Source of the DNA: an uncultured Pseudomonadota bacterium
GTDB taxonomy: Bacteria > Pseudomonadota > Gammaproteobacteria > Natronospirales > REEB76
NCBI GenBank assembly: GCA_963774895.1
Contig: CAVZGN010000001.1
Location: 450,419 to 514,418, forward strand
Direction of reading: 5' to 3'
Length of the DNA: 64,000 nt
Part shown: piece after piece, positions 1-64,000 of the stretch
Layout of the letters: each line of letters starts with the position of its first letter
Position numbering within the stretch: the first letter of the stretch is position 1
Position numbers and translations under genes: made by a program
The notes under the pieces: model-generated
Told to the model about the DNA's origin: nothing
Databases searched by the model: none
What the model saw: the letters and a program-made list of their open reading frames with translations, nothing else

Positions 1-324
1 GGCCGCTGGATACTGGATAACTCGCATGCGCAAGCGCGCTCCGAATACGCATTGAACTATTTCGACGGACAGCGCCTGGATACAAAAATCACCGACCGCA
101 CGTTCGTGGACACGGACGGCACCCGCTGGATCGTGGACTACAAGACCAGCCGGCATCGCGGCGGCGATGTGGAAGTGTTCCTGGCGCGTGAACAGGCACG
201 TTACCGCGGGCAGCTGGAGACCTATGCGCGGCTGATGCGCGGCCTGGAACAGCGGCGTGTTAAAGTGGGCCTGTACTTCCCGCTGTTGCGGCGCTTCGTG
301 GAATGGGAACCCGCCTATGGCTGA
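1..324 (+). CDS. PD-(D/E)XK RecB/AddB-type nuclease domain protein, 3' end only (gene starts left of window)
   Basis: The frame is open to the window edge. The motif WIVDYKTSRH resembles the D-Y-K nuclease motif of RecB/AddB-family enzymes. The stop overlaps the next gene. Confidence 0.5.
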   Translation, partial: GRWILDNSHAQARSEYALNYFDGQRLDTKITDRTFVDTDGTRWIVDYKTSRHRGGDVEVFLAREQARYRGQLETYARLMRGLEQRRVKVGLYFPLLRRFVEWEPAYG

Positions 325-1213
325 AACTCTGGCGCATTGTCTGGTGGTGGCGATTTCCTCGCGGGCGCTATTCGATCTCGAAGAAAGTCATCGCATCTTC
401 ACCCAGCAGGGACTCGAAGCGTATGCCCGCTATCAGATCGAACATGAAGACGACCTCCTGGAACCTGGTGTGGCGTTCACGCTGGTGAAGAAACTGCTGC
501 ATCTGAATATCTCGGGCCAGGACCAGCGCGTGGAAGTGATCCTGCTATCCCACAACAGCGCCGACACCGGTCTGCGCATCTTTAATTCCATCCAGTATTA
601 CCAGATGAATATCACGCGCGCGGCCTTCACCAACGGCGCGGCGCCCTGGCGTTATGTGGAACCCTTCAGCGCCGACCTGTTCCTGTCGGCCGAACCCAAG
701 GACGTGGTGGCGGCGCTGGATGCGGGCCGGGCGGCGGCTGCCATCGTGCCGTCACGCGCCGAGAGTGAGGTATCCGAGCAATTGCGCATTGCCTTCGACG
801 GCGATGCGGTATTGTTCTCGGACGAGGCTGAACGCGTCTATCAGGAGCAGGGGTTGGCGGCTTTCGCCGCGAGCGAGAAGGCCCAGGCACACGCACCCTT
901 GAGCGGCGGCCCCTTCAAGAATTTCCTGGCGGCGCTGCACCGCATCCAGGCGGACTATCCCATGGACCAATCGCCGATCCGCACCGCGCTGGTGACCGCG
1001 CGCTCGGCGCCGGCCCACGAACGCGCGATCCGCACGCTGCGCGCCTGGAATATACGGATAGACGAGGCGCTGTTTCTAGGCGGCCTGCCCAAAGGCGCAT
1101 TCCTCAAGACTTTCGGCGCGGATATCTTCTTCGATGACCAGAAGGGCCACGTGGAAGCCGCCGCCGGCTATGTGACCACCGGCCATGTGCCGCATGGCGT
1201 CACCAACAAATAA
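317..1213 (+). CDS. 5'-nucleotidase family protein (PF06189-like)
   Basis: ATG at 317, inside track ORF 257..1213, gives MAETLAHCLVVAISSRALFDLEESH. The strings EVILLSHNSADTGLRIFNSI, FDGDAVLFSDEAE and FFDDQKGH match my memory of this family. Confidence 0.65.
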   Translation: MAETLAHCLVVAISSRALFDLEESHRIFTQQGLEAYARYQIEHEDDLLEPGVAFTLVKKLLHLNISGQDQRVEVILLSHNSADTGLRIFNSIQYYQMNITRAAFTNGAAPWRYVEPFSADLFLSAEPKDVVAALDAGRAAAAIVPSRAESEVSEQLRIAFDGDAVLFSDEAERVYQEQGLAAFAASEKAQAHAPLSGGPFKNFLAALHRIQADYPMDQSPIRTALVTARSAPAHERAIRTLRAWNIRIDEALFLGGLPKGAFLKTFGADIFFDDQKGHVEAAAGYVTTGHVPHGVTNK

Positions 1214-1230
1214 TGACTTCACAGGTGCTT

Positions 1231-1286
1231 AATGACTACTTATACCCTTCTCCCCTGGTGGGAGAGGGTGAGGGGGGGTAGTCATT
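1231..1286. repeat. REP-like nested palindrome
   Basis: aatgactac (1231-1239) pairs with gtagtcatt (1278-1286), with an inner ctccc/gggag stem. The core cttctcccctggtgggagagggtgaggggg resembles common proteobacterial extragenic palindromes. Confidence 0.4.
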
Positions 1287-1339
1287 TTGATAATCACACT
1301 TACTCATTTAATTAATAAAACTATCAGTAATATAACGTT

Positions 1340-2380
1340 ATGAACGAACTCGACAGTTGGCAGGAAGAACAGCAATCGGCGCATCTGTATCGGGTAATCG
1401 CCGACTGTGAGCCCAAGCCGGAACTGCGCACCCTGTTCGTGAAACTGGCGGAAGCCGCCGAAGCGCAGTCAAGGTATTGGGCGCAGCTTGCGACTGGCAA
1501 GGGCGCGACAGTGCCGGCGCACTTTCATCCGGCGTTGCGCGCGCGCCTGGTGGCGCAGTTAGTGAGACTCATGGGACCGCATCGTCTGTTGCCGATCCTG
1601 GCGGCTATGAAAGTGCGCGGACTGTCGGTGTACACCGGCGCCACGGCGAGTGGTCACGACGCGCCCGTAGCCGGCTGTCAGGAATCACGCCACCGGCATC
1701 TGGCCGGCGGCGGCAGTTTCCGTGCCTCGGTGTTCGGCGTGAACGACGGGCTGGTGTCGAACGCCAGCCTTATGCTGGGCGTGGCCGGCGCGGCCTTCAA
1801 TAGCCACGTGATCCTGCTGGCTGGCATCGCCGGCCTGCTGGCGGGCGCGGCTTCCATGGCCGCCGGTGAGTACGTGTCCATGCGTTCCCAGCGGGAGATG
1901 TTCGAATACCAGATCGGCCTGGAGCGAGACGAACTGGCCGCCTATCCGGAGGAGGAGGCCGAGGAACTGGCGCTCATCTATGAAGCGCGCGGTGTGGCGC
2001 CTGGCGAGGCACGGCATCTCGCCGATACTTTAACCCGCGATCCTACGCGCGCACTGGACACGCTGGCGCGCGAGGAACTGGGACTCAATCCTAAGGAATT
2101 GGGCTCCGCCTGGGGCGCGGCTATCTCATCGTTCGTCGCCTTCGCCCTGGGAGCATTGATCCCCTTGATCCCGTTCTTCTGGCCGCAACCACGGCACGGC
2201 ATCTACTGGTCCATCGGTTTGACAGCGGTAGTGCTGTTCGCCACCGGCGCCACCGTCAGCCTGTTTACCGGCCGCGGCCTTTTGTGGAGCGCGCTGCGCA
2301 TGGTGTTGATCGGCGCGCTGGCCGCCGGCGCTACGTTCCTAGTGGGGCACTTGTTTGGAGTAGCACTGGGTTCGGCTTAA
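1340..2380 (+). CDS. VIT1/CCC1-family iron/manganese transporter with N-terminal ferritin-like domain
   Basis: 346-aa ORF. GVNDGLVSNASLMLGVAGA and AGEYVSMRSQRE are typical VIT-family motifs, and the C-terminal TM helices fit. Confidence 0.8.
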   Translation: MNELDSWQEEQQSAHLYRVIADCEPKPELRTLFVKLAEAAEAQSRYWAQLATGKGATVPAHFHPALRARLVAQLVRLMGPHRLLPILAAMKVRGLSVYTGATASGHDAPVAGCQESRHRHLAGGGSFRASVFGVNDGLVSNASLMLGVAGAAFNSHVILLAGIAGLLAGAASMAAGEYVSMRSQREMFEYQIGLERDELAAYPEEEAEELALIYEARGVAPGEARHLADTLTRDPTRALDTLAREELGLNPKELGSAWGAAISSFVAFALGALIPLIPFFWPQPRHGIYWSIGLTAVVLFATGATVSLFTGRGLLWSALRMVLIGALAAGATFLVGHLFGVALGSA

Positions 2381-2398
2381 CCGCAAATTCAATGGAGT

Positions 2399-2573
2399 CA
2401 GACTCGATTGATTGATGAGCTATTGCTAGTGTAGACCCGGATATTAGCCAGGGAGTGGCTGTGATGGCGCGATTACCACGATTTGTATTGCCTGGACACC
2501 CGCAGCTGTCATCCAGCGAGGAAATAATCGGCAGAGTGTTCTTGTGATGCTAACACGGTATCAATCGAGTCTG
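2399..2573. repeat. 14-bp perfect inverted repeat pair flanking a transposase remnant
   Basis: cagactcgattgat (2399-2412) is the exact reverse complement of atcaatcgagtctg (2560-2573). Confidence 0.7.
2464..2543 (+). pseudogene. N-terminal remnant of a REP-associated tyrosine transposase (RayT / IS200 Y1-like), frameshifted and truncated
   Basis: ATG 2464 reads MARLPRFVLPGHPQ, then the next frame reads AVIQRGNNRQ. The canonical N-terminus is MARLPR..PG.P.HVIQRGNNRQ. One nucleotide appears to be missing in the His codon (ccgcag-c-t-gtcatccag), and the rest of the gene is absent. Confidence 0.55.
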
Positions 2574-2618
2574 TCCCCTATTATCATTATCATTCTAGGA
2601 GAAAGAATTGTGACTCGT

Positions 2619-2909
2619 ATGTATAACCCCGCGCATCCCGGCGAAGTGCTGAGGGATGGCGTATTTTCTGAGACTGGAGTAACGGTAACGAGCGCTGCTG
2701 TAGCCCTTGGCGTCACGCGCGTCGCCCTGTCGCGGGTACTGAATGGCAAGGCCGCTGTCAGCGCGGAAATGGCCATACGGCTCGGCAAGTGGCTGAACAC
2801 CGGCCCGGAGGTATGGCTCAACATGCAGGCACAGTATGACCTGTGGCGGGCGGAGCGCGGTTTGCGAGGCGAAATCAAACGCATTCGGGCTCGGGTGCAT
2901 GCCGATTGA
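2619..2909 (+). CDS. higA: HigA-family antitoxin (XRE HTH), no partner toxin ORF seen
   Basis: MYNPAHPGEVLRDGV...VTSAAVALGVTRVALSRVLNGKAAVSAEMAIRLGKW is the HigA signature. The aggag SD lies at 2597-2601, and GTG 2610 is an alternative start. Confidence 0.8.
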   Translation: MYNPAHPGEVLRDGVFSETGVTVTSAAVALGVTRVALSRVLNGKAAVSAEMAIRLGKWLNTGPEVWLNMQAQYDLWRAERGLRGEIKRIRARVHAD

Positions 2910-2957
2910 TTCCTTCAGTTGAAGTGCTGGCGATTTTCAAGGATTAATATTTCTGCT

Positions 2958-4145
2958 ATGAAAGACAGGTTCATATTTTTTCTATTCGCACTCAGTGCCG
3001 GGTTCATGGCTAGCAGCGCCGGCGCGATGGATATGCCATACCATCCCCCTCAGCCGTATGACCTGCAGACGTTGTACAAGCAAGCCAATACCGACTGTCA
3101 TAAAAATGACTGGCCGTGTTTCGAAAACGAGCTGTTTGGTTTCACCATGACCTATGGCCCGAAGGCGGCAGTCGATACCTTCACGCTTCTCAAGCAGCGC
3201 AACGATATCCCTCCGACTGTCGATGCGCATCATTTCGTGCACCATATCGGACACCATACCGCCATGGCGTTCGGCTCAAATCTCCAGGCCTTCAAGCTCT
3301 GTCCGACCGACTTCGATTACGGTTGCTTGCACGGATTCTTTCAATATGCTCTTAGCGAGGGTGGGATGACCGAGGCCGCCGCCGCCGGTATCTGCAAACA
3401 ACTCCGGAAAGATTCGACGGCGTTGGATAAGACCAAATATGAGTGCTACCACGGATTCGGCCACGGGGTCATGATGCATGAAGATCATGACCTGATGAAA
3501 TCGCTGGCTGTGTGCGACAACCTGAGATTCTCCCTTGGACAGGATGGCTGCTGGCAGGGCGTATTCATGGAAAACGTGGATGTGGCCGAGGAAGGCGCAT
3601 GGCAGAAGGGAATGTTTTCGATGCAGGACCCGCTCGCGCCCTGCGACAAGGTGGAAGATAAGTACCAGTATGAGTGTTTCATCAACCACTCGGGTTGGCT
3701 GATGAAGTTTTTCGGAAACGACATGACCAAGGGTGCACAAGCTTGTCTGAAAGCCCCGCCAGCCCAGGTTGACACCTGTCTACAAACACTGGGCCTGTTA
3801 GCCACCAACCCATCCTGGCAGACTGCGCTCCTGAAGGATGACTACACACCGGATATCTCCGAAAACGCCTGGAGGATCTGCAAGAAATTTCCGCATGATT
3901 ACGTGGAGCGGTGCGTGCTCTCTGCATTGGATAATCTTATGAACTCCACTAACGTCGATGCGCCCTTGATCCACAGAGCCCAGAACTTTTGCCAGGTTGT
4001 GGATACTCAGTTTCGTACCGACTGCTACAAACAGATCGGCAAGGACCTGCGTTATCTGACGGCCGACACCAAAGCCGCCCACACTGCTTGCCGGTACCTG
4101 AAGGGCGATTCTGAGCAACGCCAATGCCTCTTGGGTTTGGGTTAA
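2958..4145 (+). CDS. secreted Cys/His-rich repeat protein, unknown function
   Basis: ATG 2958 gives the signal-like N-terminus MKDRFIFFLFALSAGFMASSAGA. The motifs C-x-HG-F-G-H-G / GCLHGF / GCWQGVF recur. I recognise no family. Confidence 0.6.
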   Translation: MKDRFIFFLFALSAGFMASSAGAMDMPYHPPQPYDLQTLYKQANTDCHKNDWPCFENELFGFTMTYGPKAAVDTFTLLKQRNDIPPTVDAHHFVHHIGHHTAMAFGSNLQAFKLCPTDFDYGCLHGFFQYALSEGGMTEAAAAGICKQLRKDSTALDKTKYECYHGFGHGVMMHEDHDLMKSLAVCDNLRFSLGQDGCWQGVFMENVDVAEEGAWQKGMFSMQDPLAPCDKVEDKYQYECFINHSGWLMKFFGNDMTKGAQACLKAPPAQVDTCLQTLGLLATNPSWQTALLKDDYTPDISENAWRICKKFPHDYVERCVLSALDNLMNSTNVDAPLIHRAQNFCQVVDTQFRTDCYKQIGKDLRYLTADTKAAHTACRYLKGDSEQRQCLLGLG

Positions 4146-4498
4146 AGAGCAGTTCCTGATGTATTGATGATAATTGTTCGCCGGCTGGCAGCATGCATGC
4201 GGCTCGTGCGGATGCGTTCCCAGCCAGGATGCTCCGAGCGCAGCTGCCCGGTGCGGGAGCCAAGTCCTGAGCGCCGTTCATTCCGTGAACTGCACTGGGC
4301 AACGGAGCCGTAGCAAGGATTTGAGATAGAATAGCCGCGTCACTCATGACACATGGAAGTGTTGCAATGCATTCATCACGTCCCCCTTTCATTTTAATTT
4401 CCCAATACTTCTTTAGCATGTGCCGTTGTGGGTGCGCCGCCGGCACTTCTCATGGATCACAGTGATGTAGTTCAAACAGACGACAAATGGAGGTTGTT

Positions 4499-5269
4499 AT
4501 GTCCAAGTCCAAACAGAATGCCTGGTATGGGTGGGTACCTGACCGGCCCGATTACCGCGACAAACTCTATGCCAGCATCGCGGCGCCACCCAGGAAGCTG
4601 CCGCGCAAGGTGGATCTGAGACCCGGTTGCCCGCCGGTGGAGAACCAGGGAACACTCGGCAGCTGCACGGCCAACGCGCTGGTGGGCAACCTGGAATTCC
4701 TGGAAAAGAAAACCCGGCGCACGGCCACCAACCTGAGTCGCCTGTTCGTTTACTACAATGAGCGCGCCATGGAAGGCACCGTGAATGAGGATGCGGGTGC
4801 GGTAATCCGTGACGGGGTCAAATCGCTCGTCAAACAGGATGTATGCGCGGAAAAAATCTGGCCCTACCAGATCGCCGCATTCACCAAGAAACCTTCCGCA
4901 ACATGCTACCGGCAAGCCAGGAATCATCAGGTGACTTCCTATAATCGCATCCTCGGGTTGCAGCAGATGCGCCAGTGTCTGGCGGAAGGTTATCCCTTCG
5001 TGTTCGGCTTTTCGGTGTATACCGCCTTCGAATCGGCCGCGGTGGCCAAATCCGGTCGCTTGAACCTGCCGAAGCGCGGCGAGAAGAACCTGGGCGGCCA
5101 TGCCGTGTGCGCCATGGGCTATGACGACGGCGACAAACGCCTGCTAGTGCGTAACTCCTGGGGTTCAGACTGGGGTGTGAAGGGTTATTTCACCATGCCG
5201 TACGACTATGTGGACAACGCCAACTTGGCGGATGATTTCTGGACGTTGCGGGCGTTTGAGAATAGTTGA
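4499..5269 (+). CDS. papain-like cysteine peptidase (C1A family)
   Basis: NQGTLGSCTANA supplies the Gln and catalytic Cys, GGHAVCAMGYDD the His, and VRNSWGSDWGVKGYF the Asn/Trp. A ggagg SD lies 6 nt before ATG 4499. No signal peptide is obvious. Confidence 0.8.
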   Translation: MSKSKQNAWYGWVPDRPDYRDKLYASIAAPPRKLPRKVDLRPGCPPVENQGTLGSCTANALVGNLEFLEKKTRRTATNLSRLFVYYNERAMEGTVNEDAGAVIRDGVKSLVKQDVCAEKIWPYQIAAFTKKPSATCYRQARNHQVTSYNRILGLQQMRQCLAEGYPFVFGFSVYTAFESAAVAKSGRLNLPKRGEKNLGGHAVCAMGYDDGDKRLLVRNSWGSDWGVKGYFTMPYDYVDNANLADDFWTLRAFENS

Positions 5270-5290
5270 AGCGGCGGGGATTCCGCGGTC

Positions 5291-6952
5291 TCACGGCGGA
5301 CTTATTTTCTGGCGCTGCGCCTGAAACCGCTCCCAGCCGGGGTTCTCCGAGCGCAGCAGGTGCATAAGGTTGTTGTGTATACGGCGGCGGAACCCGGTAT
5401 CCGGATTCGTAGGTTGGCCCAGCAAAGCAATATTGGTCACGCGCCGCGTCAATGTCAGCGGTACCGGCTGCGGCGGTAGTACGTAGTCGTCGGTACGGTC
5501 GGTGGTGCCCTGGTTGTTGGTCTGCACGAAAAACGGCACGAACGCCTGGCCGATGATGGTTAGAGACTGGTAGTCGCCCAGGAACAGGCCTTCCGAATCG
5601 GGCGCCAGATCCAGGTCGAAGGGGCCTGAGATGTGTTGCTCGCTCCAGTGCACACTGTCGGTGGATGAAGTGAACCAGTAATCGGTGATCAGCTGACTCG
5701 GGTTGCTGGTGTTGTTCCTGAAATCGAAATAACTCACGCCGATTGTGCCGTCGTTGAGCACCGCGACGCTGGGCGTGAACGCCGGCACCGACGGCACCGA
5801 GTTGATCTCCACCGGTGCGGACCAGGTCTCGCCGTCGTCCGCTGATTGGGACAGGGCGATGCCATCGTGTTGGCCGTTGCTGAAGCGCCCGTCCTGCCAT
5901 ACCAGCACCAGCTTGTTGCCGGGTCCGGCTGTCATTTGCGGCAGGCCGGCACCGGCGCGCACCAAGGCGCCGGTGTTCGGGTCCTGGGTTCCGACGGACA
6001 GATCCTGGGCCACCATGACCGGCGCAGACCAGTTGGCGCCGTTATCGATCGAAGTGATCACCTTGAGCGCGGCGCTGGCGTTATTGGTATTGGTGCCGTC
6101 GATCTCCACGAACACATCCACGAGAGTGCCATCCGCCAATCCCACGATCTCGTTGCTGAGGGTCTGGTTGTTGACGCCTGGGTCATAGATGGGCGCCGCT
6201 GTCTGCCACGACGTTCCGCTATTGGCGGTGCGCGCGAAATACGCGGGGCCATGGCCGCTGCTATCCAGCCGGTCCCAGACCGCATACACGTAATTGGGAT
6301 CATTGGGGTCGGCGGTGATGGTCTCCTTGTCGTTGAAGGCAGTCGCGCCGTCGAGGATCAGCGTGGCTGGATCGCTCCAGCTGGCACCACCATCGGCAGA
6401 ATTGCTGACCAGCACGCTGCTGAGCGAACCCGGCGTCAGCATGTTGCCGGTGAAAGAGATGGAAATCACATAAGCCACGCCATTCGGCGAGAACGTCACC
6501 CAGGGATCCGAAGCGCGGGCATAGTCGCCACCGTTACCACTGTTACCGCCGCCGCAGATGGACAAGTTCAAGGTCTGTTCGCTCCAGGTCTTGCCATTAT
6601 CCAGGCTGCGCGCCACCACCAATCCGTGGGCACCACCGTCGGACCAGCGGTCCTGCTGCCAGATGCTGATGAGATTGGAAGGATTGGTCGGATTGACCGC
6701 CACATAAGGCTCCACCTCGGCATCTTCGTAATTGACGCTACCCGCCATCGCGCCGCCACATCCAGAGGCGTAAGGAGATGCGCCGGAGACTCTCACCAGC
6801 GGTGCACCTGGTGGAAGCAGTGTTACCGGGGGTGGCGTGCTTGACGACGTGGTGGATGCACTGGAACCGCCACCACAGCCGGCGAGTGCCAGACACAGCG
6901 GTAGGCCGAAGGACAACAGGTGCCAGCGCATCGCCCGGATCATCTTCGTCAC
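5291..6952 (-). CDS. BNR/Asp-box repeat (sialidase-like beta-propeller) lipoprotein
   Basis: Lipobox LALAGC is present. Five Asp-box repeats S-x-D-x-G-x-(T/S)-W are seen: SLDNGKTW, SADGGASW, TANSGTSW, SIDNGANW, SADDGETW. Confidence 0.75.
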   Translation of the reverse strand: MTKMIRAMRWHLLSFGLPLCLALAGCGGGSSASTTSSSTPPPVTLLPPGAPLVRVSGASPYASGCGGAMAGSVNYEDAEVEPYVAVNPTNPSNLISIWQQDRWSDGGAHGLVVARSLDNGKTWSEQTLNLSICGGGNSGNGGDYARASDPWVTFSPNGVAYVISISFTGNMLTPGSLSSVLVSNSADGGASWSDPATLILDGATAFNDKETITADPNDPNYVYAVWDRLDSSGHGPAYFARTANSGTSWQTAAPIYDPGVNNQTLSNEIVGLADGTLVDVFVEIDGTNTNNASAALKVITSIDNGANWSAPVMVAQDLSVGTQDPNTGALVRAGAGLPQMTAGPGNKLVLVWQDGRFSNGQHDGIALSQSADDGETWSAPVEINSVPSVPAFTPSVAVLNDGTIGVSYFDFRNNTSNPSQLITDYWFTSSTDSVHWSEQHISGPFDLDLAPDSEGLFLGDYQSLTIIGQAFVPFFVQTNNQGTTDRTDDYVLPPQPVPLTLTRRVTNIALLGQPTNPDTGFRRRIHNNLMHLLRSENPGWERFQAQRQKISPP

Positions 6953-7058
6953 CGTGTGATATCCACTATGTCTAATACGAGTTATTTATAGCACGACTGT
7001 AACGGAACGCCGTTCTTCACGACTCTATTTGATAAATATTTCAGGAATAAAGGCAAAG

Positions 7059-7090
7059 AAAATCGGCGGGCTGATGCCCGCCGATTTTTT
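7059..7090. terminator. bidirectional rho-independent terminator
   Basis: aaaatcggcgggc-tgat-gcccgccgatttttt: a 10-bp GC-rich stem with A- and T-tracts on either side. It lies just downstream of the pepO remnant on the minus strand. Confidence 0.6.
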
Positions 7091-7113
7091 GTATCTGTAA
7101 CTACGTCGGGCAG

Positions 7114-7251
7114 TTACCAGATCACGCAGATATCCTTGTTGACCATGGGGCCGTTGTTCGGCACCTGGAAAGCCTGCCGAAATTGCGGCAGATTGGAGAG
7201 TGTGCCGTTGACCCGGAATATAGCCGGCGGATGCGGATCTGTCGGCACACG
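7114..7251 (-). pseudogene. 3'-terminal remnant of an M13 (PepO/neprilysin-type) metallopeptidase gene
   Basis: The last ~45 codons of ORF 7114..7458 read TDPHPPAIFRVNGTLSNLPQFRQAFQVPNNGPMVNKDICVIW. This is the typical M13 C-terminus (DPH.P...RVNG...N...F..AF........C.(I/V)W). The upstream part of the ORF has no similarity. Confidence 0.6.
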
Positions 7252-7268
7252 ACGGCGCGCCTCTTCGG

Positions 7269-7305
7269 ATTTTAAGGATTGGCAGGGAGAGCCAATCCTT
7301 AAAAT
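7269..7305. repeat. 15-bp perfect-stem hairpin at the pepO truncation point
   Basis: attttaaggattggc (7269-7283), 7-nt loop, gccaatccttaaaat (7291-7305). Confidence 0.6.
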
Positions 7306-7379
7306 GAATCTGCGACCCCGTATTAAACGGACGTCGCAGGTTCTATTGAATGAGCAGAATCTTGTGGATGCGAAATTTA

Positions 7380-7397
7380 ATTGGTCGGGGTGACAGG
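7380..7397. repeat. 18-bp exact duplicate of the tRNA-Pro 3' end (att-like)
   Basis: attggtcggggtgacagg at 7380-7397 is identical to 7514-7531, which covers the tRNA 3' acceptor end. A second degenerate tRNA-like piece, gaatctgcgaccccgta, lies at 7306-7322. Confidence 0.7.
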
Positions 7398-7515
7398 GTG
7401 AGACGGGTGTTTTAACAGACTGCCAGTGGCAGTCTGTTCCCGCCGAACGCCACGCCATGGATGGCGTGGCCGGTTAGCCGGCCATGGATGGCTATGTGAG
7501 TGAGAAGTTTTGTGA

Positions 7516-7592
<77 letters not shown>

Positions 7593-7679
7593 GAAAGGCC
7601 GCATACTATAGGTGAAGGTGGTGAGCAGTGCAATTACATGTTTCTGCCCGGCATCGGAATCTTCACTTCATAGAATGAG

Positions 7680-8681
7680 CTACGAATGGCGTTCCACCGA
7701 AAACCTGACCAAATCGCCCAGCGCATCCTTATAAGCGGAGTCTGATAACAGCTTCAGGGCATCGAGAGCCTGGGTGGCTTGCTGTTGTGCACACTGATAG
7801 GTGTATTCCAGGGCGCCGGTCTTGTGGATGATGGTCAGGATCTCCTGGATGTGCTCACGGCCACCGTCCGTGATCGCCTTGCGGATGATTTCGCGCTGCT
7901 TCGGCGCAGCCTTGTGCATGGCCTGGATCAAAGGCAAGGTCGGCTTGCCCTCGGCGAGATCGTCGCCCACGTTTTTGCCGAGCTCGCTGGTGGAGGCGCT
8001 GTAATCCAGCATGTCGTCCACCAGCTGGAACGCGTTACCCAGGTGCAGGCCGTAGTCCGCCAGCGCCTGCTGCTCATTTTCTGGACGCTGGGCAATCACC
8101 GCGCCGAGCTGCGCACCAGCTTGAAACAGGGTCGCAGTCTTGCGGCGGATGACCTCCAGGTAGCGCGCTTCGGTGGTATCGGGATCGTTGCAGTTGAGCA
8201 GTTGCAGCACCTCACCCTCGGCGATGAGGTTGGTGGCATCGGCCAGAATGCGCATGACACGCATGTCGTCGACCGCCACCATCATCTGGAAAGCGCGCGA
8301 ATATAAAAAGTCACCCACCAATACGCTGGCTTCGTTGCCCCAGATGGCATTGGCGGTCTCGCGGCCGCGACGCAGGCTGGAGGCATCCACCACATCGTCA
8401 TGCAGCAGGGTGGCGGTATGGATGAATTCGATGATGGCGGCGAGCGTGACATGGCAGTCGTCATGCACCCTGCAGGCGCGCGCCGCCAGCAGCACCAGCA
8501 TGGGGCGCAGGCGCTTGCCGCCGCCGCTGATGATGTAGTCGCCCAGCTGGTTGATAAGCGCCACGTCCGAGCGCAGTTCCTCGCGGATCAGCCGGTCGGT
8601 GGCGCGAAAATCCTCCGCCACCAGCGCGCGCAACTTGCCCAGATCAGGCGCAGCAGCAGTCTTGAGGGTGGCTGAAAGCAT
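7680..8681 (-). CDS. ispB: octaprenyl-diphosphate synthase
   Basis: 333 aa. The first DDxxD region is LLHDDVVDASSLRRGRETAN and the second is QLVDDMLDY. It is divergent from rplU, as in many proteobacteria. Confidence 0.9.
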   Translation of the reverse strand: MLSATLKTAAAPDLGKLRALVAEDFRATDRLIREELRSDVALINQLGDYIISGGGKRLRPMLVLLAARACRVHDDCHVTLAAIIEFIHTATLLHDDVVDASSLRRGRETANAIWGNEASVLVGDFLYSRAFQMMVAVDDMRVMRILADATNLIAEGEVLQLLNCNDPDTTEARYLEVIRRKTATLFQAGAQLGAVIAQRPENEQQALADYGLHLGNAFQLVDDMLDYSASTSELGKNVGDDLAEGKPTLPLIQAMHKAAPKQREIIRKAITDGGREHIQEILTIIHKTGALEYTYQCAQQQATQALDALKLLSDSAYKDALGDLVRFSVERHS

Positions 8682-8762
8682 GCTTGAGTCGTAGAACGCG
8701 GCGGTGGCGGAAGGGCGATGCTAGGGGTGGCCTCTGGGGGTGTCAAGGCGCAGGTAGCCGGT

Positions 8763-8791
8763 TTGACCCGCAGCCCCGCAAGCCTTAGAAT
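8763..8791 (+). promoter_or_regulatory. sigma70-type promoter for rplU-rpmA
   Basis: TTGACC (8763-8768), a 17-nt spacer, then TAGAAT (8786-8791), 46 nt upstream of the rplU ATG. Confidence 0.45.
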
Positions 8792-8837
8792 TCGCGCCCT
8801 TCGACGGCATTTAGCCCAAGATTTTCCGGAGATTCCC

Positions 8838-9155
8838 ATGTACGCGGTGATTGAGACCGGTGGCAAACAGTACCGGGTGAGCGAGGGCGACGTGGTCCGC
8901 ATCGAGAAACTCGAGGCGGAAGCGGGCGCCGCGGTGGAATTCGTCCGCGTGTTGCTGGTGGCCAAGGACGATGGCGCGCCGGTGCTGGGGACACCGTTCC
9001 TGAAGGGCGGCAAGGTCACAGGCACGGTCAAGGGACTGGGCCGCCACGACAAGATCTTCATCTTCAAGATGCGTCGGCGCAAGAACTACCGCCGTCGCGC
9101 CGGTCACCGGCAGGCCTATAGCGATGTCCAGATCACCGGCATCCAGGCCGGTTGA
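8838..9155 (+). CDS. rplU: 50S ribosomal protein L21
   Basis: ATG 8838 gives MYAVIETGGKQYRVSEGD..., the canonical L21 N-terminus. The track ORF extends upstream spuriously. Confidence 0.95.
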   Translation: MYAVIETGGKQYRVSEGDVVRIEKLEAEAGAAVEFVRVLLVAKDDGAPVLGTPFLKGGKVTGTVKGLGRHDKIFIFKMRRRKNYRRRAGHRQAYSDVQITGIQAG

Positions 9156-9175
9156 GTTTTAGAGGTTAAGCGAAC

Positions 9176-9433
9176 ATGGCACACAAGAAAGCAGGCGGCA
9201 GCACCCGCAACGGTCGCGACTCCGAATCCAAACGCCTGGGCGTCAAGCTCTACGGCGGGCAGCAGGTGATCGCTGGCAACATCATCATCCGCCAGCGCGG
9301 TACCCAGTATCACGCCGGCGTGAACGTAGGCATGGGCCGCGACCACACGCTGTTCGCCAAGGCCGACGGCAAGATCAAGTTTGCTCTCAAGGGCCGGCCG
9401 CAGCGCCGTGTCGTGAGTGTGGTGACTGAATAA
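9176..9433 (+). CDS. rpmA: 50S ribosomal protein L27
   Basis: [24 protein letters not shown] is the canonical L27 N-terminus. Confidence 0.95.
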
Positions 9434-9457
9434 CTGACCCGCAGCCGCACTATGCGA

Positions 9458-9482
9458 AGCCCCGGCTAGCCCGGGGCTTTTA
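9458..9482 (+). terminator. rho-independent terminator after rpmA
   Basis: agccccgg-ctagc-ccggggct followed by tttt. Confidence 0.6.
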
Positions 9483-9536
9483 GTCTGTGATGGTTGAGGC
9501 TTGAAGCGCAGGAGTGACAGTCAGTCGCCGGGATGA

Positions 9537-10637
<1,101 letters not shown>

Positions 10638-10743
10638 TCGGTCATCGACTTTAGAATGTATCCAGACCACTCGACAACCGCTGTCTGTTGGCGGAGGATT
10701 TAGCTGTAAAACAGGGTGCACCTATCGTCAAAGGCTACTACCG

Positions 10744-11505
10744 ATGCCCATGTTTGAGACCACCAAGGAAAAAGTCGAATTGACCGAACGCCAGATCTCG
10801 GAACTGGATGCCGGATTTGGCGCGTTTCTTCATGCCGGCTATTGCACCTGGGAATCCACCACTGATACTGACAATAGCATCCTGTCTTTCGCAGTGCATT
10901 GTCCCGAGCAGCTTCCTCTGGACTTGACTCTGATGCTTGGGGAAGTGATTACTAATCTCCGTTCAGTACTTGATTATGCAACGAGTGAACTGATCGGCAT
11001 CGACACTAAAACAGAAGATGTCAGGATGGTCTTCCCCACAGCCGCGAAACAGGCGGAATACGTGGCGCGTTGTCGCGATATCAAGACGCGGCGTGACGAT
11101 ACCAAGGCCTTCTTCATGAATCTGGCCGTGTATCCCGATGGCGCTGGAAAGCTGCTATATGCACTGGATCAGCTGGACGCCACCGGCAAACACACGGTAT
11201 TAACCCCTGTCGTCGGTATCGCCAAGATCGGTCCGGTCAAGGTTCTTAATTCGGATGGTAGCTTGGCTTCGACGGCTGCTAGCATGGATTGCTCGATGGA
11301 AATCGATGGGCGCACCCGATTGGTGAATCTGAGTGCCGGTAAGTCCGTTGAGATCGATGTAAACGCTAAACCCACATTTGATGTATTTTTCGGTGATGTC
11401 GGGGCATTCAAGTTCCAGCGAATCGTTCCAACACTCCAGATCCTGCTAACCACGGTGAAAGATACGGTACGGCGAATGGAGCGATTCGTGACTACGAGAT
11501 TCTAG
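10744..11505 (+). CDS. hypothetical protein (253 aa), no recognised family
   Basis: ATG 10744 (MPMFETTKEK...) avoids overlap with obg. The gene is AT-richer than its neighbours and has no signal peptide or TM. Confidence 0.55.
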   Translation: MPMFETTKEKVELTERQISELDAGFGAFLHAGYCTWESTTDTDNSILSFAVHCPEQLPLDLTLMLGEVITNLRSVLDYATSELIGIDTKTEDVRMVFPTAAKQAEYVARCRDIKTRRDDTKAFFMNLAVYPDGAGKLLYALDQLDATGKHTVLTPVVGIAKIGPVKVLNSDGSLASTAASMDCSMEIDGRTRLVNLSAGKSVEIDVNAKPTFDVFFGDVGAFKFQRIVPTLQILLTTVKDTVRRMERFVTTRF

Positions 11506-11667
11506 ATATGACATATAGATTTTCGAAATTGCTATAAAAAAAGCTCAAGTTGAGCAGCTGCTTCCAGCCAGAAACGGACATTCAACCGAGTCAGATATTC
11601 GCGAGATTACGGTGAAGCCTCGAACCAGGTAATTTTTAGAATTAAGGAAAAGGTAACGCAATAAAGG

Positions 11668-11910
11668 ATGGCTGATTTAACGATACGCATGCTGAACATT
11701 CTCATATATTTTGTAGCCGGTAGAATCATGACCATGGCCATAGTGCTATTGGAGGAAAGCGGTTATCGCCTCCTTTCGGGATTGGCAACTCTAATGCGGG
11801 CGTTCACACTCGTAGCATACTTCTTCGTGGGCGAATCGCGGGGCGGCAAGGCTCTGAACCAACATGCTGAATTGATGCTAGTGGACACGCTCGCCGCGTG
11901 GGTGCCTTAA
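11668..11910 (+). CDS. possible small membrane protein
   Basis: 80-aa ORF with two hydrophobic stretches and an aaggaaaagg region upstream. Coding evidence is weak. Confidence 0.3.
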   Translation: MADLTIRMLNILIYFVAGRIMTMAIVLLEESGYRLLSGLATLMRAFTLVAYFFVGESRGGKALNQHAELMLVDTLAAWVP

Positions 11911-12150
11911 ATGCTCGCGGTCATCGTGCTGGCGCCGCGTCTTTCTACTTACAAGACGATCGGCGCAGGTTTCCTTGTATTTTTATTTGTGCGGTGGTGT
12001 TCCTATCGCTTACCCAACACTTTCGCTGGTTTCGCTAGGGGCAAGGACGCATCCATGCCATCCGACATCAGCGCCAAGGTCGTCCCGTAAGGGGTGGTGG
12101 ATGACGCCCCTACAGTGTTCTAATCGGGTCATCGCCCCCAAACGGCCGGT

Positions 12151-13401
12151 ATGTCCACGCCGCCCGTGACACTGTTCCTGGTCTGCGTCGCTGCCATCTT
12201 CCTCATCGGCACTTTCGGCGAGTTTGTATTCTCGCGCACGAAAGTGCCGGACGTAATCTGGTTGATCCTGGTAGGCATCCTCCTCGGCCCCGTGCTGGGG
12301 CTGGCGACCCGCGCCCAGCTCCTGAGTGTCGCACCGTATTTCTCCGTCATCACCCTGGTGTTCGTCCTTTTCGAGGGTGGTAGTCGGCTGGACCTGGTAG
12401 AACTTTATCGGGCCGCACCGCGTTCGGTGTTTCTTTCACTGCTCACATTCCTATTTTCCACTGTGGCTGCCATGCTGGCGGTCAGGCTGATGGTCGAGGC
12501 TGGGATGCTGCCGGCGGCCTGGTCCTGGCGCCAGGAACTCCTCACCGGCGCGATTGTCGGGGGCACCAGTCCCATCGTCATCATGGCTGCCATCGCTCGG
12601 GTCGGGATGCCGTCCCGGGTGGCCAACCTGCTGAGCCTGGAATCAGCCCTGAGCGACGTGCTTTGTATTGTCGCAGTCAGCTCGCTAATCGAATTCTTCA
12701 AGTTCGGCCCCGCGGCAGACGCCGCACCGTGGCTCCCCCTAGTGCGTTCGCTCGGTCTCGGCGTGGTCCTCGGCGCTGTCGCCGGCGCGCTTTGGTTGAT
12801 GCTGCTCAACTGGCTGAAAGAGAACGAGCACGCGTACCCCATCACGCTTGCGGCCTTGCTGCTGCTATACGTGGCGGTGGAGGCGGCTGGCGGTGCCGGC
12901 GCTCTGGGAGTGCTGGCCTTCGCCGTGGTGGTGGGCAATGCCGGCCACATCGGCCGCATGGTCAAGGTTTCCACGGAACTTGGGATGCATGATGACCTGC
13001 GTGGCTTCCATAGCCAGATGGTCTTCATCATCAAATCGTTCTTTTTTACCTTCATCGGCGCCATGCTCGGCCCGCCTTGGGGCCTGGCCGTGGCCGGTGT
13101 GTTGCTGGCAGTGGTGCTTCTGGTGGCGCGTTTCCCCGGCGCTTGGCTCGCGATGTTGAGATCACCGTTCAGCCCGCAAGAAAGGCGTATCGTATTTCTC
13201 AGCCTGCCGCGCGGTGTGGCGGCAGGCGTGCTGGCCACCCTGCCGGTGGCCGCAGGCCTTGCCGGCATGGAAGAATTGCCGGTAGTGGTATTTGCTTGTG
13301 TGTTCGGTACTCTCATCATCTTCGCTGTGGGCTTCCCGCTGGTGATGCGCGGCAGCTCGGGAGCGACAGATGCTGAGCCTGCAGGCGATGCCCATGTGTA
13401 G
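12151..13401 (+). CDS. cation:proton antiporter (Na+/H+ exchanger family)
   Basis: 416 aa and polytopic. The N-terminus ...IGTFGEFVFSRTKVPDVIWLILVGILLGP is typical of CPA-type exchangers. Confidence 0.85.
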   Translation: MSTPPVTLFLVCVAAIFLIGTFGEFVFSRTKVPDVIWLILVGILLGPVLGLATRAQLLSVAPYFSVITLVFVLFEGGSRLDLVELYRAAPRSVFLSLLTFLFSTVAAMLAVRLMVEAGMLPAAWSWRQELLTGAIVGGTSPIVIMAAIARVGMPSRVANLLSLESALSDVLCIVAVSSLIEFFKFGPAADAAPWLPLVRSLGLGVVLGAVAGALWLMLLNWLKENEHAYPITLAALLLLYVAVEAAGGAGALGVLAFAVVVGNAGHIGRMVKVSTELGMHDDLRGFHSQMVFIIKSFFFTFIGAMLGPPWGLAVAGVLLAVVLLVARFPGAWLAMLRSPFSPQERRIVFLSLPRGVAAGVLATLPVAAGLAGMEELPVVVFACVFGTLIIFAVGFPLVMRGSSGATDAEPAGDAHV

Positions 13402-13424
13402 ATTTTTGATTTGCGCGGAAGACC

Positions 13425-14672
13425 GCTTTGGGTTGCGATTTCAACTGATCGACGCAACACGCTAGATTCTGCGCGAGCAGAAGGAGGTGTTGCAAGTGAC
13501 ATACAGAACTCGGATTTATTACACCGAACGCCAGAAGGCCCTGATGTGGGAGCGCTGGCAGAAAGGGGAATCTCTCCAACAGATCGCCCAGCTGTTTGAC
13601 CGGTCGCACGGATCGGTCCACGGCATACTGGTTAAGACCGGCGGCATTCGCCCGAGGCCGCGCCGGCGTTCGCGTTTAGCGCTAAGCTTGGCGGAGCGTG
13701 AAGAGCTATCGCGCGCCGTAGCACAGGGCTTCTCATGTCGCTCGATCGCGCGCTCCCTGGGACGCGCACCCTCGAGTGTCAGCCGTGAGCTTAAACGCAA
13801 TGGCGGCCCGGGGTGCTACCGGGCGAGCCAGGCCGACCAGAGTGCTTGGGACCGGGGCCGCCGCCCCAAGGTCTGCAAGCTGGTCGAGCATCGAGCCTTG
13901 GCGCGCCTGGTGACCGACAAGCTGCAGTCATCCTGGTCGCCGGAGCAGATCGCCGGATGGCTGAAGCGGCGCTTTCCCGATGATGAGGGTCTGCAGGTGT
14001 CACACGAGACGATCTATAAGACTCTGTTCATCCAGGCGCGCGGGGCCTTGAAAAAAGAGCTGTTAGAGCACTTGCGGCGTAGCCGTGCCATGCGCCGTTC
14101 ACGCCATCACACCCAGAAGACCGATGACCATGGCCGGATCCTGAACGCCGTGTCGATCCGCGAGCGTCCGGCCACCGTCGAAGACCGTGCGGTGCCGGGC
14201 CACTGGGAAGGCGACTTGCTGTTCGGCAACCAGCGCAGCCAGATTGCCACCCTGGTCGAACGGCATACCCGCTATGTCATGCTGGTGAAAGTCGCGAGCA
14301 AAGATACCGAGACCGTCATCAGCGCATTGATCAAACATGCCCATAAGCTGCCGCAGGAGCTCTATAAATCCTTGACCTGGGATCGCGGCAAAGAGATGGC
14401 CGACCACCAACGCTTCACCCTGGCGACGGATGTCAAAGTCTACTTCTGTGATCCGCAAAATCCCTGGCAACGTGGCAGTAACGAGAATACCAACGGGCTA
14501 CTGAGGCAGTACTTTCCTAAGGGCACCGATCTGTCGGTGTACTCGCAGGCTAAACTCAACGCAGTCGCCAGGCAGTTAAATGAGCGGCCGAGGAAGACGC
14601 TGAACTATGAAACGCCGGCTGAACGCTTTGGCCAATGTGTTGCGTCGATCAGTTGAAACCGCAGTCGGAAGC
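13425..14672 (+). mobile_element. IS30-family insertion sequence, copy A
   Basis: The 1248-bp unit is shared with 23129-24376 at an offset of 9704. All track ORFs inside are identical in both copies (389, 93, 70, 123 aa). The imperfect terminal IRs are gctttgggttgcgatttcaactgatcgacgcaacac and, as reverse complement, gcttccgactgcggtttcaactgatcgacgcaacac. The inner 26 nt resemble the IS30 IR as I remember it. Confidence 0.9.
13496..14656 (+). CDS. IS30-family DDE transposase
   Basis: There is an N-terminal HTH region, and PGHWEGDLLFG plus the downstream D/E residues are typical of IS30 transposases. The aaggagg SD at 13481-13487 favours GTG 13496; the track ORF starts at 13487. Confidence 0.9.
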   Translation: MTYRTRIYYTERQKALMWERWQKGESLQQIAQLFDRSHGSVHGILVKTGGIRPRPRRRSRLALSLAEREELSRAVAQGFSCRSIARSLGRAPSSVSRELKRNGGPGCYRASQADQSAWDRGRRPKVCKLVEHRALARLVTDKLQSSWSPEQIAGWLKRRFPDDEGLQVSHETIYKTLFIQARGALKKELLEHLRRSRAMRRSRHHTQKTDDHGRILNAVSIRERPATVEDRAVPGHWEGDLLFGNQRSQIATLVERHTRYVMLVKVASKDTETVISALIKHAHKLPQELYKSLTWDRGKEMADHQRFTLATDVKVYFCDPQNPWQRGSNENTNGLLRQYFPKGTDLSVYSQAKLNAVARQLNERPRKTLNYETPAERFGQCVASIS

Positions 14673-14730
14673 GGTCGTTCGCAGCGAAACGTTATCAGAC
14701 CTGTTTCTCCAATCGAATGCATTGACGTTC

Positions 14731-16251
14731 TCATCCAAGTACAGATGATGCCATGGAATCCACTCGGTTATTGGTCCTGAATTGATTCGCACTTTCTTGA
14801 TCACCTCCTGCCGCACTGAGCAGGTACATGGCAGCGTACGCACGCCAGGGCTTCCAGGTTTCAGCACGTCGTAGTATTGCCTCTCGCAATGGGTTAGTGC
14901 TAATTATAGGCTGTAGTACCCGATGTCCAATCGGAAACGCGTCCGGGTCATTAAGTGCACGCATCGCAATATATTGAATAGTAGGTTCTTCAATATCTTT
15001 GATGTCTTTTAATTTGGCTAGGAGTTGGTCAAGAGATGTGTCAGCCCCAGACATGGTCACGGCCTGCGCAGCGGTCCGAATTGTGCGTGCACATGATGAC
15101 GGTAGGCATGAAAGACGGGCGCTGGCCAGTGTCTTAGTTTGCGGAAAAATACGGGAAAACTCCTGCGTATCAGAAGATGCCATTGGTTCACCAAAACACT
15201 CGACCAATCGACCTGCCAGCATCCCGGCCTCGTGCAAAGGGAAGTGCTGACTTAAAATTGCATGCACGATGAGCTCAAAACTATCCCAAGTTCCAGGTAT
15301 CCGCATTCCTGGATGACGTCGTAATAGGTGTACCAGTAAGCGATCGCGACCTAAGTGCTTGCAGATAACTTCCGGATCTGCAGCCAAGTCAAACATCGCA
15401 CGCACCCGTGTGACGATCTGAAGCAAACATTCCGGTTGAGGGAATCGGATGTGAGCTCGCAACATATGGGTGCCGGCCATCGGTCTTACTTCTAGAATTC
15501 CATGATGATCGTGGATTGCGATACTGCGGCGATAAATGCCCTTCGTTATTGATTCCACCCCGGGCGTCAAACTAGCGGTAAGGTATGTCAGCAGTGAGTT
15601 CCAATTGTACGGCGGGCGGTAAGCCAGATGAAATACATACTCGTCTGGGACTCGAGAGTGAAGGCCCATGCGCCGCAATTCGGAAGGTGGGCGCCCATAG
15701 CATTTATGAAAAACCTCATTAAATCGCCGGATACTTCTGAAACCAGAAGCCATCGCGATTTGGGCCATAGACAGATTGGTATCACTAATTAACTGCTTGG
15801 CAAAATGCAGTCGTCGCGTCTGGGCAACAGTCGTGGGTAATGCCCCCAAATGCCGCAAAAACAGTCGTGACAGGTGGCGCGCACTCATTCCAAGGCGGTT
15901 TGCGAGCATTTCTACATTACCTTCATCCAATGCACCCTCGGCAATGAGTCGCAGGCCGCGGTTTACGGTGGCCGATGTTCCATTCCAGGCAGGTGTGCCT
16001 GGCGCCACTTCCGGGCGGCAGCGCAGACAGGGGCGAAATCCGGCTTGGGTCGCCGCCGCGGCCGAGGGGAAATACCGCACATGCACACGTTTTGCATGTG
16101 GCGAGGGGCAAATAGGTCTGCAATAGATGCCTGTGGACGTGACTCCAATAAACACACGTCCGTCAAAACGCGCATCCCGATTGAGCCGCGCTTGCTCGCA
16201 TGTTTGTTCGTCTAGTAGTTCCACTTGGCAATCCAAGCTTAGAGAACACAC
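14731..16251 (-). CDS. Ada-type Zn-finger / AraC HTH / AlkA (DNA-3-methyladenine glycosylase II) fusion protein
   Basis: The N-terminus DARFDGRVFIGVTSTGIYCRPICPS...GFRPCLRCRPE is an Ada Zn-binding domain. The AraC HTH is MSARHLSRLF...IAMASGFRSIRRFNEVF. The C-terminus is HhH-GPD-like (IQYIAMRALNDPDAFP). Confidence 0.8.
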   Translation of the reverse strand: MCSLSLDCQVELLDEQTCEQARLNRDARFDGRVFIGVTSTGIYCRPICPSPHAKRVHVRYFPSAAAATQAGFRPCLRCRPEVAPGTPAWNGTSATVNRGLRLIAEGALDEGNVEMLANRLGMSARHLSRLFLRHLGALPTTVAQTRRLHFAKQLISDTNLSMAQIAMASGFRSIRRFNEVFHKCYGRPPSELRRMGLHSRVPDEYVFHLAYRPPYNWNSLLTYLTASLTPGVESITKGIYRRSIAIHDHHGILEVRPMAGTHMLRAHIRFPQPECLLQIVTRVRAMFDLAADPEVICKHLGRDRLLVHLLRRHPGMRIPGTWDSFELIVHAILSQHFPLHEAGMLAGRLVECFGEPMASSDTQEFSRIFPQTKTLASARLSCLPSSCARTIRTAAQAVTMSGADTSLDQLLAKLKDIKDIEEPTIQYIAMRALNDPDAFPIGHRVLQPIISTNPLREAILRRAETWKPWRAYAAMYLLSAAGGDQESANQFRTNNRVDSMASSVLG

Positions 16252-16605
16252 TGGTCATTCTACTGACATAGATTCTTCTTCGGCTAGCCGTTTTCAGACG
16301 TTATTGTCTTTGGTTCGTTGTTTCGCCTAGACACTATGGTTTGCACTGTTGAATGTTGGGGCGAAGGTGGAAACATTGCCCGCAGGCACGTCTCACATAT
16401 GAGTGACCATGAGAGACCGTAATTTGATACACATTGAGGTCCTAATACCGCCAGCAATTAAATGCGTTCGGCCTAGTATTTTGTCGCAGGGTGACGAATG
16501 TGCTCTCCGAATTGAAATGCATCGCATACGTAACCTGTCAGTGCTCGCGATCCCACCCTGGAGTCAATTCAAAGTGTTGAGTTGGATTTCGTAAAGGAGA
16601 AAATT

Positions 16606-17835
16606 ATGAATATCAAATTTATATCCAGACTATGTTTGATGTCGGCCGCCCTGCTATTCGCTCGCAGCGCCTATGCTGGCAATTCCGAAAACACGCTTTA
16701 TCAAGTAATTAACCTCGGAAATCCGCTTGGTGGCGCTTTGAGCCAAGGCACCAGCAATAATCAGCCGGGACAGGTTCTTGGATTTTCCACCTTTCCGAGT
16801 ACCTACATCATGCACGCGGAGCTATGGCGGGATAACTCTGCGCATGATCTTGGCACGCTGGGCGGACCCAACAGCGCGGTGGCTTGGCCGAATCGTAACG
16901 ATCACGGCGTGATCGTGGGCATATCCGAGACTACCAACCTGCAGCCTCTGGGTGAGCTATGGAGCTGTTACCTGGCGGTTTTCTACTACGCCGACGGGCA
17001 TGTGTGCCGCGGATTTGTTTGGCAGGATGGGGTGATGACCACGCTTCCCACCTTGGGAGGCGACAACGGCTTTGCGACTGGTGTCAATAACAGCGATCAG
17101 ATTGTGGGCTGGGCCGAAAATACCAATCATGATCCCACCTGCGGCGAGTACACGAATAATAACCAGGTACTGCAATTCGAGGCTGTCATGTGGACGCGAC
17201 AGAATGGTCACTATCAAGCGAGCGAACTACCCCCCTATCCCGGCGATATGGACGGTGCGGCCACGGCAATCAATCAGGAAGGCCAAGTCGTGGGTATTAC
17301 AGGCATCTGTGACGGCGCAATCGGAGGCGCAACGGCTGAGCATATGGTGATGTGGCAGAACGGGAGAGTGGTCCGTGAGTTGCCGACGTTGGGCGGTGCT
17401 TACTGGAATACACCCATGGACATTAACAACCGCGGAAACGTCGTTGGATTTTCCGATCTTCCCGGCGATGGGCCGACGATTGGTGACGCGAATTTCCAGG
17501 CCTTTTTCTGGTCTACAAAGCCTTTCATTTGCAACGACAAGCGAATCACGGGCACTTGCAACCTGGGTGCGCTTCCGGGCGACAGCATAAGTGAAGCCCT
17601 AGGAGTCAATGATCGGGACCAGGTCGTGGGCGTGTCATTTCCTTCGGGTCACGCATTCATTTGGCAAGACGGCGTGATGACGGATATCAATACCCTGCTG
17701 GCGCCGGGTACCACGTTGGTACTCACCGATGCCCAGGATATCAACGACCAAGGTGAGATTACCGGTCAAGCATATGACTCCAATACCGGCACAACTGTCG
17801 CGTTTAAAGCGATTCCCACGCGTACGGCACATTGA
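16606..17835 (+). CDS. secreted HAF-repeat protein
   Basis: ATG 16606 follows an aaggaga SD, and the signal peptide is ...ARSAYA. Repeated units (H/G)A(F/V)xWxxG...LxTLGG...A.xINxxGQVVG are present, including HAFIWQDGVMTDINTL. Confidence 0.75.
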   Translation: MNIKFISRLCLMSAALLFARSAYAGNSENTLYQVINLGNPLGGALSQGTSNNQPGQVLGFSTFPSTYIMHAELWRDNSAHDLGTLGGPNSAVAWPNRNDHGVIVGISETTNLQPLGELWSCYLAVFYYADGHVCRGFVWQDGVMTTLPTLGGDNGFATGVNNSDQIVGWAENTNHDPTCGEYTNNNQVLQFEAVMWTRQNGHYQASELPPYPGDMDGAATAINQEGQVVGITGICDGAIGGATAEHMVMWQNGRVVRELPTLGGAYWNTPMDINNRGNVVGFSDLPGDGPTIGDANFQAFFWSTKPFICNDKRITGTCNLGALPGDSISEALGVNDRDQVVGVSFPSGHAFIWQDGVMTDINTLLAPGTTLVLTDAQDINDQGEITGQAYDSNTGTTVAFKAIPTRTAH

Positions 17836-17986
17836 GAACCCGGCTTAGACCGCGCCTCGCTGACGTCGAGTCGGAACGCGAGGAAGTGTGGTAATCAATG
17901 CCATAGCATGGGGGCAGGATAATATCCTGTCCCCATTTTTAAGATTGAACATAGAAATGAAATCCCCTCAAAATCGGAGATCAGTC

Positions 17987-18430
17987 ATGAGTACGAACTT
18001 TCAGCGCGGAATACTGCTGGGTATTGCGGCGATTCTCTTGTTCGCTGCATTGACGATCAGCGCTTCCACTTCGCCCTTTGTAGGCTCTATCATGACGGAG
18101 CACGCTGCATTGTATCTGAATATAGATCAGCGAGCCCCCCAAATCTGGCCTGTGGAGATCTGGGCCGTGGGCGGAGTTCTGAGCAACCGGTCGAACCAAG
18201 GGGTGCTGTGGATCCGGCCCGGTGTCTACACTTTCACGCTGCGTGTCAGCCAGGCAGTGAACCTAGCCGACGTGCCAGGGCTCGCCCGTTCTGCAGGTTA
18301 TAGTCGGACTGAACATGAACTGAAGCTGCAGGCACAAATGGGCAAAGCGTATTACATCGGCGCCAAATTCGAAGCCTCTGGCGTCTGGAAACCGGTGGTA
18401 TGGAAGGTCCGGGACATCAGCGCTAAGTGA
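17987..18430 (+). CDS. hypothetical membrane-anchored/secreted protein (147 aa)
   Basis: A ggaga SD lies 6 nt before ATG 17987. The N-terminal hydrophobic helix is GILLGIAAILLFAALTISA. Confidence 0.5.
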   Translation: MSTNFQRGILLGIAAILLFAALTISASTSPFVGSIMTEHAALYLNIDQRAPQIWPVEIWAVGGVLSNRSNQGVLWIRPGVYTFTLRVSQAVNLADVPGLARSAGYSRTEHELKLQAQMGKAYYIGAKFEASGVWKPVVWKVRDISAK

Positions 18431-18645
18431 GCGCTACTGCAAAGCTAAAACTTAGCTATCGAATTTATATAAAGATTTCTATGAAAAACTAGAAATGAAT
18501 AAGTTTTATTTCAAATAATGATCAGAGTTAACTTAATGGAGATGCGCTATAGATTATATAATTATTAATGTTCGAAAATTCGAAAGCTGACGAGCAGCAT
18601 TTATAACAGTACCAAACAATGTCCACACTAAAACTGGGAGATAGC

Positions 18646-19155
18646 ATGTGTAAATGGTTGCTCACGATCATCCTGCTGGGCCTCAGTTTGCCTGTCTTGG
18701 CAGTAACATCAACAGCTTGTACGGCTCCGGAATACAACCGACTCAATTTTTGGCTCGGAGACTGGGATACATACGAAGCAGACGGCAAGGGACCATCGGA
18801 AGCCAGCAATCACGTTACATCCATCTTGGGCGGCTGTGCCATCTTGGAACGTTACGAAGGGACTGACGGTCACATCGGGGAGAGCATGACTGTCTATGAC
18901 GCTTCACGGAACGTCTGGCACCAGACCTGGGTTACGAATCAAGGTCATCTCTTAGTATTGGAAGGGCACTTCAACGGCTTTATGCTCACGCTGGAAGGCT
19001 CTGAGATGAGTAATAATCACAAGCAAGAATTGATCCGTGGGACATGGTTACCGCAACTGGATGGGGTGCGCGAGACGGCGTATATATCCAAAGATGGCGG
19101 CAAAACTTGGAGTATAGATTTTGACATCCTTTTTAAGCCGCATCATGGAAAGTAA
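18646..19155 (+). CDS. secreted hypothetical protein (DUF1579-like pattern)
   Basis: A gggaga SD precedes ATG 18646, and a signal peptide is present. The pattern FWLGDWD...LGGCAILERYEG...MTVYD...WHQTWV resembles DUF1579-type beta-barrel proteins from memory. Confidence 0.5.
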   Translation: MCKWLLTIILLGLSLPVLAVTSTACTAPEYNRLNFWLGDWDTYEADGKGPSEASNHVTSILGGCAILERYEGTDGHIGESMTVYDASRNVWHQTWVTNQGHLLVLEGHFNGFMLTLEGSEMSNNHKQELIRGTWLPQLDGVRETAYISKDGGKTWSIDFDILFKPHHGK

Positions 19156-19706
19156 CAGTAGATTAATATTTACTAACCCTCACAGTGCATTAAATTCTTG
19201 TGATCTCATATTCGAAGGCTACTTTTTGAATGACTGCTACGGGTCGACTGCAGAACTTGAAGGAGTGAATCACCGATGCCGGATATTAAGTGCTGCATCC
19301 GGCCATAAGCAGCCGCTCGGGTTTTTGCACGTTGCCAAAATTATTGTGTCTGCGGTAATAAGCGAAGTCCAATTGGCCGAATTTGACCGTATGGGCTTCC
19401 GCGAGCCGCGCTGCCTAGTGAAGCAATTCCGAGCTTCTTCTTCCAGTGCCAACTTTCTACTAAGCGTTTGAGCGGTCAACGCATTTTGGCGTCCGTGCGA
19501 CTGCCACTTGCTACGACGCGTTTAAAGCCTGCGCTAAAAACGCAAATCTGCGACTTAATATTCGGATATACCTGTCGAATGTCTTCTACGCTGCTGAATC
19601 TGATTGCTTTCTATGTTAGGGGCCGGTCGCCTAGTAGACACGTGTAGAGCGTGGAGTATATTGAATTTGGACAGCAAGAGGTCGCGATACAAGGTCGTCT
19701 GTACTA

Positions 19707-22187
19707 ATGGTTGCGCCCAATATAATGTTAATCAAAGCCAGATTAACCTTCGATCGCATCCGCGACACTTGGATAAAATTTCCAGGGCATCTCCTGACCC
19801 TCGTCGCGATCTTCATTCTTGTGTTCCTCACAGTCCTCGTCATCTGTTATGCCGCGATCACCGTGCAGTCCGGCGTACGCGCATATGTAGCTGGCGAGGG
19901 ACAGTGGTCGAAATCGGAGAAGGATGCCTATATATATCTGTCGCGTTACGTCGACACCGGCGATGAGCGGTACTTTCGCCTCTTCCGTGAGCAGATGGCG
20001 GTACCAATAGGCGATCACGACGCCCGTCTTGCCATGCTCGTTCAAAATTTGGACTGGAAGGCGGCTACCGATGGTTTAATTCGTGGGCGTAATAGCCCGG
20101 CGGATATCCCAGTGATGATTCGCATGTTCCGCTACGCAGGTCGCATGCCATACATGGCGGACGCGATCGCTATCTGGACCAAAGCGGATCCCATTATGCT
20201 GCAATTGGCGGCCTTAGGGGAGCAAATACATGTGCTGCGCGCCAGCCAGCCCCGCAATCTGGGCCAGTTGCGCCAGCTGCGTCTGCGGGCATTCGCAATC
20301 AATTCCGAGTTGCGGCCAATGGAAGACGATTTCTCCGCCTCTCTTGCGTTAGGCGCTCAATTTATCAACAAGCTGCTGCTCGCTGTGGTCGCCTTAGGTG
20401 CTTTACTAGCCATGTTACTGGAGTTCTTGCTGGTGCGGCGTATCGTTCTCACGCTGCATGATTCGGAAACGAGATTCCGTGGGATGTTCGAGCAAGCAGC
20501 CGTCGGGCTGGCTCATATCTCGTTGGACGGCGTCATACTGCGTGTCAATGACAAGTATTGTGCGATCACAGGTCATAAGTACGATAACCTGATTGACCAT
20601 AGTTTTCTGCCCGTACTCAGTTCGAAAGATGCAGGCGACACTTGGCTGCATTGTGGCCGTCTGCTGCGCGTTGAAGAGCAGGAATACACCACCAGACTGC
20701 AGTTGGAGAAATCGGACCAGACGCGCTGGGCACGCATAACGCTGACCCTGGTGAAGAACACGAAAGGCGAACCCCTGTATTTCTTGAACGTGCTGGAAGA
20801 CATATCCAGGGAGCGGCGCCTCGGCGAACAACTGTCCTATCTGGCAACCCACGACGCACTTACGCAATTGGTGAACAGAGTCGAATATGAAAAACGCGTC
20901 AGCGTTGCTCTCGGCAAGGTAGCAAGCGGCGGAGACGCGGGGGCAGTGTTTTACCTGGATCTTGATCAATTTAAGGTGATCAACGACACCCTTGGACACA
21001 TGGCGGGTGATGAGCTGCTGCGACAGTTGGGCATGGAACTTAAGAACCGATTGCGGGCCGGCGATACACTGGCAAGGCTTGGGGGCGATGAATTCGGAGT
21101 ACTGCTGGAGGGCTGCCCGATCAGCGCGGCCAGCAACATCGCGGAAGGTATGCGCCGCACCGTGGACGAGATGGGTTTCGTTTGGAAAGGACGTGAATAT
21201 CGGGTCGGAGTCAGCATCGGCGTGGTTCCCGTGAAACCGGACACTGAGTCGGTACAGCAACTCCTGAGCGATGCGGACGAAGCCTGTTACATTGCCAAGG
21301 ATAAAGGCCGTAATTTGGTCTATATGCACGAGCCGAGCAGCGCACGTTCTATGCAACGGCAGCATGAGGTGCAGTCGGTGAACCGGTTACGTGAAGCGCT
21401 CGATGGTGAAGGATTGTTCCTCATGTTCCAAAGTATCCAACCGCTGCTTCTCACGCACACTACTGGCCTTCATTTCGAGATGCTGCTGCGCATGCGGCAA
21501 CCCTCGGGTGAGATCGTGACACCGGCATCCTTCTTGCCAGTGGCTGAAAGATACAACTTGGCTTACCGTGTGGATGAATGGGTGGTACGCAAAACTCTCG
21601 GCTGGCTATCCGATCACCTCAACGAAATTCACAAAATCATGCTTTGCAGCATAAACCTCTCTGCGCAGTCCCTAAATAACAGCCGCTTCCTGGAGTTCCT
21701 CGAATCAGAAATTTATCGCAGTGGTGTTCCGACTAACAAATTGTGCTTTGAACTTACGGAGATGAGCGCTGTGGCAGACATCGCCGTTGCCACCAAATTT
21801 ATCAACAGGATTCGTGACAAAGGCTGCCGCTTCGCGCTGGATGACTTTGGCGGTGGCATGTCCTCGTTCGCCCACCTGCATGCTCTGCCGGTGGATATAA
21901 TCAAGATCGATGGCTCGTTCATTCGGGACATGGACCGAGATTCCGTCAATCGTGCGTTGGTGTCGTCCATTAACGACATCAGCCACATACCAGGCAAGCT
22001 CACGATTGGTGAATTTGTGGAGACCGACTCCATCCTTGAAGCTGCGCGCGAGCTCCAGCTGGACTATGCCCAAGGCTATGCCGTAGCCAAGCCCAGCGAC
22101 CTCTCGGATCTCTTCAATCGAGTCGCGAAAGAGAGCCTCACACTTGAAGGCCCACTGTCAGCGCCAGGAAAGAATCCGGCGACCTAA
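19707..22187 (+). CDS. membrane-anchored PAS-GGDEF-EAL c-di-GMP signalling protein
   Basis: 826 aa. GGDEFGVLL marks the GGDEF domain. The EAL domain shows CFELTEMSAV, DDFGGGMSS and KIDGSFIRD. A PAS-like segment lies after the TM region. Confidence 0.9.
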   Translation: MVAPNIMLIKARLTFDRIRDTWIKFPGHLLTLVAIFILVFLTVLVICYAAITVQSGVRAYVAGEGQWSKSEKDAYIYLSRYVDTGDERYFRLFREQMAVPIGDHDARLAMLVQNLDWKAATDGLIRGRNSPADIPVMIRMFRYAGRMPYMADAIAIWTKADPIMLQLAALGEQIHVLRASQPRNLGQLRQLRLRAFAINSELRPMEDDFSASLALGAQFINKLLLAVVALGALLAMLLEFLLVRRIVLTLHDSETRFRGMFEQAAVGLAHISLDGVILRVNDKYCAITGHKYDNLIDHSFLPVLSSKDAGDTWLHCGRLLRVEEQEYTTRLQLEKSDQTRWARITLTLVKNTKGEPLYFLNVLEDISRERRLGEQLSYLATHDALTQLVNRVEYEKRVSVALGKVASGGDAGAVFYLDLDQFKVINDTLGHMAGDELLRQLGMELKNRLRAGDTLARLGGDEFGVLLEGCPISAASNIAEGMRRTVDEMGFVWKGREYRVGVSIGVVPVKPDTESVQQLLSDADEACYIAKDKGRNLVYMHEPSSARSMQRQHEVQSVNRLREALDGEGLFLMFQSIQPLLLTHTTGLHFEMLLRMRQPSGEIVTPASFLPVAERYNLAYRVDEWVVRKTLGWLSDHLNEIHKIMLCSINLSAQSLNNSRFLEFLESEIYRSGVPTNKLCFELTEMSAVADIAVATKFINRIRDKGCRFALDDFGGGMSSFAHLHALPVDIIKIDGSFIRDMDRDSVNRALVSSINDISHIPGKLTIGEFVETDSILEAARELQLDYAQGYAVAKPSDLSDLFNRVAKESLTLEGPLSAPGKNPAT

Positions 22188-22504
22188 TCAAACTGCCCGT
22201 TCACGCGTCATGCATGGAGAACTCGTGCTGACACGCTCAGTTCACCCAGGGCTTCCAGCACTAGCTGTGTGTCGGGGCTTCAGCGGTTTGGGTGTTTAGG
22301 GATCGCCCGCGCGGTGCCCAGGTGGGACATGCGGATACGTAAAATACGCAAGTAGATAAAGCTACCACTTAAATTAGCATAGACCCATGTTATCTGCTCA
22401 TTTACATAAACGACCGCAATGGGTCGGGAGCAGAAGTGGAGGGAGTAGAATCTCATGGATGCTGGAAGTACTACTGGAATATTACCTACAAAGGAGACCA
22501 AATT

Positions 22505-22978
22505 ATGCGCCGTCATATCATATTCAATTCAATCTTGCTTAGCCTGACGATCCTGCTGACTGTTGCTGCCCCATCTTCCGCGCTGGCAAAGAAAAGCGCC
22601 GATACGAAACAACCTTTTCAGACACAGATGAGCCTAAACTTGGCAGACGGTATCAGCGGAGCTAACGCTGCCGTTACTATTCCATCTGGCAAGCGGCTAG
22701 TAATCCAATATGCCTCTGCATGGGCTCAGACACCGAGTGGACAGACAGTGACGTTCACGATCCAGACGATGCTCAATGATGCCACGAAATTCACACCACA
22801 TTACCTGCCCGCTGTCCAACAAAATTCAGATGCCATCAATGAGATTTTCATTGCTGGCACGGCTGTCCACCTTTACGCTGATGCACCCCAGGTGATGCTG
22901 CGAGTCGATCGTGGTTCGGTTATCACCGGTGCAGTGATAGCGTACATTTCTATATCCGGATACCTCATAGACCAATAA
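22505..22978 (+). CDS. secreted hypothetical protein (157 aa)
   Basis: An aaaggaga SD precedes ATG 22505, and the signal peptide is ...APSSALA. I recognise no family. Confidence 0.5.
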   Translation: MRRHIIFNSILLSLTILLTVAAPSSALAKKSADTKQPFQTQMSLNLADGISGANAAVTIPSGKRLVIQYASAWAQTPSGQTVTFTIQTMLNDATKFTPHYLPAVQQNSDAINEIFIAGTAVHLYADAPQVMLRVDRGSVITGAVIAYISISGYLIDQ

Positions 22979-23128
22979 ATATTTATAGACGATGAGTGTT
23001 GTTTTTAGGTGCATCCAAGGACGCAGGGGGTCACGAAGTGGCGCTGAATTTTCATAATGATTGTATTTGAGGCGAGTTTGTTGGTGGTGCAGAAATAATT
23101 ATTACTGGGTCAAAATCGGTTAATGGCT

Positions 23129-24376
23129 GCTTTGGGTTGCGATTTCAACTGATCGACGCAACACGCTAGATTCTGCGCGAGCAGAAGGAGGTGTTGCAAG
23201 TGACATACAGAACTCGGATTTATTACACCGAACGCCAGAAGGCCCTGATGTGGGAGCGCTGGCAGAAAGGGGAATCTCTCCAACAGATCGCCCAGCTGTT
23301 TGACCGGTCGCACGGATCGGTCCACGGCATACTGGTTAAGACCGGCGGCATTCGCCCGAGGCCGCGCCGGCGTTCGCGTTTAGCGCTAAGCTTGGCGGAG
23401 CGTGAAGAGCTATCGCGCGCCGTAGCACAGGGCTTCTCATGTCGCTCGATCGCGCGCTCCCTGGGACGCGCACCCTCGAGTGTCAGCCGTGAGCTTAAAC
23501 GCAATGGCGGCCCGGGGTGCTACCGGGCGAGCCAGGCCGACCAGAGTGCTTGGGACCGGGGCCGCCGCCCCAAGGTCTGCAAGCTGGTCGAGCATCGAGC
23601 CTTGGCGCGCCTGGTGACCGACAAGCTGCAGTCATCCTGGTCGCCGGAGCAGATCGCCGGATGGCTGAAGCGGCGCTTTCCCGATGATGAGGGTCTGCAG
23701 GTGTCACACGAGACGATCTATAAGACTCTGTTCATCCAGGCGCGCGGGGCCTTGAAAAAAGAGCTGTTAGAGCACTTGCGGCGTAGCCGTGCCATGCGCC
23801 GTTCACGCCATCACACCCAGAAGACCGATGACCATGGCCGGATCCTGAACGCCGTGTCGATCCGCGAGCGTCCGGCCACCGTCGAAGACCGTGCGGTGCC
23901 GGGCCACTGGGAAGGCGACTTGCTGTTCGGCAACCAGCGCAGCCAGATTGCCACCCTGGTCGAACGGCATACCCGCTATGTCATGCTGGTGAAAGTCGCG
24001 AGCAAAGATACCGAGACCGTCATCAGCGCATTGATCAAACATGCCCATAAGCTGCCGCAGGAGCTCTATAAATCCTTGACCTGGGATCGCGGCAAAGAGA
24101 TGGCCGACCACCAACGCTTCACCCTGGCGACGGATGTCAAAGTCTACTTCTGTGATCCGCAAAATCCCTGGCAACGTGGCAGTAACGAGAATACCAACGG
24201 GCTACTGAGGCAGTACTTTCCTAAGGGCACCGATCTGTCGGTGTACTCGCAGGCTAAACTCAACGCAGTCGCCAGGCAGTTAAATGAGCGGCCGAGGAAG
24301 ACGCTGAACTATGAAACGCCGGCTGAACGCTTTGGCCAATGTGTTGCGTCGATCAGTTGAAACCGCAGTCGGAAGC
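23129..24376 (+). mobile_element. IS30-family insertion sequence, copy B (identical to copy A)
   Basis: See copy A. The flanks diverge immediately outside 23129 and 24376. Confidence 0.9.
23200..24360 (+). CDS. IS30-family DDE transposase
   Basis: The translation is identical to that of 13496..14656. Confidence 0.9.
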   Translation: MTYRTRIYYTERQKALMWERWQKGESLQQIAQLFDRSHGSVHGILVKTGGIRPRPRRRSRLALSLAEREELSRAVAQGFSCRSIARSLGRAPSSVSRELKRNGGPGCYRASQADQSAWDRGRRPKVCKLVEHRALARLVTDKLQSSWSPEQIAGWLKRRFPDDEGLQVSHETIYKTLFIQARGALKKELLEHLRRSRAMRRSRHHTQKTDDHGRILNAVSIRERPATVEDRAVPGHWEGDLLFGNQRSQIATLVERHTRYVMLVKVASKDTETVISALIKHAHKLPQELYKSLTWDRGKEMADHQRFTLATDVKVYFCDPQNPWQRGSNENTNGLLRQYFPKGTDLSVYSQAKLNAVARQLNERPRKTLNYETPAERFGQCVASIS

Positions 24377-24406
24377 AGTCCTTCGTATTTAAGGCAAAAC
24401 ACACAT

Positions 24407-24431
24407 AAAAGCCGGTCATTGACCGGTTTTT
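24407..24431. terminator. bidirectional hairpin terminator
   Basis: aaaagccggtc-att-gaccggttttt, downstream of the minus-strand DUF2059 gene. Confidence 0.5.
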
Positions 24432-24453
24432 ATATTGGCATGAACCGTCGGGC

Positions 24454-24987
24454 TTAATGCGGAGGCGCACCCGCAGAATCATCGAGCTTGATGCCTTCCT
24501 GCTGGAAGCGCGCGCGGATGCGTTTCACCAGTTCCGGTGCCAACACGTCTTTACCCCACTGCTCGCCATCCTGCATGCTGGCTTGGGCGATCGCGGGGTT
24601 GTTCTGGATGATCTTCTGACCGAGCGGCGTCTTGTAGAAGGCGATCATTTGGCGCACGTCGGCGTCGGTGTAGTACTTGGCATAGATCGGCACAAGCATC
24701 TCCACCAGCTGCTTGTTGATGGCCGGATCCGCCAGCATGTTGCTGGTCTCTTCCTTGATGATGGTGAAGGCCTTGGGCGTGATGTCGGGATGGGAGGCCT
24801 GCAGGTTGTTGATGATCTGCTGAGCGATGGCATCACCGAACAGCTGTCCCATATGTGTGCCGCCGGTCATGTCGATGAGCTGCAGGATGTCTGTGCGCAG
24901 GGGTGCGGGTATCTTGTCGGTTTCGGCGGCGAAAGCGGATGCCGGCAGCGTGAATAGAAGTGTGAAAAGCAGAATCCCTGATTTCAT
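24454..24987 (-). CDS. periplasmic DUF2059-like protein
   Basis: The internal Met gives the signal peptide MKSGILLFTLLFTLPASAFA. The C-terminal YAKYYTDADVRQMIAFYKTPLGQKII pattern is typical of DUF2059 from memory. Confidence 0.65.
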   Translation of the reverse strand: MKSGILLFTLLFTLPASAFAAETDKIPAPLRTDILQLIDMTGGTHMGQLFGDAIAQQIINNLQASHPDITPKAFTIIKEETSNMLADPAINKQLVEMLVPIYAKYYTDADVRQMIAFYKTPLGQKIIQNNPAIAQASMQDGEQWGKDVLAPELVKRIRARFQQEGIKLDDSAGAPPH

Positions 24988-25064
24988 GGTCGTACCCGCC
25001 GGACTATTAAATAGGTATGGGAGCATACGAATCAACTATGGCACGTTGAACCACAGTCGGCAAT

Positions 25065-25091
25065 AAAAAAGCCGGCACTGGGGCCGGCTTT
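25065..25091 (-). terminator. rho-independent terminator of rpsT
   Basis: agccggc-actggg-gccggct, with a T-tract on the minus strand (a65-a70 on plus). Confidence 0.6.
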
Positions 25092-25116
25092 GGATATGGG
25101 ATAGGATACGCAGGTC

Positions 25117-25383
25117 TCAGGCTTTGAGCGCGCGGATGCGTTCGTTCAGGCGGCTCTTGTGGCGCGCGGCCTTGTTGTGATGAATCAGGCCCTTGTCGGC
25201 GATGCGGTCGATGACCGGCACGGCCTCCTTGTAGGCGGCTTCGGCCTCGGTTTTCTTGCCTTCGGCCGTGAGTTTCACCACTTTCTTGATGTAGCTGCGC
25301 ACCATGGAACGCAGGGCGGCGTTGTGCTCGCGATGCACCACCGACTGGCGGGCGCGCTTCTTGGATTGCTTGGTATTGGCCAA
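25117..25383 (-). CDS. rpsT: 30S ribosomal protein S20
   Basis: A TTG start gives (M)ANTKQSKKRARQSVVHREHNAALRS..., the canonical S20 sequence. The longer track ORF is an upstream extension. Confidence 0.9.
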   Translation of the reverse strand: MANTKQSKKRARQSVVHREHNAALRSMVRSYIKKVVKLTAEGKKTEAEAAYKEAVPVIDRIADKGLIHHNKAARHKSRLNERIRALKA

Positions 25384-25576
25384 GTTACAGACTCCTGAAA
25401 CTACTGGTTGGCCGCCCCGAAGGCGGCTGGAAAGGTTGCGTACTATACGGATTTGGGCCGGCCCGCGCAACGCGGTTGAAGGTTGAAGCACGCCTGCGCC
25501 GGTTTGCGTGGCAGCGACGGCGGAAGGCCGGTATCATGCAGGCCACAGAATAGTTTGGTTTTTGGGATCGCGTTCC

Positions 25577-27142
25577 ATGTCTCGCGCACTCTTCAAGGCC
25601 ACCTCCCTGGTGGGAGGTATGACCCTCATCTCGCGCATCCTGGGCTTCGCCCGGGACATGGTGCTGGCGCGCTATTTTGGCGCCGGTACCGTCATGGACG
25701 CATTCTTCGTGGCCTTCAAGATTCCCAACTTCATGCGTCGCACCTTCGGCGAGGGCGCCTTCTCGCTGGCTTTCGTGCCGGTGATCTCGGAATACAAGAC
25801 CACGCGCGAGCATCATGAAGTCCAGGAACTGGCGGACCAGGTAGCCGGCACTCTGGGTCTGGTGCTGGTCGGGATCACCGTTATCGGCGTGATTGCCGCA
25901 CCGGTGCTGGTGTGGATCTTCGCGCCCGGGTTCAGCGTCAACCAGAGCAAGTACGACCTGACGGTCGCCATGGTGCGGGTGACGTTTCCCTATCTGTTGT
26001 TCATCTCGCTGACGGCCTTCGCCGGCGGCATCCTCAACACCTATGGCAAATTCGGCGTGCCGGCCTTCACGCCGGTAATCCTTAATATAGTGATGATCGC
26101 CGCCGCCATCTGGCTGGCACCGCATATGGCCAACCCCGGCATGGCGCTGGCCTGGGGCGTGTTCATCGCCGGCGTGCTGCAACTGCTATTTCAGGTGCCG
26201 TACCTGTTCAGGCTCAAACTCATGCCGCGTCCGAAACTCTCGGAGGGCCACGAGGCGGTGAAGCGCATCATGAAACTCATGCTGCCGGCGCTGTTCGGTT
26301 CCTCGGTGTCGCAGATCAACATGGTGGTGGACACGGTGATCGCATCGTTCCTGGCCACTGGCAGCGTCAGCTGGTTGTACTATTCCGACCGCCTGATGGA
26401 ATTCCCGCTGGGGGTATTCTCCATCGCGCTGGGCACCGTGATCCTGCCGAACATGGCGCAGCACTTCGCGGCGAAATCTGACGCCGGGTTCTCGGCGACA
26501 CTGGACTGGGCGCTGCGGCTCACGGCGGTGGTGGTGGTGCCGGCGGCGGTCGGTCTGTTGTGCCTGTCCGGGCCAGTGCTGATCACGCTATTCCATTACG
26601 GCCAATTCAATACATTGGATGCGCGCATGGCTACCGTCAGCCTATCGGCATATGCCTTCGGCCTTTTGGGATTCACACTGGTGAAAGTCTTCGCACCTGG
26701 ATTCTATGCGCGCCAGGATACGCGCACCCCGGTCAAGATCGGCGTGATCTCGGTGGTCGCCAACATCGTGCTCAACATCATGATTACCATCCCCTGGGCC
26801 ATGAGCGGCGTCAGCGCGCCGCACGCAGGACTGGCGCTGTCCACATCACTGGCGGCGTTCATCAATGCCTGGCTGCTGTACCGCGGTCTGCGGCGTCTGG
26901 GCGTATATAGCCCGGCCCCGGGTTGGAAGCCTTTGGCATGGCGGGTGCTGATCGCCAACTTGGCGATGGGTGGGCTGTTGTGGCTGGGCAGCGGCAATCT
27001 GGATGTGTGGCTGGGCCGTAACGCCATGCACCGCGGACTGTGGCTGGCGTTCTGGATACTGGCAGCGATGGCAATGTATTTTCTGGTGCTGTTCCTCAGC
27101 GGTTTTCGCCTGCGGCATCTGCGGCGGGTGCCAGCCGCCTAG
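25577..27142 (+). CDS. murJ: lipid II flippase MurJ (MviN)
   Basis: ATG 25577 gives MSRALFKATSLVGGMTLISRILGFARD, the canonical MurJ N-terminus. The protein is polytopic. Confidence 0.9.
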   Translation: MSRALFKATSLVGGMTLISRILGFARDMVLARYFGAGTVMDAFFVAFKIPNFMRRTFGEGAFSLAFVPVISEYKTTREHHEVQELADQVAGTLGLVLVGITVIGVIAAPVLVWIFAPGFSVNQSKYDLTVAMVRVTFPYLLFISLTAFAGGILNTYGKFGVPAFTPVILNIVMIAAAIWLAPHMANPGMALAWGVFIAGVLQLLFQVPYLFRLKLMPRPKLSEGHEAVKRIMKLMLPALFGSSVSQINMVVDTVIASFLATGSVSWLYYSDRLMEFPLGVFSIALGTVILPNMAQHFAAKSDAGFSATLDWALRLTAVVVVPAAVGLLCLSGPVLITLFHYGQFNTLDARMATVSLSAYAFGLLGFTLVKVFAPGFYARQDTRTPVKIGVISVVANIVLNIMITIPWAMSGVSAPHAGLALSTSLAAFINAWLLYRGLRRLGVYSPAPGWKPLAWRVLIANLAMGGLLWLGSGNLDVWLGRNAMHRGLWLAFWILAAMAMYFLVLFLSGFRLRHLRRVPAA

Positions 27143-27180
27143 ATGGGCACATACCTTATATATAATCACGGGCACTGGTC

Positions 27181-28107
27181 ATGGAGCTGATCCGCGGTCT
27201 GGTCAATCTCAAGCCGCGACATCGCGGCTGCGTCGCCAGCATCGGCAATTACGACGGCGTGCATCTGGGCCACCAGCACGTACTGAAGCAATTAGTCGGC
27301 CATGCGCGTGAGCACGCGCTGCCGGCGACGGTGGTGGTGTTCGAGCCCACGCCACAGGAATATTTCGCCGCCGCCGCGCCGCCGGCGCGCCTCATGAGCT
27401 TTTGTGAGAAATGGCAGGCGCTGGCGCGACACGGCGTGGACCGGGTGGTGTGCCTGCGTTTCGATCGCCGGCTCGCCGAGACGCTGGCCGAGACGTTCAT
27501 CGAGCGCGTGCTGATCCACGGCTTGGGCGTGCGTCATCTGGTGGTGGGTGACGATTTCCGTTTTGGCCGCGACCGGGCCGGCGATTTCGCCATGCTTAAG
27601 ACGGCCGGTGAGGTCCATGGGTTCGAGGTGCAGGCGGCGCGCACACTGAGCGTGGCGGGAAAACGGGTGAGCAGCGGACGCATTCGCAGATACCTGGCTA
27701 CCGGCGATCTGGAATCCGCGGCCCGCATTCTGGGCGCGCCGTTTTCAGTCAGCGGACGGGTAGTCCACGGCGACCGGCTCGGGCATGCCCTGGGATACCC
27801 GACGGCGAATATCCCGCTGAAGCGGCGGGTCTCGCCGGTGCACGGCATCTTCGTGGCGGCAGTCCATGGCATCGGCGGCGCTTCACGCCAGGCAGCCGCC
27901 TATGTGGGCAACCGGCCGGCGGTCGGAGGCAGACACGAGATGCTGGAGGTTTTCGTGTTCGATTTCGACGGCGAACTGTACGGACAGCGCCTTAAAGTGC
28001 AATTGCTGCACCAGTTGCGCGCGGATGCCAGTTTCGCAAACATGGAAGCCCTCAAGACGCAGATGACGCGAGACATGGACGCGGCGCGCGCCTGGCTGCG
28101 ACACTAG
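27181..28107 (+). CDS. ribF: bifunctional riboflavin kinase / FAD synthetase
   Basis: 308 aa. IGNYDGVHLGHQ is the FAD synthetase motif, and the C-terminal riboflavin kinase pattern is PTANI...GIF.... Confidence 0.9.
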   Translation: MELIRGLVNLKPRHRGCVASIGNYDGVHLGHQHVLKQLVGHAREHALPATVVVFEPTPQEYFAAAAPPARLMSFCEKWQALARHGVDRVVCLRFDRRLAETLAETFIERVLIHGLGVRHLVVGDDFRFGRDRAGDFAMLKTAGEVHGFEVQAARTLSVAGKRVSSGRIRRYLATGDLESAARILGAPFSVSGRVVHGDRLGHALGYPTANIPLKRRVSPVHGIFVAAVHGIGGASRQAAAYVGNRPAVGGRHEMLEVFVFDFDGELYGQRLKVQLLHQLRADASFANMEALKTQMTRDMDAARAWLRH

Positions 28108-28149
28108 GGCATGAACTGGGGTGACGGGCATTATTTAAAAAACACAGGC

Positions 28150-30981
28150 ATGACAGTGAGCAACTATAAAGACACCCTGAATCTACCGCGCACCGCCTTC
28201 CCCATGAAGGCCAATCTGCCGGTGCGCGAACCGGAACTGCTGAAACACTGGCAGCAACAGGACGTGTACCAGCTGCTACGCAAAGCGCGCGCCGGCCGGC
28301 CCAAGTTCGTCCTGCTGGACGGACCGCCCTACGCCAACGGTAACATCCACATCGGCCACGCGGTCAACAAGATCCTCAAGGACATGGTGGTCAAATTTCG
28401 CGGGCTTGACGGAATGGATGCGCCTTACGTGCCCGGCTGGGACTGCCACGGTCTGCCCATCGAGCAGCAGGTGGAGAAAAAGATCGGACGGGTGGGCCAG
28501 AAAGTGGACGCCAAAGCGTTCCGGGCCGCCTGCCGCGCGTATGCACAGGAGCAGGTAAACCGCCAGCGCGCGGATTTCAAACGCCTGGGAGTGTTTGGCG
28601 ACTGGGAGCACCCGTACCTGACCATGGATGCCAGCTATGAAGGCAACCAGTTGCGGGCCCTGGGAGAGGTGATCCGGCGCGGACACCTATATAAAGGTCT
28701 CAAGCCGGTGCACTGGTGCCTGGAATGCGGATCGGCGCTGGCGGAAGCGGAGGTTGAATACGAGGACAAGGTCTCGCCGTCCATCTACGTGATGTTTCCG
28801 GTGGCGGATGAGAAAGCATTCCTAGCAAAAATGCAGCATGGAAAATTTCTTGGTGATGGGCCGTTAGCTGTACTTGTTTGGACCACTACACCTTGGACAT
28901 TACCAGCAAATCAAGCTGTTGCACTTCGTCCTGGATATACTGAGTATTCTTTATTACAAATTAAAATTAATGATAAGCCAATACGCATTTTAGTTGCCAC
29001 ATCTTTGGAGGATGTGATCGCAAAGAAATGTGGATTTATTATCCAAGGAGCGTCAGCAAGAGCGAGAGGCGATGATCTGGAGGGTTTGAAACTCAAACAT
29101 CCATTTTATGATCGCATCGTACCCATCGTGCTGGGCGAGCACGTAACCCTGGATGAGGGCACCGGCGCGGTGCATACCGCTCCGGGTCACGGTCGCGAGG
29201 ACTTCGCCCTGGGCATCCAGTACGACCTGCCGCTGGAGAATCCGGTGGACAGCCATGGGATTTTCGTACCCGGCACGCCGCTGTTTGCCGGCGAGCAGGT
29301 GTTCAAGGCCAATGAGCACATCATCGAAGTGCTGCGCGAGCACGGTACGCTGTTGCAACATGCACCATACACGCATAGCTATCCGCATTGCTGGCGGCAC
29401 AAGACGCCGGTGATTTTCCGCGCCACACCCCAATGGTTCATTGGCATGGACCAGAATGGCCTGCGCCAACAGGCGCTGGAAGAAATCAAGAAGGTTAAGT
29501 GGACACCGGGCTGGGGCGAGCAACGCATCGAGGGCATGGTGGCCAATCGTCCCGACTGGTGCGTGTCACGCCAGCGCACCTGGGGCGTGCCGATCGCCTT
29601 GTTCGTGCACAAGCACAGCGGCGAACTGCACCCGCGCACTGCGGAGCTCTTGGAGCAGGTGGCGCAGAAAGTGGAAAAACACGGCATCGATGTCTGGTTC
29701 GATATGCAGGCGGCGGAACTCCTGGGCAAGGACGCGGACCAGTACGAGAAAGTGCCTGACATCCTGGATGTGTGGTTCGATTCCGGCGTGGCACATTATT
29801 GCGTGGGGGAAAAGCGCCTCGGCATCGGCGTCAACCAAAAAGCCGATTTATATTTGGAAGGCTCCGACCAGCACCGCGGCTGGTTCCAATCCTCGCTACT
29901 GACCTCGGTGGCCATGCGCGGCCAGGCGCCGTACCAGGGCGTGCTTACCCATGGGTTCACCGTGGACGAGCAGGGCCGCAAGATGTCCAAATCCCTGGGC
30001 AACGTGATCGCGCCCCAAGACGTCATCAAGCATCTGGGCGCCGACGTGCTGCGCCTGTGGGTGGCGGCCACGGACTATAGCGGCGAACTCTCGGTATCCA
30101 ACACCATCCTGGAGCACATGGCGGAAGCCTATCGCAAGATGCGCAACACCCTGCGTTACTTGCTGGCGAACCTCTACGATTTCGATCCGGCGGCGAATGC
30201 GGTGCCGGCGGCTGACATGCTGATGCTGGACCAGTGGCTGCTGGAGCGCGCGCGGCAGTTGCAGCAGGAGGTGCGTTCGGCCTATGAGCGCTATGAATTC
30301 CATCACATCTACCAGAAGATCTATCACTTCTGCGTGGTGGATCTTTCCGGTTTCTATCTGGATGTGGTCAAGGACCGTGAATACACCACCCAAGCTGACA
30401 GTCCGGCACGGCGCTCCTGCCAGACGGCCATGTGGCAGGTGGCGGAAGCCATGCTGCGCTGGCTAATGCCGATCCTGAGCTTCACCGCCGAGGAAGCCTG
30501 GGGCTTCATGCCCGGCAAACGTACTGCCTCGGTTTTCCTGGCCACCTGGCATGAACTTCCGCCGGCTACCGGTGTGGACCAGGGGCTTTGGCAGACGCTG
30601 CTGAAAGTGCGCGAGTCGGTGAAGAAGGAGCTGGAATTTCTGCGCATGATGGGCAGCATCGGTTCACCCCTGGATGCGGAAGTGGATCTGTATTGCGATC
30701 CGGAGCTCGCCAACAAGCTGCGGCCACTCGGCGAGGAACTGCGCTTTCTGTTCATCACTTCATATGCGCGTACCCACGCCGCCGACCAGCGACCGGCGGA
30801 TGCCAAAGCCTCCGAAGAACTGCCCGGTCTGTGGGCGGTGGCACATGCGTCCACACACACCAAGTGCGTGCGCTGTTGGCACCATCGGGAGGATGTGGGC
30901 AAGAATCAGGAACATCCGGAACTCTGTGGCCGGTGTGTGCAGAACGTCTCAGGTAAGGGTGAAGTCCGGAGGTTCGCATGA
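28150..30981 (+). CDS. ileS: isoleucine--tRNA ligase
   Basis: [23 protein letters not shown]. The HIGH motif is [17 protein letters not shown] is present, and there is a C-terminal Zn-finger (CVRCWHH...CGRC). A low-GC patch lies at about 28811-29112. Confidence 0.95.
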
Positions 30982-31493
30982 ATGTACCTGCTGGCAAGCT
31001 GAGTACCGCGGGTTACGGCGCCTGGCGATGGCTGTGGTTATCTGCGGCAGTCATCGTAGTGGATCGGATCAGCAAATACCTGATTGCCGGCCATCTGGGC
31101 CTGTACGACTCCATCGTGCTGCTGCCGGTATTCAACCTGACGCTGTTGCACAACAGCGGTGCCGCCTGGAGTTTCCTCGCTGGCGCGTCCGGCTGGCAGC
31201 GCTGGGTTTTCATTGTTCTGGCGCTGGCGGTGAGCGTGGGCATCATTGTGTGGCTGCGTTATCTGCCAGGTAGGCAGCACCGCTGGCGCGCGGCGGCACT
31301 GTCGTTGATATTGGGCGGCGCACTCGGAAATGTCATCGACCGTTTAGGACATGGCTACGTCATCGATTTCATCCAGGTCCATTACCACAGCTGGTATTTT
31401 CCGGCTTTTAATCTGGCGGATTCTGCCATCACCGTCGGTGCCATCATGCTGATCTTCGAAGGGCTGCGGTCGGACCAGCGAAGCGTAAAATAG
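30978..31493 (+). CDS. lspA: lipoprotein signal peptidase II
   Basis: 171 aa with an ATGA overlap with ileS. Motifs [10 protein letters not shown] and [10 protein letters not shown] are present. Confidence 0.9.
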
Positions 31494-31497
31494 CCTC

Positions 31498-32448
31498 ATG
31501 GATATATTGCTTGCCAATCCGCGTGGTTTTTGTGCCGGTGTCGACCGTGCCATCGAGATCGTGGAGCGCGCTTTGGAGATCCACGGCGCGCCCATCTACG
31601 TGCGTCATGAAGTGGTGCATAACCGGTATGTGGTGGAACGCCTGCGCGATAGGGGTGCGGTGTTCGTGGATGAACTGCACGAGGTCCCGGACGATGCCAT
31701 CGTGATCTTCAGCGCCCATGGGGTGGCGCGCGCGGTGCGTGACGAAGCCGAACGCCGTGGTCTGCGCATATTCGACGCCACCTGCCCGCTAGTGACCAAG
31801 GTGCATCTGGAAGTCAGCCGCTATGCGCGCGCCGGCCTGGATGTGGTGCTCATTGGCCACCAGGGTCATCCGGAAGTGGAGGGCACCATGGGCCAGTTCG
31901 ATACCCGCTTCGGCGGCGCGATCCATCTGATACAGACGCCGGAGGATGTCGGCAAGCTCCAGGTACGCGATCCGGCGCGCGTGACTTTCGTGACCCAGAC
32001 GACCCTGTCGGTGGACGATACTGCGCGCATCATCGAGGCGCTGCGCCGGCGATTTCCGGACATCCAGGCACCGCGCAAAGACGACATCTGCTATGCCACC
32101 CAGAACCGCCAGGATGCGGTCAAGCAATTGGCGCGCGCCTGTGAAGTATTGCTGGTGGTGGGTTCGCGCAACAGTTCCAATTCCAACCGTCTCAGAGAGA
32201 TCGCGGCAAGCGAAGGCGCAACTGCTTATTTGATTGACGGGCCGGACGACATCCGGCGCGCATGGGTGGAGGGTAAAGAGCGTGTGGGCGTGACCGCCGG
32301 TGCATCAGCGCCCGAGAGCATCGTCCAGAAAGTGGTGGCGCGTCTGGGTGAATGGGGTGGTGCCAGCGTCCATGAGACGCATGGCATACCGGAGCATATG
32401 GTGTTCGCCTTGCCCAGGGAATTGCGCAAACCGCTAACCAGCACTTGA
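31498..32448 (+). CDS. ispH: 4-hydroxy-3-methylbut-2-enyl diphosphate reductase
   Basis: [19 protein letters not shown]...VRHEVVHN...TCPLVTKVH is the LytB/IspH signature. Confidence 0.95.
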
Positions 32449-32451
32449 ATG

Positions 32452-32982
32452 TCAGGGGCAGGTGAGTGTGGTATCCGCATTCGGCCTGTCCGAAATCCTT
32501 ACCCTTCCCATGACATTTACGATCAGTGCACGATCGTTACGGCCATCTTCGGAACAGTACCGGAACGTACCGTTGACGCTGCGCACATCCATGGGTCTGA
32601 AGGTGAACGAATTATGGTTGCTGACGATGGGTGTCTGCGGCCGGGCCGGGCCATGCACCTGCAATGTGGGTTCACCTGGGTCCACATGCGCCGTGCTGTC
32701 GCGATCGAGATTGTCGAAGATCAGCCAACCGCTGTTCCAGTCGCTGAGCGCATGATTACAGCTCACGCCATCGTTGCTCTTGCACATCACCACGTAGCTG
32801 TTACGGGCGATGGCCGCCTGGCGTGCAAAATTCAGTGAAGTATGTAACCCGTTGACCTCAGCGGCAGCCCGGTCGTGGCGGATCATGGCGGTAAAGCCGG
32901 GTACCGCGATAGTCGCGAGTATTGCGACTACCGCCAGGGTCGTGAGTAATTCTAGGATAGTAAAACCAGCATCCGTGCGCAT
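32452..32982 (-). CDS. type IV pilus minor pilin / pseudopilin (FimT/GspH family)
   Basis: MRTDAGFTILELLTTLAVVAILATIAVPGF is a prepilin N-methylation motif (G|FTxxE). FimT-like size. Confidence 0.75.
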   Translation of the reverse strand: MRTDAGFTILELLTTLAVVAILATIAVPGFTAMIRHDRAAAEVNGLHTSLNFARQAAIARNSYVVMCKSNDGVSCNHALSDWNSGWLIFDNLDRDSTAHVDPGEPTLQVHGPARPQTPIVSNHNSFTFRPMDVRSVNGTFRYCSEDGRNDRALIVNVMGRVRISDRPNADTTLTCP

Positions 32983-33048
32983 AATATCCTCCTCGGCAAA
33001 CATCCTGTTTTGCCCTGACCGGAATCAGCACCCCGGTCAGTTCAGCGT

Positions 33049-33067
33049 CTAAATGATTATCATTTTG
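33049..33067. promoter_or_regulatory. Fur-box-like palindrome
   Basis: ctaaatgattatcattttg matches 13/19 of GATAATGATAATCATTATC. The core aatgat-t-atcatt (33052-33064) is a perfect palindrome. It lies between the divergent fimT-like and fur genes. Confidence 0.45.
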
Positions 33068-33177
33068 ATCGAGTTAGTCAATAAAGAGTCCGTAAGCAAG
33101 CCTGAGGCTGCAGACGTAGACAGTATATAATTCTTGCGCCTATACTAAATCCAATCTGGGCGGACTACTTACTCTAA

Positions 33178-33612
33178 GTGACTGATTTAACTGCCATATC
33201 GCTGAACGGTGAGAAGCTTGCGGCGCATCTTGCCACCCACGGTGTAACACCCACATCCCAGCGACTCAAGATCGCAGAGGTGCTGTTTCGCAAGCCGCAG
33301 CATCTATCGGCGGAGCAGATCATGGCCGCCGTCAACCGCCAGCCGCCGAAGGTCTCCAAAGCCACGGTGTACAACACCCTCAAGCTGTTTTCGGACAAGG
33401 GCCTGGTGCGGGCAGTGATCGTGGATCCGGCGCGGGTGTTCTACGATCCCACCGCCGGCAACCATCACCATTTCTACAATGCCGATACTGGCGAGCTCAT
33501 GGATATCGAGCCCGAGCAGGTGAAGTTTGCACAACTCCCGGAATTGCCGCCGGGCACCCAGCAGGCTGGCGTCGAAGTCATCGTGCGGCTGAGGCGCAGC
33601 AATAAAAACTGA
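33178..33612 (+). CDS. Fur-family transcriptional regulator (no CxxC pairs, HHH motif; Irr-like)
   Basis: GTG start. TSQRLKIAEVLF...HLSAEQI...VSKATVYNTLKLFSDKGLV is a Fur winged helix. GNHHHFYNADTGELMDI lacks the structural-Zn cysteines. Confidence 0.8.
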   Translation: MTDLTAISLNGEKLAAHLATHGVTPTSQRLKIAEVLFRKPQHLSAEQIMAAVNRQPPKVSKATVYNTLKLFSDKGLVRAVIVDPARVFYDPTAGNHHHFYNADTGELMDIEPEQVKFAQLPELPPGTQQAGVEVIVRLRRSNKN

Positions 33613-33674
33613 GTTTTACCGTCACGCACGCGTTCCGATATACTGCGCGCCTTCAAATAAGTTTGGTCACACAA

Positions 33675-33750
<76 letters not shown>

Positions 33751-33900
33751 ATAACGACGCCCGAGAGATCATGCGCCTCTAGAAAACCGTGGTCAGTCCC
33801 AATTATACGATGATATATTTCGGCCTCAGCGAGATATTTCAATGAGCTTCTTGGTAAACAAGGAATATACAAGAAGGAATGCCCCAAATGCGGCTACTGA

Positions 33901-34428
33901 CTAATCAAGGCAGTCAGCAATAGACAAGAGTAAGAAGTTATCATTACCATTTTTAATCAAGATTATATTTCCATTAGTGTATTTCAGCTGTGCGCTGTTA
34001 TCTCCACTCGCTGTCCAATCCATATGTGGAATGTTCTGAATAATACTATTCGCAATTGATACGGCAGTTAATGATGACTCATTACCAGGTATATCAACAT
34101 AAATTGCGTCAATGGTAGGATTCGCAGTTAATCCTGACCATTCTAGGGTGATGATTCGATGATTTAGCACTATCTGTGATGCATATTGACCACAGGCTGG
34201 AAAGGCTTGTGCGTGAATATCAATTCTGTTACCTAATTGTTTTTCTACATCGCTGTGTGTTTCATTTATATATATTCCAGACCAGCCAAGTCTTCCAGCA
34301 TTTATAGCTACATAATCACCTGTATTATTTAAATGCGGGGTAGGGCGTGAGGCACACGTACAAATAAGCGTGCAGGTGCACAACAACCCCAATAGTTGGC
34401 CTAACCTCAAAGCGATCACTACTTGCAT
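33901..34428 (-). CDS. hypothetical secreted/membrane-anchored protein (175 aa)
   Basis: ATG 34428 gives the hydrophobic, Cys-rich N-terminus MQVVIALRLGQLLGLLCTCTLICTCAS. It is the last gene of the minus-strand island operon. Confidence 0.5.
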   Translation of the reverse strand: MQVVIALRLGQLLGLLCTCTLICTCASRPTPHLNNTGDYVAINAGRLGWSGIYINETHSDVEKQLGNRIDIHAQAFPACGQYASQIVLNHRIITLEWSGLTANPTIDAIYVDIPGNESSLTAVSIANSIIQNIPHMDWTASGDNSAQLKYTNGNIILIKNGNDNFLLLSIADCLD

Positions 34429-34498
34429 CAACTCTATCCACAAGCACCGGCTAATCGGAGTCCCATGGGGCGTATGTAAATAGATTCGAATGCGCGCA

Positions 34499-34831
34499 TT
34501 ATTCTGTCGACTCTCTCAAATCTGCTTCGAATGTATTAACACGCTCCGATCCATCCAAAGTAGAACTATCCACCGACCCCACGATGAGTTCATTGTCGAT
34601 TACTTGAGTGGCATATTGGCTTCCGTACTCAACGATCTCCTCCGGGGTCGCGTAAATCCCCTTTGGATGAATCCAATGTATCTGATCCGACAGCCTGCCT
34701 TCTTCGGGTCGAATTATTGCAATTGAAGCTACATACTTAAGTTGCGCAATCGTGTTCAATACACTTGATGGCAATTTATGTGCCGTCACTTTTATTACAA
34801 ATCCCTTGTATCCAAATACTTTTGGTTGCAT
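34499..34831 (-). CDS. island paralog family member P1 (110 aa), unknown function
   Basis: A ggaggg SD lies 7 nt before the ATG. MQPKVFGYKGFVIKV...YVASIAII...HPKGIYATPEEIVEYGSQYATQVIDNE shares the family pattern with P2-P4. Confidence 0.7.
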   Translation of the reverse strand: MQPKVFGYKGFVIKVTAHKLPSSVLNTIAQLKYVASIAIIRPEEGRLSDQIHWIHPKGIYATPEEIVEYGSQYATQVIDNELIVGSVDSSTLDGSERVNTFEADLRESTE

Positions 34832-34977
34832 CGAAAAACCCTCCAAGTTCGTAATGATGACTACTGACGGCCAGTAGATATCAACCGCACATAATCGATG
34901 TAATGCCCTATATCATAAAATACATTGATGATCTAAAAAGTATTATCATTCACGCTCTACCCTAAAGATCCATGTCA

Positions 34978-35298
34978 CTAACTACATTTGACTGAGAGAT
35001 CATTCTCGACAGACTTTACGCCTTTAACATGTCTGGCAACGTTGACGGCTTTGTCAATATCAGATTTAGAATTGATAAAGCCGCTCAATTTGACAATGCC
35101 TTTATATGTTTCAACGGTGATTTCGGTAGATTTGAGTCCTGTCGTGTGTAATAACGCGGTTTTGACGTCGGTTGTAATGACCGCATCGTCTGTGTATGCA
35201 GCTGCGTTCTCACACCTGGCGCCGGAGGAATATGTTATTAGCGGTGCGAATAGTAATATTGAGAGAATGAATGCAATCAGACGTTGATTAATTGACAT
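34978..35298 (-). CDS. periplasmic BON-domain protein (OsmY-like)
   Basis: A signal peptide is present. DDAVITTDVKTALLHTTGLKSTEITVETYKGIVKLSGFINSKSDIDKAVNVARHVKGVKSVENDL is a BON domain. Confidence 0.8.
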   Translation of the reverse strand: MSINQRLIAFILSILLFAPLITYSSGARCENAAAYTDDAVITTDVKTALLHTTGLKSTEITVETYKGIVKLSGFINSKSDIDKAVNVARHVKGVKSVENDLSVKCS

Positions 35299-35341
35299 GA
35301 GATATCCTCCGCATCAAGTTGAGTAATCGTATCGTTGCTCA

Positions 35342-35620
35342 TCAAGCATGACTTAAAGTCAGATCGCTAAAAGTTGTGCAACATAACCCATCATCTAGAG
35401 TGCGCATCGCAAACTGCCTTCCATGTTCCAAAGCTCTCTGTGGAGAGCTGGAGATTCTGCCAGGGTGCAGCCATTTCTCCTGGCATTTATCCGGCATCCA
35501 CGACATACGCACAATTGCAATGGAGACAAATCGCGGGCGATTACTATTACTTTTTGAGGCTAGTTTTACCGGAACTACTTTTATTATGAATCCCATGTAT
35601 TCGAAGTTTTCTTCTAGCAT
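35342..35620 (-). CDS. island paralog family member P2 (92 aa)
   Basis: An aagagg SD lies 7 nt before the ATG. MLEENFEYMGFIIKV...FVSIAIV...LHPGRISSSPQRALEHGRQFAMRTLDD. Confidence 0.7.
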   Translation of the reverse strand: MLEENFEYMGFIIKVVPVKLASKSNSNRPRFVSIAIVRMSWMPDKCQEKWLHPGRISSSPQRALEHGRQFAMRTLDDGLCCTTFSDLTLSHA

Positions 35621-35702
35621 GGCAATACCTCTTTACTCGTATGGTTATGTGAAATGCCCAATGAGGAATTCAAAAACCTATTCTCGACTCAGAGAGATAT
35701 TG

Positions 35703-35718
35703 AGCAATTGGAATGCCA
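35703..35718 (-). promoter_or_regulatory. sigma54 (-24/-12) promoter for the P2-BON-P1 operon
   Basis: The minus strand reads TGGCAT-tccaa-TTGCT, 82 nt upstream of the P2 ATG. Confidence 0.7.
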
Positions 35719-35794
35719 ATGCGAAAAAGCAGCATTCCTCCAATGGGTTATCTCGATTTTATAAGTATGGAATTAATAAAATGCAGATGAAGGA

Positions 35795-35995
35795 TGTCTC
35801 CTTGTGGAGACGAATTTACGCAGGTTGTTGAGTAATACCTTGAAAAAAACGGGTATGCGGGTGTCGGCTCAAGGAGACAGTGTTAACAAAAGCGAGCTAC
35901 CACTCATTCCAAGGCATTAATCAGTACCTCTGCATTGAAGAAATCGTCCGACCTCTTTGTTTACGGAGAACTGCATCTGTCGTCAACGGATGACG
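35795..35995. promoter_or_regulatory. three TGTC-N10-GAC(A/G) sites (candidate enhancer-binding sites) in the divergent control region
   Basis: The sites are TGTCtccttgtggaGACG (35795-35812), TGTCggctcaaggaGACA (35862-35879) and TGTCgtcaacggatGACG (35978-35995). They lie between the two divergent sigma54 promoters. Confidence 0.55.
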
Positions 35996-36078
35996 TTCGA
36001 TTTGTATTTGTGCGTCTTTCGCACAACCGGCGTTAATAAATTATCAGTAAATGTCCCAGTTTGGCAGCGATGCAGCCT

Positions 36079-36094
36079 TGGCATGGCATTTGCT
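36079..36094 (+). promoter_or_regulatory. sigma54 promoter for the 36175-P3-exbBD-tonB operon
   Basis: TGGCAT-ggcat-TTGCT, 80 nt upstream of ATG 36175. Confidence 0.7.
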
Positions 36095-36174
36095 CCTTTG
36101 TATATGCCGGCACGCATAAGCCTATTTGCCGTTGGGAAACTGCATAGCCGCTGCATATTTCTTCAGGAGCAGTT

Positions 36175-36564
36175 ATGAAAAGCGTATGCCTAGTACTGCT
36201 AATGATGTCGTCAGCTTTAGGGTTCAAGTTCGTTGATGCGTATAGCACTGCGCACATCAGCCAGGCTCTAACCCAAGCTGCAACAGGCAAAACAGGCAAT
36301 AACCAGCAGGTAGGAAGCACGTCGCCATTTACATTGGCGTTGGCAGACGCGACGGCAGTGCCGCCTGCGTCAGCTTCCAAAGTTCCAGCAGCGAAAGCGA
36401 AAAAAGCGGGTGCGCCAGCATGCAGCAGGCAACCCCCAGTCAATCATGACGCCCAAGTGATTCCGGCTCGAAATAAGGCGCAGTGGCCGCAATCAAGACT
36501 TCCAGCTGAACAGCAAACGCAATGCCAGGCTCAAAAGCCGTTGCATAAGCCTCCGCCCATCTAA
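36175..36564 (+). CDS. small secreted low-complexity (A/P/Q/K-rich) protein ending in KPPPI
   Basis: The signal peptide is MKSVCLVLLMMSSALGFKFVDA. An aggag SD is present. The C-terminal PPPI tail is shared with the two small lipoproteins at 39059 and 39791. Confidence 0.6.
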   Translation: MKSVCLVLLMMSSALGFKFVDAYSTAHISQALTQAATGKTGNNQQVGSTSPFTLALADATAVPPASASKVPAAKAKKAGAPACSRQPPVNHDAQVIPARNKAQWPQSRLPAEQQTQCQAQKPLHKPPPI

Positions 36565-36649
36565 ATAGATGATTCCTATGCATGCCGGCAGTGCGTCAAG
36601 ACTTAAGACCAAGCGAATCCCAATAACACACAGTGAGAGGAGAGCCAGC

Positions 36650-36943
36650 ATGATCATCGAGAAATTCAGCTATAAGGGTTTCACCATAAAGGTGAGTGCA
36701 CACGAGTTGTTTCACGGTTTTGGTCCTTCGGGAGTCAATTTAGGCTGGTATACCAGTGCAGTCGCCATATCAAAAAAACCGGATGGCGAGTGTCACGATT
36801 GTGAGGAAACCCTGCATCCCGGCAGGATTTCTGTCAGCCCCGAAAGAGCCATGGACTATGGCAAAAATTATGCCAGGCACGTTATTGATGAAGAAATTTT
36901 GTATTCAAACCTGAGTAAATTTCTGACGACGCGTCCGATATGA
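36650..36943 (+). CDS. island paralog family member P3 (97 aa)
   Basis: The SD is gagaggag. MIIEKFSYKGFTIKV...YTSAVAI...LHPGRISVSPERAMDYGKNYARHVIDEE. Confidence 0.7.
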   Translation: MIIEKFSYKGFTIKVSAHELFHGFGPSGVNLGWYTSAVAISKKPDGECHDCEETLHPGRISVSPERAMDYGKNYARHVIDEEILYSNLSKFLTTRPI

Positions 36944-36990
36944 ATACGTTTATTAATCGGACATGACTCTTTGGAAATGGAGGGATGCAC

Positions 36991-37695
36991 ATGAATGCCG
37001 TGACCGACCCAAATATCAACAATATTATCAACCCACCCAACCTGTCGCTCGGCCAACTTGTGCTGCATGCGGATCCAATCGTGCAAGCCGTATTGCTGCT
37101 GCTCTTGGTATTGTCCATATGGAGCTGGGCTGTCATTGTGCAGAAGGCCTTTGAACTGCATCGCGCTAAAAGGGTAGTGAAAAAACTGGAAACCGCTATC
37201 GAAAATGGGCATTCACCGGACGAAATCGGCGTAGTTGAAACGCATCCAGCCGCGGTCGTAATCAAGGCCGGGGTATTGGAATGGCAAACACAAATTCAGC
37301 CGAACTTAGGTGAAACCCCGGGCGAAGAACGTGAACGCATAGAACAAAGCATGCGCAACGCCCTGGGTCGCGAGATGCGCCGCATGCAGAAACGCCTGCC
37401 GCTACTCGCTACCGTGGGTTCGGTCGCAGTATTCATCGGTCTATTTGGCACGGTTTGGGGAATTATGAACAGTTTCACGGCAATTGCCCAAGCCCATGAC
37501 ACAAGTCTCGCTGTGGTAGCTCCCGGCATAGCCCAAGCGCTCATCGGCACAGCAGCTGGTTTGGCTGCGGCGATTCCCGCCGTCATCGGCTACAACAAAT
37601 TGGTAACCGAACTGAACTATTACGCGGGGCGGCTGCAGACGCTTATCAGCGTTTGCAGCAACATGATGGTCAAAAGCATTCGCGTTGGAGCATGA
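36991..37695 (+). CDS. exbB: MotA/TolQ/ExbB proton-channel protein
   Basis: A ggaggg SD lies 6 nt before ATG 36991. FIGLFGTVWGIMNSF and ALIGTAAGLAAAIPAVIGYN are ExbB/TolQ motifs. Confidence 0.85.
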   Translation: MNAVTDPNINNIINPPNLSLGQLVLHADPIVQAVLLLLLVLSIWSWAVIVQKAFELHRAKRVVKKLETAIENGHSPDEIGVVETHPAAVVIKAGVLEWQTQIQPNLGETPGEERERIEQSMRNALGREMRRMQKRLPLLATVGSVAVFIGLFGTVWGIMNSFTAIAQAHDTSLAVVAPGIAQALIGTAAGLAAAIPAVIGYNKLVTELNYYAGRLQTLISVCSNMMVKSIRVGA

Positions 37696-37699
37696 CGAC

Positions 37700-38197
37700 A
37701 TGGGCATGAATGTAACCCCCGGTGCGATGTCCGAAGATACGTTATCCGGTTATCAGCCAATGGCTGAAATCAATGTGACGCCACTGGTTGACGTTATGCT
37801 GGTATTACTCATCATATTTATGATTACAGCGCCTCTTATGATGGCGCAACTGCCCATTGAACTGCCCAAAACCAGCGCGGCGGAACTAGGTAAACCGAAA
37901 CAGCCGCTGATTGTTAGTCTGGATACAAAGGGGCAGTATTATATCGATGACAAACCTACTGCATCTGTGGACTTGCCCACGCAACTCAAGACACTTGCCA
38001 ACCAGGATCCCGATCAGACTGTGTATGTACGCGCTGATAAAGCCATCCCCTACGGGCAAGTGATGGCACTGCTGGGCGAAGTAGGCCAATCCGGGTTTTA
38101 CAGGATATCCTTGATAAGCAAACGGGCGAGTGCCTCAACGAATAGCTCCGGCGCCGCATCGCCTGCTCCCTTGGCAGGCACGCAGCCGCCACGCTGA
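37700..38197 (+). CDS. exbD: biopolymer transport protein ExbD/TolR
   Basis: AEINVTPLVDVMLVLLIIFMITAP is the signature TM segment. Confidence 0.85.
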   Translation: MGMNVTPGAMSEDTLSGYQPMAEINVTPLVDVMLVLLIIFMITAPLMMAQLPIELPKTSAAELGKPKQPLIVSLDTKGQYYIDDKPTASVDLPTQLKTLANQDPDQTVYVRADKAIPYGQVMALLGEVGQSGFYRISLISKRASASTNSSGAASPAPLAGTQPPR

Positions 38198-38200
38198 ATC

Positions 38201-38827
38201 ATGCTCCAATTCAGCCACAGTCTCGGGATATCGGTCGGTATCCATATAGCAGCGGTTCTGCTCCTAATCTTGATTGCCGAATATCATTCGGCCACACCTC
38301 TGCCACCTTCCAACGCATCTTTGGCCGATGCCATCGCCGTCAACATTGTGCCACCACCGCCACCGCAATCACCTCCGCAGCCGCCACAACCACGGGTGCC
38401 ACAGCCGACGCCGCCGGTCCTACAGCCGCCCCCGCAGACTATTTCTACCGAAGCCGCTCAGGCCGATATATCAACACCACCGCCCAAGAGCATTCCAGCT
38501 CCGGCACCGCCGCCGCCCACGCAGAGTCAAACTACGCCTCTGGAAGCGACCTATGCGCAGATTGTCAGCGCCCTTCTGGAAGCAAATAAGCGCTACCCAC
38601 GCCAGGCATTGCTTGCCGGAGAACAGGGCACCGTGATCTTGTGGTTTGTGCTTAACCGTGAAGGTACGGTACTTGCGTATCGGATTGAACAGTCTTCAGG
38701 GCAACTGATATTCGATGAAGCAGTGAAACGCCTTATTCAGCGTATTCATTTTCCACCCTTTCCGAATCGCGATCTGAGCCAACGCAAGACCTTCATGGTA
38801 CCCATACAATTCGAGTTAACGGGATAA
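38201..38827 (+). CDS. tonB: energy transducer TonB
   Basis: An N-terminal TM is followed by a Pro-rich spacer (PPPPPQSPPQPPQPRVPQP). The C-terminal TonB domain reads YPRQALLAGEQGTVILWFVLNREGTV. Confidence 0.85.
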   Translation: MLQFSHSLGISVGIHIAAVLLLILIAEYHSATPLPPSNASLADAIAVNIVPPPPPQSPPQPPQPRVPQPTPPVLQPPPQTISTEAAQADISTPPPKSIPAPAPPPPTQSQTTPLEATYAQIVSALLEANKRYPRQALLAGEQGTVILWFVLNREGTVLAYRIEQSSGQLIFDEAVKRLIQRIHFPPFPNRDLSQRKTFMVPIQFELTG

Positions 38828-38835
38828 ATTGTTGT

Positions 38836-38920
38836 TGTCTCATTCCACCGACATCATATTTTTCACTGAATTCAAGGCGTTGTAGATTCAATCCGGTCTA
38901 AGCGTCACCCTCAGGCGACA
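38836..38920. promoter_or_regulatory. two (T/C)GTC-N10-GACA sites upstream of the third sigma54 promoter
   Basis: The sites are TGTCtcattccaccGACA (38836-38853) and CGTCaccctcaggcGACA (38903-38920). Confidence 0.5.
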
Positions 38921-38982
38921 GATTTCCAGATAACGGTCGGTAAGACCCGCCGAATTAACCGTGTTTGCTGAATATCGGATTC

Positions 38983-38998
38983 TGGCACGTCGTTTGCA
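38983..38998 (+). promoter_or_regulatory. sigma54 promoter for the lipoprotein-P4 operon
   Basis: TGGCAC-gtcgt-TTGCA is a perfect consensus, 60 nt upstream of ATG 39059. Confidence 0.75.
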
Positions 38999-39058
38999 GG
39001 AGTATTCATCGGGTATCGAACCCAGGCTTTTCACTCCATTAAACATGCAGGTGGCGTT

Positions 39059-39262
39059 ATGAAAATCATAGTTGCTGGATGCTTGACAGCTTCGCTGATC
39101 CTCGGGGCACTCTGTGCTTGTAATGGCAATAATCCACAAAATAACCCGCAAGCGACTCCTGCCCCCACTACCCAGCAGGCGCCCGCACAGACAACACAGC
39201 CGGCGCCTACAGCCACGACCAAATCGAAGGCAGGATCGAACGTCGTACCGCCACCCCTCTGA
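39059..39262 (+). CDS. small secreted/lipoprotein, Q/P/T/A-rich, ending in VPPPL
   Basis: 67 aa, with an N-terminal hydrophobic segment and Cys residues (ILGALCAC). TTQQAPAQTTQPAPTATT is paralogous to the 39791 protein. Confidence 0.6.
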   Translation: MKIIVAGCLTASLILGALCACNGNNPQNNPQATPAPTTQQAPAQTTQPAPTATTKSKAGSNVVPPPL

Positions 39263-39290
39263 GGAAAGCCGTTTCACCAGGAGAATTGCC

Positions 39291-39566
39291 ATGACCCATA
39301 AAATCTTCGGCTATAAGGGATTTATCGTAAAGGTGATACCGCGTGAAGTCATTGCCATGCAATCCGCAGCCAACAGACGTATCCGTTATGCAGCATCCGT
39401 GGTGATCATGCGTTTTGTGGATGCCACACGCCACAAAAACGCGATGCGCTGCTATCCGGGTGGCACATGCGTGACGCCGGAGCAAGCGCTGAAGCTGGGC
39501 ACGGAATATGCCACTCACCTGATTGACGATGATTTCTCCATTACTGCGACGGCTGAACAATTCTGA
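39291..39566 (+). CDS. island paralog family member P4 (91 aa)
   Basis: A caggaga SD lies 6 nt before the ATG. MTHKIFGYKGFIVKV...YAASVVI...YPGGTCVTPEQALKLGTEYATHLIDDD. Confidence 0.7.
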   Translation: MTHKIFGYKGFIVKVIPREVIAMQSAANRRIRYAASVVIMRFVDATRHKNAMRCYPGGTCVTPEQALKLGTEYATHLIDDDFSITATAEQF

Positions 39567-39699
39567 ATTGACCGGCATTATTTTACGCTGCTGATCGTCG
39601 CAATGAGACAACGCTTCATTCATACGTTATGCCTATAACAAATGCTATTTGGAATTGGATCTATGCAAAAGGCTTTTAAAATCGGGTGTATTCGAAGCT

Positions 39700-39715
39700 T
39701 GGCATGCAGCTTGCT
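39700..39715 (+). promoter_or_regulatory. sigma54 promoter for the lipoprotein/EF-hand operon
   Basis: TGGCAT-gcagc-TTGCT, 75 nt upstream of ATG 39791. Confidence 0.7.
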
Positions 39716-39790
39716 GCATTTCAATCGGAGACGATATAAAACCATCGTGTTGCTTGTATCAATTTCATCACAACTGGGAAGGAGAGAACC

Positions 39791-39982
39791 ATGAAAATCG
39801 CTAATGCATTGGCTGCGCTACTGACACTCGGCCTTATTGCTGGGTGTTCTGGTAATCCGTCGCAGGACTCACAACAACAAGGTATGAACCCTGCAGGAAC
39901 CACCACACAACAGGCGCCGGCTCCGGCCACGCAGCCAGCACCGGCTCCAACGACCCACCAGCCACCACCCCCGTCGATATGA
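39791..39982 (+). CDS. small lipoprotein, Q/P/T/A-rich, ending in PPPPSI
   Basis: Canonical lipobox LIAGC. An aggagag SD is present. TTTQQAPAPATQPAPAPTT is paralogous to the 39059 protein. Confidence 0.65.
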   Translation: MKIANALAALLTLGLIAGCSGNPSQDSQQQGMNPAGTTTQQAPAPATQPAPAPTTHQPPPPSI

Positions 39983-40060
39983 TCGTGTCATCAGCCTCAG
40001 ACTGACAACGAAAATATCATGTTCAGAGGTAAATCACGCACTCTTATTTTAGAGGCATTT

Positions 40061-40438
40061 ATGAAAAACGTAATCGCAGTAATTTCAGGAATTGTGTTGG
40101 CAATCAGCCTGGGCGCCGCTTTCGCGGGCAATACACCAGCTAGCGGCAAGCAGGATATGCAGAATCCGGAGCAGGCATCGCAGACTCCATCCGATCCTCA
40201 AAATGCATGCAATACCAAATACCCAAGCTTCAGCCAGCTTGATACCAAACATAAGGATTATCTCACCAAGAAAGAAGTAAGCCGGGTTCACGGCCTGGAA
40301 CAGGCATTCAAGAAAGCTGACACCGACCATAATGGGAAACTGAGCGATTCTGAATATACGGCGTGGGTGGAATCCCATTGCAAAAGCAGCATGCTGAACC
40401 AGCAACCGCAGGGGCAGACACCACCACCGGTTGGATGA
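40061..40438 (+). CDS. periplasmic EF-hand calcium-binding protein
   Basis: A signal peptide is present. The EF-hand loop is DTDHNGKLSDSE, with a second degenerate loop DTKHKDYLTKKE. Confidence 0.7.
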   Translation: MKNVIAVISGIVLAISLGAAFAGNTPASGKQDMQNPEQASQTPSDPQNACNTKYPSFSQLDTKHKDYLTKKEVSRVHGLEQAFKKADTDHNGKLSDSEYTAWVESHCKSSMLNQQPQGQTPPPVG

Positions 40439-40486
40439 TTTAAATCGCGCGGTTATTAAACGCGTCTGCTATCAGCAGAACCTGTG

Positions 40487-40530
40487 TTCCGGCAGGGTCC
40501 GTTGGACCCTGCCGGAATGTTGTATATTTG
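40487..40530 (+). terminator. strong rho-independent terminator
   Basis: ttccggcagggtcc-gtt-ggaccctgccggaa forms a 14-bp stem, followed by a T-rich tract. Confidence 0.7.
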
Positions 40531-40705
40531 AATGGCAACTGTGCAAACTATGAAAGCCAGGCACCACCAGCTAGTAGCAAATAAGAAATAAACAGGCGGA
40601 TTTTGCTATAGCTCTTGGCAGAGCTCGACTACAAAGTTTCAGGGAAGGCGCGCAGAACCGCTGTATTTTGGGTGTCAATGGAAATAAGGAGTGTGTGTAG
40701 CACTT

Positions 40706-42142
40706 ATGAAAATTCTTCAGCCCAGCTCGATACGCAAACGGATCCTGTTCTCATTTTCGCTAGTCATGTTACCCCTGGTCTTTGGACTGGCAGTAGCAAT
40801 ACTCTCCATACATAATCTGGCTACACAGGGGCAAAACGCAGTTCTAAACGCCGCCGATACCGTTCAATACAGCCGCACGTTGCTGGAAGAACTACCCGAT
40901 ATGGAACGTAATGCGCTCCAGTACCGGGTACTGCAAGATCAATCGCTGTATAAGCTTTATACAGAACGGCATCAAGAATTCCAGCAGACCAGTACTGCCT
41001 TCTCACGCTTGAAGCTTAATGACACCATGCGTGAAAAACTCAACGAACTTACCACACGAGAGCAAGTCGTTTTCAATAATTTTTCGCGGTTCGATCCAAA
41101 TTCAGACGATTCCAATATGGCAGTGGATCAATTTGAGGATTTGAACAATCTGGCACGCTCCATACTCGCATTAGGCACGCAATCCATCGAAAATGAAATC
41201 AATAATATGCAGACGACTTCCAAAACCCGTCAAAGCCAACTGGCGTGGCTGGTGGCAATTCTGATACTCGCGGGTTTTTGCATGGCTGCAATATCCATCG
41301 TTCTGATCACTCGGCCAATGCGATCAATAGACCAGGCGATAAAGGGAATCGGCGCCGGAGATCTGGCCACCCCGATCGCGGTGAAAGGACCCCAGGATCT
41401 GAATGAACTTGGCAAACGCTTGGACTGGTTGCGCTCCAGGTTGCTTGATCTCGAGCAGCATCGCGTTCGCTTTCTCAGGCATATCTCACATGAACTCAAG
41501 ACACCGTTGACAAACATCCGTGAAGGTTCGCAGTTGTTGACGGATCAGATCGTGGGACCGCTTAATACTGAACAATTGGAAATTGCGCAGATTCTGCAAA
41601 AGAATGGCATGCAGTTGCAACAACGCATCGAAGATCTGCTGAATTACAGCGCCGCGCAAGGGCCTCAATTGTTCGGTGAAAACCAATTGATCAAGTTCAA
41701 TCAGGTGATTGTCAAAGTGATCGAGGACCAGAAGATGGCCATCAAGGCCAAACACATAAAAATCGATGCGCACTTGCATGAAGTCGCCATACTGGCTGAT
41801 GCGGAAAAAATTCGTATCGTAGTGGACAATCTGCTTTCCAACGCCATCAAATACTCGCCCATGGGCGGTGTAATCGGGCTGAATCTAAAGGTAGAGAATG
41901 GTCAAGCGGTTTTGAATGTGGAAGATCAAGGTCCAGGCATCAAAGCGGATGAGCGGGAGAAGGTTTTTGAAGCTTTTTATCAGGGCCAGGGCAGTGACAG
42001 CGGTTATGTAAAAGGCACCGGATTGGGTCTATCCATCGCCCGCGAATATATACGTCTGCACCAAGGTATGATTGAGATCGTCGAACGACAGCATGGAGCA
42101 GGCTTTCGGATTGCTCTACCCGCTACGGGATCAGGAGGCTGA
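40706..42142 (+). CDS. sensor histidine kinase (GlrK/QseE-like)
   Basis: Two TM segments, a HAMP-like region, the H-box FLRHISHELKTPLTNI and the ATPase motifs NAIKYSP, DQGPGI, GTGLGLSI. GTG 40691 is an alternative start. Confidence 0.8.
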   Translation: MKILQPSSIRKRILFSFSLVMLPLVFGLAVAILSIHNLATQGQNAVLNAADTVQYSRTLLEELPDMERNALQYRVLQDQSLYKLYTERHQEFQQTSTAFSRLKLNDTMREKLNELTTREQVVFNNFSRFDPNSDDSNMAVDQFEDLNNLARSILALGTQSIENEINNMQTTSKTRQSQLAWLVAILILAGFCMAAISIVLITRPMRSIDQAIKGIGAGDLATPIAVKGPQDLNELGKRLDWLRSRLLDLEQHRVRFLRHISHELKTPLTNIREGSQLLTDQIVGPLNTEQLEIAQILQKNGMQLQQRIEDLLNYSAAQGPQLFGENQLIKFNQVIVKVIEDQKMAIKAKHIKIDAHLHEVAILADAEKIRIVVDNLLSNAIKYSPMGGVIGLNLKVENGQAVLNVEDQGPGIKADEREKVFEAFYQGQGSDSGYVKGTGLGLSIAREYIRLHQGMIEIVERQHGAGFRIALPATGSGG

Positions 42143-42754
42143 ATGCGCAGGAATTTGCCTGGCCTAGTTGTATCGCTCGTCATCAGCATTATTCTGGTTT
42201 TGACGGGATGTATTCCCCGCTCCACAAAGCCGGATGTGCTTATGATCCCTGAAACAGGTGACGGCCAAATTGTCAGATTGATGGACTACGTCAACACCGT
42301 CTTGAGTCTGCCACCGGCTGCTCAGGCGGCCACGCAGGAAAACCTTAGGCAGCAATATAATCTAACGCAGTTCCCCGAAGACCGGATGCGACTTGCGCTT
42401 TTGGATGTTCTGTCGGACAGGCCGTCGCGCAATCTGGATGAGGCTGTGTCATTAGTATCTGGATATAACTGGGAAGTAGTGGGGCCGGGATTCAAGGGCT
42501 TGGCCAATCTGCTATTAAATATTGCCAGTAGTCAGCAAGCAATCGCCACAATTGACCAGTCACTCGCGCAGCAATTGGCTTCGGAGCGCTCACAAAAAGA
42601 TCATCTTCAACAACAACTGGACGCGTTGAAGAGTATCGAGAAAACCATGGATAAACGCGACAAGTCGATAGTGGCTCCACCCATCCGCAAGCTGCCGCCA
42701 GCCTCAACCAGCAACTCACAACCTCCAGCCACACCCCCTGGGGAGCAGCTTTGA
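42143..42754 (+). CDS. lipoprotein encoded between kinase and regulator (QseG/YfhG-like position)
   Basis: Lipobox LVLTGC. 203 aa. The position mirrors E. coli glrK-qseG-glrR. I cannot assert sequence similarity to QseG. Confidence 0.55.
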   Translation: MRRNLPGLVVSLVISIILVLTGCIPRSTKPDVLMIPETGDGQIVRLMDYVNTVLSLPPAAQAATQENLRQQYNLTQFPEDRMRLALLDVLSDRPSRNLDEAVSLVSGYNWEVVGPGFKGLANLLLNIASSQQAIATIDQSLAQQLASERSQKDHLQQQLDALKSIEKTMDKRDKSIVAPPIRKLPPASTSNSQPPATPPGEQL

Positions 42755-44127
42755 AAGCCACGCCCGCAAAAGCGATCTTGACTACGGGACGTATTCTGGT
42801 TGCTGACGATGACCCCGGCCTGCTGCGCCTGTTAGTCATGCGTCTGACCGCTGCGGGGCACGAGGTGCGTACGGTGGAAAGCGGCGAACAGGCCTTGGCG
42901 CAGATCCCGCTGTTCCGGCCACACGCGGTCATAACCGATATGCGCATGGCGGGTATGGATGGTATTGAGCTATTTAACAACATACGGCGCCATGATCAAT
43001 CTTTGCCAGTGATCATTCTCACCGCTCATGGCACTATTCCTGACGCCGTGGATGCCACCCATAAAGGAGTATTTGCCTATCTCACCAAACCCTTCGATAG
43101 CAAATCACTGTTGAAATGGGTGAACGATGCCTTGCGGATATCCGGCAAGCTTGAATTAAAAGATGTTGAAAACGCAGATGCTGCATGGCGTGCGGACATT
43201 ATCACACGCAGCCTGCTGATGGAGGATTTGTTGCGTCAAGCGAAGCTCGTATCTGCGGGCGATACGGCGGTTCTCATACAAGGTGAGAGTGGTACCGGCA
43301 AGGAACTATTGGCGCGTGCCATTCACAACGCCAGCCCGCGCGGCGACAAGCCGTTCATAGCCGTCAACTGTGCCGCGATCCCGGAAACCCTGCTGGAATC
43401 CGAGCTTTTCGGATACAGCAAGGGCGCATTCACCGGTGCAACCTCGGACCGGCGCGGCCTGTTTCAGGCCGCACATACCGGTACTCTATTCCTGGATGAG
43501 ATTGGCGACATGCCTTTGAGTTTCCAGGTGAAATTGTTGCGTGCGTTGCAGGAGAAAGAAATCCGGCCGGTTGGTTCGAATAATCCTATCGCAGTGGATG
43601 TACGCATTATTTCGGCCACGAACCATGACCTTGAAAAGAAGGTCTCGGAACAGGGGTTCCGCGAAGATCTATATTATCGGCTGGCAGTAGTGCCGCTGAC
43701 CATGCCACCGCTGGCAGCCCGCCGCGAAGATATTCCGCTCCTGGTTACCCATTTCCTAAGCCATGCGGGAGGAAGCAATACAAAAAGCATCAAAGGATTT
43801 GCACCCCGGGCCATGGAACTATTATTGAGTGCGCCTTGGCCGGGCAATGTGCGGCAGCTACAGAACGTAGTGGAACAAACCGTAGCACTTACCACCACCC
43901 CCCTCATACCGGAAGTCCTGGTACAAAATGCCCTGCGTGAGAAGACCGGACAAGTCACTTCCCTGGTCGAAGCGCGGGAACATTTTGAACGCGAATACCT
44001 GGTACAACTACTGCAAATCACCGAGGGCAACGTAAGTCAGGCAGCACACCTGGCGCAGCGGAATCGCACTGAATTCTACAAACTTTTACACCGTTACCAA
44101 CTTAAACCAGAGGAATTCCGATCCTGA
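42751..44127 (+). CDS. sigma54-dependent response regulator (GlrR/QseF-like, NtrC family)
   Basis: The receiver domain reads ILVADDDPGLLRLLVMRLT...PVIILTAHGTIPDAVDATHKGVFAYLTKP, close to my memory of GlrR. The AAA+ domain shows GESGTGKE and GAFTGA. A C-terminal Fis-type HTH is present. The TTG start overlaps the upstream stop. Confidence 0.85.
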   Translation: MKATPAKAILTTGRILVADDDPGLLRLLVMRLTAAGHEVRTVESGEQALAQIPLFRPHAVITDMRMAGMDGIELFNNIRRHDQSLPVIILTAHGTIPDAVDATHKGVFAYLTKPFDSKSLLKWVNDALRISGKLELKDVENADAAWRADIITRSLLMEDLLRQAKLVSAGDTAVLIQGESGTGKELLARAIHNASPRGDKPFIAVNCAAIPETLLESELFGYSKGAFTGATSDRRGLFQAAHTGTLFLDEIGDMPLSFQVKLLRALQEKEIRPVGSNNPIAVDVRIISATNHDLEKKVSEQGFREDLYYRLAVVPLTMPPLAARREDIPLLVTHFLSHAGGSNTKSIKGFAPRAMELLLSAPWPGNVRQLQNVVEQTVALTTTPLIPEVLVQNALREKTGQVTSLVEAREHFEREYLVQLLQITEGNVSQAAHLAQRNRTEFYKLLHRYQLKPEEFRS

Positions 44128-44234
44128 TTCGGTGCGAGTTGATACCGCCCATATATTAACAGCGGATTCTGTACTTTGAGAAGGGCGAGCGCCGCATGTA
44201 AGTGATTTTGATCGAACGCTTAAATATAACTTGT

Positions 44235-44280
44235 ATTCGTAATGCGTGGGTCGGGAGTTCGACTCTCTCCGCCGGCACCA
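44235..44280 (+). repeat. attR: displaced 3' fragment of tRNA-Thr (46 bp)
   Basis: attcgtaatgcgtgggtcgggagttcgactctctccgccggcacca is identical to 33705-33750. Confidence 0.9.
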
Positions 44281-44468
44281 AAAGAGCAAATGAATTAGCT
44301 AGTTGATTGATTTCTTGGTTCCGCTACTGGCGTTCAAGTAGCGATCGTTTACAGACATCATCAATTGATGATATATCCGCGGAAGGGTAATATTCGAAGG
44401 GATGAGTTTCAGTAGTGCCGGCCGCTTAAGGAAATTCAAAGTCGCCTGTGTGACAAGGAACGGCCAGA

Positions 44469-44923
44469 ATGACGCCGGTACGCCGCAAGCGTCTGATGGT
44501 TGTCGCCGTTATCATTGTGGGCCTGGCGACCGCCGCTACTGCCTTGGGTTTGCAGGCATTCAAGAAAAACCTGCTGTATAACTTCACACCCGCACAGGTA
44601 GCGGCCGCCGTGCGCACCTCGGCCAGCTGTTCCACATAAGTGGCCATGGCGGCCATGGGGAGTATTCTGTGCCACCCTGGCAGTATGACACCTCCAAGGT
44701 TATGCAGAAATCCAGCCCGGTGGTGTATTCTGGGATGCTATCGGACCTGTTTCGTGAAGGCCAAGGCATAGTGGTGTATGGCAAGCTGGACAAGAATGCA
44801 TTGTTCGTGGCTCAACAGGTGCTGGCCAAGCACGATGCCACCTACACGCCGCCGGAAGTGAACGCCGCCATCAAGAAAGCCGAGGTCGAGCAGCGGGCCG
44901 CGGCCGTAAAAGGTGTTACATGA
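44469..44923 (+). pseudogene. ccmE: cytochrome c maturation heme chaperone CcmE, reading frame disrupted
   Basis: ATG 44469 gives [46 protein letters not shown] and stops at TAA 44637-44639. The conserved part [23 protein letters not shown]...[14 protein letters not shown] is in another frame, ending at 44923 with an ATGA overlap with ccmF. The span is 455 nt, not a multiple of 3. Confidence 0.7.
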
Positions 44924-46926
44924 TTCCCGAACTCGGTCATCTTGCGTTGATTATTGCCCTGTGTCTGGCAGCGGCCCAAAGTTTTTTTGGTCTCGGCGGT
45001 GCGCAGCGCTCCAATCTTATCTGGATGAGCGCAGTGCGCTCGGCAGCAGTCGGACAGTCCTTGTTTGTATTGCTGGCTTTTACAGCGCTGGCTTATTCGT
45101 TTCTGATGAATGATTTCTCCGTGGCTTACGTGGCAGCCAATTCCAATACTGCCTTGCCCTGGCCTTATAAATTCACGGCGGTTTGGGGCGCGCATGAAGG
45201 TTCTCTGTTGCTGTGGGTCAGCGTGCTTGCTATATGGACCCTGGCGGTCGCGCGCTTCAGCCGTCATCTGCCACAGGATTTTTCCAGCCGCGTTCTGGGC
45301 GTGCTCGGCGTGATCAGCATCGGATTCTTGCTGTTCATGCTGACCACCTCTGATCCGTTTGGACGGCTGTTGCCGCCTGCGCAACAGGGCGCAGACCTGA
45401 ATCCCGTACTCCAGGATCCCGGCATGGCGATCCATCCGCCGATGCTGTACATGGGCTATGTTGGGATGTCGGTGGCCTTCGCCTTTGCGGTAGCCGCATT
45501 GCTCAGCGGCCGCATGGATGTCATGTGGGCCCGCTGGTCGCGGCCCTGGACCCTGGTGGCCTGGCTGTTTCTGACCTGTGGAATCACGTTCGGCAGCTGG
45601 TGGTCCTATTACGTGCTGGGCTGGGGCGGGTTCTGGTTCTGGGACCCAGTGGAAAACGCGTCGTTTATGCCGTGGCTGGTTGGAACGGCGCTGGTGCATT
45701 CGCTGGCAGTAACTGAAAAACGCGGCGCCTTTAAAAGCTGGACCGCTTTGCTGGCTATCACGGCGTTTTCTCTGAGCCTGCTCGGCACCTTTCTGGTGCG
45801 TTCCGGGATCTTGATTTCGGTGCACGCCTTCGCTAGCGATCCTAAGCGCGGTATTTTTATATTGGCCATGCTCGGTTTATTTATCGGTGTCGCGCTCACT
45901 TTGTATGCCTGGCGCGCTCCCATGTTCAGCCAGCGTGGCGGGGGATTCAAAATATTTTCCCGTGAGACTTTCCTGCTGCTCAACAATGTCTTTCTGGTGG
46001 TGGCCGCAGCTGCGGTTCTGCTCGGCACGCTGTACCCGCTGGTGCTGGGAGCGCTCGGGCTTGGCCAGATTTCAGTCGGTCCACCGTACTTTGACCATAT
46101 ATTCGTACCTCTAATGGTGCCATTTTTCATTCTGGCGGGCATAGGTCCGTATGTACGCTGGAAACACGGCAATATCTCTGAAACACTTGCAAAATTGCGG
46201 GTGCCGGCAGCATTGGCATTGCTGGCGGGCGTGGTGGTGATCGTGCTGCTGCGGGCTGAGGCCAGTTTCATTGCTACGGCCGGTGTGCTGCTGGCGGCCT
46301 GGATGATCTTCAGCGCATTGCAGGAACCCGTGCAGCGTATGTGGCAGCGGCTGCATCATGGGCATGCCAGCTTGGCACACAGCATTCTCGGCATGAGCGT
46401 CGCACATTTTGGAGCTGGTCTCATGATTCTCGGCGTAACCGTAAACTCCATGCTGGGGATTACCGTGGACCAGGTGATGAAACCGGGTACCAGCGTCGAA
46501 GTGCACGGTTATAAGTATTCATTTCAAGGCGTACGGGATGTATCCGGCCCCAATTATCAGGCGGTCCAGGGTACCGTGGCGGTGACCCGTGGCGGAAAAA
46601 TACTCACGCTGATTCACCCGGAAAAGCGCCAGTTCGATACTGGTGGCATGACTACCACCGAAGCGGCCATTGCTCCGGGACCATTCCGGGATCTGTACGT
46701 GGCGCTCGGCAACCCGCTGGGGCAGGATGCCTGGAGCGTGCGTATTGAATATAAACCTCTGGTCAGGTTCATCTGGCTGGGCGGGCTGACCATGATGTTG
46801 GGCGGAATCATCGCGCTTATGGATAAGCGCTACCGGCGTACCCGGGTGCCAGTCGCAATCGACGCGAGCACCCCACCCAAGGATGCTGACGCGAATCTGC
46901 CTAAATCTCCTGCAACGGAACGCTGA
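44920..46926 (+). CDS. ccmF: cytochrome c-type biogenesis protein CcmF (heme lyase)
   Basis: 668 aa and polytopic. [11 protein letters not shown] and [19 protein letters not shown] form the WWD-type domain. Confidence 0.9.
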
Positions 46927-47468
46927 TGCGCCGTCGATTGATTTTCATTCTGCCGATGGCGGTGCTGATTGCACTCATTGGGTTCTTTTGGCGCGGTCTG
47001 TATCTCAATCCAACCATCGTGTCGTCACCGCTGATCGGCAAGCCGGTGCCGGATTTCAGCTTGTCGCGTTTGCATGATCCGAAACAGACATTCGATCAGA
47101 ACCAGCTCAAGGGTCAGGTGTCCCTGGTCAATGTCTGGGCCACCTGGTGCGTGGCCTGCCGTGATGAGCAGCAGACGCTGGTCGAATTCTCCAAGCAGAA
47201 TGTCGTGCCGATTTATGGGTTCGATTACAAAGATGACCGGCAGAGCGCCATTCAATGGCTCGCTGAACGCGGCAATCCTTATACCGCGGTGGTTTTCGAT
47301 CCGACCGGTAACGTGGCCATCAACTGGGGAATTTATGGAGCACCAGAGACCTTCTTGATTGATTCGCATGGCATCATCCGTTTCAAATATATCGGCCCTA
47401 TCACCCCCGATGTGATCCAGAAGGAATTGCTGCCTCGTATCCAGGCATTAAACCGCGAGCATACATGA
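46926..47468 (+). CDS. ccmG: thiol:disulfide oxidoreductase CcmG/DsbE
   Basis: VNVWATWCVACRDE is a thioredoxin CxxC, GVYGAPETFLID-like motifs are present, and there is an N-terminal anchor. Confidence 0.9.
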   Translation: MRRRLIFILPMAVLIALIGFFWRGLYLNPTIVSSPLIGKPVPDFSLSRLHDPKQTFDQNQLKGQVSLVNVWATWCVACRDEQQTLVEFSKQNVVPIYGFDYKDDRQSAIQWLAERGNPYTAVVFDPTGNVAINWGIYGAPETFLIDSHGIIRFKYIGPITPDVIQKELLPRIQALNREHT

Positions 47469-47881
47469 GATCCTGGATCCTGATTGTGGGCTGCATGATG
47501 TTGATGGTGTCCCACCTGGCGTGGGGGATCGATAGCGAACCGGCATTCACTGACCCCGTATTTGAGCACCGCTATGAACGTTTACTCCAGGAAATCCGCT
47601 GTTTGCAATGCATGAATGAAAACATTGCCAACTCCGATGCGCCGCTGGCCGTTGATTTCCGCCGCCAAATCCACGCGAAAGTTGCAGAGGGTCAAAGCGA
47701 GCAGCAGATCCTACAGTACATGGTCAATCGCTACGGGGATTTTATCCTTTACGATCCCCCGCTGCAGGCCAACACCTGGCTATTGTGGATGGGACCCTTC
47801 TTGTTGTTGGGTATCGCGTTGATCGTGGTGATTATGATAGTGCGGCGGCGGGCCAACATGGATGACGGGCGGGAGTCATAA
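47465..47881 (+). CDS. ccmH: cytochrome c-type biogenesis protein CcmH
   Basis: IRCLQCMNENIANSDAPLAVDFR matches the LRCxxC motif, and a C-terminal TM is present. Confidence 0.85.
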   Translation: MRSWILIVGCMMLMVSHLAWGIDSEPAFTDPVFEHRYERLLQEIRCLQCMNENIANSDAPLAVDFRRQIHAKVAEGQSEQQILQYMVNRYGDFILYDPPLQANTWLLWMGPFLLLGIALIVVIMIVRRRANMDDGRES

Positions 47882-47883
47882 GC

Positions 47884-49080
47884 ATGCTGTTTATTGCAAT
47901 TGCAGCTGTCATGCTCTGCGTCGCAGCCGCGTGCGTGGCGGTACCGCTGTGGCGGCACCGTTCGCCCGACGCTCCCTCCTATGAAACCGCCTATCGGTCC
48001 GCACATTTAAACCAAGTGGATGAACTGGCGAGGGATCTGGCGGCCGGCCGGCTCGCAACAGCCGATCATGTGGCGGCGCGCCGGGATCTGGAACGTGAGC
48101 TGGCTTTAAGCCTTAAAGCCGGTGATGTTGGAACGCATCAATACAGGTCGCCAGGACCGGGTAACCACATATTGGCGATCGCTGCCGGAGTGATTTTGTT
48201 AATCGCCATGGCCATTGGCTACTGGCAGTTGGGGAATTGGCGGGTGGCGGTTGAAGGTGTCACAGCCGCAAGTGCTTACAATATCGAGCAGATGGCGGCA
48301 GAACTATCCCATAAGCTTAACACCACTGAACCAAACAATTTGGAGGGCTGGCTGATGTTAGGACGTGCCTATGCGCTCATGGATCGATATAACGATGCAG
48401 TCCAGGCCTTTGGAAAGGCGAATAAATTATCAGGTGATGCCAATCCGGACATTCTGGCGGCTTATGCTGAAGCGATCTCGCTTGCGAATCCGGACCAATT
48501 CATGCAAAAAGCGGCGCCATTGTTCGAGCAAGTCCTGAAAATTGACCCGAACAATGAACAAGGATTATGGTACGGTGGGCTTGCTGCTTCAATACGTGGC
48601 GATAATAAGCTGGCGGTGCAGCGCTGGCAAACGCTACTTGGAGAGAATCTATCCCCACAATATCAAAAGCAGGTAATTCAGTATATTGAAGAAGCTGGCG
48701 GTCAGGCGATCGCAGCGCCTCCCATAACTGCGACAGCAATCCATATTTATCTGACGCTGGATCCAGCGTTGCTAAACAAGGTTAGCCCTGATGCAACTGT
48801 GTTTGTGTTTGCAGAATCATTGCAGCAATCTGGTGGACCACCGCTAGCCGTGCGTCGGCTTCAGGTACGCGATTTGCCGCTTGATGTAACTCTTAGCGAT
48901 GCTGACTCCATGGTGGCGGGCAGGACTTTGCAGGGTTTTCCTAAAGTCAAAGTAATTGCCCGCATTGCAATAAACGGGAATCCATTGCTCAGTCATGGGG
49001 ATTTTGAGGGTAGCGCCGTGTGGAATCGTAGCGCCAGCGATAAACTACTTGATATCGATATTAAAACCAAAGTCCCGTGA
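47884..49080 (+). CDS. ccmI: c-type cytochrome biogenesis protein CcmI (CycH), TPR
   Basis: An N-terminal TM pair, then TPR-like repeats (GWLMLGRAYALMDRYNDAVQAFGKA). It occupies the position after ccmH. Confidence 0.75.
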   Translation: MLFIAIAAVMLCVAAACVAVPLWRHRSPDAPSYETAYRSAHLNQVDELARDLAAGRLATADHVAARRDLERELALSLKAGDVGTHQYRSPGPGNHILAIAAGVILLIAMAIGYWQLGNWRVAVEGVTAASAYNIEQMAAELSHKLNTTEPNNLEGWLMLGRAYALMDRYNDAVQAFGKANKLSGDANPDILAAYAEAISLANPDQFMQKAAPLFEQVLKIDPNNEQGLWYGGLAASIRGDNKLAVQRWQTLLGENLSPQYQKQVIQYIEEAGGQAIAAPPITATAIHIYLTLDPALLNKVSPDATVFVFAESLQQSGGPPLAVRRLQVRDLPLDVTLSDADSMVAGRTLQGFPKVKVIARIAINGNPLLSHGDFEGSAVWNRSASDKLLDIDIKTKVP

Positions 49081-49138
49081 GCACTGTAATAAAGCTGTGC
49101 TAGTTTCAACGCCAATTGCAGAGTTCCTTTTTAATCTT

Positions 49139-50116
49139 TCAATGGGCAGCGCATATGTAATAGATGCTCGCAAGCGGCTCTCCGGTTCCAATGGCCTTTA
49201 TCTGTTGAGCAGCCTGCATCGCCAGGGGAGTACCACGAGCTCCAATTGCCGTTTGCACAAAATGTAATGCGGCACTTGTCCGTGTCTGACGAGAAAGGCC
49301 AGTGTCAATATCATCAGATGAAAGATAGGTATTGTCATTGACATTAGAAAATTCGGCTAAGCCAAACCAATCTTCAAATGCAACTGCGACCACGAAGTTT
49401 ATCCATGGATTTCTTGGGTCATCGGGGTGAGCACGAATATATTGTTCACCGAGCCGGATCATGGTGTGCAGCTCCTGATTTCCCTGCGCACAATTAAATG
49501 CATTTTTCAGATCCAATAAGAATGCATCTTTGCCCCACGTAGTATCTGGATATTCCTGCCATAGACTATGCAATATTTTTTCATAATCGATGGATCCCTT
49601 TGTAGGTGTGTTCTTAAATGCGATTCCATATCGTTCTAGTGTGGCACGAGCAGATTGCCATGTAGGGTCAGTTATATCCGCATTGTTGAGTCTAGCGGCT
49701 AGCCGCACCGATGCCAGCAATAGAATGGGTTTACTAACGGTAGGCGCACTTTCAGCTTTGCTCGAAACCTGAAGAAGCAGGCTGGTAAGTTGCCGTTGGT
49801 TGGCCCGTATCTCAGCGGCGGCGGTTAGAGAAGTGTAAGACAGTACGCTCTTTGCAAGCGCGGCCTGAATTCCGGGGAATTCGCTGTCTAGCTGTAGTCC
49901 CAGCTGGCGATCCACATATTGGTCGAAGCCGTCATCATCTTTGCTGGTTAAGAACCCTAAGCCATCCCGGCCGTCATATTGAATATCTACGGAGGTCATC
50001 GGACTAATGGGTACTGATTCTGAGCTTGAGCCTGCAGCTGCCAGTGCGGGCCTAGCCAAGATGAGTAAGGTTTCTATAGTGATGTAAATTTTCATGAGCT
50101 GCATATGAAAGGCCAT
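49139..50116 (-). CDS. hypothetical secreted protein, low-GC, no recognised family
   Basis: 360-aa track ORF. The probable start is at one of the Met codons 50116/50104/50095, before the hydrophobic segment IYITIETLLILARPALAAAG. Confidence 0.5.
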   Translation of the reverse strand: MAFHMQLMKIYITIETLLILARPALAAAGSSSESVPISPMTSVDIQYDGRDGLGFLTSKDDDGFDQYVDRQLGLQLDSEFPGIQAALAKSVLSYTSLTAAAEIRANQRQLTSLLLQVSSKAESAPTVSKPILLLASVRLAARLNNADITDPTWQSARATLERYGIAFKNTPTKGSIDYEKILHSLWQEYPDTTWGKDAFLLDLKNAFNCAQGNQELHTMIRLGEQYIRAHPDDPRNPWINFVVAVAFEDWFGLAEFSNVNDNTYLSSDDIDTGLSRQTRTSAALHFVQTAIGARGTPLAMQAAQQIKAIGTGEPLASIYYICAAH

Positions 50117-50242
50117 GCGATGTCTTCTAGGAAGATTTGCTGTAGATTTAGGGTTTATTGAAGAATGGATGCTGAAATCAAAATCATTTAGCATTAAAGA
50201 AATCTCATCATGCCTATGCATTTAAAATGCTAGCGTAAATTT

Positions 50243-51175
50243 TCAATGCATATTTTGCTTAACTATGCTTTGGCAATTATTATGCCTGAACAGGCTGGGT
50301 GGGATACCCACACTCTGTCTAAAAACGCTGGTAAAGTGGCTTTGCGAAGAAAAGCCACAACGCTCGCTGATATGGCTCATTGATAAAAATGTATCCGTGA
50401 GCAGTTGTTTTGCAAGTGCAATCCGACAACTGAGGATGTATTGATGTGGCGATGTTCCGAAAGTTGCCCGAAATTGCTTGATGAAATAGAAATTACTCAA
50501 TTTTGCGATTTGGGCAAGTTTACTGAGTTGCAGGTTTTTATGGAGGTTCTCTTGTATGAATACGGCCACGTGGCCAAGATCGGGTGTTTTTAGCTTCGGT
50601 GACCTATAGGATCCTAGTGAATCAATTCCATTGTTTCCATAAGCCTCAGCAAGGTGGAGCACCAGGAAGGTTGCCAGAGAATCCAAATAGGCGATACTGA
50701 CCCGTTTTGTATTTCCAGATATGAGCCTGGCAATTTCATGGGCAATTTGCGCCACGATGGGATCTCTCAAGCCCATATTGGCTAAGTTCAATAGCTTTGA
50801 ACTATGCAAGTCATGTTTTGTAGCGAGATCGCACACGAAAGTATGCGATAGCCGCATTTGCAGAACTTCTACGAACCCATCCCATTTGCAATAAACGGAT
50901 TCTCCTGCCGGACTGAAACTTACGGTATCCAAACCTAATTGAACAACCGACACCTCACCGCGCAAATGGCGTTCAAACCGAACACTTCGAGTGGAGAAAA
51001 ATACGCTGATCCACAGATCGGGGTTTGCTGGAAGCGCAACTTCTCCAGCTGGAAGGTTATAAAATAAGGCACGCAAGGCACTCCACTGGGGAAATGCCTC
51101 GGTACTCGAATAAGTGGCCGGCCTTGGCATACAAGCATCCAGGTCCTCCGAGGCCTGGATTGCCACGTCATACAT
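50243..51175 (-). CDS. AraC-family transcriptional regulator
   Basis: The C-terminal double HTH reads LSKLAQIAKLSNFYFIKQFRATFGTSPHQY...ISERCGFSSQSHFTSVFRQSVGIPPSLF. Confidence 0.85.
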   Translation of the reverse strand: MYDVAIQASEDLDACMPRPATYSSTEAFPQWSALRALFYNLPAGEVALPANPDLWISVFFSTRSVRFERHLRGEVSVVQLGLDTVSFSPAGESVYCKWDGFVEVLQMRLSHTFVCDLATKHDLHSSKLLNLANMGLRDPIVAQIAHEIARLISGNTKRVSIAYLDSLATFLVLHLAEAYGNNGIDSLGSYRSPKLKTPDLGHVAVFIQENLHKNLQLSKLAQIAKLSNFYFIKQFRATFGTSPHQYILSCRIALAKQLLTDTFLSMSHISERCGFSSQSHFTSVFRQSVGIPPSLFRHNNCQSIVKQNMH

Positions 51176-51463
51176 GCTGCTCCGCCCCTCACTAGATGCG
51201 TCTGTTTATAGGAGCTTGTGTCTATTTGGCAACTTATAGGCCAATGGCCAGATGGCGTCAAGTCATATTTAGGCGGCCGTTGATACCGGACATTAGACGA
51301 ACTTTGGGCGGAGGTGTCGTATATATACGTCACCACAATAGCAAGAAAATGACATGGCAATAGCAATATTTTGACAGTATTTACGCCAATTCTTGCCAAA
51401 CTTAAATCCCTAACGCGGAAGTCCAGCGTTCCTCTAAACCGATTTTCGAGTGGAGGCCTGACG

Positions 51464-51931
51464 ATGAAAATGTCCCGAACGACCTTTATAAGTCTCGTGA
51501 TAATCGCTGTAGTTGGTTTCTTGGCCGGTATCCCGGCATGGGCCGGTGATCCTTCGGATAATCAACCTGATCAATCCCAGGTAATGGGCATGGCGACGCA
51601 GTTGTGGAATGGCCCGACGCAGTTCCAGATGCACTGTTCCGGATGCCACGGATACTGGGGGCAGGGCATCACCATATATGGCCCACCCCTGAAAGGCGAT
51701 GCTTTCGTAATGCATGCCAGCGTCGACCTCATTGCTCAGACCATCGAGCAGGGCAGGCAGGGTGCCTTCAAGCACTTTCGCGCTTACTCCGGTATGCCTA
51801 GATTCAACCAGCTGTCGGTCGGGGAAATTTACTCGATCATCGATTACCTGAAAAACGGACTGCAGAGCGCGACTGAAGAGTCAGGACTTTCTGCAAACCG
51901 CACCGCCATTCCGTCAGGCGATCCTCCGTGA
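51464..51931 (+). CDS. periplasmic monoheme c-type cytochrome
   Basis: A ggagg SD precedes ATG 51464, and a signal peptide is present. One CSGCH site, with the distal Met in SGMPRF. It is paralogous to 53560..53928. Confidence 0.8.
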   Translation: MKMSRTTFISLVIIAVVGFLAGIPAWAGDPSDNQPDQSQVMGMATQLWNGPTQFQMHCSGCHGYWGQGITIYGPPLKGDAFVMHASVDLIAQTIEQGRQGAFKHFRAYSGMPRFNQLSVGEIYSIIDYLKNGLQSATEESGLSANRTAIPSGDPP

Positions 51932-51986
51932 GGATCACGGATACGAGATTCACTGGGTATAGCAACTTCTTCTGGGGAACTAAACC

Positions 51987-53420
51987 ATGAAACATTTACA
52001 AGAGTTACTTATCCGACTGGGCCTGACGGCGATAGGCGTGTTGACGTTGAGCGTGCTCACCGTCGGCGCGGTGCAGGCCATGCCGTCATTCTCACGCCAG
52101 ACCGGCATGAGCTGCAACCAATGCCATTTCACCCATGACCCAACGCCGAGCTTCACCATCCAAGCCATGAAGTTCCGCGCCAACGGGTACCGGTTTGCGG
52201 AACGCAGGACCAAGCTGCTGGCCGGCCAGCCGGGCGCGGAGGGCGGCGAGACGCTCGATATTCCATGGGATGACTATCTGTCTTACCGCTTCGAAAGCGT
52301 TGTCGCCAACAAATCCCAGGCGCCGGGCCAGGCTTCCACCGAACTCACTTCCAATCCGACCACCCGTCTCGCGTGGTTCGTGACCGGTCCGGTGACCAAG
52401 AACATCGGCTTCTGGAACGAGTTCTATATCGTCGGCGACTACGGCGCCAACAATTGCAGCCCGTCGACTGCGTGTACCGGGGGCAGTACCTGGGCGCCGG
52501 GTCTGGTTACTTGGGATGAATATGATCTGGTCTATACCATCAATCCCGATGCGATCCAGGACAATGGCGATATCTATAACATCCGCTTCACCAACCAGGG
52601 TCTCGATGAAGAGCCTTGGGGTCCTAATCAGATTGGCGCACCCTCCGCGATCGGCCCGCGCGGCGAACTCGATGGCAATGCGCATCCGAACCTCGGCGCC
52701 TTCCGCTTTACTGCCTGGATGCATGACCGCTGGGTCTGGCAACTCGGAGCGTGGACCGGTGATAACAACAGCGGCTGGGATCAGAAGATGGAAGATGGTG
52801 ACATCGAATATTACTTCGATAACCGCAGCGACAACACGGTGGCAGCAAGGATACAGGCGCAGACGGGTGATGATGAAATTCCGTATGTCACCACTGATGC
52901 CCTCCAGGAAGGTGCCAACCAGAATCCGCTGGTATACACCTACCATGACGCCATCACCGGCATTTCGGCGACGCGGGCGTGCGATTGCGCTTACCTGAAT
53001 ACCGATCTGAAGAACAACGTCGCCGTCGACCCAACTTTCCGCTGGCAGCGGTCGGACGTCGGGGATGACGGCGATATAAGCTGGGCCTGGGCGATCGGGC
53101 TGGCCTATGGCAGAGATGAGTACACCGATGGTGCCAGCTTCACGGAGGAACTCTTCGGAACCGGGCTCATCTGGTGCTACGCGCATACGCACTGCTTGCA
53201 GCCGACCTTCTCACACACCCTGAAGTACACATTCACCGACCACAACAATGTGTCGTACGACGTCCCCGAGCCTAATTCGTACTCTCTGAGCTACGTCTAT
53301 CAACCGGCCATGAACTTCGCGGTTGTTGTCTCGCTCTCGACCTCATCGACCACATCGCTGACCGGGCCGGCTAAAACGGGTGGGTGGAGCTTCTCGACAA
53401 CCCTTGACTTCCCAATGTAA
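51987..53420 (+). CDS. Cyc2-like fused monoheme cytochrome-porin (candidate outer-membrane Fe(II) oxidase)
   Basis: The signal peptide (...GAVQA|MP) is followed by the single heme site SFSRQTGMSCNQCH (C43-H47). The remaining ~430 aa are rich in G/Y/W/T/N/D with alternating patterns, consistent with a beta-barrel. Size and layout fit Cyc2. Confidence 0.55.
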   Translation: MKHLQELLIRLGLTAIGVLTLSVLTVGAVQAMPSFSRQTGMSCNQCHFTHDPTPSFTIQAMKFRANGYRFAERRTKLLAGQPGAEGGETLDIPWDDYLSYRFESVVANKSQAPGQASTELTSNPTTRLAWFVTGPVTKNIGFWNEFYIVGDYGANNCSPSTACTGGSTWAPGLVTWDEYDLVYTINPDAIQDNGDIYNIRFTNQGLDEEPWGPNQIGAPSAIGPRGELDGNAHPNLGAFRFTAWMHDRWVWQLGAWTGDNNSGWDQKMEDGDIEYYFDNRSDNTVAARIQAQTGDDEIPYVTTDALQEGANQNPLVYTYHDAITGISATRACDCAYLNTDLKNNVAVDPTFRWQRSDVGDDGDISWAWAIGLAYGRDEYTDGASFTEELFGTGLIWCYAHTHCLQPTFSHTLKYTFTDHNNVSYDVPEPNSYSLSYVYQPAMNFAVVVSLSTSSTTSLTGPAKTGGWSFSTTLDFPM

Positions 53421-53436
53421 CCCGTAGAAATCATCT

Positions 53437-53474
53437 GGAGGGTCGGGAAATATTCCCGACCCTCCATTTTTTTT
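53437..53474 (+). terminator. rho-independent terminator after the cyc2-like gene
   Basis: ggagggtcggg-aaatatt-cccgaccctcc followed by a T8 tract. Confidence 0.8.
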
Positions 53475-53559
53475 GCTATGATGATGTATAGGCTCACACT
53501 GCGGAAGTTAGAGATTTAAAACTCCATAATTTTTAGATAATTGTGGGAGAACCATTCTC

Positions 53560-53928
53560 ATGAACAAAAGCAACTTGATTAAAGCACTGGCCTGCGCTGT
53601 TACTGCAGCAGGACTTATCGGATTCAGTAGCGCCGATGCAGCCGATGACGACTCAGCCGGCGCCAAAATATTCCAGACCCAGGACTGCACCGGCTGCCAT
53701 GGCCCAAAAGGAGAGGGTATCGAAGGTCTGGCACCGCCGCTCAAGGGCAGCAACTTCGTGATGACGGCCAGCGAAGCGGATGTTGCACACACCATCAAGT
53801 ATGGACGTAGCGGATCGGAGAAGCATTTCAAGGACATCCAACAGGACATGCCGGCGCATCCCACTCTCAGTGATCAGCAACTTCAGGAACTTGTTCAGTA
53901 TCTGAAGAACGGCTTGCAGAAAGGATAA
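53560..53928 (+). CDS. periplasmic monoheme c-type cytochrome
   Basis: A signal peptide is present. One CTGCH site, with the distal Met in QDMPAH. The shared C-terminal YLKNGLQ is also found in 51464..51931. Confidence 0.8.
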   Translation: MNKSNLIKALACAVTAAGLIGFSSADAADDDSAGAKIFQTQDCTGCHGPKGEGIEGLAPPLKGSNFVMTASEADVAHTIKYGRSGSEKHFKDIQQDMPAHPTLSDQQLQELVQYLKNGLQKG

Positions 53929-54055
53929 CAGGCAAGTGGCTGTTTTTTAGAACCAGAGCCCGGTGTAACGGCTGTACAGGCAAGGTTGGCGTTAACGTAA
54001 CTCCAGCCTGTATCGTGATTCACCCGCATCACAATGTGAATTGAGACAAAGCAAG

Positions 54056-54820
54056 ATGTATCAGTGCCGGCTCATTGTCTGTATGACTATGATCAGCTTA
54101 TTGCTGATTGCCTGTGCGACAGCCAACGAACCGCCGCCCATCGGTTCCGAACCTACCGGCCCTACCACTTATCCCGTTACTGTGAGCGCAACGACGCTGA
54201 AATTTCTCAGCTCACCACAAGATCAAACACAAAATGGACTTGAAATAAGCCTGCATGCCTTGGATACCGTACCGCAGCTTTACTATCGCTACCAGATGGC
54301 TTCCAAGGTCAATGGAACTTACCTCGTGTTTATGATAAAACCACCAAAACTGTATTCGGTTTATCGTGTTCCATTTTATAAAAATGATCCCGACCGGGTC
54401 ATCGTCAAAGTCGAATTGACAAATCATTCAGCCCAAATCCTGGATACCGCTAATGCCGTGTGCGCGTTCGAGCTGGATGGACAAACTGTGGTGACACAGC
54501 CGCTCAAGGCGGGTGACTTACTGCCGGACCAAACGAAGGTTGTACCCGTTCAAGGACCAAGTCTGGAACAGCTCAAGGGACATGAAGAACTGGCCGTATG
54601 GATTTTTCAGCCCAGCTCGGCAAATGCGGCACTGAGCAAAACTCCTTTCAAATGGACCCTTCATTACACTTTGACAGTCGAAACCGAGGCTGCAAATGCA
54701 ATATTGGTGGCTCAGTCGCCGTACGAATCAGGGGTCAGTAATTATGCGGGACGGATTGAACCGGCCAATTCTGATACCACATCAACATCAGATACTGCGA
54801 AACCACCCCCAATCCGGTAA
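54056..54820 (+). CDS. hypothetical lipoprotein
   Basis: The lipobox-like motif LLLIAC lies near the N-terminus. I recognise no family. Confidence 0.5.
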   Translation: MYQCRLIVCMTMISLLLIACATANEPPPIGSEPTGPTTYPVTVSATTLKFLSSPQDQTQNGLEISLHALDTVPQLYYRYQMASKVNGTYLVFMIKPPKLYSVYRVPFYKNDPDRVIVKVELTNHSAQILDTANAVCAFELDGQTVVTQPLKAGDLLPDQTKVVPVQGPSLEQLKGHEELAVWIFQPSSANAALSKTPFKWTLHYTLTVETEAANAILVAQSPYESGVSNYAGRIEPANSDTTSTSDTAKPPPIR

Positions 54821-55184
54821 CCCGGTGCCGAAAGAATGCCTGATCCTGTAAAACAGGATTATCAGGGCCTGAACCGCCAACGGGCCGAAATTGCGGTAAA
54901 GAAAAATGCAATTCAGAGCTTGCTGAAGTTTCGTTAATTGTGAAAATATGCGCGTCCTTGGTAATGCTTATAGCTGCGAAAGACATCTTTTATCCACGAA
55001 AAACCTGCAAGCAGTGCGAACATCAATTAATAGCCTTTAGTGTAATTGGCTTATTTATTATTGCTTTTATTACAGCGACTGCTGTATTTTGCTTGAGGTA
55101 AATTATTGTGCACATTCAGCATCAGATATCAGCAGTATCTGATGGCGCTGGCTTTCGTAGAAACTGAACGATTAGGTCATTCCG

Positions 55185-55949
55185 CTAGCGCTTCGGCCGT
55201 GCCAGCGAGTCTGCCACCACCCAGGCGACGCCGATCAGGGCGAGAGTGGTAGCGCTCTCAGTCCAGTTCTCATGACTCCCGGGTGCGACCAGCAGCATAG
55301 GCACCCACACCAGCAGGGCGAAGGACACATACATGGCGGTCAGCAGAATCGCACCGAGGCGCGCCCACACGCCCGTGAGTATTGCCAAGCCTGCCGCCAT
55401 GTGGCCGACCCCGGTCGCATAGCCCCAGAAAACTTGCGAAGGCGGCAGCCATTTGGGAACCACCGGGGCGGTCAGGTTCATATAGACAAAATGCGCACCG
55501 CCGAATAGCAGCGCACAAACTCCGAATGCCAGTTGGCCGACGCGCGTGAGGCGCGCGGCCAGGGTCGCATCGATTTTCGCGTAGTTGGCGTAGACGATCA
55601 GCGCACCTGCTGCGATCGCGACCTGCTCGGCGAGGCTTTCGTAGGTATAGTATTTATCGTAATGGGCGAGCACCACGCGGCCGTTCATCAGGATGACGAC
55701 GATGAGCGTGTAGTAGGCGGTGAGTGCAGCGGCGCCCCAGGCTGCGGTCCGGCGCCATTCGACGGCCGCGCCCGCGACCAGCATGAACACCGCGGCGGCG
55801 TAGGCGAGCGTGGTGCGGTCGGGAAAGTTCTTGGGCACCGGCTGCCCTGGATCGAAGTTCCCGTACACCAGACAGAGAATGGCCAATGCCATCACGCCCA
55901 GGCCGTAGACGTGCCAGCCAAAGACCATCGACCTTTTTTCTGTAGTCAT
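55185..55949 (-). CDS. polytopic inner-membrane protein (DoxX-like), unknown function
   Basis: 254 aa with about 8 hydrophobic helices. High GC with consistent codon bias. Confidence 0.6.
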   Translation of the reverse strand: MTTEKRSMVFGWHVYGLGVMALAILCLVYGNFDPGQPVPKNFPDRTTLAYAAAVFMLVAGAAVEWRRTAAWGAAALTAYYTLIVVILMNGRVVLAHYDKYYTYESLAEQVAIAAGALIVYANYAKIDATLAARLTRVGQLAFGVCALLFGGAHFVYMNLTAPVVPKWLPPSQVFWGYATGVGHMAAGLAILTGVWARLGAILLTAMYVSFALLVWVPMLLVAPGSHENWTESATTLALIGVAWVVADSLARPKR

Positions 55950-56047
55950 GTTTTTTTACCTTCGATTGCGAACGCCCGACTGGGGCGATGATTGCGCTAA
56001 ACAATAGCATGCCGCCATTTTCTCAGCGGAGTCTTGCCTCCAGCGGC

Positions 56048-56656
56048 TCAAGGCCGTGGATCAATCGCCAGATCCTCCACATAAACCAGCTCGCAGGCAC
56101 CGGGGCCGGTGTCATCCCGGGTCATGGAGCTGCGCCAGCGCCAGCCGCCGGGGCGGTCCGCTTCCACCAATAGACCGTCCAATGTCACCAGATCACCCAC
56201 GCGTACGCGCTTGAGCGCGCGCGCCACCTCGTCATTGGCGGGGATCATGTGCATGTTGGCGCTGCTGGTCTCGATCTCGCGGCGCGGGATGGGGAACTCC
56301 TGCACGCTCCAGGTGTAAAAGCGCACGCCCTGATGGATGTCGATGTGGCTGAGCACCGCGCTGTCGGACATGCGCCCCCAGCCCAGGGCCAGGTCGGTGG
56401 GCGAGAGCACGGCGCCCTCATCGAACTCATAATCCTCGCGCGACAGCACGCGCGCCGTGAGCGCGAATTTCGCCAGAGGCTCCAGGGTGGCGTCCTTCAT
56501 GTGCAGCAGTGGCTGCGGCTGGTCAAGATCGGTTTGCAGCGGCGCGTCCGGCGCTATAACACCGGCGCTGTGCTCTACTGGGCGCGTGGAAAATTTGTGC
56601 AGCGCCGCCAGCGCGACCAGCACTATCGCTGCAATCCATAGGATTCGTCGCATCAT
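56048..56656 (-). CDS. hypothetical membrane-anchored periplasmic protein
   Basis: The N-terminal TM is MMRRILWIAAIVLVALAAL. 202 aa with a backbone-like GC. Confidence 0.55.
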   Translation of the reverse strand: MMRRILWIAAIVLVALAALHKFSTRPVEHSAGVIAPDAPLQTDLDQPQPLLHMKDATLEPLAKFALTARVLSREDYEFDEGAVLSPTDLALGWGRMSDSAVLSHIDIHQGVRFYTWSVQEFPIPRREIETSSANMHMIPANDEVARALKRVRVGDLVTLDGLLVEADRPGGWRWRSSMTRDDTGPGACELVYVEDLAIDPRP

Positions 56657-56713
56657 TCAAGTGCACTCGATGCTTGAGAGTTGTTTAATTCTAAAGTGAT
56701 AGCCGTCCGCGAA

Positions 56714-58204
56714 CTAGCGTCTTTCTTGTTTACCAACCAGCTTATTCAGCAGCGGGATCACGGCGCTCATCACCAGAGCGCAGACGAGCGCACCGACCCC
56801 GAGCCCCGTGAACAGCCGCATGTAGATCGGCAACGTTGTTATAGCTTCTGTAATGCCGGCGGGGATACCGGCGAGGCCGGCGATGGCGCCGCCCAGGTAG
56901 TTGCTTACGCCCATCCCCAGGAACCAGGCGCCCATGACGATGCCGCGGGAACGTTCCGGCACCAGTTGCGAGACCATGGAAAAACCCAGAGCACTGATCA
57001 AAAGTTCGCCCAGCGATTGGGCCGCGTAGCCGGCAACCAGCCACCAGGGGGATACGATGCCGGCCCGTGCCGTAAAGCCGCTGGCCGCATACAGGAAAAA
57101 CGCGGCAGCCAGAAGATATAGGCCGGCGGTGTACTTGACCGCAATGGAGAAGTCTCCACGGCGGGATTTTTGCAGGCGGTTGTAGAGCCAGGCCAATGGC
57201 AACGCCAGCAGCACCAGCCAGAACTGGTTGAGATCCTGGAACTGCGCGGGCGCCACATGTATGCCCAGCAGTGTGTGCTCCACGTTGCGCAGGGCGAACA
57301 ATGTGAGTGAGGTATAGATCTGCTGGTTATAGATGGCCCAGATGGCCGATATGCCGGTAAACACGATGCAGGCGATGATGCGTTTGCGCTCGTGTTGTTT
57401 TCCGCTGATCAAAAGGTGTGCGAATACGTAGATCATCAGAATAAAGAACAATCCGACGACGCCGAGCGCCAGGGCGCGATGGCGGATGATCTCCGAGAGC
57501 AGATAGGCGATGAGCAGCGAGGCCGCGATCACCAGTGCGAGTTTCCGCCAATTCAATTTCTCGAAATCCGGGGCCGCGCCATAGGGACGCAGGTAATGCT
57601 GGAAGGCTCCGTAGTTGAGCAATCCCAGCGTCAGGCCGATGGCGCTCAGGCCGAAGGCCAGGTGCCAGCTGTCGAAGTGCAGGGGGCCCAGCGTGATCAC
57701 CCAGCTGGTCTGGTCCTTGATCCAGGGCGTGAGCAGGATCGAGACGAACGAGCCGATATTCAGTGAGGTGTAATACAGCGTGAACAGGATGTCGAGCTTG
57801 GAATGCTGGCCCTCGTACAGCCGCGACACCAGATTGTTGGGATTGACCTTGAACAGGCCATTGCCCAGGGCGATGAGTCCCATGGCCGGGAACAGGGTCT
57901 CCGTCAGCGGGATGGACAGCAGCAGATAGCCGAGACCCAGGGTGATGGCGCCCAGCACCAGCGTGCGGCGTGCGCCGAGCACACGGTCGCCCAGGTAACC
58001 GCCCAGCATCGGCATGGAATACACCAGCGCCGAGAACGCGCCCCAGATGATGTCGGTCTGCGCATCGGCGAAGCCCAGGCGCTCCACCATGTAGAGCACC
58101 ATGAGCGAGGCCATGCCGTAGTAGCCGAAACGTTCCCAGATCTCGATGAAGAACAGGACCAGGAAGGCTTTTCGAGGATGCCGGTCGATGCTTGTTGTTG
58201 TCAT
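56714..58204 (-). CDS. POT/PTR2-family di-/tripeptide:proton symporter
   Basis: FFIEIWERFGYYGMASLMVLYM matches the ExxERFxYYG signature. The protein is a polytopic MFS. Confidence 0.85.
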   Translation of the reverse strand: MTTTSIDRHPRKAFLVLFFIEIWERFGYYGMASLMVLYMVERLGFADAQTDIIWGAFSALVYSMPMLGGYLGDRVLGARRTLVLGAITLGLGYLLLSIPLTETLFPAMGLIALGNGLFKVNPNNLVSRLYEGQHSKLDILFTLYYTSLNIGSFVSILLTPWIKDQTSWVITLGPLHFDSWHLAFGLSAIGLTLGLLNYGAFQHYLRPYGAAPDFEKLNWRKLALVIAASLLIAYLLSEIIRHRALALGVVGLFFILMIYVFAHLLISGKQHERKRIIACIVFTGISAIWAIYNQQIYTSLTLFALRNVEHTLLGIHVAPAQFQDLNQFWLVLLALPLAWLYNRLQKSRRGDFSIAVKYTAGLYLLAAAFFLYAASGFTARAGIVSPWWLVAGYAAQSLGELLISALGFSMVSQLVPERSRGIVMGAWFLGMGVSNYLGGAIAGLAGIPAGITEAITTLPIYMRLFTGLGVGALVCALVMSAVIPLLNKLVGKQERR

Positions 58205-58277
58205 CTATAATCTACCGCTGTTCACCCTTGCGCATGATATTCACAAGTACCGAGGTCGCTGCGTGAAGATCAGTAAC

Positions 58278-58964
58278 ATGAACTGGGCCCAGGTCGAAGA
58301 ATACCTGAAGAAGGATGACCGGGCGGTGCTGCCCATCGGCAGCACCGAGCAGCATGCCCAGCTGAGCCTGTGTGTGGACTATATCCTCTCCGAACGGGTG
58401 GCCGTGGAAGCCGCGGAACCCCTGCAGGTGCCGGTATTCCCCGGGGTGCCTTACGGCATCACGCCTTATTTCATGGGTTATCCGGGCACCGTCAGCCTGA
58501 GCGCGGATACCTATGTGCGGGTGATACGCGACATCCTGGACAGCCTGGCCACCCATGGATTCAAGCGCATCGTCATGGTCAACGGGCACGGTGGCAACAC
58601 GCCGGTGCAGGCCGCTCTCAAAGAATGGCTGGCTGCCCATCCGGGCGTGACGGTGAAATTCCACAACTGGTGGAATGCGCCGGCCACCTGGAAAAAGGTC
58701 ATGGAGATCGATCCGCTGGCGTCGCACGCTTCGTGGATGGAAAACTTCCCATGGACCCGGATCGCGGGCGTGGATATTCCGACAGAACAAAAGTCCATGA
58801 TCGACATCGCGCGCATCCGCTCACTGGATCCGGCTGCGGCCAGACGCCACATCGGCGACGGCAATTTCGGCGGCTACTACCAGCGTTCCGATGAGGACAT
58901 GCTGGCTGTGTGGCGCACCGGGGTCGAAGAGACGCGCCAGGTGATCACCAATGACTGGACGTGA
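58278..58964 (+). CDS. creatininase-family amidohydrolase
   Basis: ATG 58278. AVLPIGSTEQHAQLSL and IVMVNGHGGN are typical of the creatininase family. Confidence 0.75.
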   Translation: MNWAQVEEYLKKDDRAVLPIGSTEQHAQLSLCVDYILSERVAVEAAEPLQVPVFPGVPYGITPYFMGYPGTVSLSADTYVRVIRDILDSLATHGFKRIVMVNGHGGNTPVQAALKEWLAAHPGVTVKFHNWWNAPATWKKVMEIDPLASHASWMENFPWTRIAGVDIPTEQKSMIDIARIRSLDPAAARRHIGDGNFGGYYQRSDEDMLAVWRTGVEETRQVITNDWT

Positions 58965-59454
58965 TGCCTGGGTTGATATTGATCAGTGGCTGGGAATTGT
59001 CCCAATCAGGTGAACACCCCGAGCAGTGCCGCGTACACGCCGAAACCAGCGGTGATGGCGCACTCACGAGTGAAGTTGATGACTGATGTGTCATATAGGT
59101 GATATATCCTCCAGTTTTATAGTCTAAAAAATCAAAAGGTTACAGGCCGTTCTAAAAATTGTATTCAATATTGAAGCACGCGAGCGTGGCGCGCTTGAAT
59201 TTGAGATTTGTAAGTGTGACTATCTGCCCCTTGGGGGCGAATAGCTCTGGGTGCGATGACAGTTGCTCTACCTGCCATCTAAAAGAAAATAAATCCAAGC
59301 ATTCGTTGTGAGTGGCACACATCATAAATATTTTATGTCCTTATGGATGTGGTGCACATTCTCTCCCTGAAAAAATCCTGGTACTTGTTACAATAACCAG
59401 GTCCGCGCAACGCATACCAGGTGGTGTTGCCATGGCCTCAGAGGAGAAATTAAG

Positions 59455-59847
59455 ATGAAACGTTTATTTATTGCGCTACTTGGCATATTTGCCATCGTCG
59501 CCGTGACGCCGGTGTTTGCTCAAGCCAGCCCGGCAATGTCTTCGGCCAAACAAACTTCAACGCCGGTCATGCATCGTTACCTGATCCAACGCACCTTCCC
59601 AGCCGGTGCCCTCGATGGTCTCGATCTAGCGACCAAAAACAAGGTCAATGCTACCAACGCCAAGTACCACGTGAAGTGGGTCGAGTCCTACGCCACCGGC
59701 GACAAGAACATGACGTTCTGCATCTACGAAGCGCCCAACGAGCAAGCCATCCGCGATGCCGCCAAGGCTAACGGCTTACCGGTGGATCAGATCTTTGCGG
59801 TGCCGGTGACTCTGATGCCGCATAGCAAGGATGTAGTCGGTCACTGA
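59455..59847 (+). CDS. secreted DUF4242-like protein
   Basis: A ggagaaa SD and a signal peptide are present. HRYLIQRTFPAG...VKWVESYATGDKNMTFCIYEAPNEQAIRDAAKANGLPVDQI matches my memory of the DUF4242 pattern. Confidence 0.6.
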   Translation: MKRLFIALLGIFAIVAVTPVFAQASPAMSSAKQTSTPVMHRYLIQRTFPAGALDGLDLATKNKVNATNAKYHVKWVESYATGDKNMTFCIYEAPNEQAIRDAAKANGLPVDQIFAVPVTLMPHSKDVVGH

Positions 59848-60004
59848 GTGCATCAGGAACCAAAGTAACAGGATTGCAGGTTCGGCGTCGCGGCTGACCG
59901 TGGCGCCGAACCTGTTAATTCCCATGTTGCTGGTTTCAAGCACAAGCTGGTGATTACCTGTACCTGAAACGTCATCACCTGTTTCAGATATTCAATAGAC
60001 AATT

Positions 60005-60763
60005 ATGACCATGAAAACCTGGTTGTTTCTAATCGCCTGTGTCATCTGCGCCAGCGGCGCCCAGGCACAGGAGTACCCGGCCCCAATCAAGGCGCTGGTT
60101 GCCAGGGGCATCACGATCATGGGTACGATGCAGGCTCCGCCGGGTTTCAAGGGCTATGTGGGCGAGTTCAGCGGTCAACTAACGCCGGTTTACCTGCTAC
60201 CCGATGGGCAAACTGTCACTATCGGCGTGTTGTATGACGAACATGGCAAGGATCTCACCAATGCAGCTTTCCGTGCGGCCACCATGTCCAGATTGGACCC
60301 TGCCTTGTGGCAGCAGCTTGGACATGCCACCTGGATTGCCGAGGGTTCATCTAAGCCCAAGCACATCGTCTATATTTTCACTGACACCGATTGCCCGTAT
60401 TGCCATATGCTCTGGCTTGACACGCAGCCGTATCTGAAGCACGGCGATGTACAGATCCGCAATATCATTGTGGCGGTGATCGCGCCAACCAGCCTGGGGC
60501 GCGGTGCAGCCGTACTCGTAGCCAGCGATCCAGCCGCGGCTCTGCGCAGGAACGAGCTGGCGTTCGGCCACAGCCCGATCAAGCCGTTGGCATCGGTGGA
60601 CCCTAAGGTACGCGCCGAGATCCAGTCTAACGAAGCCCTAATGAACCGTGTCGAAGCCTTTGCCACACCGGCCACTGTCTATCGCGGCGTGCACGGCCAT
60701 ATCCATATGATTCTGGGTATACCTGATACGGCGACTATGCAGGCCATCTTCGGCAACAGCTAA
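60005..60763 (+). CDS. dsbG: periplasmic thiol:disulfide interchange protein (DsbG/DsbC-like)
   Basis: A signal peptide is present. There is an N-terminal dimerisation-like region, then a thioredoxin fold with IFTDTDCPYCHMLW. Confidence 0.75.
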   Translation: MTMKTWLFLIACVICASGAQAQEYPAPIKALVARGITIMGTMQAPPGFKGYVGEFSGQLTPVYLLPDGQTVTIGVLYDEHGKDLTNAAFRAATMSRLDPALWQQLGHATWIAEGSSKPKHIVYIFTDTDCPYCHMLWLDTQPYLKHGDVQIRNIIVAVIAPTSLGRGAAVLVASDPAAALRRNELAFGHSPIKPLASVDPKVRAEIQSNEALMNRVEAFATPATVYRGVHGHIHMILGIPDTATMQAIFGNS

Positions 60764-60941
60764 TGTAGGCGTGGCGATTAAACCGGCTCATGTTCGTAAA
60801 CGCTTGCCCGGGCGCAAGCTTCTGCGAAATTATTATCCCATCCAGTTATTCGGCTCTCTCCGGCGTCGCCATACCTGTAGTTAGGTAAATACCCCAATCA
60901 AGGCCGCACACACCGAAACCGGCAGTGAGGGCGATCACGAT

Positions 60942-61052
60942 GGCGACGGCAATTTCGGCGGCTATTACCAGCGTTCCGATGAAGAGATGCTGGCCGTGTG
61001 GCGTACCGGGGTCGAAGAGACGCGCCAGGTGATCGCGGATAGCTGGACGTGA
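60942..61052 (+). pseudogene. relic 3' end of a creatininase-family gene (diverged duplicate of 58854-58964)
   Basis: 111 nt align without gaps to 58854-58964 with ~11 mismatches by eye, including the TGA. No 5' part precedes it. Confidence 0.75.
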
Positions 61053-61078
61053 GTGCAAAAATCAAAGATTGATGCCAT

Positions 61079-63208
61079 TCAAGCACCGGGTTGCATAGAC
61101 GTAAGAGTGACGTAATCAACCTTGCCAGTGCCCAGCAACGGCAGTTTATCCAGGTGGCGAATATCGCGTGGCACAGCCAGCTCCGGCAGCCCGCCGCTGC
61201 GGGCAACACGCAGCAGTGCGTCGCGTGTCAGGTCTGAAGCCGTAGTAAACAACACCAGTGCCTCGCCTTTGGATGCATCTGCACGGGTGATGACTGCATG
61301 TTGGTGGTCCGGCGCAGCCCGGGTGGCGATCTGTTCCACTACTTCCAGGGAAACCATCTCACCGCCAAGTTTGGCGAAGCGTTTAGCACGCCCCTGGATG
61401 GCTATGAAACCATCGGCGTCGACAGCCACAATGTCGCCTGTGTCGTACCAGCCTGGCTCGTCCATGAACTTGGGATTTTCGAGAATGCCTGGGCGCTCAA
61501 ACCTCAGGTATCCCAGCATGAGATTCGGGCCCGAAACCACCAACCGCCCACCTGCGGCAATTCCCTCCACCGGTTCAAGCCTGCGGTGCATACCCGGCAG
61601 CAGGCGACCGACGCTACCTCTACGGTTGGCTTGCGGTACATTAACCGCGATCACAGGCGCGCACTCGGTGACACCATAGCCTTCAAGCACGCGCAGCCCG
61701 AATTTATCAACCCATAGTTGGCGAACCTCGTCGCGCAGTTTTTCTGCACCGGCCACTACGTAACGCAGCCGGCCAAAATCATATGGGTGTGCGAACTTGC
61801 CATAGTTGGCAAGAAACGTATTGGTACCAAATAGTACCGTGCAATTGCGGTCGTAGACCAATTCCGGAATAATCCGATAGTGCAGCGGTGACGGATACAG
61901 AAATGATTTGCAGCCGGCGATCAACGGCAGCATGGCACCACACGTGAACCCGAAGCTGTGAAACAGCGGCAACGCCACCAGGAACCGGTCGGTAGGCATG
62001 AAGTCGGAAATGCTCCGCACCTGTGCGATGTTCGCCAGGATGGAATTATGGGAATGCACCACGCCCTTGGGTTTGCCCTCGGAGCCGGAAGTGAACAGGA
62101 TCACCGCCGGGTCACGCGCCTCACTGCGGTGAACCGCGAGTCTAGGGAAACGAGACAGAAATAGCACCGCAAGTTTGTCGATCCAGTTCAGCTCACCCCG
62201 CAGGTCTTCAAGATAAATGAGTTCCAATCCGGTGAGACGCGCGATCGTATCGGTGAGTTTGGCTTTTTCCAAGAAGGCATGCGAAGTGACCACGCGCTTG
62301 ACTTTGGCAGCGGTGCAAGCCGCCGACATGCCGTCAGCACCTGCCGTATAGTTGAGCATGGCCGGTATGCGGCCCGTCCGCCAAAGTGATAGCACCAGAC
62401 CCAATGTCACTACCGCATTGGGCAGCAACACGCCCACCGCTTCATCGGGCTCTGTCTTGCGCGAAATCAAACGTCCCAAGCCAATGCTCATGCGCGTCAA
62501 GGCGCCGTAAGTTTCTTCCGTGAGATTGATATCCTGCAACAAGGGATAGCGGCGGCCGAACGTCGACACGCTATCGAGAAACGCGCGATATAACGTGGTG
62601 CGCGGACGGGTGGCGACCAGCATCTCCAGCAGTACATCGCGCATGGCTTCGCCGGCTTTACGGCGGCGCTCTTTGGCGGTACCGACGGTCGGCATGGGTA
62701 TGCGCGTGGGCGGCTGGATAGACAGGGTGATGCGGGGGAACAGACGGCGCGGGAACAGACCGGCCAGGCGCGAGAAATAGCTCTGTCCTGCTCCATGGAT
62801 GCGCGTGGGCACCACCGTTGCGCCGCTCTTGGCGGCTACGAACGCGCCACCGTCATAGACCTTCATGAGCGAACCGGTGTTAGTAATACGACCTTCCGGA
62901 AAGATGACCACGCGCTCTCCGGCTTCAACAGCACGTAAAGCCGCACGGATCGCCAATGGCGAGGTTGGATCCACAGCTAGATGACGGATGTGCTTCAAAA
63001 ACCACCGGAATAGCGGCTTGCGTAGCACCTGGGTGTGGACGATGAATGTGGTTTCCACCGGCAAAAACAGTGCCAGCAGCAAACCGTCCAAAAAAGATTC
63101 GTGGTTGGTAACTATCAGGACCCGTTCATCGTGCAGAGGGTGTGTATCACCCTCAACCCGTACTCGGAACACCAACTTGAGAAGGTATCGCATAATGCGT
63201 TTGAACAT
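61079..63208 (-). CDS. aas: bifunctional 2-acyl-GPE acyltransferase / acyl-ACP synthetase (Aas-like)
   Basis: 709 aa. The N-terminal PlsC-type domain has VTNHESFLDG (HxxxxD). The C-terminal AMP-binding domain shows ILFTSGSEGKPKGVVHSH and YDTGD. Confidence 0.8.
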   Translation of the reverse strand: MFKRIMRYLLKLVFRVRVEGDTHPLHDERVLIVTNHESFLDGLLLALFLPVETTFIVHTQVLRKPLFRWFLKHIRHLAVDPTSPLAIRAALRAVEAGERVVIFPEGRITNTGSLMKVYDGGAFVAAKSGATVVPTRIHGAGQSYFSRLAGLFPRRLFPRITLSIQPPTRIPMPTVGTAKERRRKAGEAMRDVLLEMLVATRPRTTLYRAFLDSVSTFGRRYPLLQDINLTEETYGALTRMSIGLGRLISRKTEPDEAVGVLLPNAVVTLGLVLSLWRTGRIPAMLNYTAGADGMSAACTAAKVKRVVTSHAFLEKAKLTDTIARLTGLELIYLEDLRGELNWIDKLAVLFLSRFPRLAVHRSEARDPAVILFTSGSEGKPKGVVHSHNSILANIAQVRSISDFMPTDRFLVALPLFHSFGFTCGAMLPLIAGCKSFLYPSPLHYRIIPELVYDRNCTVLFGTNTFLANYGKFAHPYDFGRLRYVVAGAEKLRDEVRQLWVDKFGLRVLEGYGVTECAPVIAVNVPQANRRGSVGRLLPGMHRRLEPVEGIAAGGRLVVSGPNLMLGYLRFERPGILENPKFMDEPGWYDTGDIVAVDADGFIAIQGRAKRFAKLGGEMVSLEVVEQIATRAAPDHQHAVITRADASKGEALVLFTTASDLTRDALLRVARSGGLPELAVPRDIRHLDKLPLLGTGKVDYVTLTSMQPGA

Positions 63209-63231
63209 CGGTGTTTCTCCTGCAATCTTTG

Positions 63232-64000
63232 CTAGCGACTATCGCCGCGCAATGCCGCAACACGCTCACGCAGGTCGTCCAGACTCAAGTTTGCAGCTGC
63301 GACCGGCGTACCGATGCGCAGCGTCACTTTACGGAATAAGGCCAGGTGCAATCCCAGTTTTTTCCTCCAGGGAGCGCGCGACCAGACGCTGCCCCACAGT
63401 CCGGAGACTGCCATAGGAATCACCGGCACCGGCATCTGCTCGAGAACACGCAACATACCAGGGCGAAATTCAGCCGTCTCACCGTCGGCACATATGCGTC
63501 CTTCCGGGAACACGCAAACCAGTTCGCCATCTTTAAGCGCCTGGATGATTGCCGCATACGCCTGCTCGAGCATTGCTGGATCTTCTTTACGCGAGGCGAT
63601 TGGAATTGCTTTGCTGGTACGGAATATCCAGTGTAATACTGGAAAATCGTAGATGCGGTAGTCCATCACAAACCGCATCGGCCGCCACACGCCTGCGGCG
63701 GTGACTAGTGAGTCGGCGTAGCTCACGTGGTTGCACACCACGAGAGCCGCGCCGCTGTCCGGAATGTTTTCTGTGCCCCTGACGCGGAAACGGTAAACCA
63801 GTGTGACCAGGCACCAACACAGGAACCGGTAAAGAAATTCAGGAAGCAGTGTGTAGATATAAATTGCAACACCAGCATTGACTATGGCTGCAATCAATAA
63901 CAGGGTAGGTAATTTAACCCCAGCTTCCAGCAGCAGGCCGCTGGACACGGCACCCAGCACCAGGGCAAGTGCGTTCAAAGTGTTATTGGCCGCCTGTATT
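63232..64000 (-). CDS. MFS (LplT-like) transporter fused to a PlsC-type acyltransferase, 3' part (5' end right of window)
   Basis: The frame is open to the window edge. The C-terminal acyltransferase has VCNHVSYADS (HxxxxD) and VFPEGR, preceded by TM helices. It lies upstream of aas, as in lplT-aas operons. Confidence 0.7.
   Translation of the reverse strand, partial: IQAANNTLNALALVLGAVSSGLLLEAGVKLPTLLLIAAIVNAGVAIYIYTLLPEFLYRFLCWCLVTLVYRFRVRGTENIPDSGAALVVCNHVSYADSLVTAAGVWRPMRFVMDYRIYDFPVLHWIFRTSKAIPIASRKEDPAMLEQAYAAIIQALKDGELVCVFPEGRICADGETAEFRPGMLRVLEQMPVPVIPMAVSGLWGSVWSRAPWRKKLGLHLALFRKVTLRIGTPVAAANLSLDDLRERVAALRGDSR

Follow-up and report, generated by a model that had tools for sequence, protein, structure and literature searches.

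The window, the whole 64-kb stretch of DNA that was analysed, contains an exact direct repeat of 1,248 bp at positions 13425-14672 and 23129-24376 (100% identity, 0 mismatches), beyond which the flanks diverge, as the first-pass annotation had described. No third copy of the repeat or of its insertion sequence (IS) was found within the 64 kb. The encoded transposase contains the Pfam domains HTH_38 and rve and scored 296 bits against the NCBIfam equivalog model transpos_IS30 (cutoff 80), which confirms the earlier assignment to the IS30 family. The two copies, with the cargo between them, lie in an island to which hyp253, hyp80 and a lone Na+/H+ exchanger (12151-13401) also belong:

10586..24469, no strand: lineage-specific mosaic island between obgE and DUF2059-rpsT
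13434..14663, + strand: IS copy 1, IS30 family, 1,230 bp, ends from the nine-contig comparison
13434-13460 (IRL) and 14637-14663 (IRR): inverted repeats of copy 1, 27 bp, 26/27 complementary
13496-14656, + strand: transposase ORF of copy 1, 386 aa as called in public assemblies
14664..23137, no strand: bracketed segment, 8,474 bp, also found as one short-read contig (L014)
14731-16221, - strand: Ada-AlkA fusion (Ada_Zn_binding, AraC HTH and AlkA_N)
16582-17835, + strand: HAF-repeat protein (HAF_rpt, 108 bits)
17888-18430, 18619-19155 and 22505-22978, + strand: small secreted-type ORFs with signal-like N-termini
19707-22187, + strand: PAS-GGDEF-EAL protein
23138..24367, + strand: IS copy 2, a direct and identical repeat of copy 1
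23138-23164 (IRL) and 24341-24367 (IRR): inverted repeats of copy 2
23200-24360, + strand: transposase ORF of copy 2

The domain matches agree with the cargo list given earlier; the three small ORFs had no family match in domain profile searches. The claim that the cargo is richer in AT than the backbone holds only weakly: its GC content is 0.517 compared with 0.552 for the whole window, and only the adjoining ribosomal and murJ genes reach 0.62-0.65. For the transposase of copy 1, an alternative GTG start is present at 13487.

Extent and identity of the IS copies

The ends of the IS were set by comparing nine other contigs which encode an identical transposase in different flanks. All 11 copies (two in the window and nine in these contigs) have 1,230 bp in common, and immediately beyond these their flanks diverge, which defines the true IS. 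The outer 9 bp on each side of the 1,248-bp repeat (GCTTTGGGT ... GTCGGAAGC) are flanking target DNA located outside the IS; the unit proposed earlier stands as a repeat and is too long as an IS. All four inverted repeats of the two copies are intact.

The 1,230-bp IS occurs at 100% identity in seven of the nine other contigs, and every copy seen is identical or nearly identical to the others. For this reason the mutual identity of the window copies needs no special event. The first-pass annotation had read it as very recent transposition or gene conversion: sequence comparison supports recent activity of the IS, and gene conversion is not needed.

The perfect match across 1,248 bp, which takes in 9 bp outside the IS on each side, could also be due to duplication during assembly or polishing, or to old insertions homogenised by gene conversion together with their 9-bp flanks. 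Independent short-read contigs from other samples (L005, L002, L013, L010, L012 and L014) reach each of the four junctions, either crossing it or ending there, which rules out an assembly artefact as the source of the layout. The 9-bp flanks, moreover, form the conserved core of a target element that recurs in 60 unrelated contigs, and 100% identity extends to copies from different loci and different samples. This explanation, already disfavoured, is very improbable. An IS-free allele of either junction was not found in any sample, the same-strain contigs all stopping at or entering the IS, which counts against two separate insertions.

The target palindrome

Each IS copy splits a palindrome of about 32 bp exactly at its centre. 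With the IS ends placed at 13434-14663 and 23138-24367, both window copies have a 2-bp duplication of their own, GT-IS-GT. The earlier annotation had reported no 2-3 bp duplications, and missed these because its IS ends were set 9 bp too wide. At other sites the same IS is found as AC-IS-AC (L001 and L006) and GC-IS-GC (L003). The target halves and the unoccupied palindromes of the window (none with a strand) are as follows:

11550..11585: unoccupied degenerate palindrome downstream of hyp253, PWM 17.8/19.7 bits
13415..13433: left half of the copy 1 target, GCGGAAGACCGCTTTGGGT, the last two nt (GT) being the target-site duplication
14664..14682: right half of the copy 1 target, GTCGGAAGCGGTCGTTCGC, the first two nt (GT) being the duplication
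19226-19261 and 19285-19320: two unoccupied degenerate palindromes, PWM 22.5 and 22.1 bits
22406..22441: unoccupied degenerate palindrome, PWM 23.3 bits, also obtained by mismatch search
23119..23137: left half of the copy 2 target, GTTAATGGCTGCTTTGGGT, ending in the GT duplication
24368..24386: right half of the copy 2 target, GTCGGAAGCAGTCCTTCGT, starting with the GT duplication

The empty site of copy 1, rebuilt from 13415-13433 and 14666-14682, reads GCGGAAGACCGCTTTGGGTCGGAAGCGGTCGTTCGC; it scored 47 bits against the position weight matrix (PWM) of the palindrome family and, as DNA, is predicted to fold at -11.3 kcal/mol into a 13-bp stem with an 8-nt loop. The corresponding values for copy 2, the right half-site of which is 22 bp from the conserved DUF2059 terminator (24409-24433), were 44.5 bits and a predicted -5.7 kcal/mol. 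The consensus of the family is gaat-GRCYGCTT-TGGGTCGG-AAGCRGTC-attc, about 24-32 bp, with a predicted fold of a 12-bp stem and an 8-nt loop (-13.3 kcal/mol, z -6.7).

Searching with the reconstructed empty 24-mer GRCYGCTTTGGGTCGGAAGCRGTC gave matches in 60 metagenome contigs with unrelated flanks and a GC content of 36-67%, where we estimate fewer than 0.1 matches by chance. Judging from these matches, the target is a pre-existing element and not a part of the IS. No Rfam family and no literature match was found for the palindrome, which shows nothing either way.

Twelve further target sites were rebuilt, from two other copies of the window IS, seven plasmid relatives with 64-77% amino acid identity in the transposase (Paraburkholderia, Janthinobacterium, Burkholderia, Comamonas, Novosphingobium, Sulfitobacter and Alteromonas) and three metagenome relatives (82-94%). 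Seven of the 12 scored at least 19.6 bits, compared with a null maximum of 5.4; among them were the L001 site (39 bits), where the IS lies in the opposite orientation, and the L174 site (33.8 bits). Palindrome targeting is thus a trait of the clade, since relatives at 64-94% amino acid identity also split family sites. The target is presumably recognised by the N-terminal HTH of the transposase. We regard the IS pair as ordinary and its targeting as moderately interesting.

The island in relatives

One of the closest syntenic relatives, L080, aligns to window positions 7690-10585 and then directly to 24470-31467, so that obgE adjoins DUF2059-rpsT with nothing between them and 10586-24469 is missing. 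L082, L083 and L085 also lack the island genes, obgE being next to DUF2059 or split from it by unrelated DNA. The cargo was thus absent from the obgE/DUF2059 locus in every relative examined (these four).

The close relative L160 has Ada-AlkA, HAF and two secreted-protein genes, without IS, at ychF/MAPEG. Its homology with the window begins at 14673, that is, in the right arm of the copy 1 target, and in L160 a degenerate palindrome without IS occupies the same spot downstream of Ada-AlkA. Since the closest syntenic relatives are empty at the obgE/DUF2059 site and the L160 locus is a different one, the cargo is not a long-standing resident there.

A PWM scan of the window gave six palindrome matches, all at 11.5-24.4 kb, within the island and at module borders (shuffled windows usually give 11 bits or less). 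The two occupied sites are by far the best, 47 and 44.5 bits compared with 16-23 for the unoccupied four. One of the latter lies at 11550: it is kept in L075, L076 and L079, all synteny stops within about 15 nt after it, BLAST breakpoints fall at 11553-11561 and contig L011 begins at 11553. The pair at 19226..19320 sits between the sec178 ORF and the GGDEF-EAL gene, and that at 22406..22441 between the GGDEF-EAL gene and the last small ORF.

These palindromes could be the sites of an unrecognised module-shuffling process, either attC/pdif-like or as a REP-like promoter of rearrangement, by which the island was built module by module, the IS30 clade being a site parasite that took the two best copies afterwards. 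Confinement of all six palindromes of the 64 kb to module borders of a 13-kb island fits such a process. Synteny breaks at three of them (11553-11561, 14672 and 24408), L076 and L079 diverge about 15 nt past the 11550 palindrome despite an identical ObgE protein, and where relatives have the Na+/H+ exchanger and the Ada block in native surroundings, neither is accompanied by a consensus palindrome. Palindrome density reaches 8 copies per 10 kb in some metagenome contigs, and the 12-bp inverted arms with an asymmetric 8-bp centre resemble a recombinase core site, the layout known from loxP, FRT and dif. However, no recombinase or other gene recurs beside the palindromes in the 60 metagenome loci, apart from an ABC substrate-binding protein at five, stem positions show little covariation, and breakpoints would fall in intergenic DNA, where such elements sit, in any case. 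Module shuffling is unlikely as the main explanation, and it is compatible with, rather than opposed to, two separate insertions of the IS.

Origin of the direct IS pair

The best explanation, which we hold at roughly even odds, is that a recently expanding IS made two independent, target-directed insertions, by which a composite transposon was "born"; its movement as a unit remains unproven, as the first-pass annotation had stated. The active 1,230-bp IS30-family element would recognise the palindrome of about 24-32 bp and insert at the exact dyad centre through a 2-bp staggered cut. Two near-consensus palindromes would already have stood at module borders of the mosaic island between obgE and DUF2059-rpsT, and each would have been struck separately, giving GT-IS-GT in both cases and leaving two identical direct copies around 8.5 kb of housekeeping-type genes. 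The palindromes probably came first and the two insertions later.

We lean towards two insertions into existing DNA because of the IS-free cargo of L160 and the separate 2-bp duplications. The palindromes without IS elsewhere in the island, the L160 homology in the right arm of the copy 1 target and the behaviour known from Tn6330 and from REP-targeting ISs point the same way. The first-pass annotation had named own duplications together with IS-free cargo in relatives as the sign of independent insertions into resident DNA, and here the result is mixed: both copies have duplications and part of the cargo is IS-free in L160, but at a different locus. Absence of the cargo from this locus in relatives argues against two insertions, since the segment then arrived here in this lineage. 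The IS copies lie at exactly the two ends of the segment, as IS-mediated delivery predicts.

Delivery of the 8.5 kb as a unit, by composite transposition or circle integration, is a possible though less probable origin. IS-cargo-IS may have transposed into a single palindrome between the Na+/H+ exchanger and the DUF2059 terminator; alternatively, a circle of the cargo and one IS may have integrated either through an abutted-IR junction of the IS30 type or, where that palindrome already held an IS, by homologous recombination with it. By any of these routes the outer half-sites (13415-13433 and 24368-24386) would be one recipient palindrome and the inner ones would come from the donor. Absence of the cargo from the locus in all syntenic relatives, the IS-free part of it at another locus in L160 and the position of the IS copies precisely at the ends of the segment are as expected from such delivery. 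The outer flanks bear matching GT, the four intact inverted repeats make the outer ends usable, and IS30-family composite transposons with circular intermediates are documented (Tn6330; PMC5821093, PMC6349718).

The duplications cannot separate the two origins, because GT is the invariant palindrome centre and the dinucleotides on the outer sides, left of copy 1 and right of copy 2, match each other equally well. Likewise, the shared 9-bp flanks look like common origin but reflect target specificity. Flanks of the same copy fold better (-11.3 and -5.7 kcal/mol) than cross pairs (-6.2, non-hairpin, and -4.1), so that cross-paired half-sites are the poorer palindromes, as opposed to what unit delivery would give; a frequency-based pairing test carried no signal (ln LR of same-copy versus cross pairing, -0.66). 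Neighbouring modules bounded by palindromes without IS (hyp80-Na+/H+ exchanger left of copy 1; GGDEF-EAL and the last small ORF inside the cargo) are also missing in relatives, so relocation in this island does not require an IS pair. The empty site of relatives lacks 13.9 kb, compared with a unit of 10.9 kb, and IS-cargo-IS was not found at a second location.

RecA-dependent recombination between the direct copies could delete the segment, release it as a circle or amplify it, and the recombination potential pointed out earlier holds. In contig L002 a foreign left flank is followed by the IS and then by the Ada-AlkA side, and L004 and L005 are similar. These hybrids, compatible with IS-IS exchange and hence with unit delivery, would, if genuine, mean that IS-IS recombination is under way. 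IS26-type translocatable units and pseudo-compound transposons likewise have two direct IS copies around a passenger segment, from which homologous recombination would free a circle with one IS, able to re-enter at another copy; family and chemistry differ, IS6/IS26 using replicative and conservative cointegration and IS30 copy-out-paste-in via abutted IRs. Neither a circle nor a second location of the window unit was observed.

Tn6330 (ISApl1-mcr-1-pap2-ISApl1) arose from two separate insertions of the IS30-family ISApl1, each with its own 2-bp duplication (PMC5821093). Like the window, it has two complete direct copies with 27-bp IRs and 2-bp duplications around chromosomal genes, and the anatomy described here agrees with its 'birth' model, in which two separate flanking insertions each have a dinucleotide of their own (PMC5821093). 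By analogy, the state of the window would match the birth of an IS30-type composite transposon such as ancestral Tn6330, and IS-cargo-IS may be able to move as a unit. Tn6330, however, has been seen at some 20 sites, each time with new outer duplications, and moves experimentally, whereas the window unit is at one site only and its inner and outer dinucleotides, all being GT, carry no history. ISApl1 prefers AT-rich targets and the window IS a long GC-rich palindrome; the cargo is a resistance gene in the former and 8.5 kb of signalling, repair and surface genes in the latter.

E. coli IS30 and the window IS belong to the same family and are both about 1.2 kb long, with 26-27-bp IRs and a single transposase that combines two N-terminal HTH regions with a DDE (rve) core; both give a 2-bp duplication and enter a long degenerate palindrome at its centre. 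IS30 of E. coli reportedly prefers a long (24-bp) palindromic hot-spot consensus. The target sequences differ; that of the window IS goes beyond a statistical consensus, being a discrete element with near-identical copies in many unrelated genomes, and targeting is kept in its clade down to 64% transposase identity. Target recognition by the H-HTH of IS30 is cited in PMC1525189.

Several ISs that target REPs or BIMEs (IS1397, ISKpn1, IS621, ISPpu9/10, ISPa11, ISRm22 and ISRm19) have been surveyed, in several cases inserting at the palindrome axis (PMC1525189). Like the window IS, they interrupt a short intergenic palindrome, always at one position, and their flanks rebuild it; hybrid direct repeats between copies have been read as recombination (PMC1525189). 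The families of that survey are IS3, IS110, IS4, IS256 and IS5, without IS30 (PMC1525189). Classical REPs are species-specific and number in the hundreds, whereas the window palindrome occurs across contigs of 36-67% GC and, in the window, in one island.

Ends and family of the insertion sequence

The segment at 13425-14672 is repeated exactly, in direct orientation, at 23129-24376 (1,248 bp), with a sharp loss of identity at both ends, as the first-pass annotation had described; no third copy was found within the 64-kb window. The repeat encodes a protein of 386/389 aa with the Pfam domains HTH_38 (68 bits) and rve (52.8 bits). Its assignment to the IS30 family was confirmed by the NCBIfam model NF033563 (transpos_IS30), which matched the transposase with 296 bits vs a cutoff of 80, the models of other IS families remaining below their cutoffs.

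Nine further public contigs were found to encode the identical transposase (P0001). The sequence common to the window and these contigs is exactly 1,230 bp long, and the flanks differ from the next base on. The boundaries proposed earlier, which equated the IS with the whole repeat, were too wide: the outer 9 bp on each side (GCTTTGGGT and GTCGGAAGC), although common to both window copies, belong to the target and not to the IS.

Insertion sequence, 1,230 bp, from TGCGATTTCAAC... to ...GTTGAAACCGCA; ends set by 11 copies with differing flanks
13434-14663, copy 1
23138-24367, copy 2, in the same orientation as copy 1

The inverted repeats of the IS are 27 bp long and 26/27 complementary. Only the four expected inverted repeats occur in the window, all intact, both copies being complete and identical; an IRR-NN-IRL junction of abutted inverted repeats (circle or (IS)2 form) is absent from it. 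Target duplications had not been found earlier. Once the ends were corrected, both window copies read GT-IS-GT, and other sites of the IS read AC-IS-AC (L001 and L006) and GC-IS-GC (L003), a 2-bp duplication being the size expected of the IS30 family. The element thus agrees with this family, to which it belongs, in every trait that could be tested: transposase, length, inverted repeats and duplication.

The IS is 100% identical over its full length in 7 of the 9 other contigs, with at least six distinct left flanks. It has therefore been recently active, and the identity of copy 1 and copy 2 needs no special explanation; an artefact or gene conversion as the source of the pair is very improbable.

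A palindromic target shared across a clade

Removal of the IS and one GT gave the rebuilt sites gcggaaGACCGCTT-TGGGTCGG-AAGCGGTCgttcgc at copy 1 and gttaatGGCTGCTT-TGGGTCGG-AAGCAGTCcttcgt at copy 2. A metagenome collection was searched for IS-free alleles with the degenerate empty-site 24-mer GRCYGCTTTGGGTCGGAAGCRGTC. None of the 60 matching contigs came from this organism. They originated from soil, freshwater and marine samples and had entirely unrelated flanks, against a chance expectation of <0.1 by our own estimate; their GC content of 36-67% shows that the 24-mer is not species-specific. Its presence in 60 unrelated contigs shows that the 9-bp flanks common to the two window copies form the conserved core of a target element that existed before the insertions.

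In the metagenome contigs the 24-mer is usually embedded between gaat and attc, giving a palindrome family of ~32 bp, gaatGRCYGCTT-TGGGTCGG-AAGCRGTCattc. As DNA the palindrome folds into a 12-bp stem with an 8-nt loop (-13.3 kcal/mol, z -6.7). In being short, imperfectly palindromic and capable of a stem-loop, and intergenic throughout the window, it resembles the REP/BIME elements; it may be a REP-like element, a recombinase site or a protein-binding site. Variant palindromes, such as ...GCTTTCGGCCAGAAGC..., lie nearby; the family was matched 97 times in 303 kb of metagenome loci vs 0 times in shuffles, with a maximum of 8 per 10 kb, and about 0 times in 1.3 Mb of the relatives' loci. Several of the metagenome palindromes are located just downstream of genes.

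No gene such as a recombinase or RAYT recurs beside the palindromes of the metagenome loci, where only an ABC substrate-binding protein was seen repeatedly (5 loci). An Rfam gathering search of 10 loci and the window detected no palindrome family, the only matches being tRNAs, an ALIL pseudoknot and a fluoride riboswitch elsewhere. Literature searches by the palindrome sequence or its would-be peptide returned nothing relevant; such palindromes may give rise to spurious small ORFs of the 'MSALGQKRT/KADI' type. A phage association was rejected (one IMG/VR match), as was an origin of the flanks as relics of older IS ends that had been targeted through their inverted repeats: the four flanks, compared with IRL and IRR, gave local alignments of z <1.5. 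The tips of the IS (13434-13445, GAAACCGCA; 14652-14663, TGCGATTTC) and the palindrome arms (GAATGACCGC and GCGGTCATTC) have a loose GAA..CCGC in common, a resemblance that may be linked to the preference for IR-like targets that IS30 is reported to have.

Elsewhere this IS occupies sites that match the consensus CYGCTnnnG-RY-CnnnAGCRG, and the site in L001 is the same palindrome (39 bits) with the IS in opposite orientation. Related transposases were found in metagenome contigs (82-94% identical) and in plasmids of seven genera (64-77% identical): Paraburkholderia, Janthinobacterium, Burkholderia, Comamonas, Novosphingobium, Sulfitobacter and Alteromonas. Megablast against the PLSDB plasmids gave no near-identical IS, only protein-level relatives of 77% or less. 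Many of the plasmid and metagenome relatives also split members of the palindrome family: 7 of the 12 rebuilt sites scored at least 19.6 bits, vs a null maximum of 5.4. A sizeable IS30-family clade appears to home to one discrete palindrome, which occurs in widely differing bacteria and lacks annotation.

For IS30 itself, the preferred hot-spot target is a long palindromic consensus. Insertion at the axis of REP-type palindromes is known for the IS3, IS110, IS4, IS256 and IS5 families (PMC1525189), and the insertion described here is a variant of this known theme, not a new principle. It would add the IS30 family to the five listed by Tobes and Pareja (PMC1525189) for palindrome-targeted insertion, and it allows the landing sites of these ISs to be predicted by a simple rule. 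The moderately new aspect is the homing of an IS30 clade to a discrete palindrome, found here at the borders of a strain-variable island.

Palindromes at the borders of a mosaic island

The window derives from an uncultured gammaproteobacterium, the closest syntenic relatives of which were found by a MurJ scan of species-representative genomes. In one of them (L080, about 82% nt) the alignment runs through obgE to window position 10585 and resumes at 24470 in DUF2059-rpsT-murJ-ribF-ileS. The genes of 10586-24469 are likewise missing from three more (L082, L083 and L085), and in L083 and L085 the interval from obgE to DUF2059 is filled by unrelated DNA.

A 16-mer target core with ≤3 mismatches had given a single weak match within the window, at chance level. 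A position-weight matrix (PWM) was built from 112 distinct palindromes and run over the 64-kb window; it located six palindromes, four of them degenerate copies. All are intergenic and fall within 11.5-24.4 kb; by far the best matches are the occupied pair.

Palindromes in the window, as scored with the PWM
11550-11585, degenerate, unoccupied
copy 1 site, 47 bits rebuilt, occupied
19226-19320, two degenerate palindromes starting at 19226 and 19285, unoccupied
22406-22441, degenerate, unoccupied
copy 2 site, 44.5 bits, occupied

The leftmost palindrome is kept in a second group of relatives (L075-L079, about 85% nt), which share obgE and a 253-aa ORF with the window and in which homology ends at 11553-11561, that is, within this palindrome.

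Conserved palindrome 3' of the 253-aa ORF, the exact divergence point of four genomes
window, 11550-11585
L075, ~11960-12000
L076, ~11960-12000
L079, ~11295-11335

L076 and L079, whose ObgE proteins are identical, part from one another about 15 nt past it, and a short-read contig (L011) starts at window position 11553. About 100 nt past the conserved palindrome L079 has an IS5-family transposase (11437-12084, DUF772 and DDE_Tnp_1), the place of which is taken in L076 by an AsmA-family gene. The 253-aa ORF (10744-11505), directly after obgE, has a low GC content (0.516) and no Pfam or NCBIfam match; one group of relatives keeps it at about 85% nt, and the other, L080 and similar genomes, lacks it. 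In L085, which has obgE close to DUF2059, a palindrome-family copy (aatGCCGGCTTCCGGCCGGAAGCAGTtatt, 23.8 bits) follows right after obgE at 8136-8171. At this intergenic hot spot such an element is therefore not confined to the lineage of the window.

The DNA between the two IS copies carries the genes that the first-pass annotation had listed, as domain searches confirmed: an Ada_Zn_binding, AraC-HTH and AlkA_N fusion (Ada-AlkA), a HAF-repeat protein (TIGR02913, 108 bits), a PAS-GGDEF-EAL protein and three small ORFs that have signal-like N-termini and matched no family. GC content was a weak sign of foreign origin (cargo 0.517 vs window 0.552). An ortholog of Ada-AlkA (87% aa) is found in a close relative on contig L160, which belongs, like L075, to the MAG GCA_049591615.1, in a block (6215-11589) between pth-ychF and MAPEG/HD-GYP genes. 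The block contains no IS; orthologs of the HAF protein (85%) and of two small ORFs (71% and 54%) lie beside Ada-AlkA. It does not include the GGDEF-EAL gene or the last small ORF. At the nucleotide level, window 18456-14672 is homologous to L160 (82.8%), up to the right arm of the copy 1 palindrome, where L160 has a degenerate palindrome, gaatGACTGTGCGTGAATACGGTCgttc. The chromosomal position of the Ada-AlkA/HAF block has changed between close relatives.

Copy 1 has a Na+/H+ exchanger gene (12151-13401) on its left. Relatives at 76-79% aa have TPR and BNR/sortilin neighbours and no palindromes; homology to these loci (L170 and L173) is confined to the coding region, and the TPR and BNR/sortilin genes are absent from the window. 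The exchanger is a single displaced gene in the window and does not decide the question of the IS pair.

The island is therefore a mosaic, with module borders that coincide with palindromes, only two of which hold an IS. This could be due to the palindromes themselves acting as recombination junctions, a reading that is compatible with independent IS insertions and that we consider unlikely. If it were true, the island between obgE and rpsT would be an array of palindrome-bounded modules with the IS pair as its most visible tenants, and the IS would stand to the palindrome as the IS1111-attC elements stand to integron attC sites. We would also give little credence to the wider proposal of an undescribed, cross-phylum intergenic junction site for gene-module shuffling, with an IS30 clade specialised for its dyad; the clade in question spans 64-100% aa identity in Alpha-, Beta- and Gammaproteobacteria. 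The palindrome is flagged as a marker of strain-variable junctions and is worth a study of its own.

Two insertions or one mobile unit

The IS pair itself is ordinary. We favour, at roughly an even chance, two independent, target-directed insertions, because unoccupied palindromes bound neighbouring modules, the two strongest targets are the occupied ones, the right palindrome arm at copy 1 has homology in an IS-free relative (L160), and the IS is expanding with a strong site preference. Delivery of the segment by the ISs, through composite transposition or circle integration, is possible but doubtful. In its favour, the segment is new to this locus and the IS copies lie exactly at its ends. 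The structure has the anatomy of a composite transposon, namely two complete ISs with usable outer ends and passenger DNA between them, and in this it matches Tn6330 in its ancestral state (PMC5821093).

The structure did not pass the tests for mobility as a composite transposon. The IS-cargo-IS unit was not found at a second location among the contigs searched, nor was an exact empty site. The earlier caution about mobilisation as one composite transposon was justified. The relatives lack 13.9 kb and not exactly the 10.9-kb unit. Neither an IS-free nor a single-IS allele was found by exact-protein look-ups (Na+/H+ exchanger, DUF2059 protein and last small ORF) or in the same-strain contigs of other samples, all of which, at these junctions, end at the IS or extend into it.

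The duplications were not informative. The outer flanks read GT...GT and the inner flanks likewise GT, the invariant target centre, so that the outer flank pair matches as well as each copy's own. The pairing of half-sites was compared through joint base frequencies at six stem positions, with a ln LR of -0.66 for same-copy vs cross pairing. No stem covariation signal was seen, position 4-21 being C-G in 35/112 and C-A in 32/112 distinct family sequences. DNA folding leaned slightly towards same-copy pairs, with -11.3 and -5.7 kcal/mol compared with -6.2 (non-hairpin) and -4.1 kcal/mol for cross pairs.

The first-pass annotation had held that separate duplications at each copy, together with IS-free cargo in relatives, would show two independent insertions. 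Both were found, but they are not decisive, because GT is invariant in the target and the relative's IS-free cargo lies elsewhere in its genome. Identical flanks beyond an IS and matching 2-bp duplications can stem purely from target specificity and should not count as evidence of co-mobilisation. The IS pair marks 8.5 kb, which encode a c-di-GMP signalling protein, an alkylation-repair regulator/glycosylase and surface proteins, as open to deletion and amplification and possibly to mobilisation.

Short contigs of other samples showed hybrid flanks around the identical IS: AC-IS-GT, GC-IS-AC and GT-IS-AC in L002, L004 and L005. On L002 the IS connects the Ada-AlkA side with a foreign left flank. 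These contigs could be chimeric assembly paths through the 1.2-kb repeat or genuine IS-IS recombinants.

Follow-up and report, generated by a model that had tools for sequence, protein, structure and literature searches.

Mosaic penA and pbp2x genes, from Neisseria and Streptococcus, are the classic examples of housekeeping or target genes reshaped by homologous recombination. For aminoacyl-tRNA synthetases exchange has been described at the level of whole genes: homeoalleles are divergent forms of the same function, patchily distributed among related lineages in the same synteny, with very low identity between forms; the two types of ThrRS, for example, are about 29% identical (Andam and Gogarten, Biol Direct 2011, PMC3191353). 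For isoleucyl-tRNA synthetase (IleRS), ileS2/mupA is a eukaryote-like horizontal replacement of ileS that confers mupirocin resistance (PMC10485003, PMC4861432), and the CP1 domain of the enzyme is the site of post-transfer editing (PMC4861432). A literature search on mosaics within ileS returned nothing directly relevant.

The locus described here lies in a 64,000-nucleotide stretch of DNA (the window, analysed as a whole) and resembles the penA and pbp2x mosaics in that an internal block appears to have been replaced in frame and co-linearly with conserved flanks as anchors, composition and phylogeny switching sharply at the same breakpoints. Unlike those mosaics, the ileS patch has no known link to resistance and no known selective agent, and the block is old and carried by several lineages rather than recent, with no donor found. 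The likeness to homeoalleles lies in classes that occur patchily among lineages exchanging them, with synteny conserved, and in recombination in conserved flanks; however, only 102 of the 941 ileS codons would have been exchanged, between classes that are 56–66% identical in protein, and the rest of the gene follows its neighbours. With ileS2/mupA the locus shares the enzyme family, and an IleRS evolution shaped by gene transfer, but the window encodes a type-1 enzyme with HIGH and KMSKS motifs and the exchange falls in CP1, not in the catalytic site that binds mupirocin. The mechanism, formation of mosaic genes by homologous recombination, is already known; the ileS patch is a new example of it.

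The gene order in the window is murJ-ribF-ileS-lspA-ispH, and the features considered below are as follows.

25508–28107, plus strand: murJ and ribF, of native composition, used as a species-tree proxy (Pfam families of syntenic genes in relatives).
28156–30981, plus strand: ileS, type-1 isoleucyl-tRNA synthetase (TIGR00392, Pfam, solved structures and database protein P0001).
28735–28806, plus strand: conserved 5′ homology anchor including SPSIYVMFP, immediately upstream of the breakpoint (codon alignment).
28807–29112, plus strand: low-GC3 segment, read as recombinant (class A allele); 306 bases, 102 codons, residues 218–319 of 941.
28879–28911, plus strand: conserved motif including TTPWTLPAN, inside the patch (codon alignment).
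29158–29193, plus strand: conserved motif shortly downstream of the patch, encoded by GC-rich codons of native type (codon alignment).
30978–32448, plus strand: lspA and ispH, of native composition, used as a species-tree proxy.

The open reading frame containing ileS spans 956 codons (28111–30981, plus strand). The start was placed at the GTG at 28156, as in the database protein P0001 and in all relatives, giving an IleRS of 941 amino acids; in-frame ATG codons at 28111 and 28150 are other possible starts. P0001, which is encoded on a contig of 918,908 bp, is 100% identical to the window protein, patch included. The TIGR00392 ileS equivalog model scored 934.1 bits against a cut-off of 621.4, which places the protein in IleRS1, and Pfam matches were obtained for tRNA-synt_1, Anticodon_1 and zf-FPG_IleRS (PF06827, residues 904–930). 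The canonical class I motifs HIGH and KMSKS (RKMSKSLGN) are present, together with the C-terminal zinc-binding domain. The nearest solved structures, matched over their full length, are 8c9e/8c9f (889 bits) and 1ffy (814 bits), as compared with about 330 bits for the 1032-residue chains 8c8u–8c9d; we read the former as IleRS1 and the latter as IleRS2 (PMC10485003). Judged by these matches, the window enzyme is an ordinary type-1 IleRS (IleRS1), neither IleRS2 nor eukaryote-like.

A reading of the window made from the sequence alone had reported an abrupt low-GC patch at about 28811–29112 within ileS, and its hand counts of G+C proved exact (35/60 for 28681–28740, 18/60 for 28921–28980 and 22/60 for 28981–29040). 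G+C is 0.397 over 28811–29112 and 0.612 on both ileS flanks. A two-breakpoint maximum-likelihood fit to GC3 along ileS set the limits of the trough at 28807–29112, with GC3 of 0.25 inside and 0.77 in the remainder of the gene and a log-likelihood ratio of 53.1; the ratios from 100 shuffles of the codons averaged 6.2 and did not exceed 11.6. Nearly the whole effect is carried by third positions: in 20-codon windows GC3 falls to 0.05–0.40 within the patch from about 0.8 elsewhere, whereas GC at codon positions 1 and 2, in the same windows, stays near 0.5 throughout and is little changed. Over the patch as a whole GC1 is 0.53 (0.66 outside) and the FYMINK content is 0.26 (0.20 outside). The lowest 40-codon window in ileS has a GC3 of 0.12, and among the window genes with an overall GC3 of at least 0.65 no second gene has a 40-codon window below 0.43. 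The relative synonymous codon usage (RSCU) of the patch correlates negatively with that of the core genes of the window (r = −0.37) and positively with the usage in the low-GC island genes of the window (r = 0.42).

The reading frame is open across the patch, and the peptide previously quoted for it was correct, with TTPWTLPAN encoded within 28879–28911. We take this motif to be the threonine-rich motif of the editing site. Within the CP1 editing domain the patch makes up the N-terminal half. The Pfam editing-domain match (PF13603) covers residues 310–365 of a translated query that starts one codon upstream of the GTG. All members of the clade have the same amino acids in TTPWTLPAN; the window, however, encodes them as ACT ACA CCT TGG ACA TTA CCA GCA AAT, whereas the GC-type relatives mostly have ACC ACG CCC TGG ACC TTG CCG GCG AAC; other carriers of a trough use AT-ending codons at part of the positions. 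The anchor at 28735–28806 has nearly invariant amino acids and high nucleotide identity in all relatives, and on the other side HPFYDR together with the motif at 29158–29193 forms the 3′ homology anchor.

The closest proteins are 77–89% identical and come from metagenome-assembled genomes of uncultured Gammaproteobacteria and from soil-type metagenomes; the best match in a scan of a genome collection was 78% identical. We compared ileS DNA from 14 close relatives (L001–L005 and L085–L093). Troughs were found in the window and in the following relatives, with q denoting codons of the window protein counted from nucleotide 28153, which precedes the GTG start by one codon.

Window: trough at q219–320, GC3 0.25, log-likelihood ratio 53.
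L001 (protein P0003): trough at q228–320, GC3 0.38, log-likelihood ratio 27.
L003 (P0006): trough at q268–319, GC3 0.27, log-likelihood ratio 22.
L088 (P0012): trough at q233–304, GC3 0.28, log-likelihood ratio 31.5.

L089, a second contig encoding P0012, has the trough too, whereas ten relatives (L002, L004, L005, L085, L086, L087 and L090–L093) showed no GC3 segment above the null range. L001, L003 and L088 represent other sub-lineages of the uncultured gammaproteobacterial clade to which the window belongs, and outside the patch all sampled clade members have a GC3 of about 0.71–0.84. In 78 other gammaproteobacterial ileS genes, from species-representative genomes, the difference between the homologous 101 codons and the rest of the gene is about 0.00; in the full table of 83 loci this difference averages 0.00 (sd 0.07), with strong departures only in L001 and L003. 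The low-GC3 segment is not a general property of ileS. Nor is it private to this genome, homologous low-GC3 segments being present in at least three further lineages of the clade (L001, L003 and L088/L089). At positions where every sequence has the same residue, the carriers have ACA, CCT, TTA, CAA and CTT in common where non-carriers mostly have ACG, CCC, TTG, CAG and CTG, and these common AT-ending synonymous codons indicate that the troughs are homologous. The boundaries are nested among the four carriers, which points to repeated or secondary exchanges.

The recurrence of the trough also bears on whether a patch from a co-occurring organism was joined into the contig during assembly. Most of the relatives are metagenome-assembled genomes, which speaks for an artefact of this kind; however, both junctions, 306 bp apart, would have to keep the frame and fall at homologous positions, the source contig is 918,908 bp long, and troughs at the same place recur in separately assembled contigs of other lineages and samples (L001, L003, L088). 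Moreover, any alternative assembly path with the two flanks in common would amount to a recombinant allele existing in the population. We regard an assembly chimera as very improbable.

The aligned sequences fall into at least three divergent allele classes with the protein identities given above: class A, with low GC3 (the window, L001, L003 and L088/L089); class B, GC-rich (L002, L085 and L086); and class C, also GC-rich but carrying an insertion of 2 codons and a deletion of 1 codon (L087, P0010, P0013 and others). Class A copies are 71–78% identical in nucleotides between carriers. The classes are spread over three sub-clades defined by the flanks, all in murJ-ribF-ileS-lspA-ispH synteny, and class A is present in all three, including the deep branch of L088.

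The patch region is the least conserved part of IleRS, with 35–50% identity among Gammaproteobacteria as against 62–66% elsewhere in the protein, and 55–81% as against 87–91% within the close clade. Such variability after TTPWTLPAN could suggest that an acquired module (a lineage-specific insertion, an intein or a mobile element) lies there, as the sequence-only reading had also considered. This idea was rejected, since the codon alignment of class A with the trough-less class B sequences (L002, L085 and L086) has no gaps, leaving length and frame unchanged, and neither terminal direct or inverted repeats at the patch boundaries nor an extra Pfam domain were found. Length differs only in class C sequences, which lack the trough, and we give an insertion next to no credence.

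The ancestry of the patch was compared with that of its surroundings. For murJ, ribF, both ileS flanks, lspA, ispH and the gene downstream, nucleotide identity to the window ranks the relatives in the same order: L002 > L085 > L086 > L001, L003, L087 > L088, L004 > L005. For the patch the order is L001 (77%) > L003 (75%) > L088 (72%) > L002 and L085 (68%), and no nucleotide match was detectable with L086, L087 or L004. In a sliding similarity plot the partner switches exactly at q214–q311. A max-chi-square analysis of informative sites placed the best segment between 28800–28814 and 29067–29139 for five parent pairs, and the observed value was attained in 0 of 200 permutations. The compositional limits (28807–29112) and the phylogenetic breakpoints coincide and adjoin the two highly conserved blocks.

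Neighbour-joining trees with bootstrapping gave a similar picture. The flank trees group the window with L002, L085 and L086 at 97–100%, a grouping that received 0% in the patch tree, where the window joins L001, L003 and L088 at 99% on all nucleotides. The latter grouping was retained at 41–79% with amino acids, with codon positions 1 and 2 or with RY coding, suggesting that the conflict is not merely an attraction between sequences of shared composition. A low-GC segment common to close relatives with a congruent phylogeny had been named as the observation that would speak against an exchange; the segment is indeed present in relatives, but its phylogeny is incongruent with the flanks. These results confirm that ileS is a real recombination mosaic, with the patch as an apparent in-frame, co-linear replacement.

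Our preferred interpretation, to which we assign a probability of roughly 0.7, is that related bacteria have swapped about 0.3 kb of ileS through homologous recombination. The conserved blocks upstream (SPSIYVMFP) and downstream (HPFYDR with the following motif) would supply the identity needed for recombination, and the variable stretch between them would be swapped as a cassette. The window lineage may originally have had class B, like its closest relatives, with the class B segment then replaced by a class A segment. Because the window branches within a group of class B relatives, a single gain of class A in its lineage is the most parsimonious direction; the direction rests on this parsimony and on the node joining the window with L002, which has 74% support.

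The exchange had been ascribed to an AT-rich donor, and here the replacement stood, on the breakpoints and conflicting trees, but no such donor was found. Comparing patch and flanks separately did reveal different nearest relatives; it did not reveal an outside donor taxon, the patch protein being nearest to the clade itself (P0003 78%, P0006 76%, P0012 73%). An exhaustive phmmer search of 1.84 billion representatives of 50%-identity clusters, a set that is blind to an in-clade donor, returned 46–52% as the best match outside the clade. A 181-residue fragment query retrieved only fragments of at most 317 residues, at most 58% identical, in a search that was apparently length-matched and blind to full-length donors; a 105-residue patch query, apparently also length-matched, returned 28 short candidates and missed the window protein itself. 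A metagenome scan with the patch peptide gave, among the matches listed, chance matches and one irrelevant locus (L084), and a search of viral contigs with the peptide as degenerate DNA gave 0 matches. Furthermore, no second copy of ileS or of the patch that might serve as a source for gene conversion is present within the window. With the patch nearest to its own clade and everything else at about 50% or less, a distant donor is unlikely. We infer that the AT-rich source was a hypothetical relative of lower GC, outside the present sampling and either belonging to the clade or sister to it.

The codon signature is consistent with this source. Relative to class B, the patch has a lower GC1 and a higher FYMINK content, and the AT-ending codons, together with these slight shifts, suggest that class A resided for a long time in a lower-GC genome, presumably of such a clade member or sister, and may not yet have equilibrated to the host GC3 of 0.77. 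Both dN and dS are about 1.5–2 times higher in the patch than in the flanks, indicating older allele lineages, and class A, diverged as it is between carriers, is an old allele class rather than a fresh import.

The persistence of AT-ending codons was set against a crude two-state amelioration model based on synonymous sites in the flanks. Pairwise dS among class A copies is 1.1–2.3, higher for the most diverged pair, and GC3 within their own segments is still 0.25–0.38, whereas the model predicts at least 0.31–0.40 even from a starting value of 0; this estimate assumes continuous residence since the lineage splits, is rough and was not treated as decisive. The comparison favours either repeated import at later dates, out of an AT-rich reservoir that had itself diversified, or retention of AT by selection. 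The model had also raised the idea that the window copy is the youngest, which was dropped since L003 and L088 are equally AT-rich in their shorter segments.

These data can be arranged differently if the low-GC segment was ancestral in the clade, through one very old import that the window kept and other members overwrote with class B or C. The carriers in all three flank sub-clades, down to the deep L088 branch, fit such a history, as does the synonymous divergence between class A copies, which exceeds that of the flanks and implies an old coalescence, and the shorter troughs in L003 and L088 resemble partial overwriting. However, at least two overwrites would be required among the three class B relatives of the window, as against one gain, and after so long a residence GC3 should by the rough estimate have risen to at least 0.31–0.40, against 0.25 in the window. 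Several recombination events would still be needed, so that the direction differs and the kind of process remains the same. An ancestral class A is in our judgement unlikely.

Exchange between related bacteria also has to be weighed against selection on the DNA or mRNA itself, whether for slow translation assisting folding at the entry to CP1, for low structure or for a binding or regulatory site. In favour of such selection, four diverged copies hold a GC3 of 0.25–0.38 despite dS above 1, a persistence beyond the neutral amelioration estimate. However, the ten close relatives and the 78 other gammaproteobacterial genes without a trough argue against it, and the tests for such functions were negative. 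Scanning of the patch gave no promoter- or terminator-like sites and Rfam no match, RNA folding was not unusual (z = −0.98), and no ORF of at least 100 amino acids in other frames overlaps the patch beyond its last 60 bases. To our knowledge, 100 codons is also far longer than the known clusters of translational pausing. Since selection on codons would moreover leave the conflicting phylogeny unexplained, we hold it to be quite improbable as the cause of the patch.

At the protein level dN/dS is 0.08–0.17 in the patch and 0.07–0.17 in the flanks. No sign of positive selection on the patch was seen (dN/dS about 0.1), and the chimeric IleRS is under purifying selection. The conserved editing and catalytic motifs are all kept, and the chimeric protein probably works as a normal housekeeping enzyme. 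A relevance to antibiotic targeting, raised earlier on the ground that IleRS is the target of mupirocin, was not borne out: the models for MupA (312.8 bits) and MupB (298.8 bits) fall far below their cut-off of 1900, which leaves the protein outside the mupirocin-resistant IleRS2 group. The patch, located in CP1 away from the mupirocin site, is not a resistance determinant, and nothing evident connects the finding with antibiotic resistance.

The exchange of this segment, if correctly read, offers a clean natural case of homologous recombination reshuffling a sub-domain of an essential, highly conserved translation gene, between lineages with protein identities of only 77–91%, and illustrates that a codon signature of foreign origin can be retained by several descendants. 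Since phylogenies, typing schemes and quality checks of metagenome-assembled genomes sometimes rely on ileS, such a cassette can distort trees and composition-based screens for transfer. The AT-rich codons of four diverged copies also pose a small question of amelioration versus selection. On a bolder interpretation, which we consider speculative and rather unlikely, the clade has long exchanged the N-terminal half of the IleRS editing domain as a cassette, and the AT-rich class A version of it is actively maintained. Maintenance would then act through selection on translation or mRNA, or through a distinct editing or inhibitor-binding phenotype, rather than the patch being a decaying relic of transfer, and the locus would represent a sub-genic ‘homeoallele’ that balancing selection keeps in an enzyme essential for translation.

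A second, larger mosaic was observed in P0007, in which about 650 N-terminal amino acids resemble P0010 and P0013 and the C-terminal part resembles P0003 and P0006; from this mosaic and the nested trough boundaries, intragenic exchange of ileS seems to be recurrent in the clade.

The isoleucyl-tRNA synthetase gene, ileS, begins at ATG 28111 by mechanical ORF calling (window 28111-28156), and GTG 28156, probably the true start, is the one used in the database protein and in all relatives (VSNYKD...). Within the low-GC3 patch of this gene, the relative L003 (protein P0006) carries a composite version. With codons of the window protein counted from nt 28153, its 5' part (q220-q267) has intermediate GC3 with codons and residues resembling the GC-rich class B allele (GDTEYVLLQT), and its 3' part belongs to the low-GC3 class A, which together suggest a secondary recombination inside the patch.

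A second ileS mosaic, larger than the window patch and spanning the whole gene, was seen in another relative, L087 (protein P0007). Over the first ~650 alignment columns P0007 is 95-100% identical to P0010 and P0013, proteins with the GC-rich class C patch, whereas over the last ~300 columns identity to these falls to only 47-68% and is 87-98% to P0003 (encoded by L001) and P0006.

Beyond these relatives, ileS of a Sedimenticola sp. MAG (L080) has a GC3 of 0.80 in the 101 patch-homologous codons versus 0.65 elsewhere in the gene, and two further loci, L029 and L047, show a patch-homologous GC3 difference of +0.11. These anomalies may represent more exchanges of the same ileS segment in other lineages. 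The L080 anomaly runs in the reverse direction to that of the window patch, being higher rather than lower.

Elsewhere in the window, a sequence occurs twice in direct orientation with 100% identity, one copy starting at 13425 and the other at 23129, a spacing of 9704 bp. Each copy holds an ORF, the two agreeing in length and composition statistics:

13487-14656, 389-aa ORF, first copy
23191-24360, 389-aa ORF, second copy

The copies enclose a lower-GC block (14.7-23 kb), and 13425-24360 looks like an IS-flanked, composite-transposon-like unit.

Low-GC genes also occupy ~21 kb following a tRNA gene, the whole region being 33675-54800:

33675-33750, tRNA-Thr(cgt)

Gene GC here is 0.39-0.57 and GC3 0.34-0.71, compared with about 0.75-0.8 for GC3 in core genes. 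The region resembles a genomic island, or a prophage, with tRNA-Thr(cgt) as its integration site. A shorter direct repeat, its copies 91% identical and 2088 bp apart, was also found:

58854-58964, 111-nt direct repeat, first copy
60942-61052, 111-nt direct repeat, second copy

Follow-up and report, generated by a model that had tools for sequence, protein, structure and literature searches.

The four small paralogous genes P1 to P4, which lie close together in a 64 kb window (the whole stretch of DNA that was analysed), are tentatively best explained as parts of one GlrR-like sigma-54 envelope regulon, in which the P proteins are putative non-enzymatic, partner-specific binding adaptors and form a divergent branch, encoded on the chromosome, of a superfamily that is uncharacterised and otherwise prophage-borne. 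We regard this joint reading as possible rather than probable, and weigh it below against other roles.

All four ORFs listed in an earlier note on this DNA are present, encode proteins of 91-110 aa and were also predicted by independent gene callers on the identical public contigs:

34499-34831, minus strand: P1, 110 aa, acidic (pI 5.1), with an acidic and variable C-terminal tail
35342-35620, minus strand: P2, 92 aa, basic (pI 9.0), with the conserved tail CCTTFSDLxLxHA
36650-36943, plus strand: P3, 97 aa, with a His-rich loop HxHEExLHP and the conserved tail LYxNLxxFLxxRP
39291-39566, plus strand: P4, 91 aa, basic (pI 9.3), with a conserved RCYPxGxC

The Shine-Dalgarno sequences described earlier were located 6-9 nt 5' of the starts (GGAGGG, AAGAGG, GAGAGGAG and AGGAGA for P1 to P4, respectively). 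Comparison with the orthologs in the related locus L003 gave dN/dS values of 0.23, 0.17, 0.17 and 0.045 for P1 to P4, with P4 the most constrained paralog, and the same comparison gave 0.07 for ExbB, 0.13 for the BON protein and 0.08 for the response regulator. P1-P4 are under purifying selection, in the same range as these three neighbours. None of the four contains a hydrophobic segment (maximum 19-residue Kyte-Doolittle mean ≤1.27), in agreement with the reported lack of signal peptides and transmembrane segments. P1-P4 are genuine genes for small cytoplasmic single-domain proteins.

Their paralogy is far beyond chance, with pairwise BLASTP E values of 2e-17 for P1-P4 and 2e-15 for P2-P3. 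The four align over ~82 residues at 29-33% identity and share 13 invariant positions (M1, F6, Y8, G10, F11, K14, V15, I39, P56, P63, G70, A74 and D79), of which K14 is the only basic surface residue conserved across the paralogs. Within an orthogroup, loops and tails show strong conservation, but they diverge between orthogroups. When the family HMM was run against all six-frame ORFs, exactly four copies were recovered from the window (E 1e-36 to 1e-41) and no fifth copy appeared below E=0.6. When 1.84 billion representative proteins were searched in full with the family HMM, 8 clusters at 50% identity were returned, all from unclassified gammaproteobacterial MAGs; the family is tiny and restricted to a clade of uncultured soil Gammaproteobacteria. 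A Pfam search of P1-P4 gave no family match, and no catalytic motif or enzyme-family match was found. The original description of a duplicated cytoplasmic component holds.

The genes and other features around P1-P4 are as follows:

33901-34443, minus strand: probable lipoprotein of 175-180 aa with no family match, downstream of P1 and conserved in loci L003 and L010
34978-35298, minus strand: exported, OsmY-like BON-domain protein, between P2 and P1
36175-36564, plus strand: exported Pro-rich protein of 129 aa ending in KPPPI, upstream of P3
36985-38827, plus strand: exbB (36985-37695), exbD (37685-38197) and tonB (38201-38827)
39059-39262, plus strand: lipoprotein of 67 aa ending in VPPPL, 28 nt upstream of P4
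39791-39982, plus strand: lipoprotein of 63 aa ending in PPPPSI
40019-40438, plus strand: exported EF-hand protein ending in TPPPVG
40484-40520: strong terminator after the EF-hand gene

As previously observed, the genes directly ahead of P3 and P4 encode small exported proteins with PPPI or PPPL at their ends, and exbB comes next after P3; the gap between P3 and exbB is 42 nt. P3 is immediately upstream of exbB in every case seen in the window and the related loci, and the minimal locus retains P4 as its paralog, adjoining the kinase operon. Such conserved synteny is compatible with adaptors and equally with other roles. One of these is that the P proteins act as cytoplasmic escorts for the adjoining exported proteins (BON, the Pro-tailed lipoproteins and the 180-aa lipoprotein), holding them before export or coupling their synthesis to export. 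Each P gene directly adjoins a gene for an exported protein, a conserved 27-31 nt separate the lipoprotein stop from the P4 start, in L001 and L009 the secreted ORF ahead of P3 overlaps the P3 start by ATGA, and P paralogs vary in number roughly in step with the exported partners. However, P genes are absent from the lipoprotein/EF-hand operon, the phage relatives occur in cassettes lacking an exported partner, and folds like that of SecB or of type III chaperones did not appear among the matches of the P1 or the P4 model; moreover, exported proteins of this size that use Sec and Lol are not known to require private chaperones. We judge the escort role very unlikely.

The sigma-54 consensus TGGCAY-N5-TTGCW has five exact matches in the 64 kb window, all between 35.7 and 39.7 kb, and each P-bearing operon carries an exact sigma-54 promoter, which upholds the earlier assignment of all four genes to sigma-54-driven operons. 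The promoters, the boxes upstream of them and the adjacent regulatory genes are as follows:

35703-35718, minus strand: exact -24/-12 consensus, P2-BON-P1 operon
36079-36094, plus strand: exact consensus, secreted protein-P3-exbB-exbD-tonB operon
38983-38998, plus strand: exact consensus, lipoprotein-P4 operon
39700-39715, plus strand: exact consensus, lipoprotein/EF-hand operon without a P gene
35795-35812 and 35862-35879: pair of GlrR-type TGTC-N10-GACA boxes, 67 bp apart, common to the two divergent promoters
35978-35995: third GlrR-type box, near the divergent promoters
38836-38853 and 38903-38920: pair of GlrR-type boxes, 67 bp apart, upstream of the P4 operon promoter
40691-44127, plus strand: histidine kinase (40691-42142), lipoprotein in the QseG position (42143-42754) and sigma-54 response regulator (42751-44127)

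TGTC-N10-GACA is the published consensus of GlrR sites (PMC3045617). Within the window, paired boxes of this type precede the sigma-54 promoter of every P-bearing operon, as is expected of a GlrR regulon. Five boxes with ≤1 mismatch fall in ~0.8 kb of promoter DNA, where the rate across the window would predict ~0.3. The related loci L001, L003, L007, L009 and L010 likewise carry exact sigma-54 sites and paired boxes, and across the window and five loci the pairs lie 65-68 bp apart upstream of 12 sigma-54 promoters. The earlier note had missed both the GlrR-like regulator and the boxes ahead of the promoters.

The trio beside the P genes resembles GlrK/QseG/GlrR (QseE/QseG/QseF) of the Enterobacteriaceae in its gene order of kinase, lipoprotein and sigma-54 response regulator, in the TGTC-N10-GACA boxes upstream of -24/-12 promoters and in its cell-envelope theme. 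The response regulator scored 598 bits with the GlrR model, far ahead of any other (next best 416) but below the GlrR equivalog cutoff of 763 bits, and an LTGC lipobox confirms the middle product as a lipoprotein. The two systems differ in box number, with two at a fixed 67-bp spacing here and three in the enterobacterial system, and in their targets, which in enterobacteria are the small RNA genes glmY and glmZ together with rpoE, whereas here they are four protein-coding operons. No Rfam match to GlmY or GlmZ was found in the window.

The family had been described as unplaceable. This stands for Pfam, but profile and fold comparisons link it to gp37 of Burkholderia phage phi1026b and to CV_2116 of Chromobacterium violaceum. 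Alignment of the P family with phrog_27219 (the phi1026b gp37 family) by hhalign gave 94.9% probability and an E value of 4.7e-8 over 75 columns; single-sequence matches to the phrog_27219 HMM were full length and weak for P3 (E 0.06) and P4 (E 0.14), with no match for P1 or P2. Together these profile results support membership of P proteins and phrog_27219 in a putative common superfamily, not in the same family. Like the P proteins, gp37 (NP_945068) is small (~80 aa), starts with F-x-Y-[KR]-G-[FY]-x-[VI]-x-[IV], has a central hydrophobic strand and then P-x-G...T-x-E-x-A-[IL]-E-Y...A...[VI]-D-D in a C-terminal helix. Tandem divergent paralogs occur in both groups, on the phage side as gp36 and gp37, plus a third copy in L016. 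In contrast to the sigma-54 envelope regulon of the P genes, gp37 resides in a prophage cassette beside an integrase and attP; it is restricted to Burkholderia, unlike the P family, lacks the orthogroup-specific tails and shares only 23-27% identity with the P proteins.

CV_2116 was reached through both sequence and structure. The NCBIfam model NF046097 (CV_2116_dom), which has a curated cutoff of 58 bits, scored P1 at 15.4 bits (E 0.015) and P3 at 15.9 bits (E 0.011) and did not match P2 or P4; with scores of ~15 bits against 58, the P proteins fall outside the curated family. Sub-threshold matches to this model were nevertheless seen in 13 of 35 family members at E≤1 (best E 2.2e-4), and no other model recurred. 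The top Foldseek PDB match of the P1 model was CV_2116 (2KON), with a probability of 0.99, a target TM of 0.60 and an rmsd of 3.2 Å over 78 columns at 19% identity; this fold link depends on a P1 model of low confidence (pLDDT 68). For the better P4 model (pLDDT 85, pTM 0.73), every one of the top 50 Foldseek matches in the PDB has E>0.27, and 2KON is not among them. In the P4 model, strands span residues 4-8, 11-23, 30-42 and 49-54 and a helix residues 63-90. The predicted P-protein topology runs from a beta-hairpin through a long bent hairpin and a short strand to a long C-terminal helix.

The strand order of the P4 model agrees with the published description of CV_2116, a small protein of the alpha+beta type that has antiparallel strands at its N-terminus and a single C-terminal helix (~21 residues) and whose hairpin is shorter than that of P4 (helix from residue 52 versus 63). 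The published hydrophobic core residues of CV_2116, Y6, Y9, I30, A63, I66 and I67, correspond to P positions Y8, F11, I39, A74, V77 and I78. The NMR structure 2KON is of a protein that is monomeric in solution, and its gene lies among prophage baseplate genes. Neither link places the P proteins in a characterised family of known function, gp37 and CV_2116 being themselves uncharacterised, and because these two have no known function, the homology gives no functional information.

The prophage relatives bear on the likeness to HicB-type antitoxins raised in the earlier note, which failed in every test run (Pfam, Foldseek, neighbours and domain architecture). A role as HicB-type antitoxins, or in some other toxin-antitoxin or phage-defence system taken over from prophages, would fit the prophage-borne relatives of the P proteins, the position of the cluster in a low-GC block adjoining tRNA-Thr and a superficial motif likeness (a beta-hairpin, then P-x-G...[ST]-P-E-x-A and a helix). 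Yet no paralog matches HicB-type/UPF0150 or any other antitoxin Pfam family at E≤10, PADLOC gave no match, and no HicB structure is among the top 50 Foldseek PDB matches of the P1 and P4 models. The adjoining genes are BON, lipoproteins and exbB, with no HicA-like or other toxin-like neighbour, integrase or phage gene at the locus; the P proteins stop shortly after the single helix and have no C-terminal DNA-binding domain; and the promoters are sigma-54 promoters with GlrR boxes rather than an autoregulated toxin-antitoxin promoter. An antitoxin or defence role is extremely improbable. The HicB/toxin-antitoxin identity has already been largely refuted by Pfam, PADLOC, Foldseek, neighbourhood and promoters.

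The models also bear on whether the P proteins could be small nucleic-acid-binding proteins, for example RNA-binding post-transcriptional regulators of the regulon that use an open beta-sheet face, possibly as dimers, like PUR/Whirly proteins or dsRBDs. The PUR/Whirly/dsRBD matches of the P1 and P4 models were statistically insignificant (best E 0.6-1.3, query TM 0.3-0.52). Neither P1 nor P3 is basic, both being acidic or neutral like gp36 and gp37; the helix N-terminus TPE-x-A is acidic, as against the basic KKxAK of dsRBDs; K14 is the sole conserved basic surface residue; and CV_2116 is a monomer. We consider this role unlikely.

The P1-P4 genes belong to one regulon, with the GlrK-like kinase, QseG-like lipoprotein and GlrR-like sigma-54 activator encoded alongside. 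The trio probably drives the four sigma-54 promoters, from which the BON protein, a dedicated ExbB-ExbD-TonB system, the Pro-tailed lipoproteins and the EF-hand protein are expressed as well; this content points to an envelope-directed response. In the adaptor reading, the P proteins themselves would be non-enzymatic binding adaptors, each specialised for a different partner. P3 would most likely act at the cytoplasmic face of the ExbB/ExbD/TonB complex, with whose genes it is co-transcribed, and P4 most likely as a feedback connector on the GlrK/GlrR pair, by analogy with RapZ, a cytoplasmic protein documented to act on QseE/QseF in E. coli. PmrD is a ~85-aa beta-rich protein with a C-terminal helix. 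RapZ and PmrD are cytoplasmic connectors, which change the output of a kinase or regulator by binding to it, and may serve as functional analogues only, as neither has sequence or significant fold similarity to the P proteins. The adaptor proposal was drawn from cross-paralog invariant residues that coincide with CV_2116 core positions, orthogroup-specific loops and tails, and a pI spread of 5.1 to 9.3; it also draws on the lack of a catalytic motif, the P3-exbB adjacency, the retention of P4 beside the kinase operon and the RapZ precedent.

A bolder version, which we think distinctly unlikely, makes the P family a new connector class: A/B heterodimers (P1 with P2, P3 with P4), derived from a gp36-gp37-like tandem pair, would physically couple the ExbB-ExbD-TonB motor to GlrK/GlrR and so relay the energy state of the envelope to transcription. 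If so, the prophage relatives would be hijackers of the same host targets.

Neither the fold link nor the regulon result settles a long-standing question. The P family appears to connect three formerly separate groups of proteins without known function, namely the structural-genomics singleton CV_2116, phi1026b gp37 and the chromosomal P family itself. It would place the CV_2116/gp37-type fold outside prophages and under host regulation, which would give a regulatory handle for finding the function of the fold. The GlrK/QseG/GlrR-type regulon here consists not of the enterobacterial glmY/glmZ small RNAs but of protein-coding envelope operons, whose products are a private TonB system together with BON and EF-hand proteins and Pro-tailed lipoproteins. 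The stereotyped promoter layout of the regulon is sufficient to predict members of the regulon in other genomes.

Judged from their sequence, P1–P4 are real protein-coding genes, and the earlier note had described these four paralogous open reading frames accurately:

34831–34499, minus strand: P1, 110 aa
35620–35342, minus strand: P2, 92 aa
36650–36943, plus strand: P3, 97 aa
39291–39566, plus strand: P4, 91 aa

Each is preceded by a good Shine-Dalgarno sequence, and the same four genes are called by independent pipelines on identical public contigs. Alignment gives 29–33% identity across the first ~82 residues, with 13 invariant columns that include F-x-Y-x-G-F...K-V at the start, the isoleucine of the central strand, the proline of the HP/YP motif and the helix pattern P...G...A...D. 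Pairwise BLASTP (E = 2e-17 for P1 with P4, 2e-15 for P2 with P3) places this likeness beyond chance. When the ORFs in all six frames of the window were searched with a family HMM, the four genes were recovered and no fifth copy. Comparison with the orthologs in one related MAG (locus L003) gave dN/dS values of 0.23 for P1, 0.17 for P2, 0.17 for P3 and 0.045 for P4, the same range as for the neighbouring exbB, BON and regulator genes. In agreement with the earlier note, none of the four has a stretch whose hydrophobicity would suffice for a signal peptide or a membrane helix.

The P genes lie in a block with a GC content of 0.42–0.53, against 0.55–0.63 in the flanks, in which no integrase was seen. 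The block and its transcription units are as follows:

33675–42000: low-GC block, starting directly after tRNA-Thr (33675–33750)
minus strand: operon of P2, an exported BON protein, P1 and a probable lipoprotein
plus strand: operon of an exported Pro-rich protein, P3, exbB, exbD and tonB
plus strand: operon of a 67-aa lipoprotein and P4
operon lacking a P gene: a 63-aa lipoprotein and an exported EF-hand protein, with a strong terminator at the end
40691–44127: kinase-lipoprotein-regulator trio (histidine kinase, lipoprotein with an LTGC lipobox, sigma-54 response regulator) downstream of the EF-hand operon

A gene for a Fur-family regulator (33178–33612) is found just before the tRNA and the island, near the private TonB system. 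The gene module is conserved in related genomes within varying flanks (kdp in one, relA...sucAB in others), which hints at relocation or horizontal transfer. In its minimal form the module retains the trio, the EF-hand gene and one P4-like gene. P3, where present, always directly precedes exbB. The EF-hand protein (40019–40438) matches lanmodulin weakly and below threshold (E 8e-7; 29 bits, cutoff 135); within the regulon it seems to be a periplasmic protein that binds Ca or another metal.

The earlier note had assigned the P genes to sigma-54 operons, and this was borne out by consensus sites upstream of all three. The 64 kb were searched for exact matches to TGGCAY-N5-TTGCW; all five fall in the P-gene block, and four are correctly placed, one upstream of each of the four operons. 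The fifth (36512–36527, minus strand) is antisense inside the gene for the 129-aa secreted Pro-rich protein and is probably a chance match, since GlrR boxes are missing upstream of it and L003 has no counterpart. The GlrR binding consensus is TGTC-N10-GACA (PMC3045617). Allowing up to one mismatch, we found five such sites in ~0.8 kb of promoter DNA, against ~0.3 expected from the window-wide rate. The window holds two pairs of GlrR-type boxes; within a pair the boxes are 67 bp apart, at distances of ~100 and 170 bp from the -24 element downstream:

35795–35879: box pair
38836–38920: box pair

In five loci of other genomes (L001, L003, L007, L009 and L010) the homologous operons are preceded by the same layout; one of these loci is a distant contig that carries the P2-BON-P1 operon alone. 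Paired boxes were found at 12 of the promoters examined in these loci and the window, in a stereotyped arrangement of two boxes 65–68 bp apart with an exact sigma-54 -24/-12 element ~80–100 bp downstream, and between the boxes there is often a conserved GATTCAA-N4-TTR-like element. Nearly all promoters lack a strict IHF consensus, with three scattered matches among 18 promoter regions. At the level of sequence, this architecture shows the locus to be a sigma-54 regulon with GlrR-type sites, and we infer that the adjacent regulator drives its promoters. The best family model for that regulator is GlrR (598 bits, below the equivalog cutoff, against 416 for the next best), and the order kinase-lipoprotein-regulator is that of QseE/QseG/QseF (GlrK/QseG/GlrR) of enterobacteria. 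A search with Rfam detected no glmY/glmZ-like RNA anywhere in the window. The regulation of the P genes can be read with good confidence from the DNA.

In four exported regulon proteins the C-terminus is formed by three prolines followed by one to two residues:

36550–36564: KPPPI
39248–39262: VPPPL
39965–39982: PPPPSI
40421–40438: TPPPVG

The tails are kept in L001, L003 and L007 while the rest of these low-complexity proteins diverges, which points to a signal for recognition of the C-terminus, or perhaps to one that acts in translation. A fifth lipoprotein, 14 kb away (54056–54820), ends in KPPPIR. We considered ribosome stalling at the tails as a control of P3 and P4 translation and set it aside, because the EF-hand protein carries such a tail although no P gene follows it, and the L009 homologue ends in PPL only. 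The secreted Pro-rich ORF overlaps the P3 start by ATGA in L001 (7308–7311) and L009 (7333–7336), implying translational coupling of the two; in the window the distance is 86 nt. That the P proteins serve as private escorts for the exported proteins encoded next to them is a reading we consider improbable.

The family is rare. A word-indexed search of 5.8 billion proteins returned 29 members, no more than eight clusters emerged when 1.84 billion 50%-identity representatives were searched in full with HMMER, and a scan of 185,579 species (one genome each) found the family in four, all unclassified Gammaproteobacteria MAGs. The members sort into four orthogroups corresponding to P1, P2, P3 and P4; the four-way duplication is therefore older than the split of these organisms. 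A paralog tree favours (P1,P4)|(P2,P3), but with 68% bootstrap support only, and an arrangement in A/B pairs is accordingly tentative.

Conservation across the whole family falls on residues that should make up the fold. Each orthogroup has loops and C-terminal tails of its own, strongly conserved among its members; examples are CCTTFSDLxLxHA (P2 tail), LYxNLxxFLxxRP (P3 tail), HxHEExLHP (P3 loop) and RCYPxGxC (P4 motif). The pI differs widely (5.1 for P1, 9.0 for P2, 6.5 for P3 and 9.3 for P4). Pfam and NCBIfam scans revealed no catalytic motif or enzyme-family signal in any of the four. P4 is the most constrained paralog and the one kept beside the kinase operon. Shared fold residues, orthogroup-specific loops, tails and charge, and the gene positions form the pattern expected of a subfunctionalised small binding scaffold, and we tentatively favour cytoplasmic adaptors or connectors specialised toward different partners. 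The main rival, which we think rather unlikely, is that the P proteins bind nucleic acid: two paralogs are basic, and some resemblance to dsRBD, Whirly and coat-protein folds was seen, none of it significant, but other paralogs are acidic and no basic face is conserved. As adaptors, P3 would engage the private Ton complex from the cytoplasm, and P4 would target the kinase and its regulator; the analogy for P4 is RapZ, which is known from the literature to act on QseE/QseF.

The earlier note held that the family could not be placed. This stands for Pfam, where no model matches P1–P4, and scans of Pfam, PHROGs, PADLOC and NCBIfam gave no family above threshold; it does not stand for a loose link to the Chromobacterium violaceum protein CV_2116 and to gp37 of Burkholderia phage phi1026b. 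Searches of the PDB by sequence, with the family profile or P3 alone, gave nothing relevant. A local match of the merged profile to Irp2/HMWP2 (7JTJ residues 94–139, E 0.01) was dismissed as chance because the 452-residue chain is of unrelated size and the loop and helix alone were covered. CV_2116 did not come up in a search with the merged profile. The viral structure library BFVD gave only insignificant matches, all uncharacterised, and tblastn of P1 against phages and plasmids only noise. The resemblance to HicB-type antitoxins was not supported, with no Pfam match, no HicB structure among the fold matches, and neither a toxin partner gene nor a DNA-binding extension; a role in toxin-antitoxin or defence systems is very improbable.

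Three independent weak signals converge on one placement. The NCBIfam model NF046097 (CV_2116 domain) is matched almost full length by P1 and P3 (E ~0.01) and by 13 of 35 family members (best E 2.2e-4), at ~15 bits against a cutoff of 58, and no other NCBIfam model recurs. The top PDB match of the P1 AlphaFold model is 2KON, the NMR structure of CV_2116 (Foldseek probability 0.99; rmsd 3.2 Å over 78/82 residues, 19% identity); the P4 model (pLDDT 85, pTM 0.73) did not retrieve 2KON, and all its structure matches were insignificant. Finally, tblastn of P3 against phage genomes found gp37 with 82% of P3 covered, P3 and P4 weakly match its family phrog_27219 over the full length, and the P family aligns with phrog_27219 profile to profile at 94.9% probability (E 4.7e-8, 75 columns).

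The structure paper presents CV_2116 as a singleton, monomeric and of novel fold, in which a β1-β2 hairpin and a second hairpin bent into a separate small sheet are accompanied by two more strands and a 21-residue C-terminal helix around a hydrophobic core of Y6, Y9, I30, T44, A63, I66 and I67. The P4 model appears to share this order of elements, and the invariant Y8, F11, I39, A74, V77 and I78 of the P family are placed where this core would be.

In Burkholderia prophages the relatives belong to a cassette beside the integrase, on the strand opposite to it (gp35–gp37 of phi1026b in L013, 3477–4246; L016, 1215–2493). Along with a Cys-rich zinc-finger-like protein, the cassettes encode the small fold in two or three tandem copies that have diverged (gp36, gp37 and a third paralog); the third also weakly matches the CV_2116 domain (E 0.019), and the UniRef name 'Hydrogenase maturation factor' on some gp37-like proteins looks spurious. 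Both gp36 and the third paralog match the P profile weakly in hhalign (14–20% probability). In our reading P1–P4, gp37 and CV_2116 form one loose superfamily, all uncharacterised, with P1–P4 belonging to neither of the named families, CV_2116_dom or phrog_27219. The P family is new as a family but has relatives in sequence space: it is a chromosomal branch of an uncharacterised fold associated with prophages, with four copies under host regulation.

Follow-up and report, generated by a model that had tools for sequence, protein, structure and literature searches.

A candidate tRNA-Thr island encoding a QseE/QseG/QseF (GlrK/GlrR)-type three-component system and its putative sigma-54 regulon

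A cluster of sigma-54 promoters close to a kinase, a lipoprotein and a GlrR-like activator raises the question of whether the activator drives these promoters, and whether the whole constitutes a mobile, self-contained regulon, as the initial annotation had proposed. We addressed this question in the 64-kb window, i.e., the entire stretch of DNA analysed. Judging from sequence comparisons, we consider it likely, with a probability of roughly 0.8, that a genomic island has integrated at tRNA-Thr and spans 33752-44234, carrying the genes for a full QseE(GlrK)/QseG/QseF(GlrR)-type three-component system along with the direct regulon of that system.

Boundaries and mobility of the segment

The segment is 10.5 kb long, or 16% of the window, and is delimited by the following features.

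33675-33751, plus strand: tRNA-Thr(CGT) (ARAGORN, Rfam)
33705-33751, plus strand: attL-like left repeat copy, the 3' 47 nt of tRNA-Thr (repeat family D1)
44235-44281, plus strand: attR-like right copy of the 47-bp tRNA-Thr 3'-end repeat (repeat family D1)

The two direct repeats are 100% identical and spaced 10,530 bp apart. A native locus that was never horizontally acquired, with the 47-bp repeat arising by local duplication of the tRNA end, would account for several observations: no integrase or other mobility gene was found between the repeats in the ORF list or by family search, the GC content is clearly lower at the left end only (0.42 at 34-36 kb), and four related genomes have the bulk of the module at one fixed chromosomal place, flanked by a glucosaminidase gene on one side and by the polysaccharide deacetylase/lpdA-sucB genes on the other. 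We nonetheless regard this explanation as quite unlikely, since the perfect repeat copies exactly the 3' end of the tRNA and brackets the block, and since homology to a related module, L081, begins and stops just inside the repeats, the L081 block itself lying beside kdp genes, without a tRNA. Moreover, in a relative that shares the murJ-ileS-ispH-fur-tRNA-Thr synteny, a different insert of ~2.3 kb occupies this tRNA and has a tRNA-end repeat of its own. The description of the island as mobile rests on the tRNA repeats and on the differing locations of the module across genomes, not on an integrase. It is self-contained in a limited sense, since rpoN was not found within the 64-kb window and must come from another part of the host genome, where we assume that both rpoN and the IHF genes are present.

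Sigma-54 promoters and their operons

A search of the window for TGGCAY-N5-TTGCW returned five exact matches against 0.31 expected (shuffle mean; maximum 3), a count that none of the 100 shuffles attained, and all five fell inside the 10.5-kb island (p about 1e-4).

35703-35718, minus strand: P1, sigma-54 -24/-12 promoter TGGCATtccaaTTGCT; exact match, kept in L081 at 9079 (minus strand)
36079-36094, plus strand: P2, sigma-54 promoter TGGCATggcatTTGCT; exact match, kept in L081, L083, L085, L086 and L087
38983-38998, plus strand: P3, sigma-54 promoter TGGCACgtcgtTTGCA; exact match, kept in all related modules
39700-39715, plus strand: P4, sigma-54 promoter TGGCATgcagcTTGCT; exact match, kept in L081 at 13065 and L086 at 10424
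36512-36527, minus strand: fifth sigma-54-like match, intragenic and antisense in ORF 36175-36564; exact match

P1 to P4 had already been annotated, and the exact-motif search recovered each at the same position and strand; the distance from motif end to ATG, given earlier as 60-82 nt, was measured as 82, 80, 60 and 75 nt, and the four ATGs are preceded by the Shine-Dalgarno sequences AGAGG, AGGAG, AGGTGG or AGGAG. The earlier total of four had, however, overlooked the fifth match. This one has no TGTC-N10-GACR site within 300 bp, is weakened in L081 (TGGCAG), and has no counterpart in the L086 scan although window positions 36394-39987 align with L086; it is probably outside the regulon. Its existence means that a match need not be functional, which is the one point in favour of the matches being chance or compositional artefacts. 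Such an origin is otherwise refuted by the shuffles, the multi-promoter alignments and the enhancer profile search, and has a negligible probability, as every match is clustered in 16% of the window, and as orientation and spacing stay the same, and the elements conserved, between diverged genomes. The original judgement that four oriented hits could not be accidental was sound.

The four promoters precede four operons, with 13 genes in total, as follows.

35342-35620, minus strand: orphan small protein, paralog C, 92 aa, first gene after P1 (alignment)
34978-35298, minus strand: secreted BON-domain protein, OsmY-like, 106 aa (Pfam PF04972, E = 5e-19)
34499-34831, minus strand: orphan 'F-x-Y-x-G-F' small protein, paralog D, 110 aa (alignment; DNA repeat D2)
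33901-34443, minus strand: lipoprotein-like ORF of ~175-180 aa, no known family (ORF list; ortholog in L081)
36175-38827, plus strand: P2 operon (ORF list, domain searches)
36175-36564, plus strand: secreted 129-aa protein
36650-36943, plus strand: orphan paralog A
36985-37695, plus strand: ExbB/TolQ-like protein
37685/37700-38197, plus strand: ExbD/TolR-like protein
38201-38827, plus strand: TonB_C protein
39059-39566, plus strand: P3 operon
39059-39262, plus strand: Q/P/T-rich 67-aa lipoprotein
39291-39566, plus strand: orphan paralog B
39791-40520, plus strand: P4 operon
39791-39982, plus strand: Q/P/T-rich 63-aa lipoprotein
40061-40438, plus strand: secreted EF-hand protein
40484-40520, plus strand: terminator closing the P4 operon, 17-bp stem

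Of the genes named at the outset as targets, the BON, EF-hand and ExbBD-TonB coding regions were confirmed, and four paralogs (A-D) of an orphan small protein, without a signal peptide, can be added to them. Paralog D is identical to P0001, and paralog C has no Pfam match. ORF 33901-34443, which also lacks a Pfam match and lies within the 81.5%-identical block common to L081, probably closes the leftward P1 operon. A signal peptide or lipobox was predicted in eight products, namely the BON protein, the EF-hand protein and a further six lipoproteins or secreted proteins, small or unknown; three of the operon genes encode a TolQR/TonB-like motor.

The regulatory triad and the enhancer sites

The right end of the island encodes the three putative regulatory proteins.

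40706-42142, plus strand: QseE/GlrK-type sensor histidine kinase, 478 aa (Pfam HAMP-HisKA-HATPase)
42143-42754, plus strand: QseG-like accessory lipoprotein, 203 aa (lipobox; position between kinase and regulator)
42751-44127, plus strand: GlrR/QseF-type sigma-54 enhancer-binding response regulator, 458 aa (REC, Sigma54_activat, HTH_8)

The initial reading of this triad agrees with both the domains and the GlrR family match. The top NCBIfam family of the regulator is GlrR at 598 bits, which is below the GlrR equivalog cut-off of 763 bits, with AtoC second at 416 bits. With E. coli GlrR the regulator shares 55% identity, and its HTH is near-identical to that of enterics, with the recognition helix reading GNVSQAAHLAQRNRTEFYKLL here and GNVTHAARMAGRNRTEFYKLL there. 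The kinase is 31% identical, over its full length, to Xenorhabdus GlrK. The lipoprotein produced no PF13942 match and a profile-profile probability of only 6.9%; nevertheless, its C-terminal LKSIEKTMDKR aligns with LTDIERQLSTR of QseG, which carries residues L209, E213 and R219. In the kinase, the equivalent of QseE R70 is kept, whereas that of R73 is replaced by Leu. Thus, the triad appears to fit the published QseEGF features, including those of the QseE-QseG contact, with the key contact residues kept save for R73 (PMC12691602). Expression of the kinase operon itself is probably constitutive, because it has no sigma-54 promoter of this motif and lies behind a strong terminator.

The published GlrR consensus is TGTCN10GACA, and IHF sites flank ABS3 (PMC3045617). 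In the 64-kb window, TGTC-N10-GACR gave 16 strand matches against 3.55 expected, and 6 of the 11 distinct sites lie inside the island (binomial p = 0.004). The previously annotated sites at 35795, 35862, 35978, 38836 and 38903 were all confirmed.

35795-35879, minus strand: P1 enhancer module, with proximal site 35795-35812, IHF-like core 35833-35844 and distal site 35862-35879 (motif and profile)
35978-35995, plus strand: single GlrR-type site TGTCGTCAACGGATGACG, 101 bp before P2 (motif; kept in L081 at 9340)
38836-38920, plus strand: P3 enhancer module, with distal site 38836-38853, IHF-like core 38871-38882 and proximal site 38903-38920 (motif and profile)
39596-39613, plus strand: decayed GlrR-type site CGTC-N10-AACG, 104 bp before P4 (sequence, alignment)

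The site starts are 67 bp apart in the P1 module, and the site spacing in the P3 module is also 67 bp. An enhancer profile built only from L083, L085, L086 and L087, with the window sequence excluded, produced exactly two significant matches in the 64 kb, and these were the P1 and P3 site pairs in the correct orientation (35795-35881, minus strand, E = 1.8e-6; 38835-38922, plus strand, E = 1.2e-10); no other match in the window was below E = 0.29. The single site before P2 occupies the position of the proximal site in the relatives (94-104 bp before the promoter).

Conservation and the proposed regulon

Five related modules from other uncultured Gammaproteobacteria were counted (L081, L083, L085, L086 and L087), L084 being left out as a second copy of the L083 module. 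Promoters, sites and triad, whose co-occurrence in related islands the initial annotation had thought worth checking, were indeed found together in all five, with the same gene set and enhancer layout as in the window and the same P2 gene order. The common layout consists of a distal TGTCTC..GACA, an IHF-like WTCAR-N4-TTR core, a proximal site, and then the -24/-12 promoter, with 65-68 bp from distal to proximal site and 80-104 bp from there to the promoter. Of 14 enhancer regions, 13 had the core at a constant 34-36 nt offset, as opposed to 0.8% of background segments. In multi-promoter alignments of the diverged intergenic DNA, the main conserved columns were the sites, the -24/-12 elements and the Shine-Dalgarno/ATG. 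Agreement between the window and L081 alone says little, because the whole block is 81.5% identical; the comparative weight rests on L083 and L085-L087.

P4 is the promoter for which this layout is least evident. As annotated earlier, it has no exact site upstream, and the best candidate, the decayed 39596-39613, has three mismatches and a non-significant profile score (E = 2); the position and site content of the lipoprotein/EF-hand promoters also vary among relatives (L083 and L087 versus L086 and L081). It could be, therefore, that only the P1-P3 operons belong to the regulon here and that P4 is decaying or differently controlled, its lipoprotein and EF-hand genes being expressed via another activator, or weakly from solution or from the P3 enhancer ~800 bp away. 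We find this rather unlikely, given that the P4 -24/-12 element is perfect and kept in L081 and L086, that a good site, TGTCGTAAGGAGGCGACG, stands at this offset in L086 (the aligned L081 sequence is TGTCGCAATGGGACAACA), that the EF-hand promoters of L083 and L087 have a full site pair, and that EF-hand genes recur most often of all target classes beside GlrR orthologs.

As a positive control, the same scan recovered in Xenorhabdus and Arsenophonus the layout of glmY that is known from experiments, GlmY beginning immediately behind the predicted promoter; directly before the Rfam-confirmed GlmY it found three sites and a promoter (loci L009 and L014). Repressors of the PpsR/CrtJ type also recognise TGT-N12-ACA. 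TGTCN10GACA is quoted for PpsR in Rhodobacter (PMC5747161), and the window has three perfect palindromic TGTC-N10-GACA matches outside the island, in coding DNA. Both facts would suit genuine sigma-54 promoters activated by some other enhancer-binding protein encoded elsewhere in the genome, of which the analysis covered the 64-kb window, the sites binding another factor. This is very improbable, however, because the sites and a GlrR-type regulator co-occur at >15 loci, from enterics to Betaproteobacteria, and always adjoin the triad; the HTH is conserved with that of the regulator whose site is experimentally known (PMC3045617); the sites lie at activator distances from the -24/-12 promoters without overlapping them; and the module relocates between genome positions as a unit.

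Most likely, then, the four sigma-54 operons are switched on by the island's own QseE/QseG/QseF (GlrK/GlrR)-type system, as had been suggested; comparative conservation, recovery of the P1 and P3 enhancers by the profile and GlrR homology all point this way, with P4 the weakest link. From the elements described we infer regulator binding, sigma-54 dependence, signal and physiological role as follows. The inner-membrane kinase, aided by the outer-membrane lipoprotein, would sense an envelope or periplasmic condition and would phosphorylate the GlrR-type regulator. The latter would bind the distal and proximal TGTC-N10-GACA sites, which lie 67 bp apart and enclose an IHF-like bend site. It would then oligomerise and, with ATP, open the closed sigma-54 holoenzyme complexes at -24/-12 promoters that follow the proximal site by 80-104 bp. 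P1 (leftward) and P3 would each use a full site pair; P2 would use its one proximal-type site, in the divergent region common with P1, and P4 only its decayed site.

A regulatory mechanism of this kind is already known; what is new is the target set (EF-hand, BON and TolQR/TonB-like proteins and the four orphan-protein paralogs) and the packaging of the whole regulon on one island. The initial statement that no such regulon had been described stands insofar as we found no description in the literature of a qseEGF regulon beyond Enterobacteriaceae, but the spread of qseEGF beyond that family was published in 2025 (PMC12691602). The locus offers the first clear picture of what QseEGF/GlrR signalling may control outside enterobacteria. 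Beside more distant GlrR orthologs, too, a site pair and a sigma-54 promoter adjoin the triad, and the genes behind these promoters encode EF-hand and BON proteins, an EF-hand-BON fusion, MdoG and a probable bactofilin.

Sigma-54 promoters and predicted enhancers of the island

The motif TGGCAY-N5-TTGCW occurs as five exact matches in the 64-kb window, against a mean of 0.31 in dinucleotide-preserving shuffles (n = 100), none of which (0/100) reached five. The initial annotation had listed four matches, and these are indeed present with the coordinates and strands that it gave; its total, however, fell one short, as a further match at 36512-36527 (minus strand) had been missed. All five (5/5) are located inside the 16% of the window that forms the island, 33752-44234 (p about 1e-4). 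The activator motif, TGTC-N10-GACR, gave 16 strand matches in the 64-kb window against 3.55 expected; the five intergenic sites named earlier are all among them, and 6 of the 11 distinct sites fall in the same 16% (p = 0.004). Scans of the island for sigma-70 promoters and for terminators showed no enrichment over shuffles, and no rpoN gene was seen in the 64-kb window.

Each of the four listed promoters, designated P1 to P4, is directed toward an ORF that has a Shine-Dalgarno sequence and begins 60-82 nt further on, as had been described. They display the features of sigma-54 promoters, namely GG at -24, GC at -12, fixed spacing, orientation toward a gene, and retention in orthologous regions. 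Their predicted activator sites are as follows.

Sigma-54 promoters of the island and their predicted activator sites
P1, 35703-35718, minus strand (leftward): full site pair, 67 bp apart; enhancer-profile E = 1.8e-6
P2, 36079-36094, plus strand: single proximal-type site at 35978, 101 bp upstream, in the divergent region common with P1
P3, 38983-38998, plus strand: full site pair, 67 bp apart; enhancer-profile E = 1.2e-10
P4, 39700-39715, plus strand: decayed site at 39596-39613; a good site at equal offset in the related module L086

Five related modules were fetched by means of the orphan protein family described below, all of them from MAGs labelled 'Gammaproteobacteria bacterium' (L081, L083, L085, L086 and L087; L084, a second copy of the L083 module, was not counted). 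The same layout of site pair and promoter, whose co-occurrence in related islands had been raised as a check in the initial annotation, recurs in each: a distal site (TGTCTC-N6-xCxGACA in consensus), followed at 65-68 bp, start to start, by a proximal site, TGGCAY-N5-TTGC 80-104 bp past the proximal site, and a Shine-Dalgarno sequence with ATG 60-100 nt past the promoter. In an alignment of seven orthologous and paralogous promoter regions, drawn from three genomes, conservation was mainly confined to the columns of the two sites, a short intervening element, the -24/-12 motif, and the ribosome-binding site. The intervening element, WTCAR-N4-TTR, corresponds to the core of the IHF consensus WATCARNNNNTTR, as given in the literature for the promoter of glmY (PMC3045617); it lay at a constant offset, 34-36 nt, in 13 of 14 enhancer regions, as against 0.8% of background segments. 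A profile of the enhancer module, built from L083, L085, L086 and L087 only, was then used to search the window with filters off, and returned two significant matches, at 38835-38922 (plus strand, E = 1.2e-10) and 35795-35881 (minus strand, E = 1.8e-6), the third-best having E = 0.29. The first of these coincides with the site pair of P3 and the second with that of P1, each facing its own promoter. In L083 and L087, a full site pair also stands in front of the EF-hand gene. At the sequence level, the island has predicted TGTCN10GACA sites upstream of sigma-54 promoters, with IHF-like elements, which is the arrangement described for GlrR (PMC3045617).

Not every motif match could be assigned to this architecture. 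The fifth promoter-like match, 36512-36527 (minus strand), is antisense within a 129-aa ORF, is weakened in L081 and without counterpart in L086, and has no activator site nearby; for these reasons it was rejected as a regulon promoter. The match may have arisen by chance, or may be one of the silent sigma-54 binding sites within genes that have been mapped in E. coli (PMC4591121). Within the BON gene, a match resembling an activator site (35030) was treated as a coding coincidence; the same kind of match occurs at the corresponding position in L081, consistent with a conserved coding sequence. Outside the island, perfect palindromic TGTC-N10-GACA matches are found at 17184, 19939 and 21961, all three in coding DNA and two of them within a PAS-GGDEF-EAL gene (19707-22187); these are probably due to chance, since no sigma-54 motif is nearby.

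The regulatory triad and the predicted targets of its orthologs

The triad genes are contiguous or overlapping, in the order initially read, and their domain assignments were likewise confirmed.

Genes of the regulatory triad
40706-42142: HAMP-HisKA-HATPase kinase
42143-42754: lipoprotein
42751-44127: REC/sigma-54 AAA+/HTH regulator

This order is kept in 18 of 19 orthologous loci; the remaining one (L017) is truncated by a contig end immediately upstream of its lipoprotein gene. The regulator has the complete set of REC, sigma-54 AAA+ and Fis-type HTH domains. Its best NCBIfam model is GlrR, with 598 bits (AtoC, 416), which is under the equivalog cut-off of 763 bits, and its identity to annotated E. 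coli GlrR amounts to 55% across 99% of the length. The recognition helix, GNVSQAAHLAQRNRTEFYKLL, is conserved with respect to the enteric GNVTHAARMAGRNRTEFYKLL, and the HTH is almost unchanged among the window regulator, its relatives, the Betaproteobacterial orthologs and enteric GlrR. The kinase could be aligned along its entire length with GlrK of Xenorhabdus (31% identity); its motif MERNALQYR keeps R70 and has Leu in the R73 position, and ERSxRQ is the motif in most other orthologs. In the passages of the 2025 cryo-EM study of QseG-QseE that deal with the sensor complex, R70 of QseE is given as essential and R73 as partly required, and L209 and R219 of QseG as essential (PMC12691602). The lipoprotein had no match to Pfam PF13942 and aligned weakly with it by hhalign (6.9% probability, E = 0.005). 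The sole stretch so aligned is the contact motif, in which L162, E166 and R172 match L209, E213 and R219, at this weak overall score; an intermediate lipoprotein from Kushneria matches PF13942 with E = 1e-4. Based on these comparisons of the regulator, kinase and lipoprotein, we file the triad as a putative divergent QseEGF-type system and not as an equivalog. The qseEGF order is described as widespread in Gamma- and Betaproteobacteria and Acidithiobacillia, and the window triad, with a matching gene arrangement and, as far as predicted, a matching QseG-QseE interface, would fall within this wider set; the passages on the sensor complex in that report give no target genes, sites or promoters for non-enterobacterial systems (PMC12691602, 2025).

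Autoregulation of the kinase operon was also considered and rejected, as inspection by eye revealed neither a -24/-12 motif nor a site in 40521-40705, and a strong terminator lies upstream. This terminator (40484-40520, 17-bp stem) lies between the operons of the EF-hand protein and the kinase.

An identical search for sites and promoters covered the 19 loci with the closest GlrR homologs in species-representative genomes. As a positive control, three sites and a promoter were recovered immediately upstream of the Rfam-confirmed GlmY in Xenorhabdus and Arsenophonus. In non-enteric orthologs, a sigma-54 promoter and a pair of sites spaced by 56-79 bp (65-68 in most cases) adjoin the triad, and the predicted targets are different genes.

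Predicted GlrR-type targets at the ortholog loci
EF-hand proteins, by the triad: L001, L002, L013, L016
BON proteins, by the triad: L002, L003
MdoG/OpgG, by the triad: L007
Bactofilin-like proteins, likeness judged by eye: L002 (minus strand, about 18750-18930), L010 (about 7800), L015 (about 7650-7730)
Transcripts without ORF or Rfam match: L004, L012

Small EF-hand ORFs, recognized by the PROSITE loop, were found by the triad in 5 of the 19 GlrR-ortholog loci, the figure for other enhancer-binding proteins being 1 of 61 (Fisher p = 0.0025). Since EF-hand and BON genes thus recur beside GlrR-ortholog triads, the EF-hand/BON content of the island is an expanded version of a recurrent predicted regulon and not an oddity, and the recurrence points to an envelope or divalent-cation signal.

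Several features of these loci deserve separate mention. In L002, EF-hands and a BON domain are fused in a single protein (12059-12577), encoded downstream of glrR in an operon that also has genes for EF-hand and BON proteins on their own; the fusion hints that the two kinds of protein work together. The bactofilin-like genes, found in Sulfuriferula, a gammaproteobacterial MAG and Propionivibrio, are divergent from or near the triad, behind site pairs and sigma-54 promoters. Site pairs with perfect or near-perfect sigma-54 promoters also occur at L012 7272-7700, L004 11310-11800 and L008 7175-7450, downstream of which there was no convincing ORF and no Rfam match to GlmY or GlmZ. Judging from this layout, these loci of Burkholderiales and Kushneria are candidates for undescribed sRNAs under GlrR control.

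Products of the target operons and the proposed circuit

The earlier domain assignments of the island cargo, i.e., ExbB/ExbD/TonB-like, BON and EF-hand proteins, held up. By NCBIfam score, the motor proteins are nearer to TolQ/TolR than to ExbB/ExbD, and the module encodes no TonB-dependent receptor. Loops DTKHKDYLTKKE and DTDHNGKLSDSE of the EF-hand protein have Thr in position 2 and no Pro, the latter being found at position 2 of lanmodulin-type EF loops; a lanmodulin identity was rejected, the score against NF053806 being 29 bits versus a cut-off of 135. An Rfam search of the 30-48 kb region found no sRNA, and GlmY and GlmZ had no match in 30000-48000 even at E <= 1, whereas GlmY was present in the enteric control loci. 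Control of glmY/glmZ is a defining trait of the regulon in enterobacteria, not of the signalling system as such.

P3 and P4 are each followed first by a gene for a small Q/P/T-rich lipoprotein, the two being paralogous; the gene next to P2 encodes a secreted protein of 129 aa with a weaker alignment to them (27% identity). At the C-terminus, all three products carry PPP plus I, L or SI. The small lipoproteins consist of almost pure Q/P/T/A repeats (TTQQAPAPTTQ...). Tails in which PPP precedes L, I or V, or close variants of these (PPPL, PPPSI, PPPI, TPPPVG), are seen on many secreted proteins and lipoproteins of the modules, and may represent a common C-terminal recognition or sorting tail.

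Proteins with PPP-type tails
36175-36564, 39059-39262, 39791-39982 and 40061-40438 in the window; also in L081, L083 and L085-L087

Four orphan paralogs, none with a signal peptide, share the N-terminal motif F-x-Y-x-G-F-x-I-K-V, which extends in the family as F-x-Y-x-G-F-x-I-K-V ... H-P-G ... P-E-x-A.

Orphan paralogs of the island (91-110 aa)
34499-34831, minus strand
35342-35620, minus strand
36650-36943, plus strand
39291-39566, plus strand

No member matched Pfam, and the one paralog run against NCBIfam had no match there. Searches found 29 sequences of the family in 5.8 billion clustered proteins, all of them in these modules, and 8 clusters in 1.84 billion representatives, so that an extremely rare orphan family is placed here in a defined regulatory context. 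In the AlphaFold model (pLDDT 82), a four-stranded sheet (beta-meander) is followed by one long helix, with no significant match among solved structures. Paralog A lies immediately before the ExbB-like gene in every module, and from this arrangement it may have a role as a cytoplasmic partner.

From established knowledge of GlrR and enhancer-binding proteins, together with the sequence evidence, we infer regulator binding, sigma-54 dependence, stimulus and physiological role as follows. The kinase and lipoprotein would sense a periplasmic or envelope condition, and the phosphorylated regulator would bind the site pairs; an IHF-type bend would bring it to the closed sigma-54 complex, where ATP hydrolysis would open the promoter, and four operons, 13 genes in all, would be switched on. 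Among their products are eight with predicted signal peptides or lipoboxes, the three of the TolQR/TonB-like motor, and the four orphan paralogs.

QseE/QseG/QseF (GlrK/GlrR) has been studied in enteric pathogens, and in E. coli K-12 the cognate stimulus of QseE is reported to be unknown, the direct targets there being glmY and rpoE (PMC6075780). Our literature searches found no published targets of non-enterobacterial QseEGF systems and no published link of QseEGF or sigma-54 to EF-hand proteins. The window locus and its relatives provide a concrete target set, with mapped predicted sites and promoters, for a non-enterobacterial triad. A more far-reaching proposal, which we regard as rather unlikely, is that secreted (predicted periplasmic) EF-hand, BON and other envelope proteins are the ancestral, general output of QseEGF/GlrKR, and that the enterobacterial glmY/glmZ/rpoE wiring is derived. 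If so, the QseE/QseG stimulus would be tied to divalent-cation (Ca2+) or outer-membrane status, and the present lineage would have expanded the regulon with an inducible TolQR/TonB-like motor and four orphan copies, and packaged the circuit as a transferable island.

Comparison with known systems and the tRNA-Thr locus

In Enterobacteriaceae, QseEGF/GlrKR activates the sigma-54 promoters of glmY/glmZ and rpoE (PMC3045617, PMC6075780, PMC12691602). The island resembles the enterobacterial system in that a kinase, an outer-membrane lipoprotein and a sigma-54 activator are encoded in order, that two TGTC-N10-GACA sites about 63-67 bp apart are accompanied by IHF-like elements and a -24/-12 promoter, and that the QseG C-terminal contact motif (in a weak alignment) and R70 of QseE are kept. 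It differs in having no glmY/glmZ sRNA, its targets being four protein-coding operons beside the triad; in lacking sites upstream of the kinase gene and an R73 equivalent in the kinase; in a lipoprotein that falls outside PF13942 and a regulator under the NCBIfam equivalog cut-off; and in that the entire system is on a tRNA-flanked island.

Sigma-54 has been viewed as a controller of the bacterial exterior. PspF and the psp operon likewise combine an enhancer-binding protein encoded beside the envelope genes that it activates with -24/-12 promoters and IHF assistance; PspF, however, lacks a receiver domain and is under the control of PspA, whereas control in the island is predicted to run via the kinase and lipoprotein, and the cargo proteins are unrelated. 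The regulatory principle, the three-component sensor, the site consensus, the enterobacterial targets and the distribution are already known. What is new is the predicted direct multi-operon envelope regulon with its recurrent EF-hand/BON core and orphan paralog family, as well as the placement of sensor, regulator and all targets in a single tRNA-flanked unit without mobility genes. The island finding is solid and testable and bears on the QseE stimulus, but its mechanism is not new.

With regard to the unit itself, the 3' end of tRNA-Thr(CGT) is present as a perfect 47-bp direct repeat, at 33705-33751 and 44235-44281, 10,530 bp apart. Every ORF between the repeats was accounted for, and no integrase, recombinase or other mobility gene is among them; E. 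coli genomes had no DNA match to the block. L081 is 81.5% identical to 33905-44124 of the window, a stretch with both of its ends just inside the repeats, and its block adjoins a kdp operon, with no tRNA there. The modules of L083, L085, L086 and L087 lack the leftward BON operon, are 70-79% identical in coding parts, and occupy one fixed place, between a glucosaminidase gene and polysaccharide deacetylase/lpdA-sucB genes. Another relative, L088, has the flanking synteny of the window (murJ-ribF-ileS-lspA-ispH-fimT-fur-tRNA-Thr), and its tRNA-Thr is the site of another insert, about 2.3 kb long and bounded by a 45-bp tRNA-end repeat of its own. This tRNA-Thr is a recombination hotspot. Considering the tRNA repeats, the differing locations in L081, L083 and L085-L087, and the L088 insert, the window copy is best read as a putative acquired island at an integration hotspot, without its own recombinase.

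Cis-mobilisable elements (CIMEs) are tRNA-integrated islands without their own recombinase. The island is similar to them in its tRNA 3'-end direct repeats, the absence of an integrase inside, and the other insert at the same tRNA in a relative; it is dissimilar in that no partner integrative element was found, and its mobility is read only from structure and differing locations. As a 10.5-kb unit, a sensor-regulator-target circuit of 16 genes could be transferred at once, and would need only host sigma-54, probably also IHF.

A few observations concern the surroundings. The L088 insert (12200-14930 region) encodes a 538-aa protein to which no family was assigned, and upstream of the intact tRNA-Thr in L088 are two tandem copies of ~130 bp, both of which have the tRNA-Thr 5' end (GCCGGCGTAGCTCAGTTGG...) at their start. 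In the window, a Fur-family regulator gene (33178-33612) lies immediately upstream of tRNA-Thr, a position kept in L088; it is unrelated to the island yet adjacent to a TonB-bearing insert. About 300 bp to the right of the right repeat, ccmE (44469-44920) has an apparent frameshift near 44600, with the N-terminal part (MTPVRRKRLMVV...FTPAQVAA) in one frame and the remainder (GQLFHISG...) in another, reflecting either a pseudogene or an assembly error.
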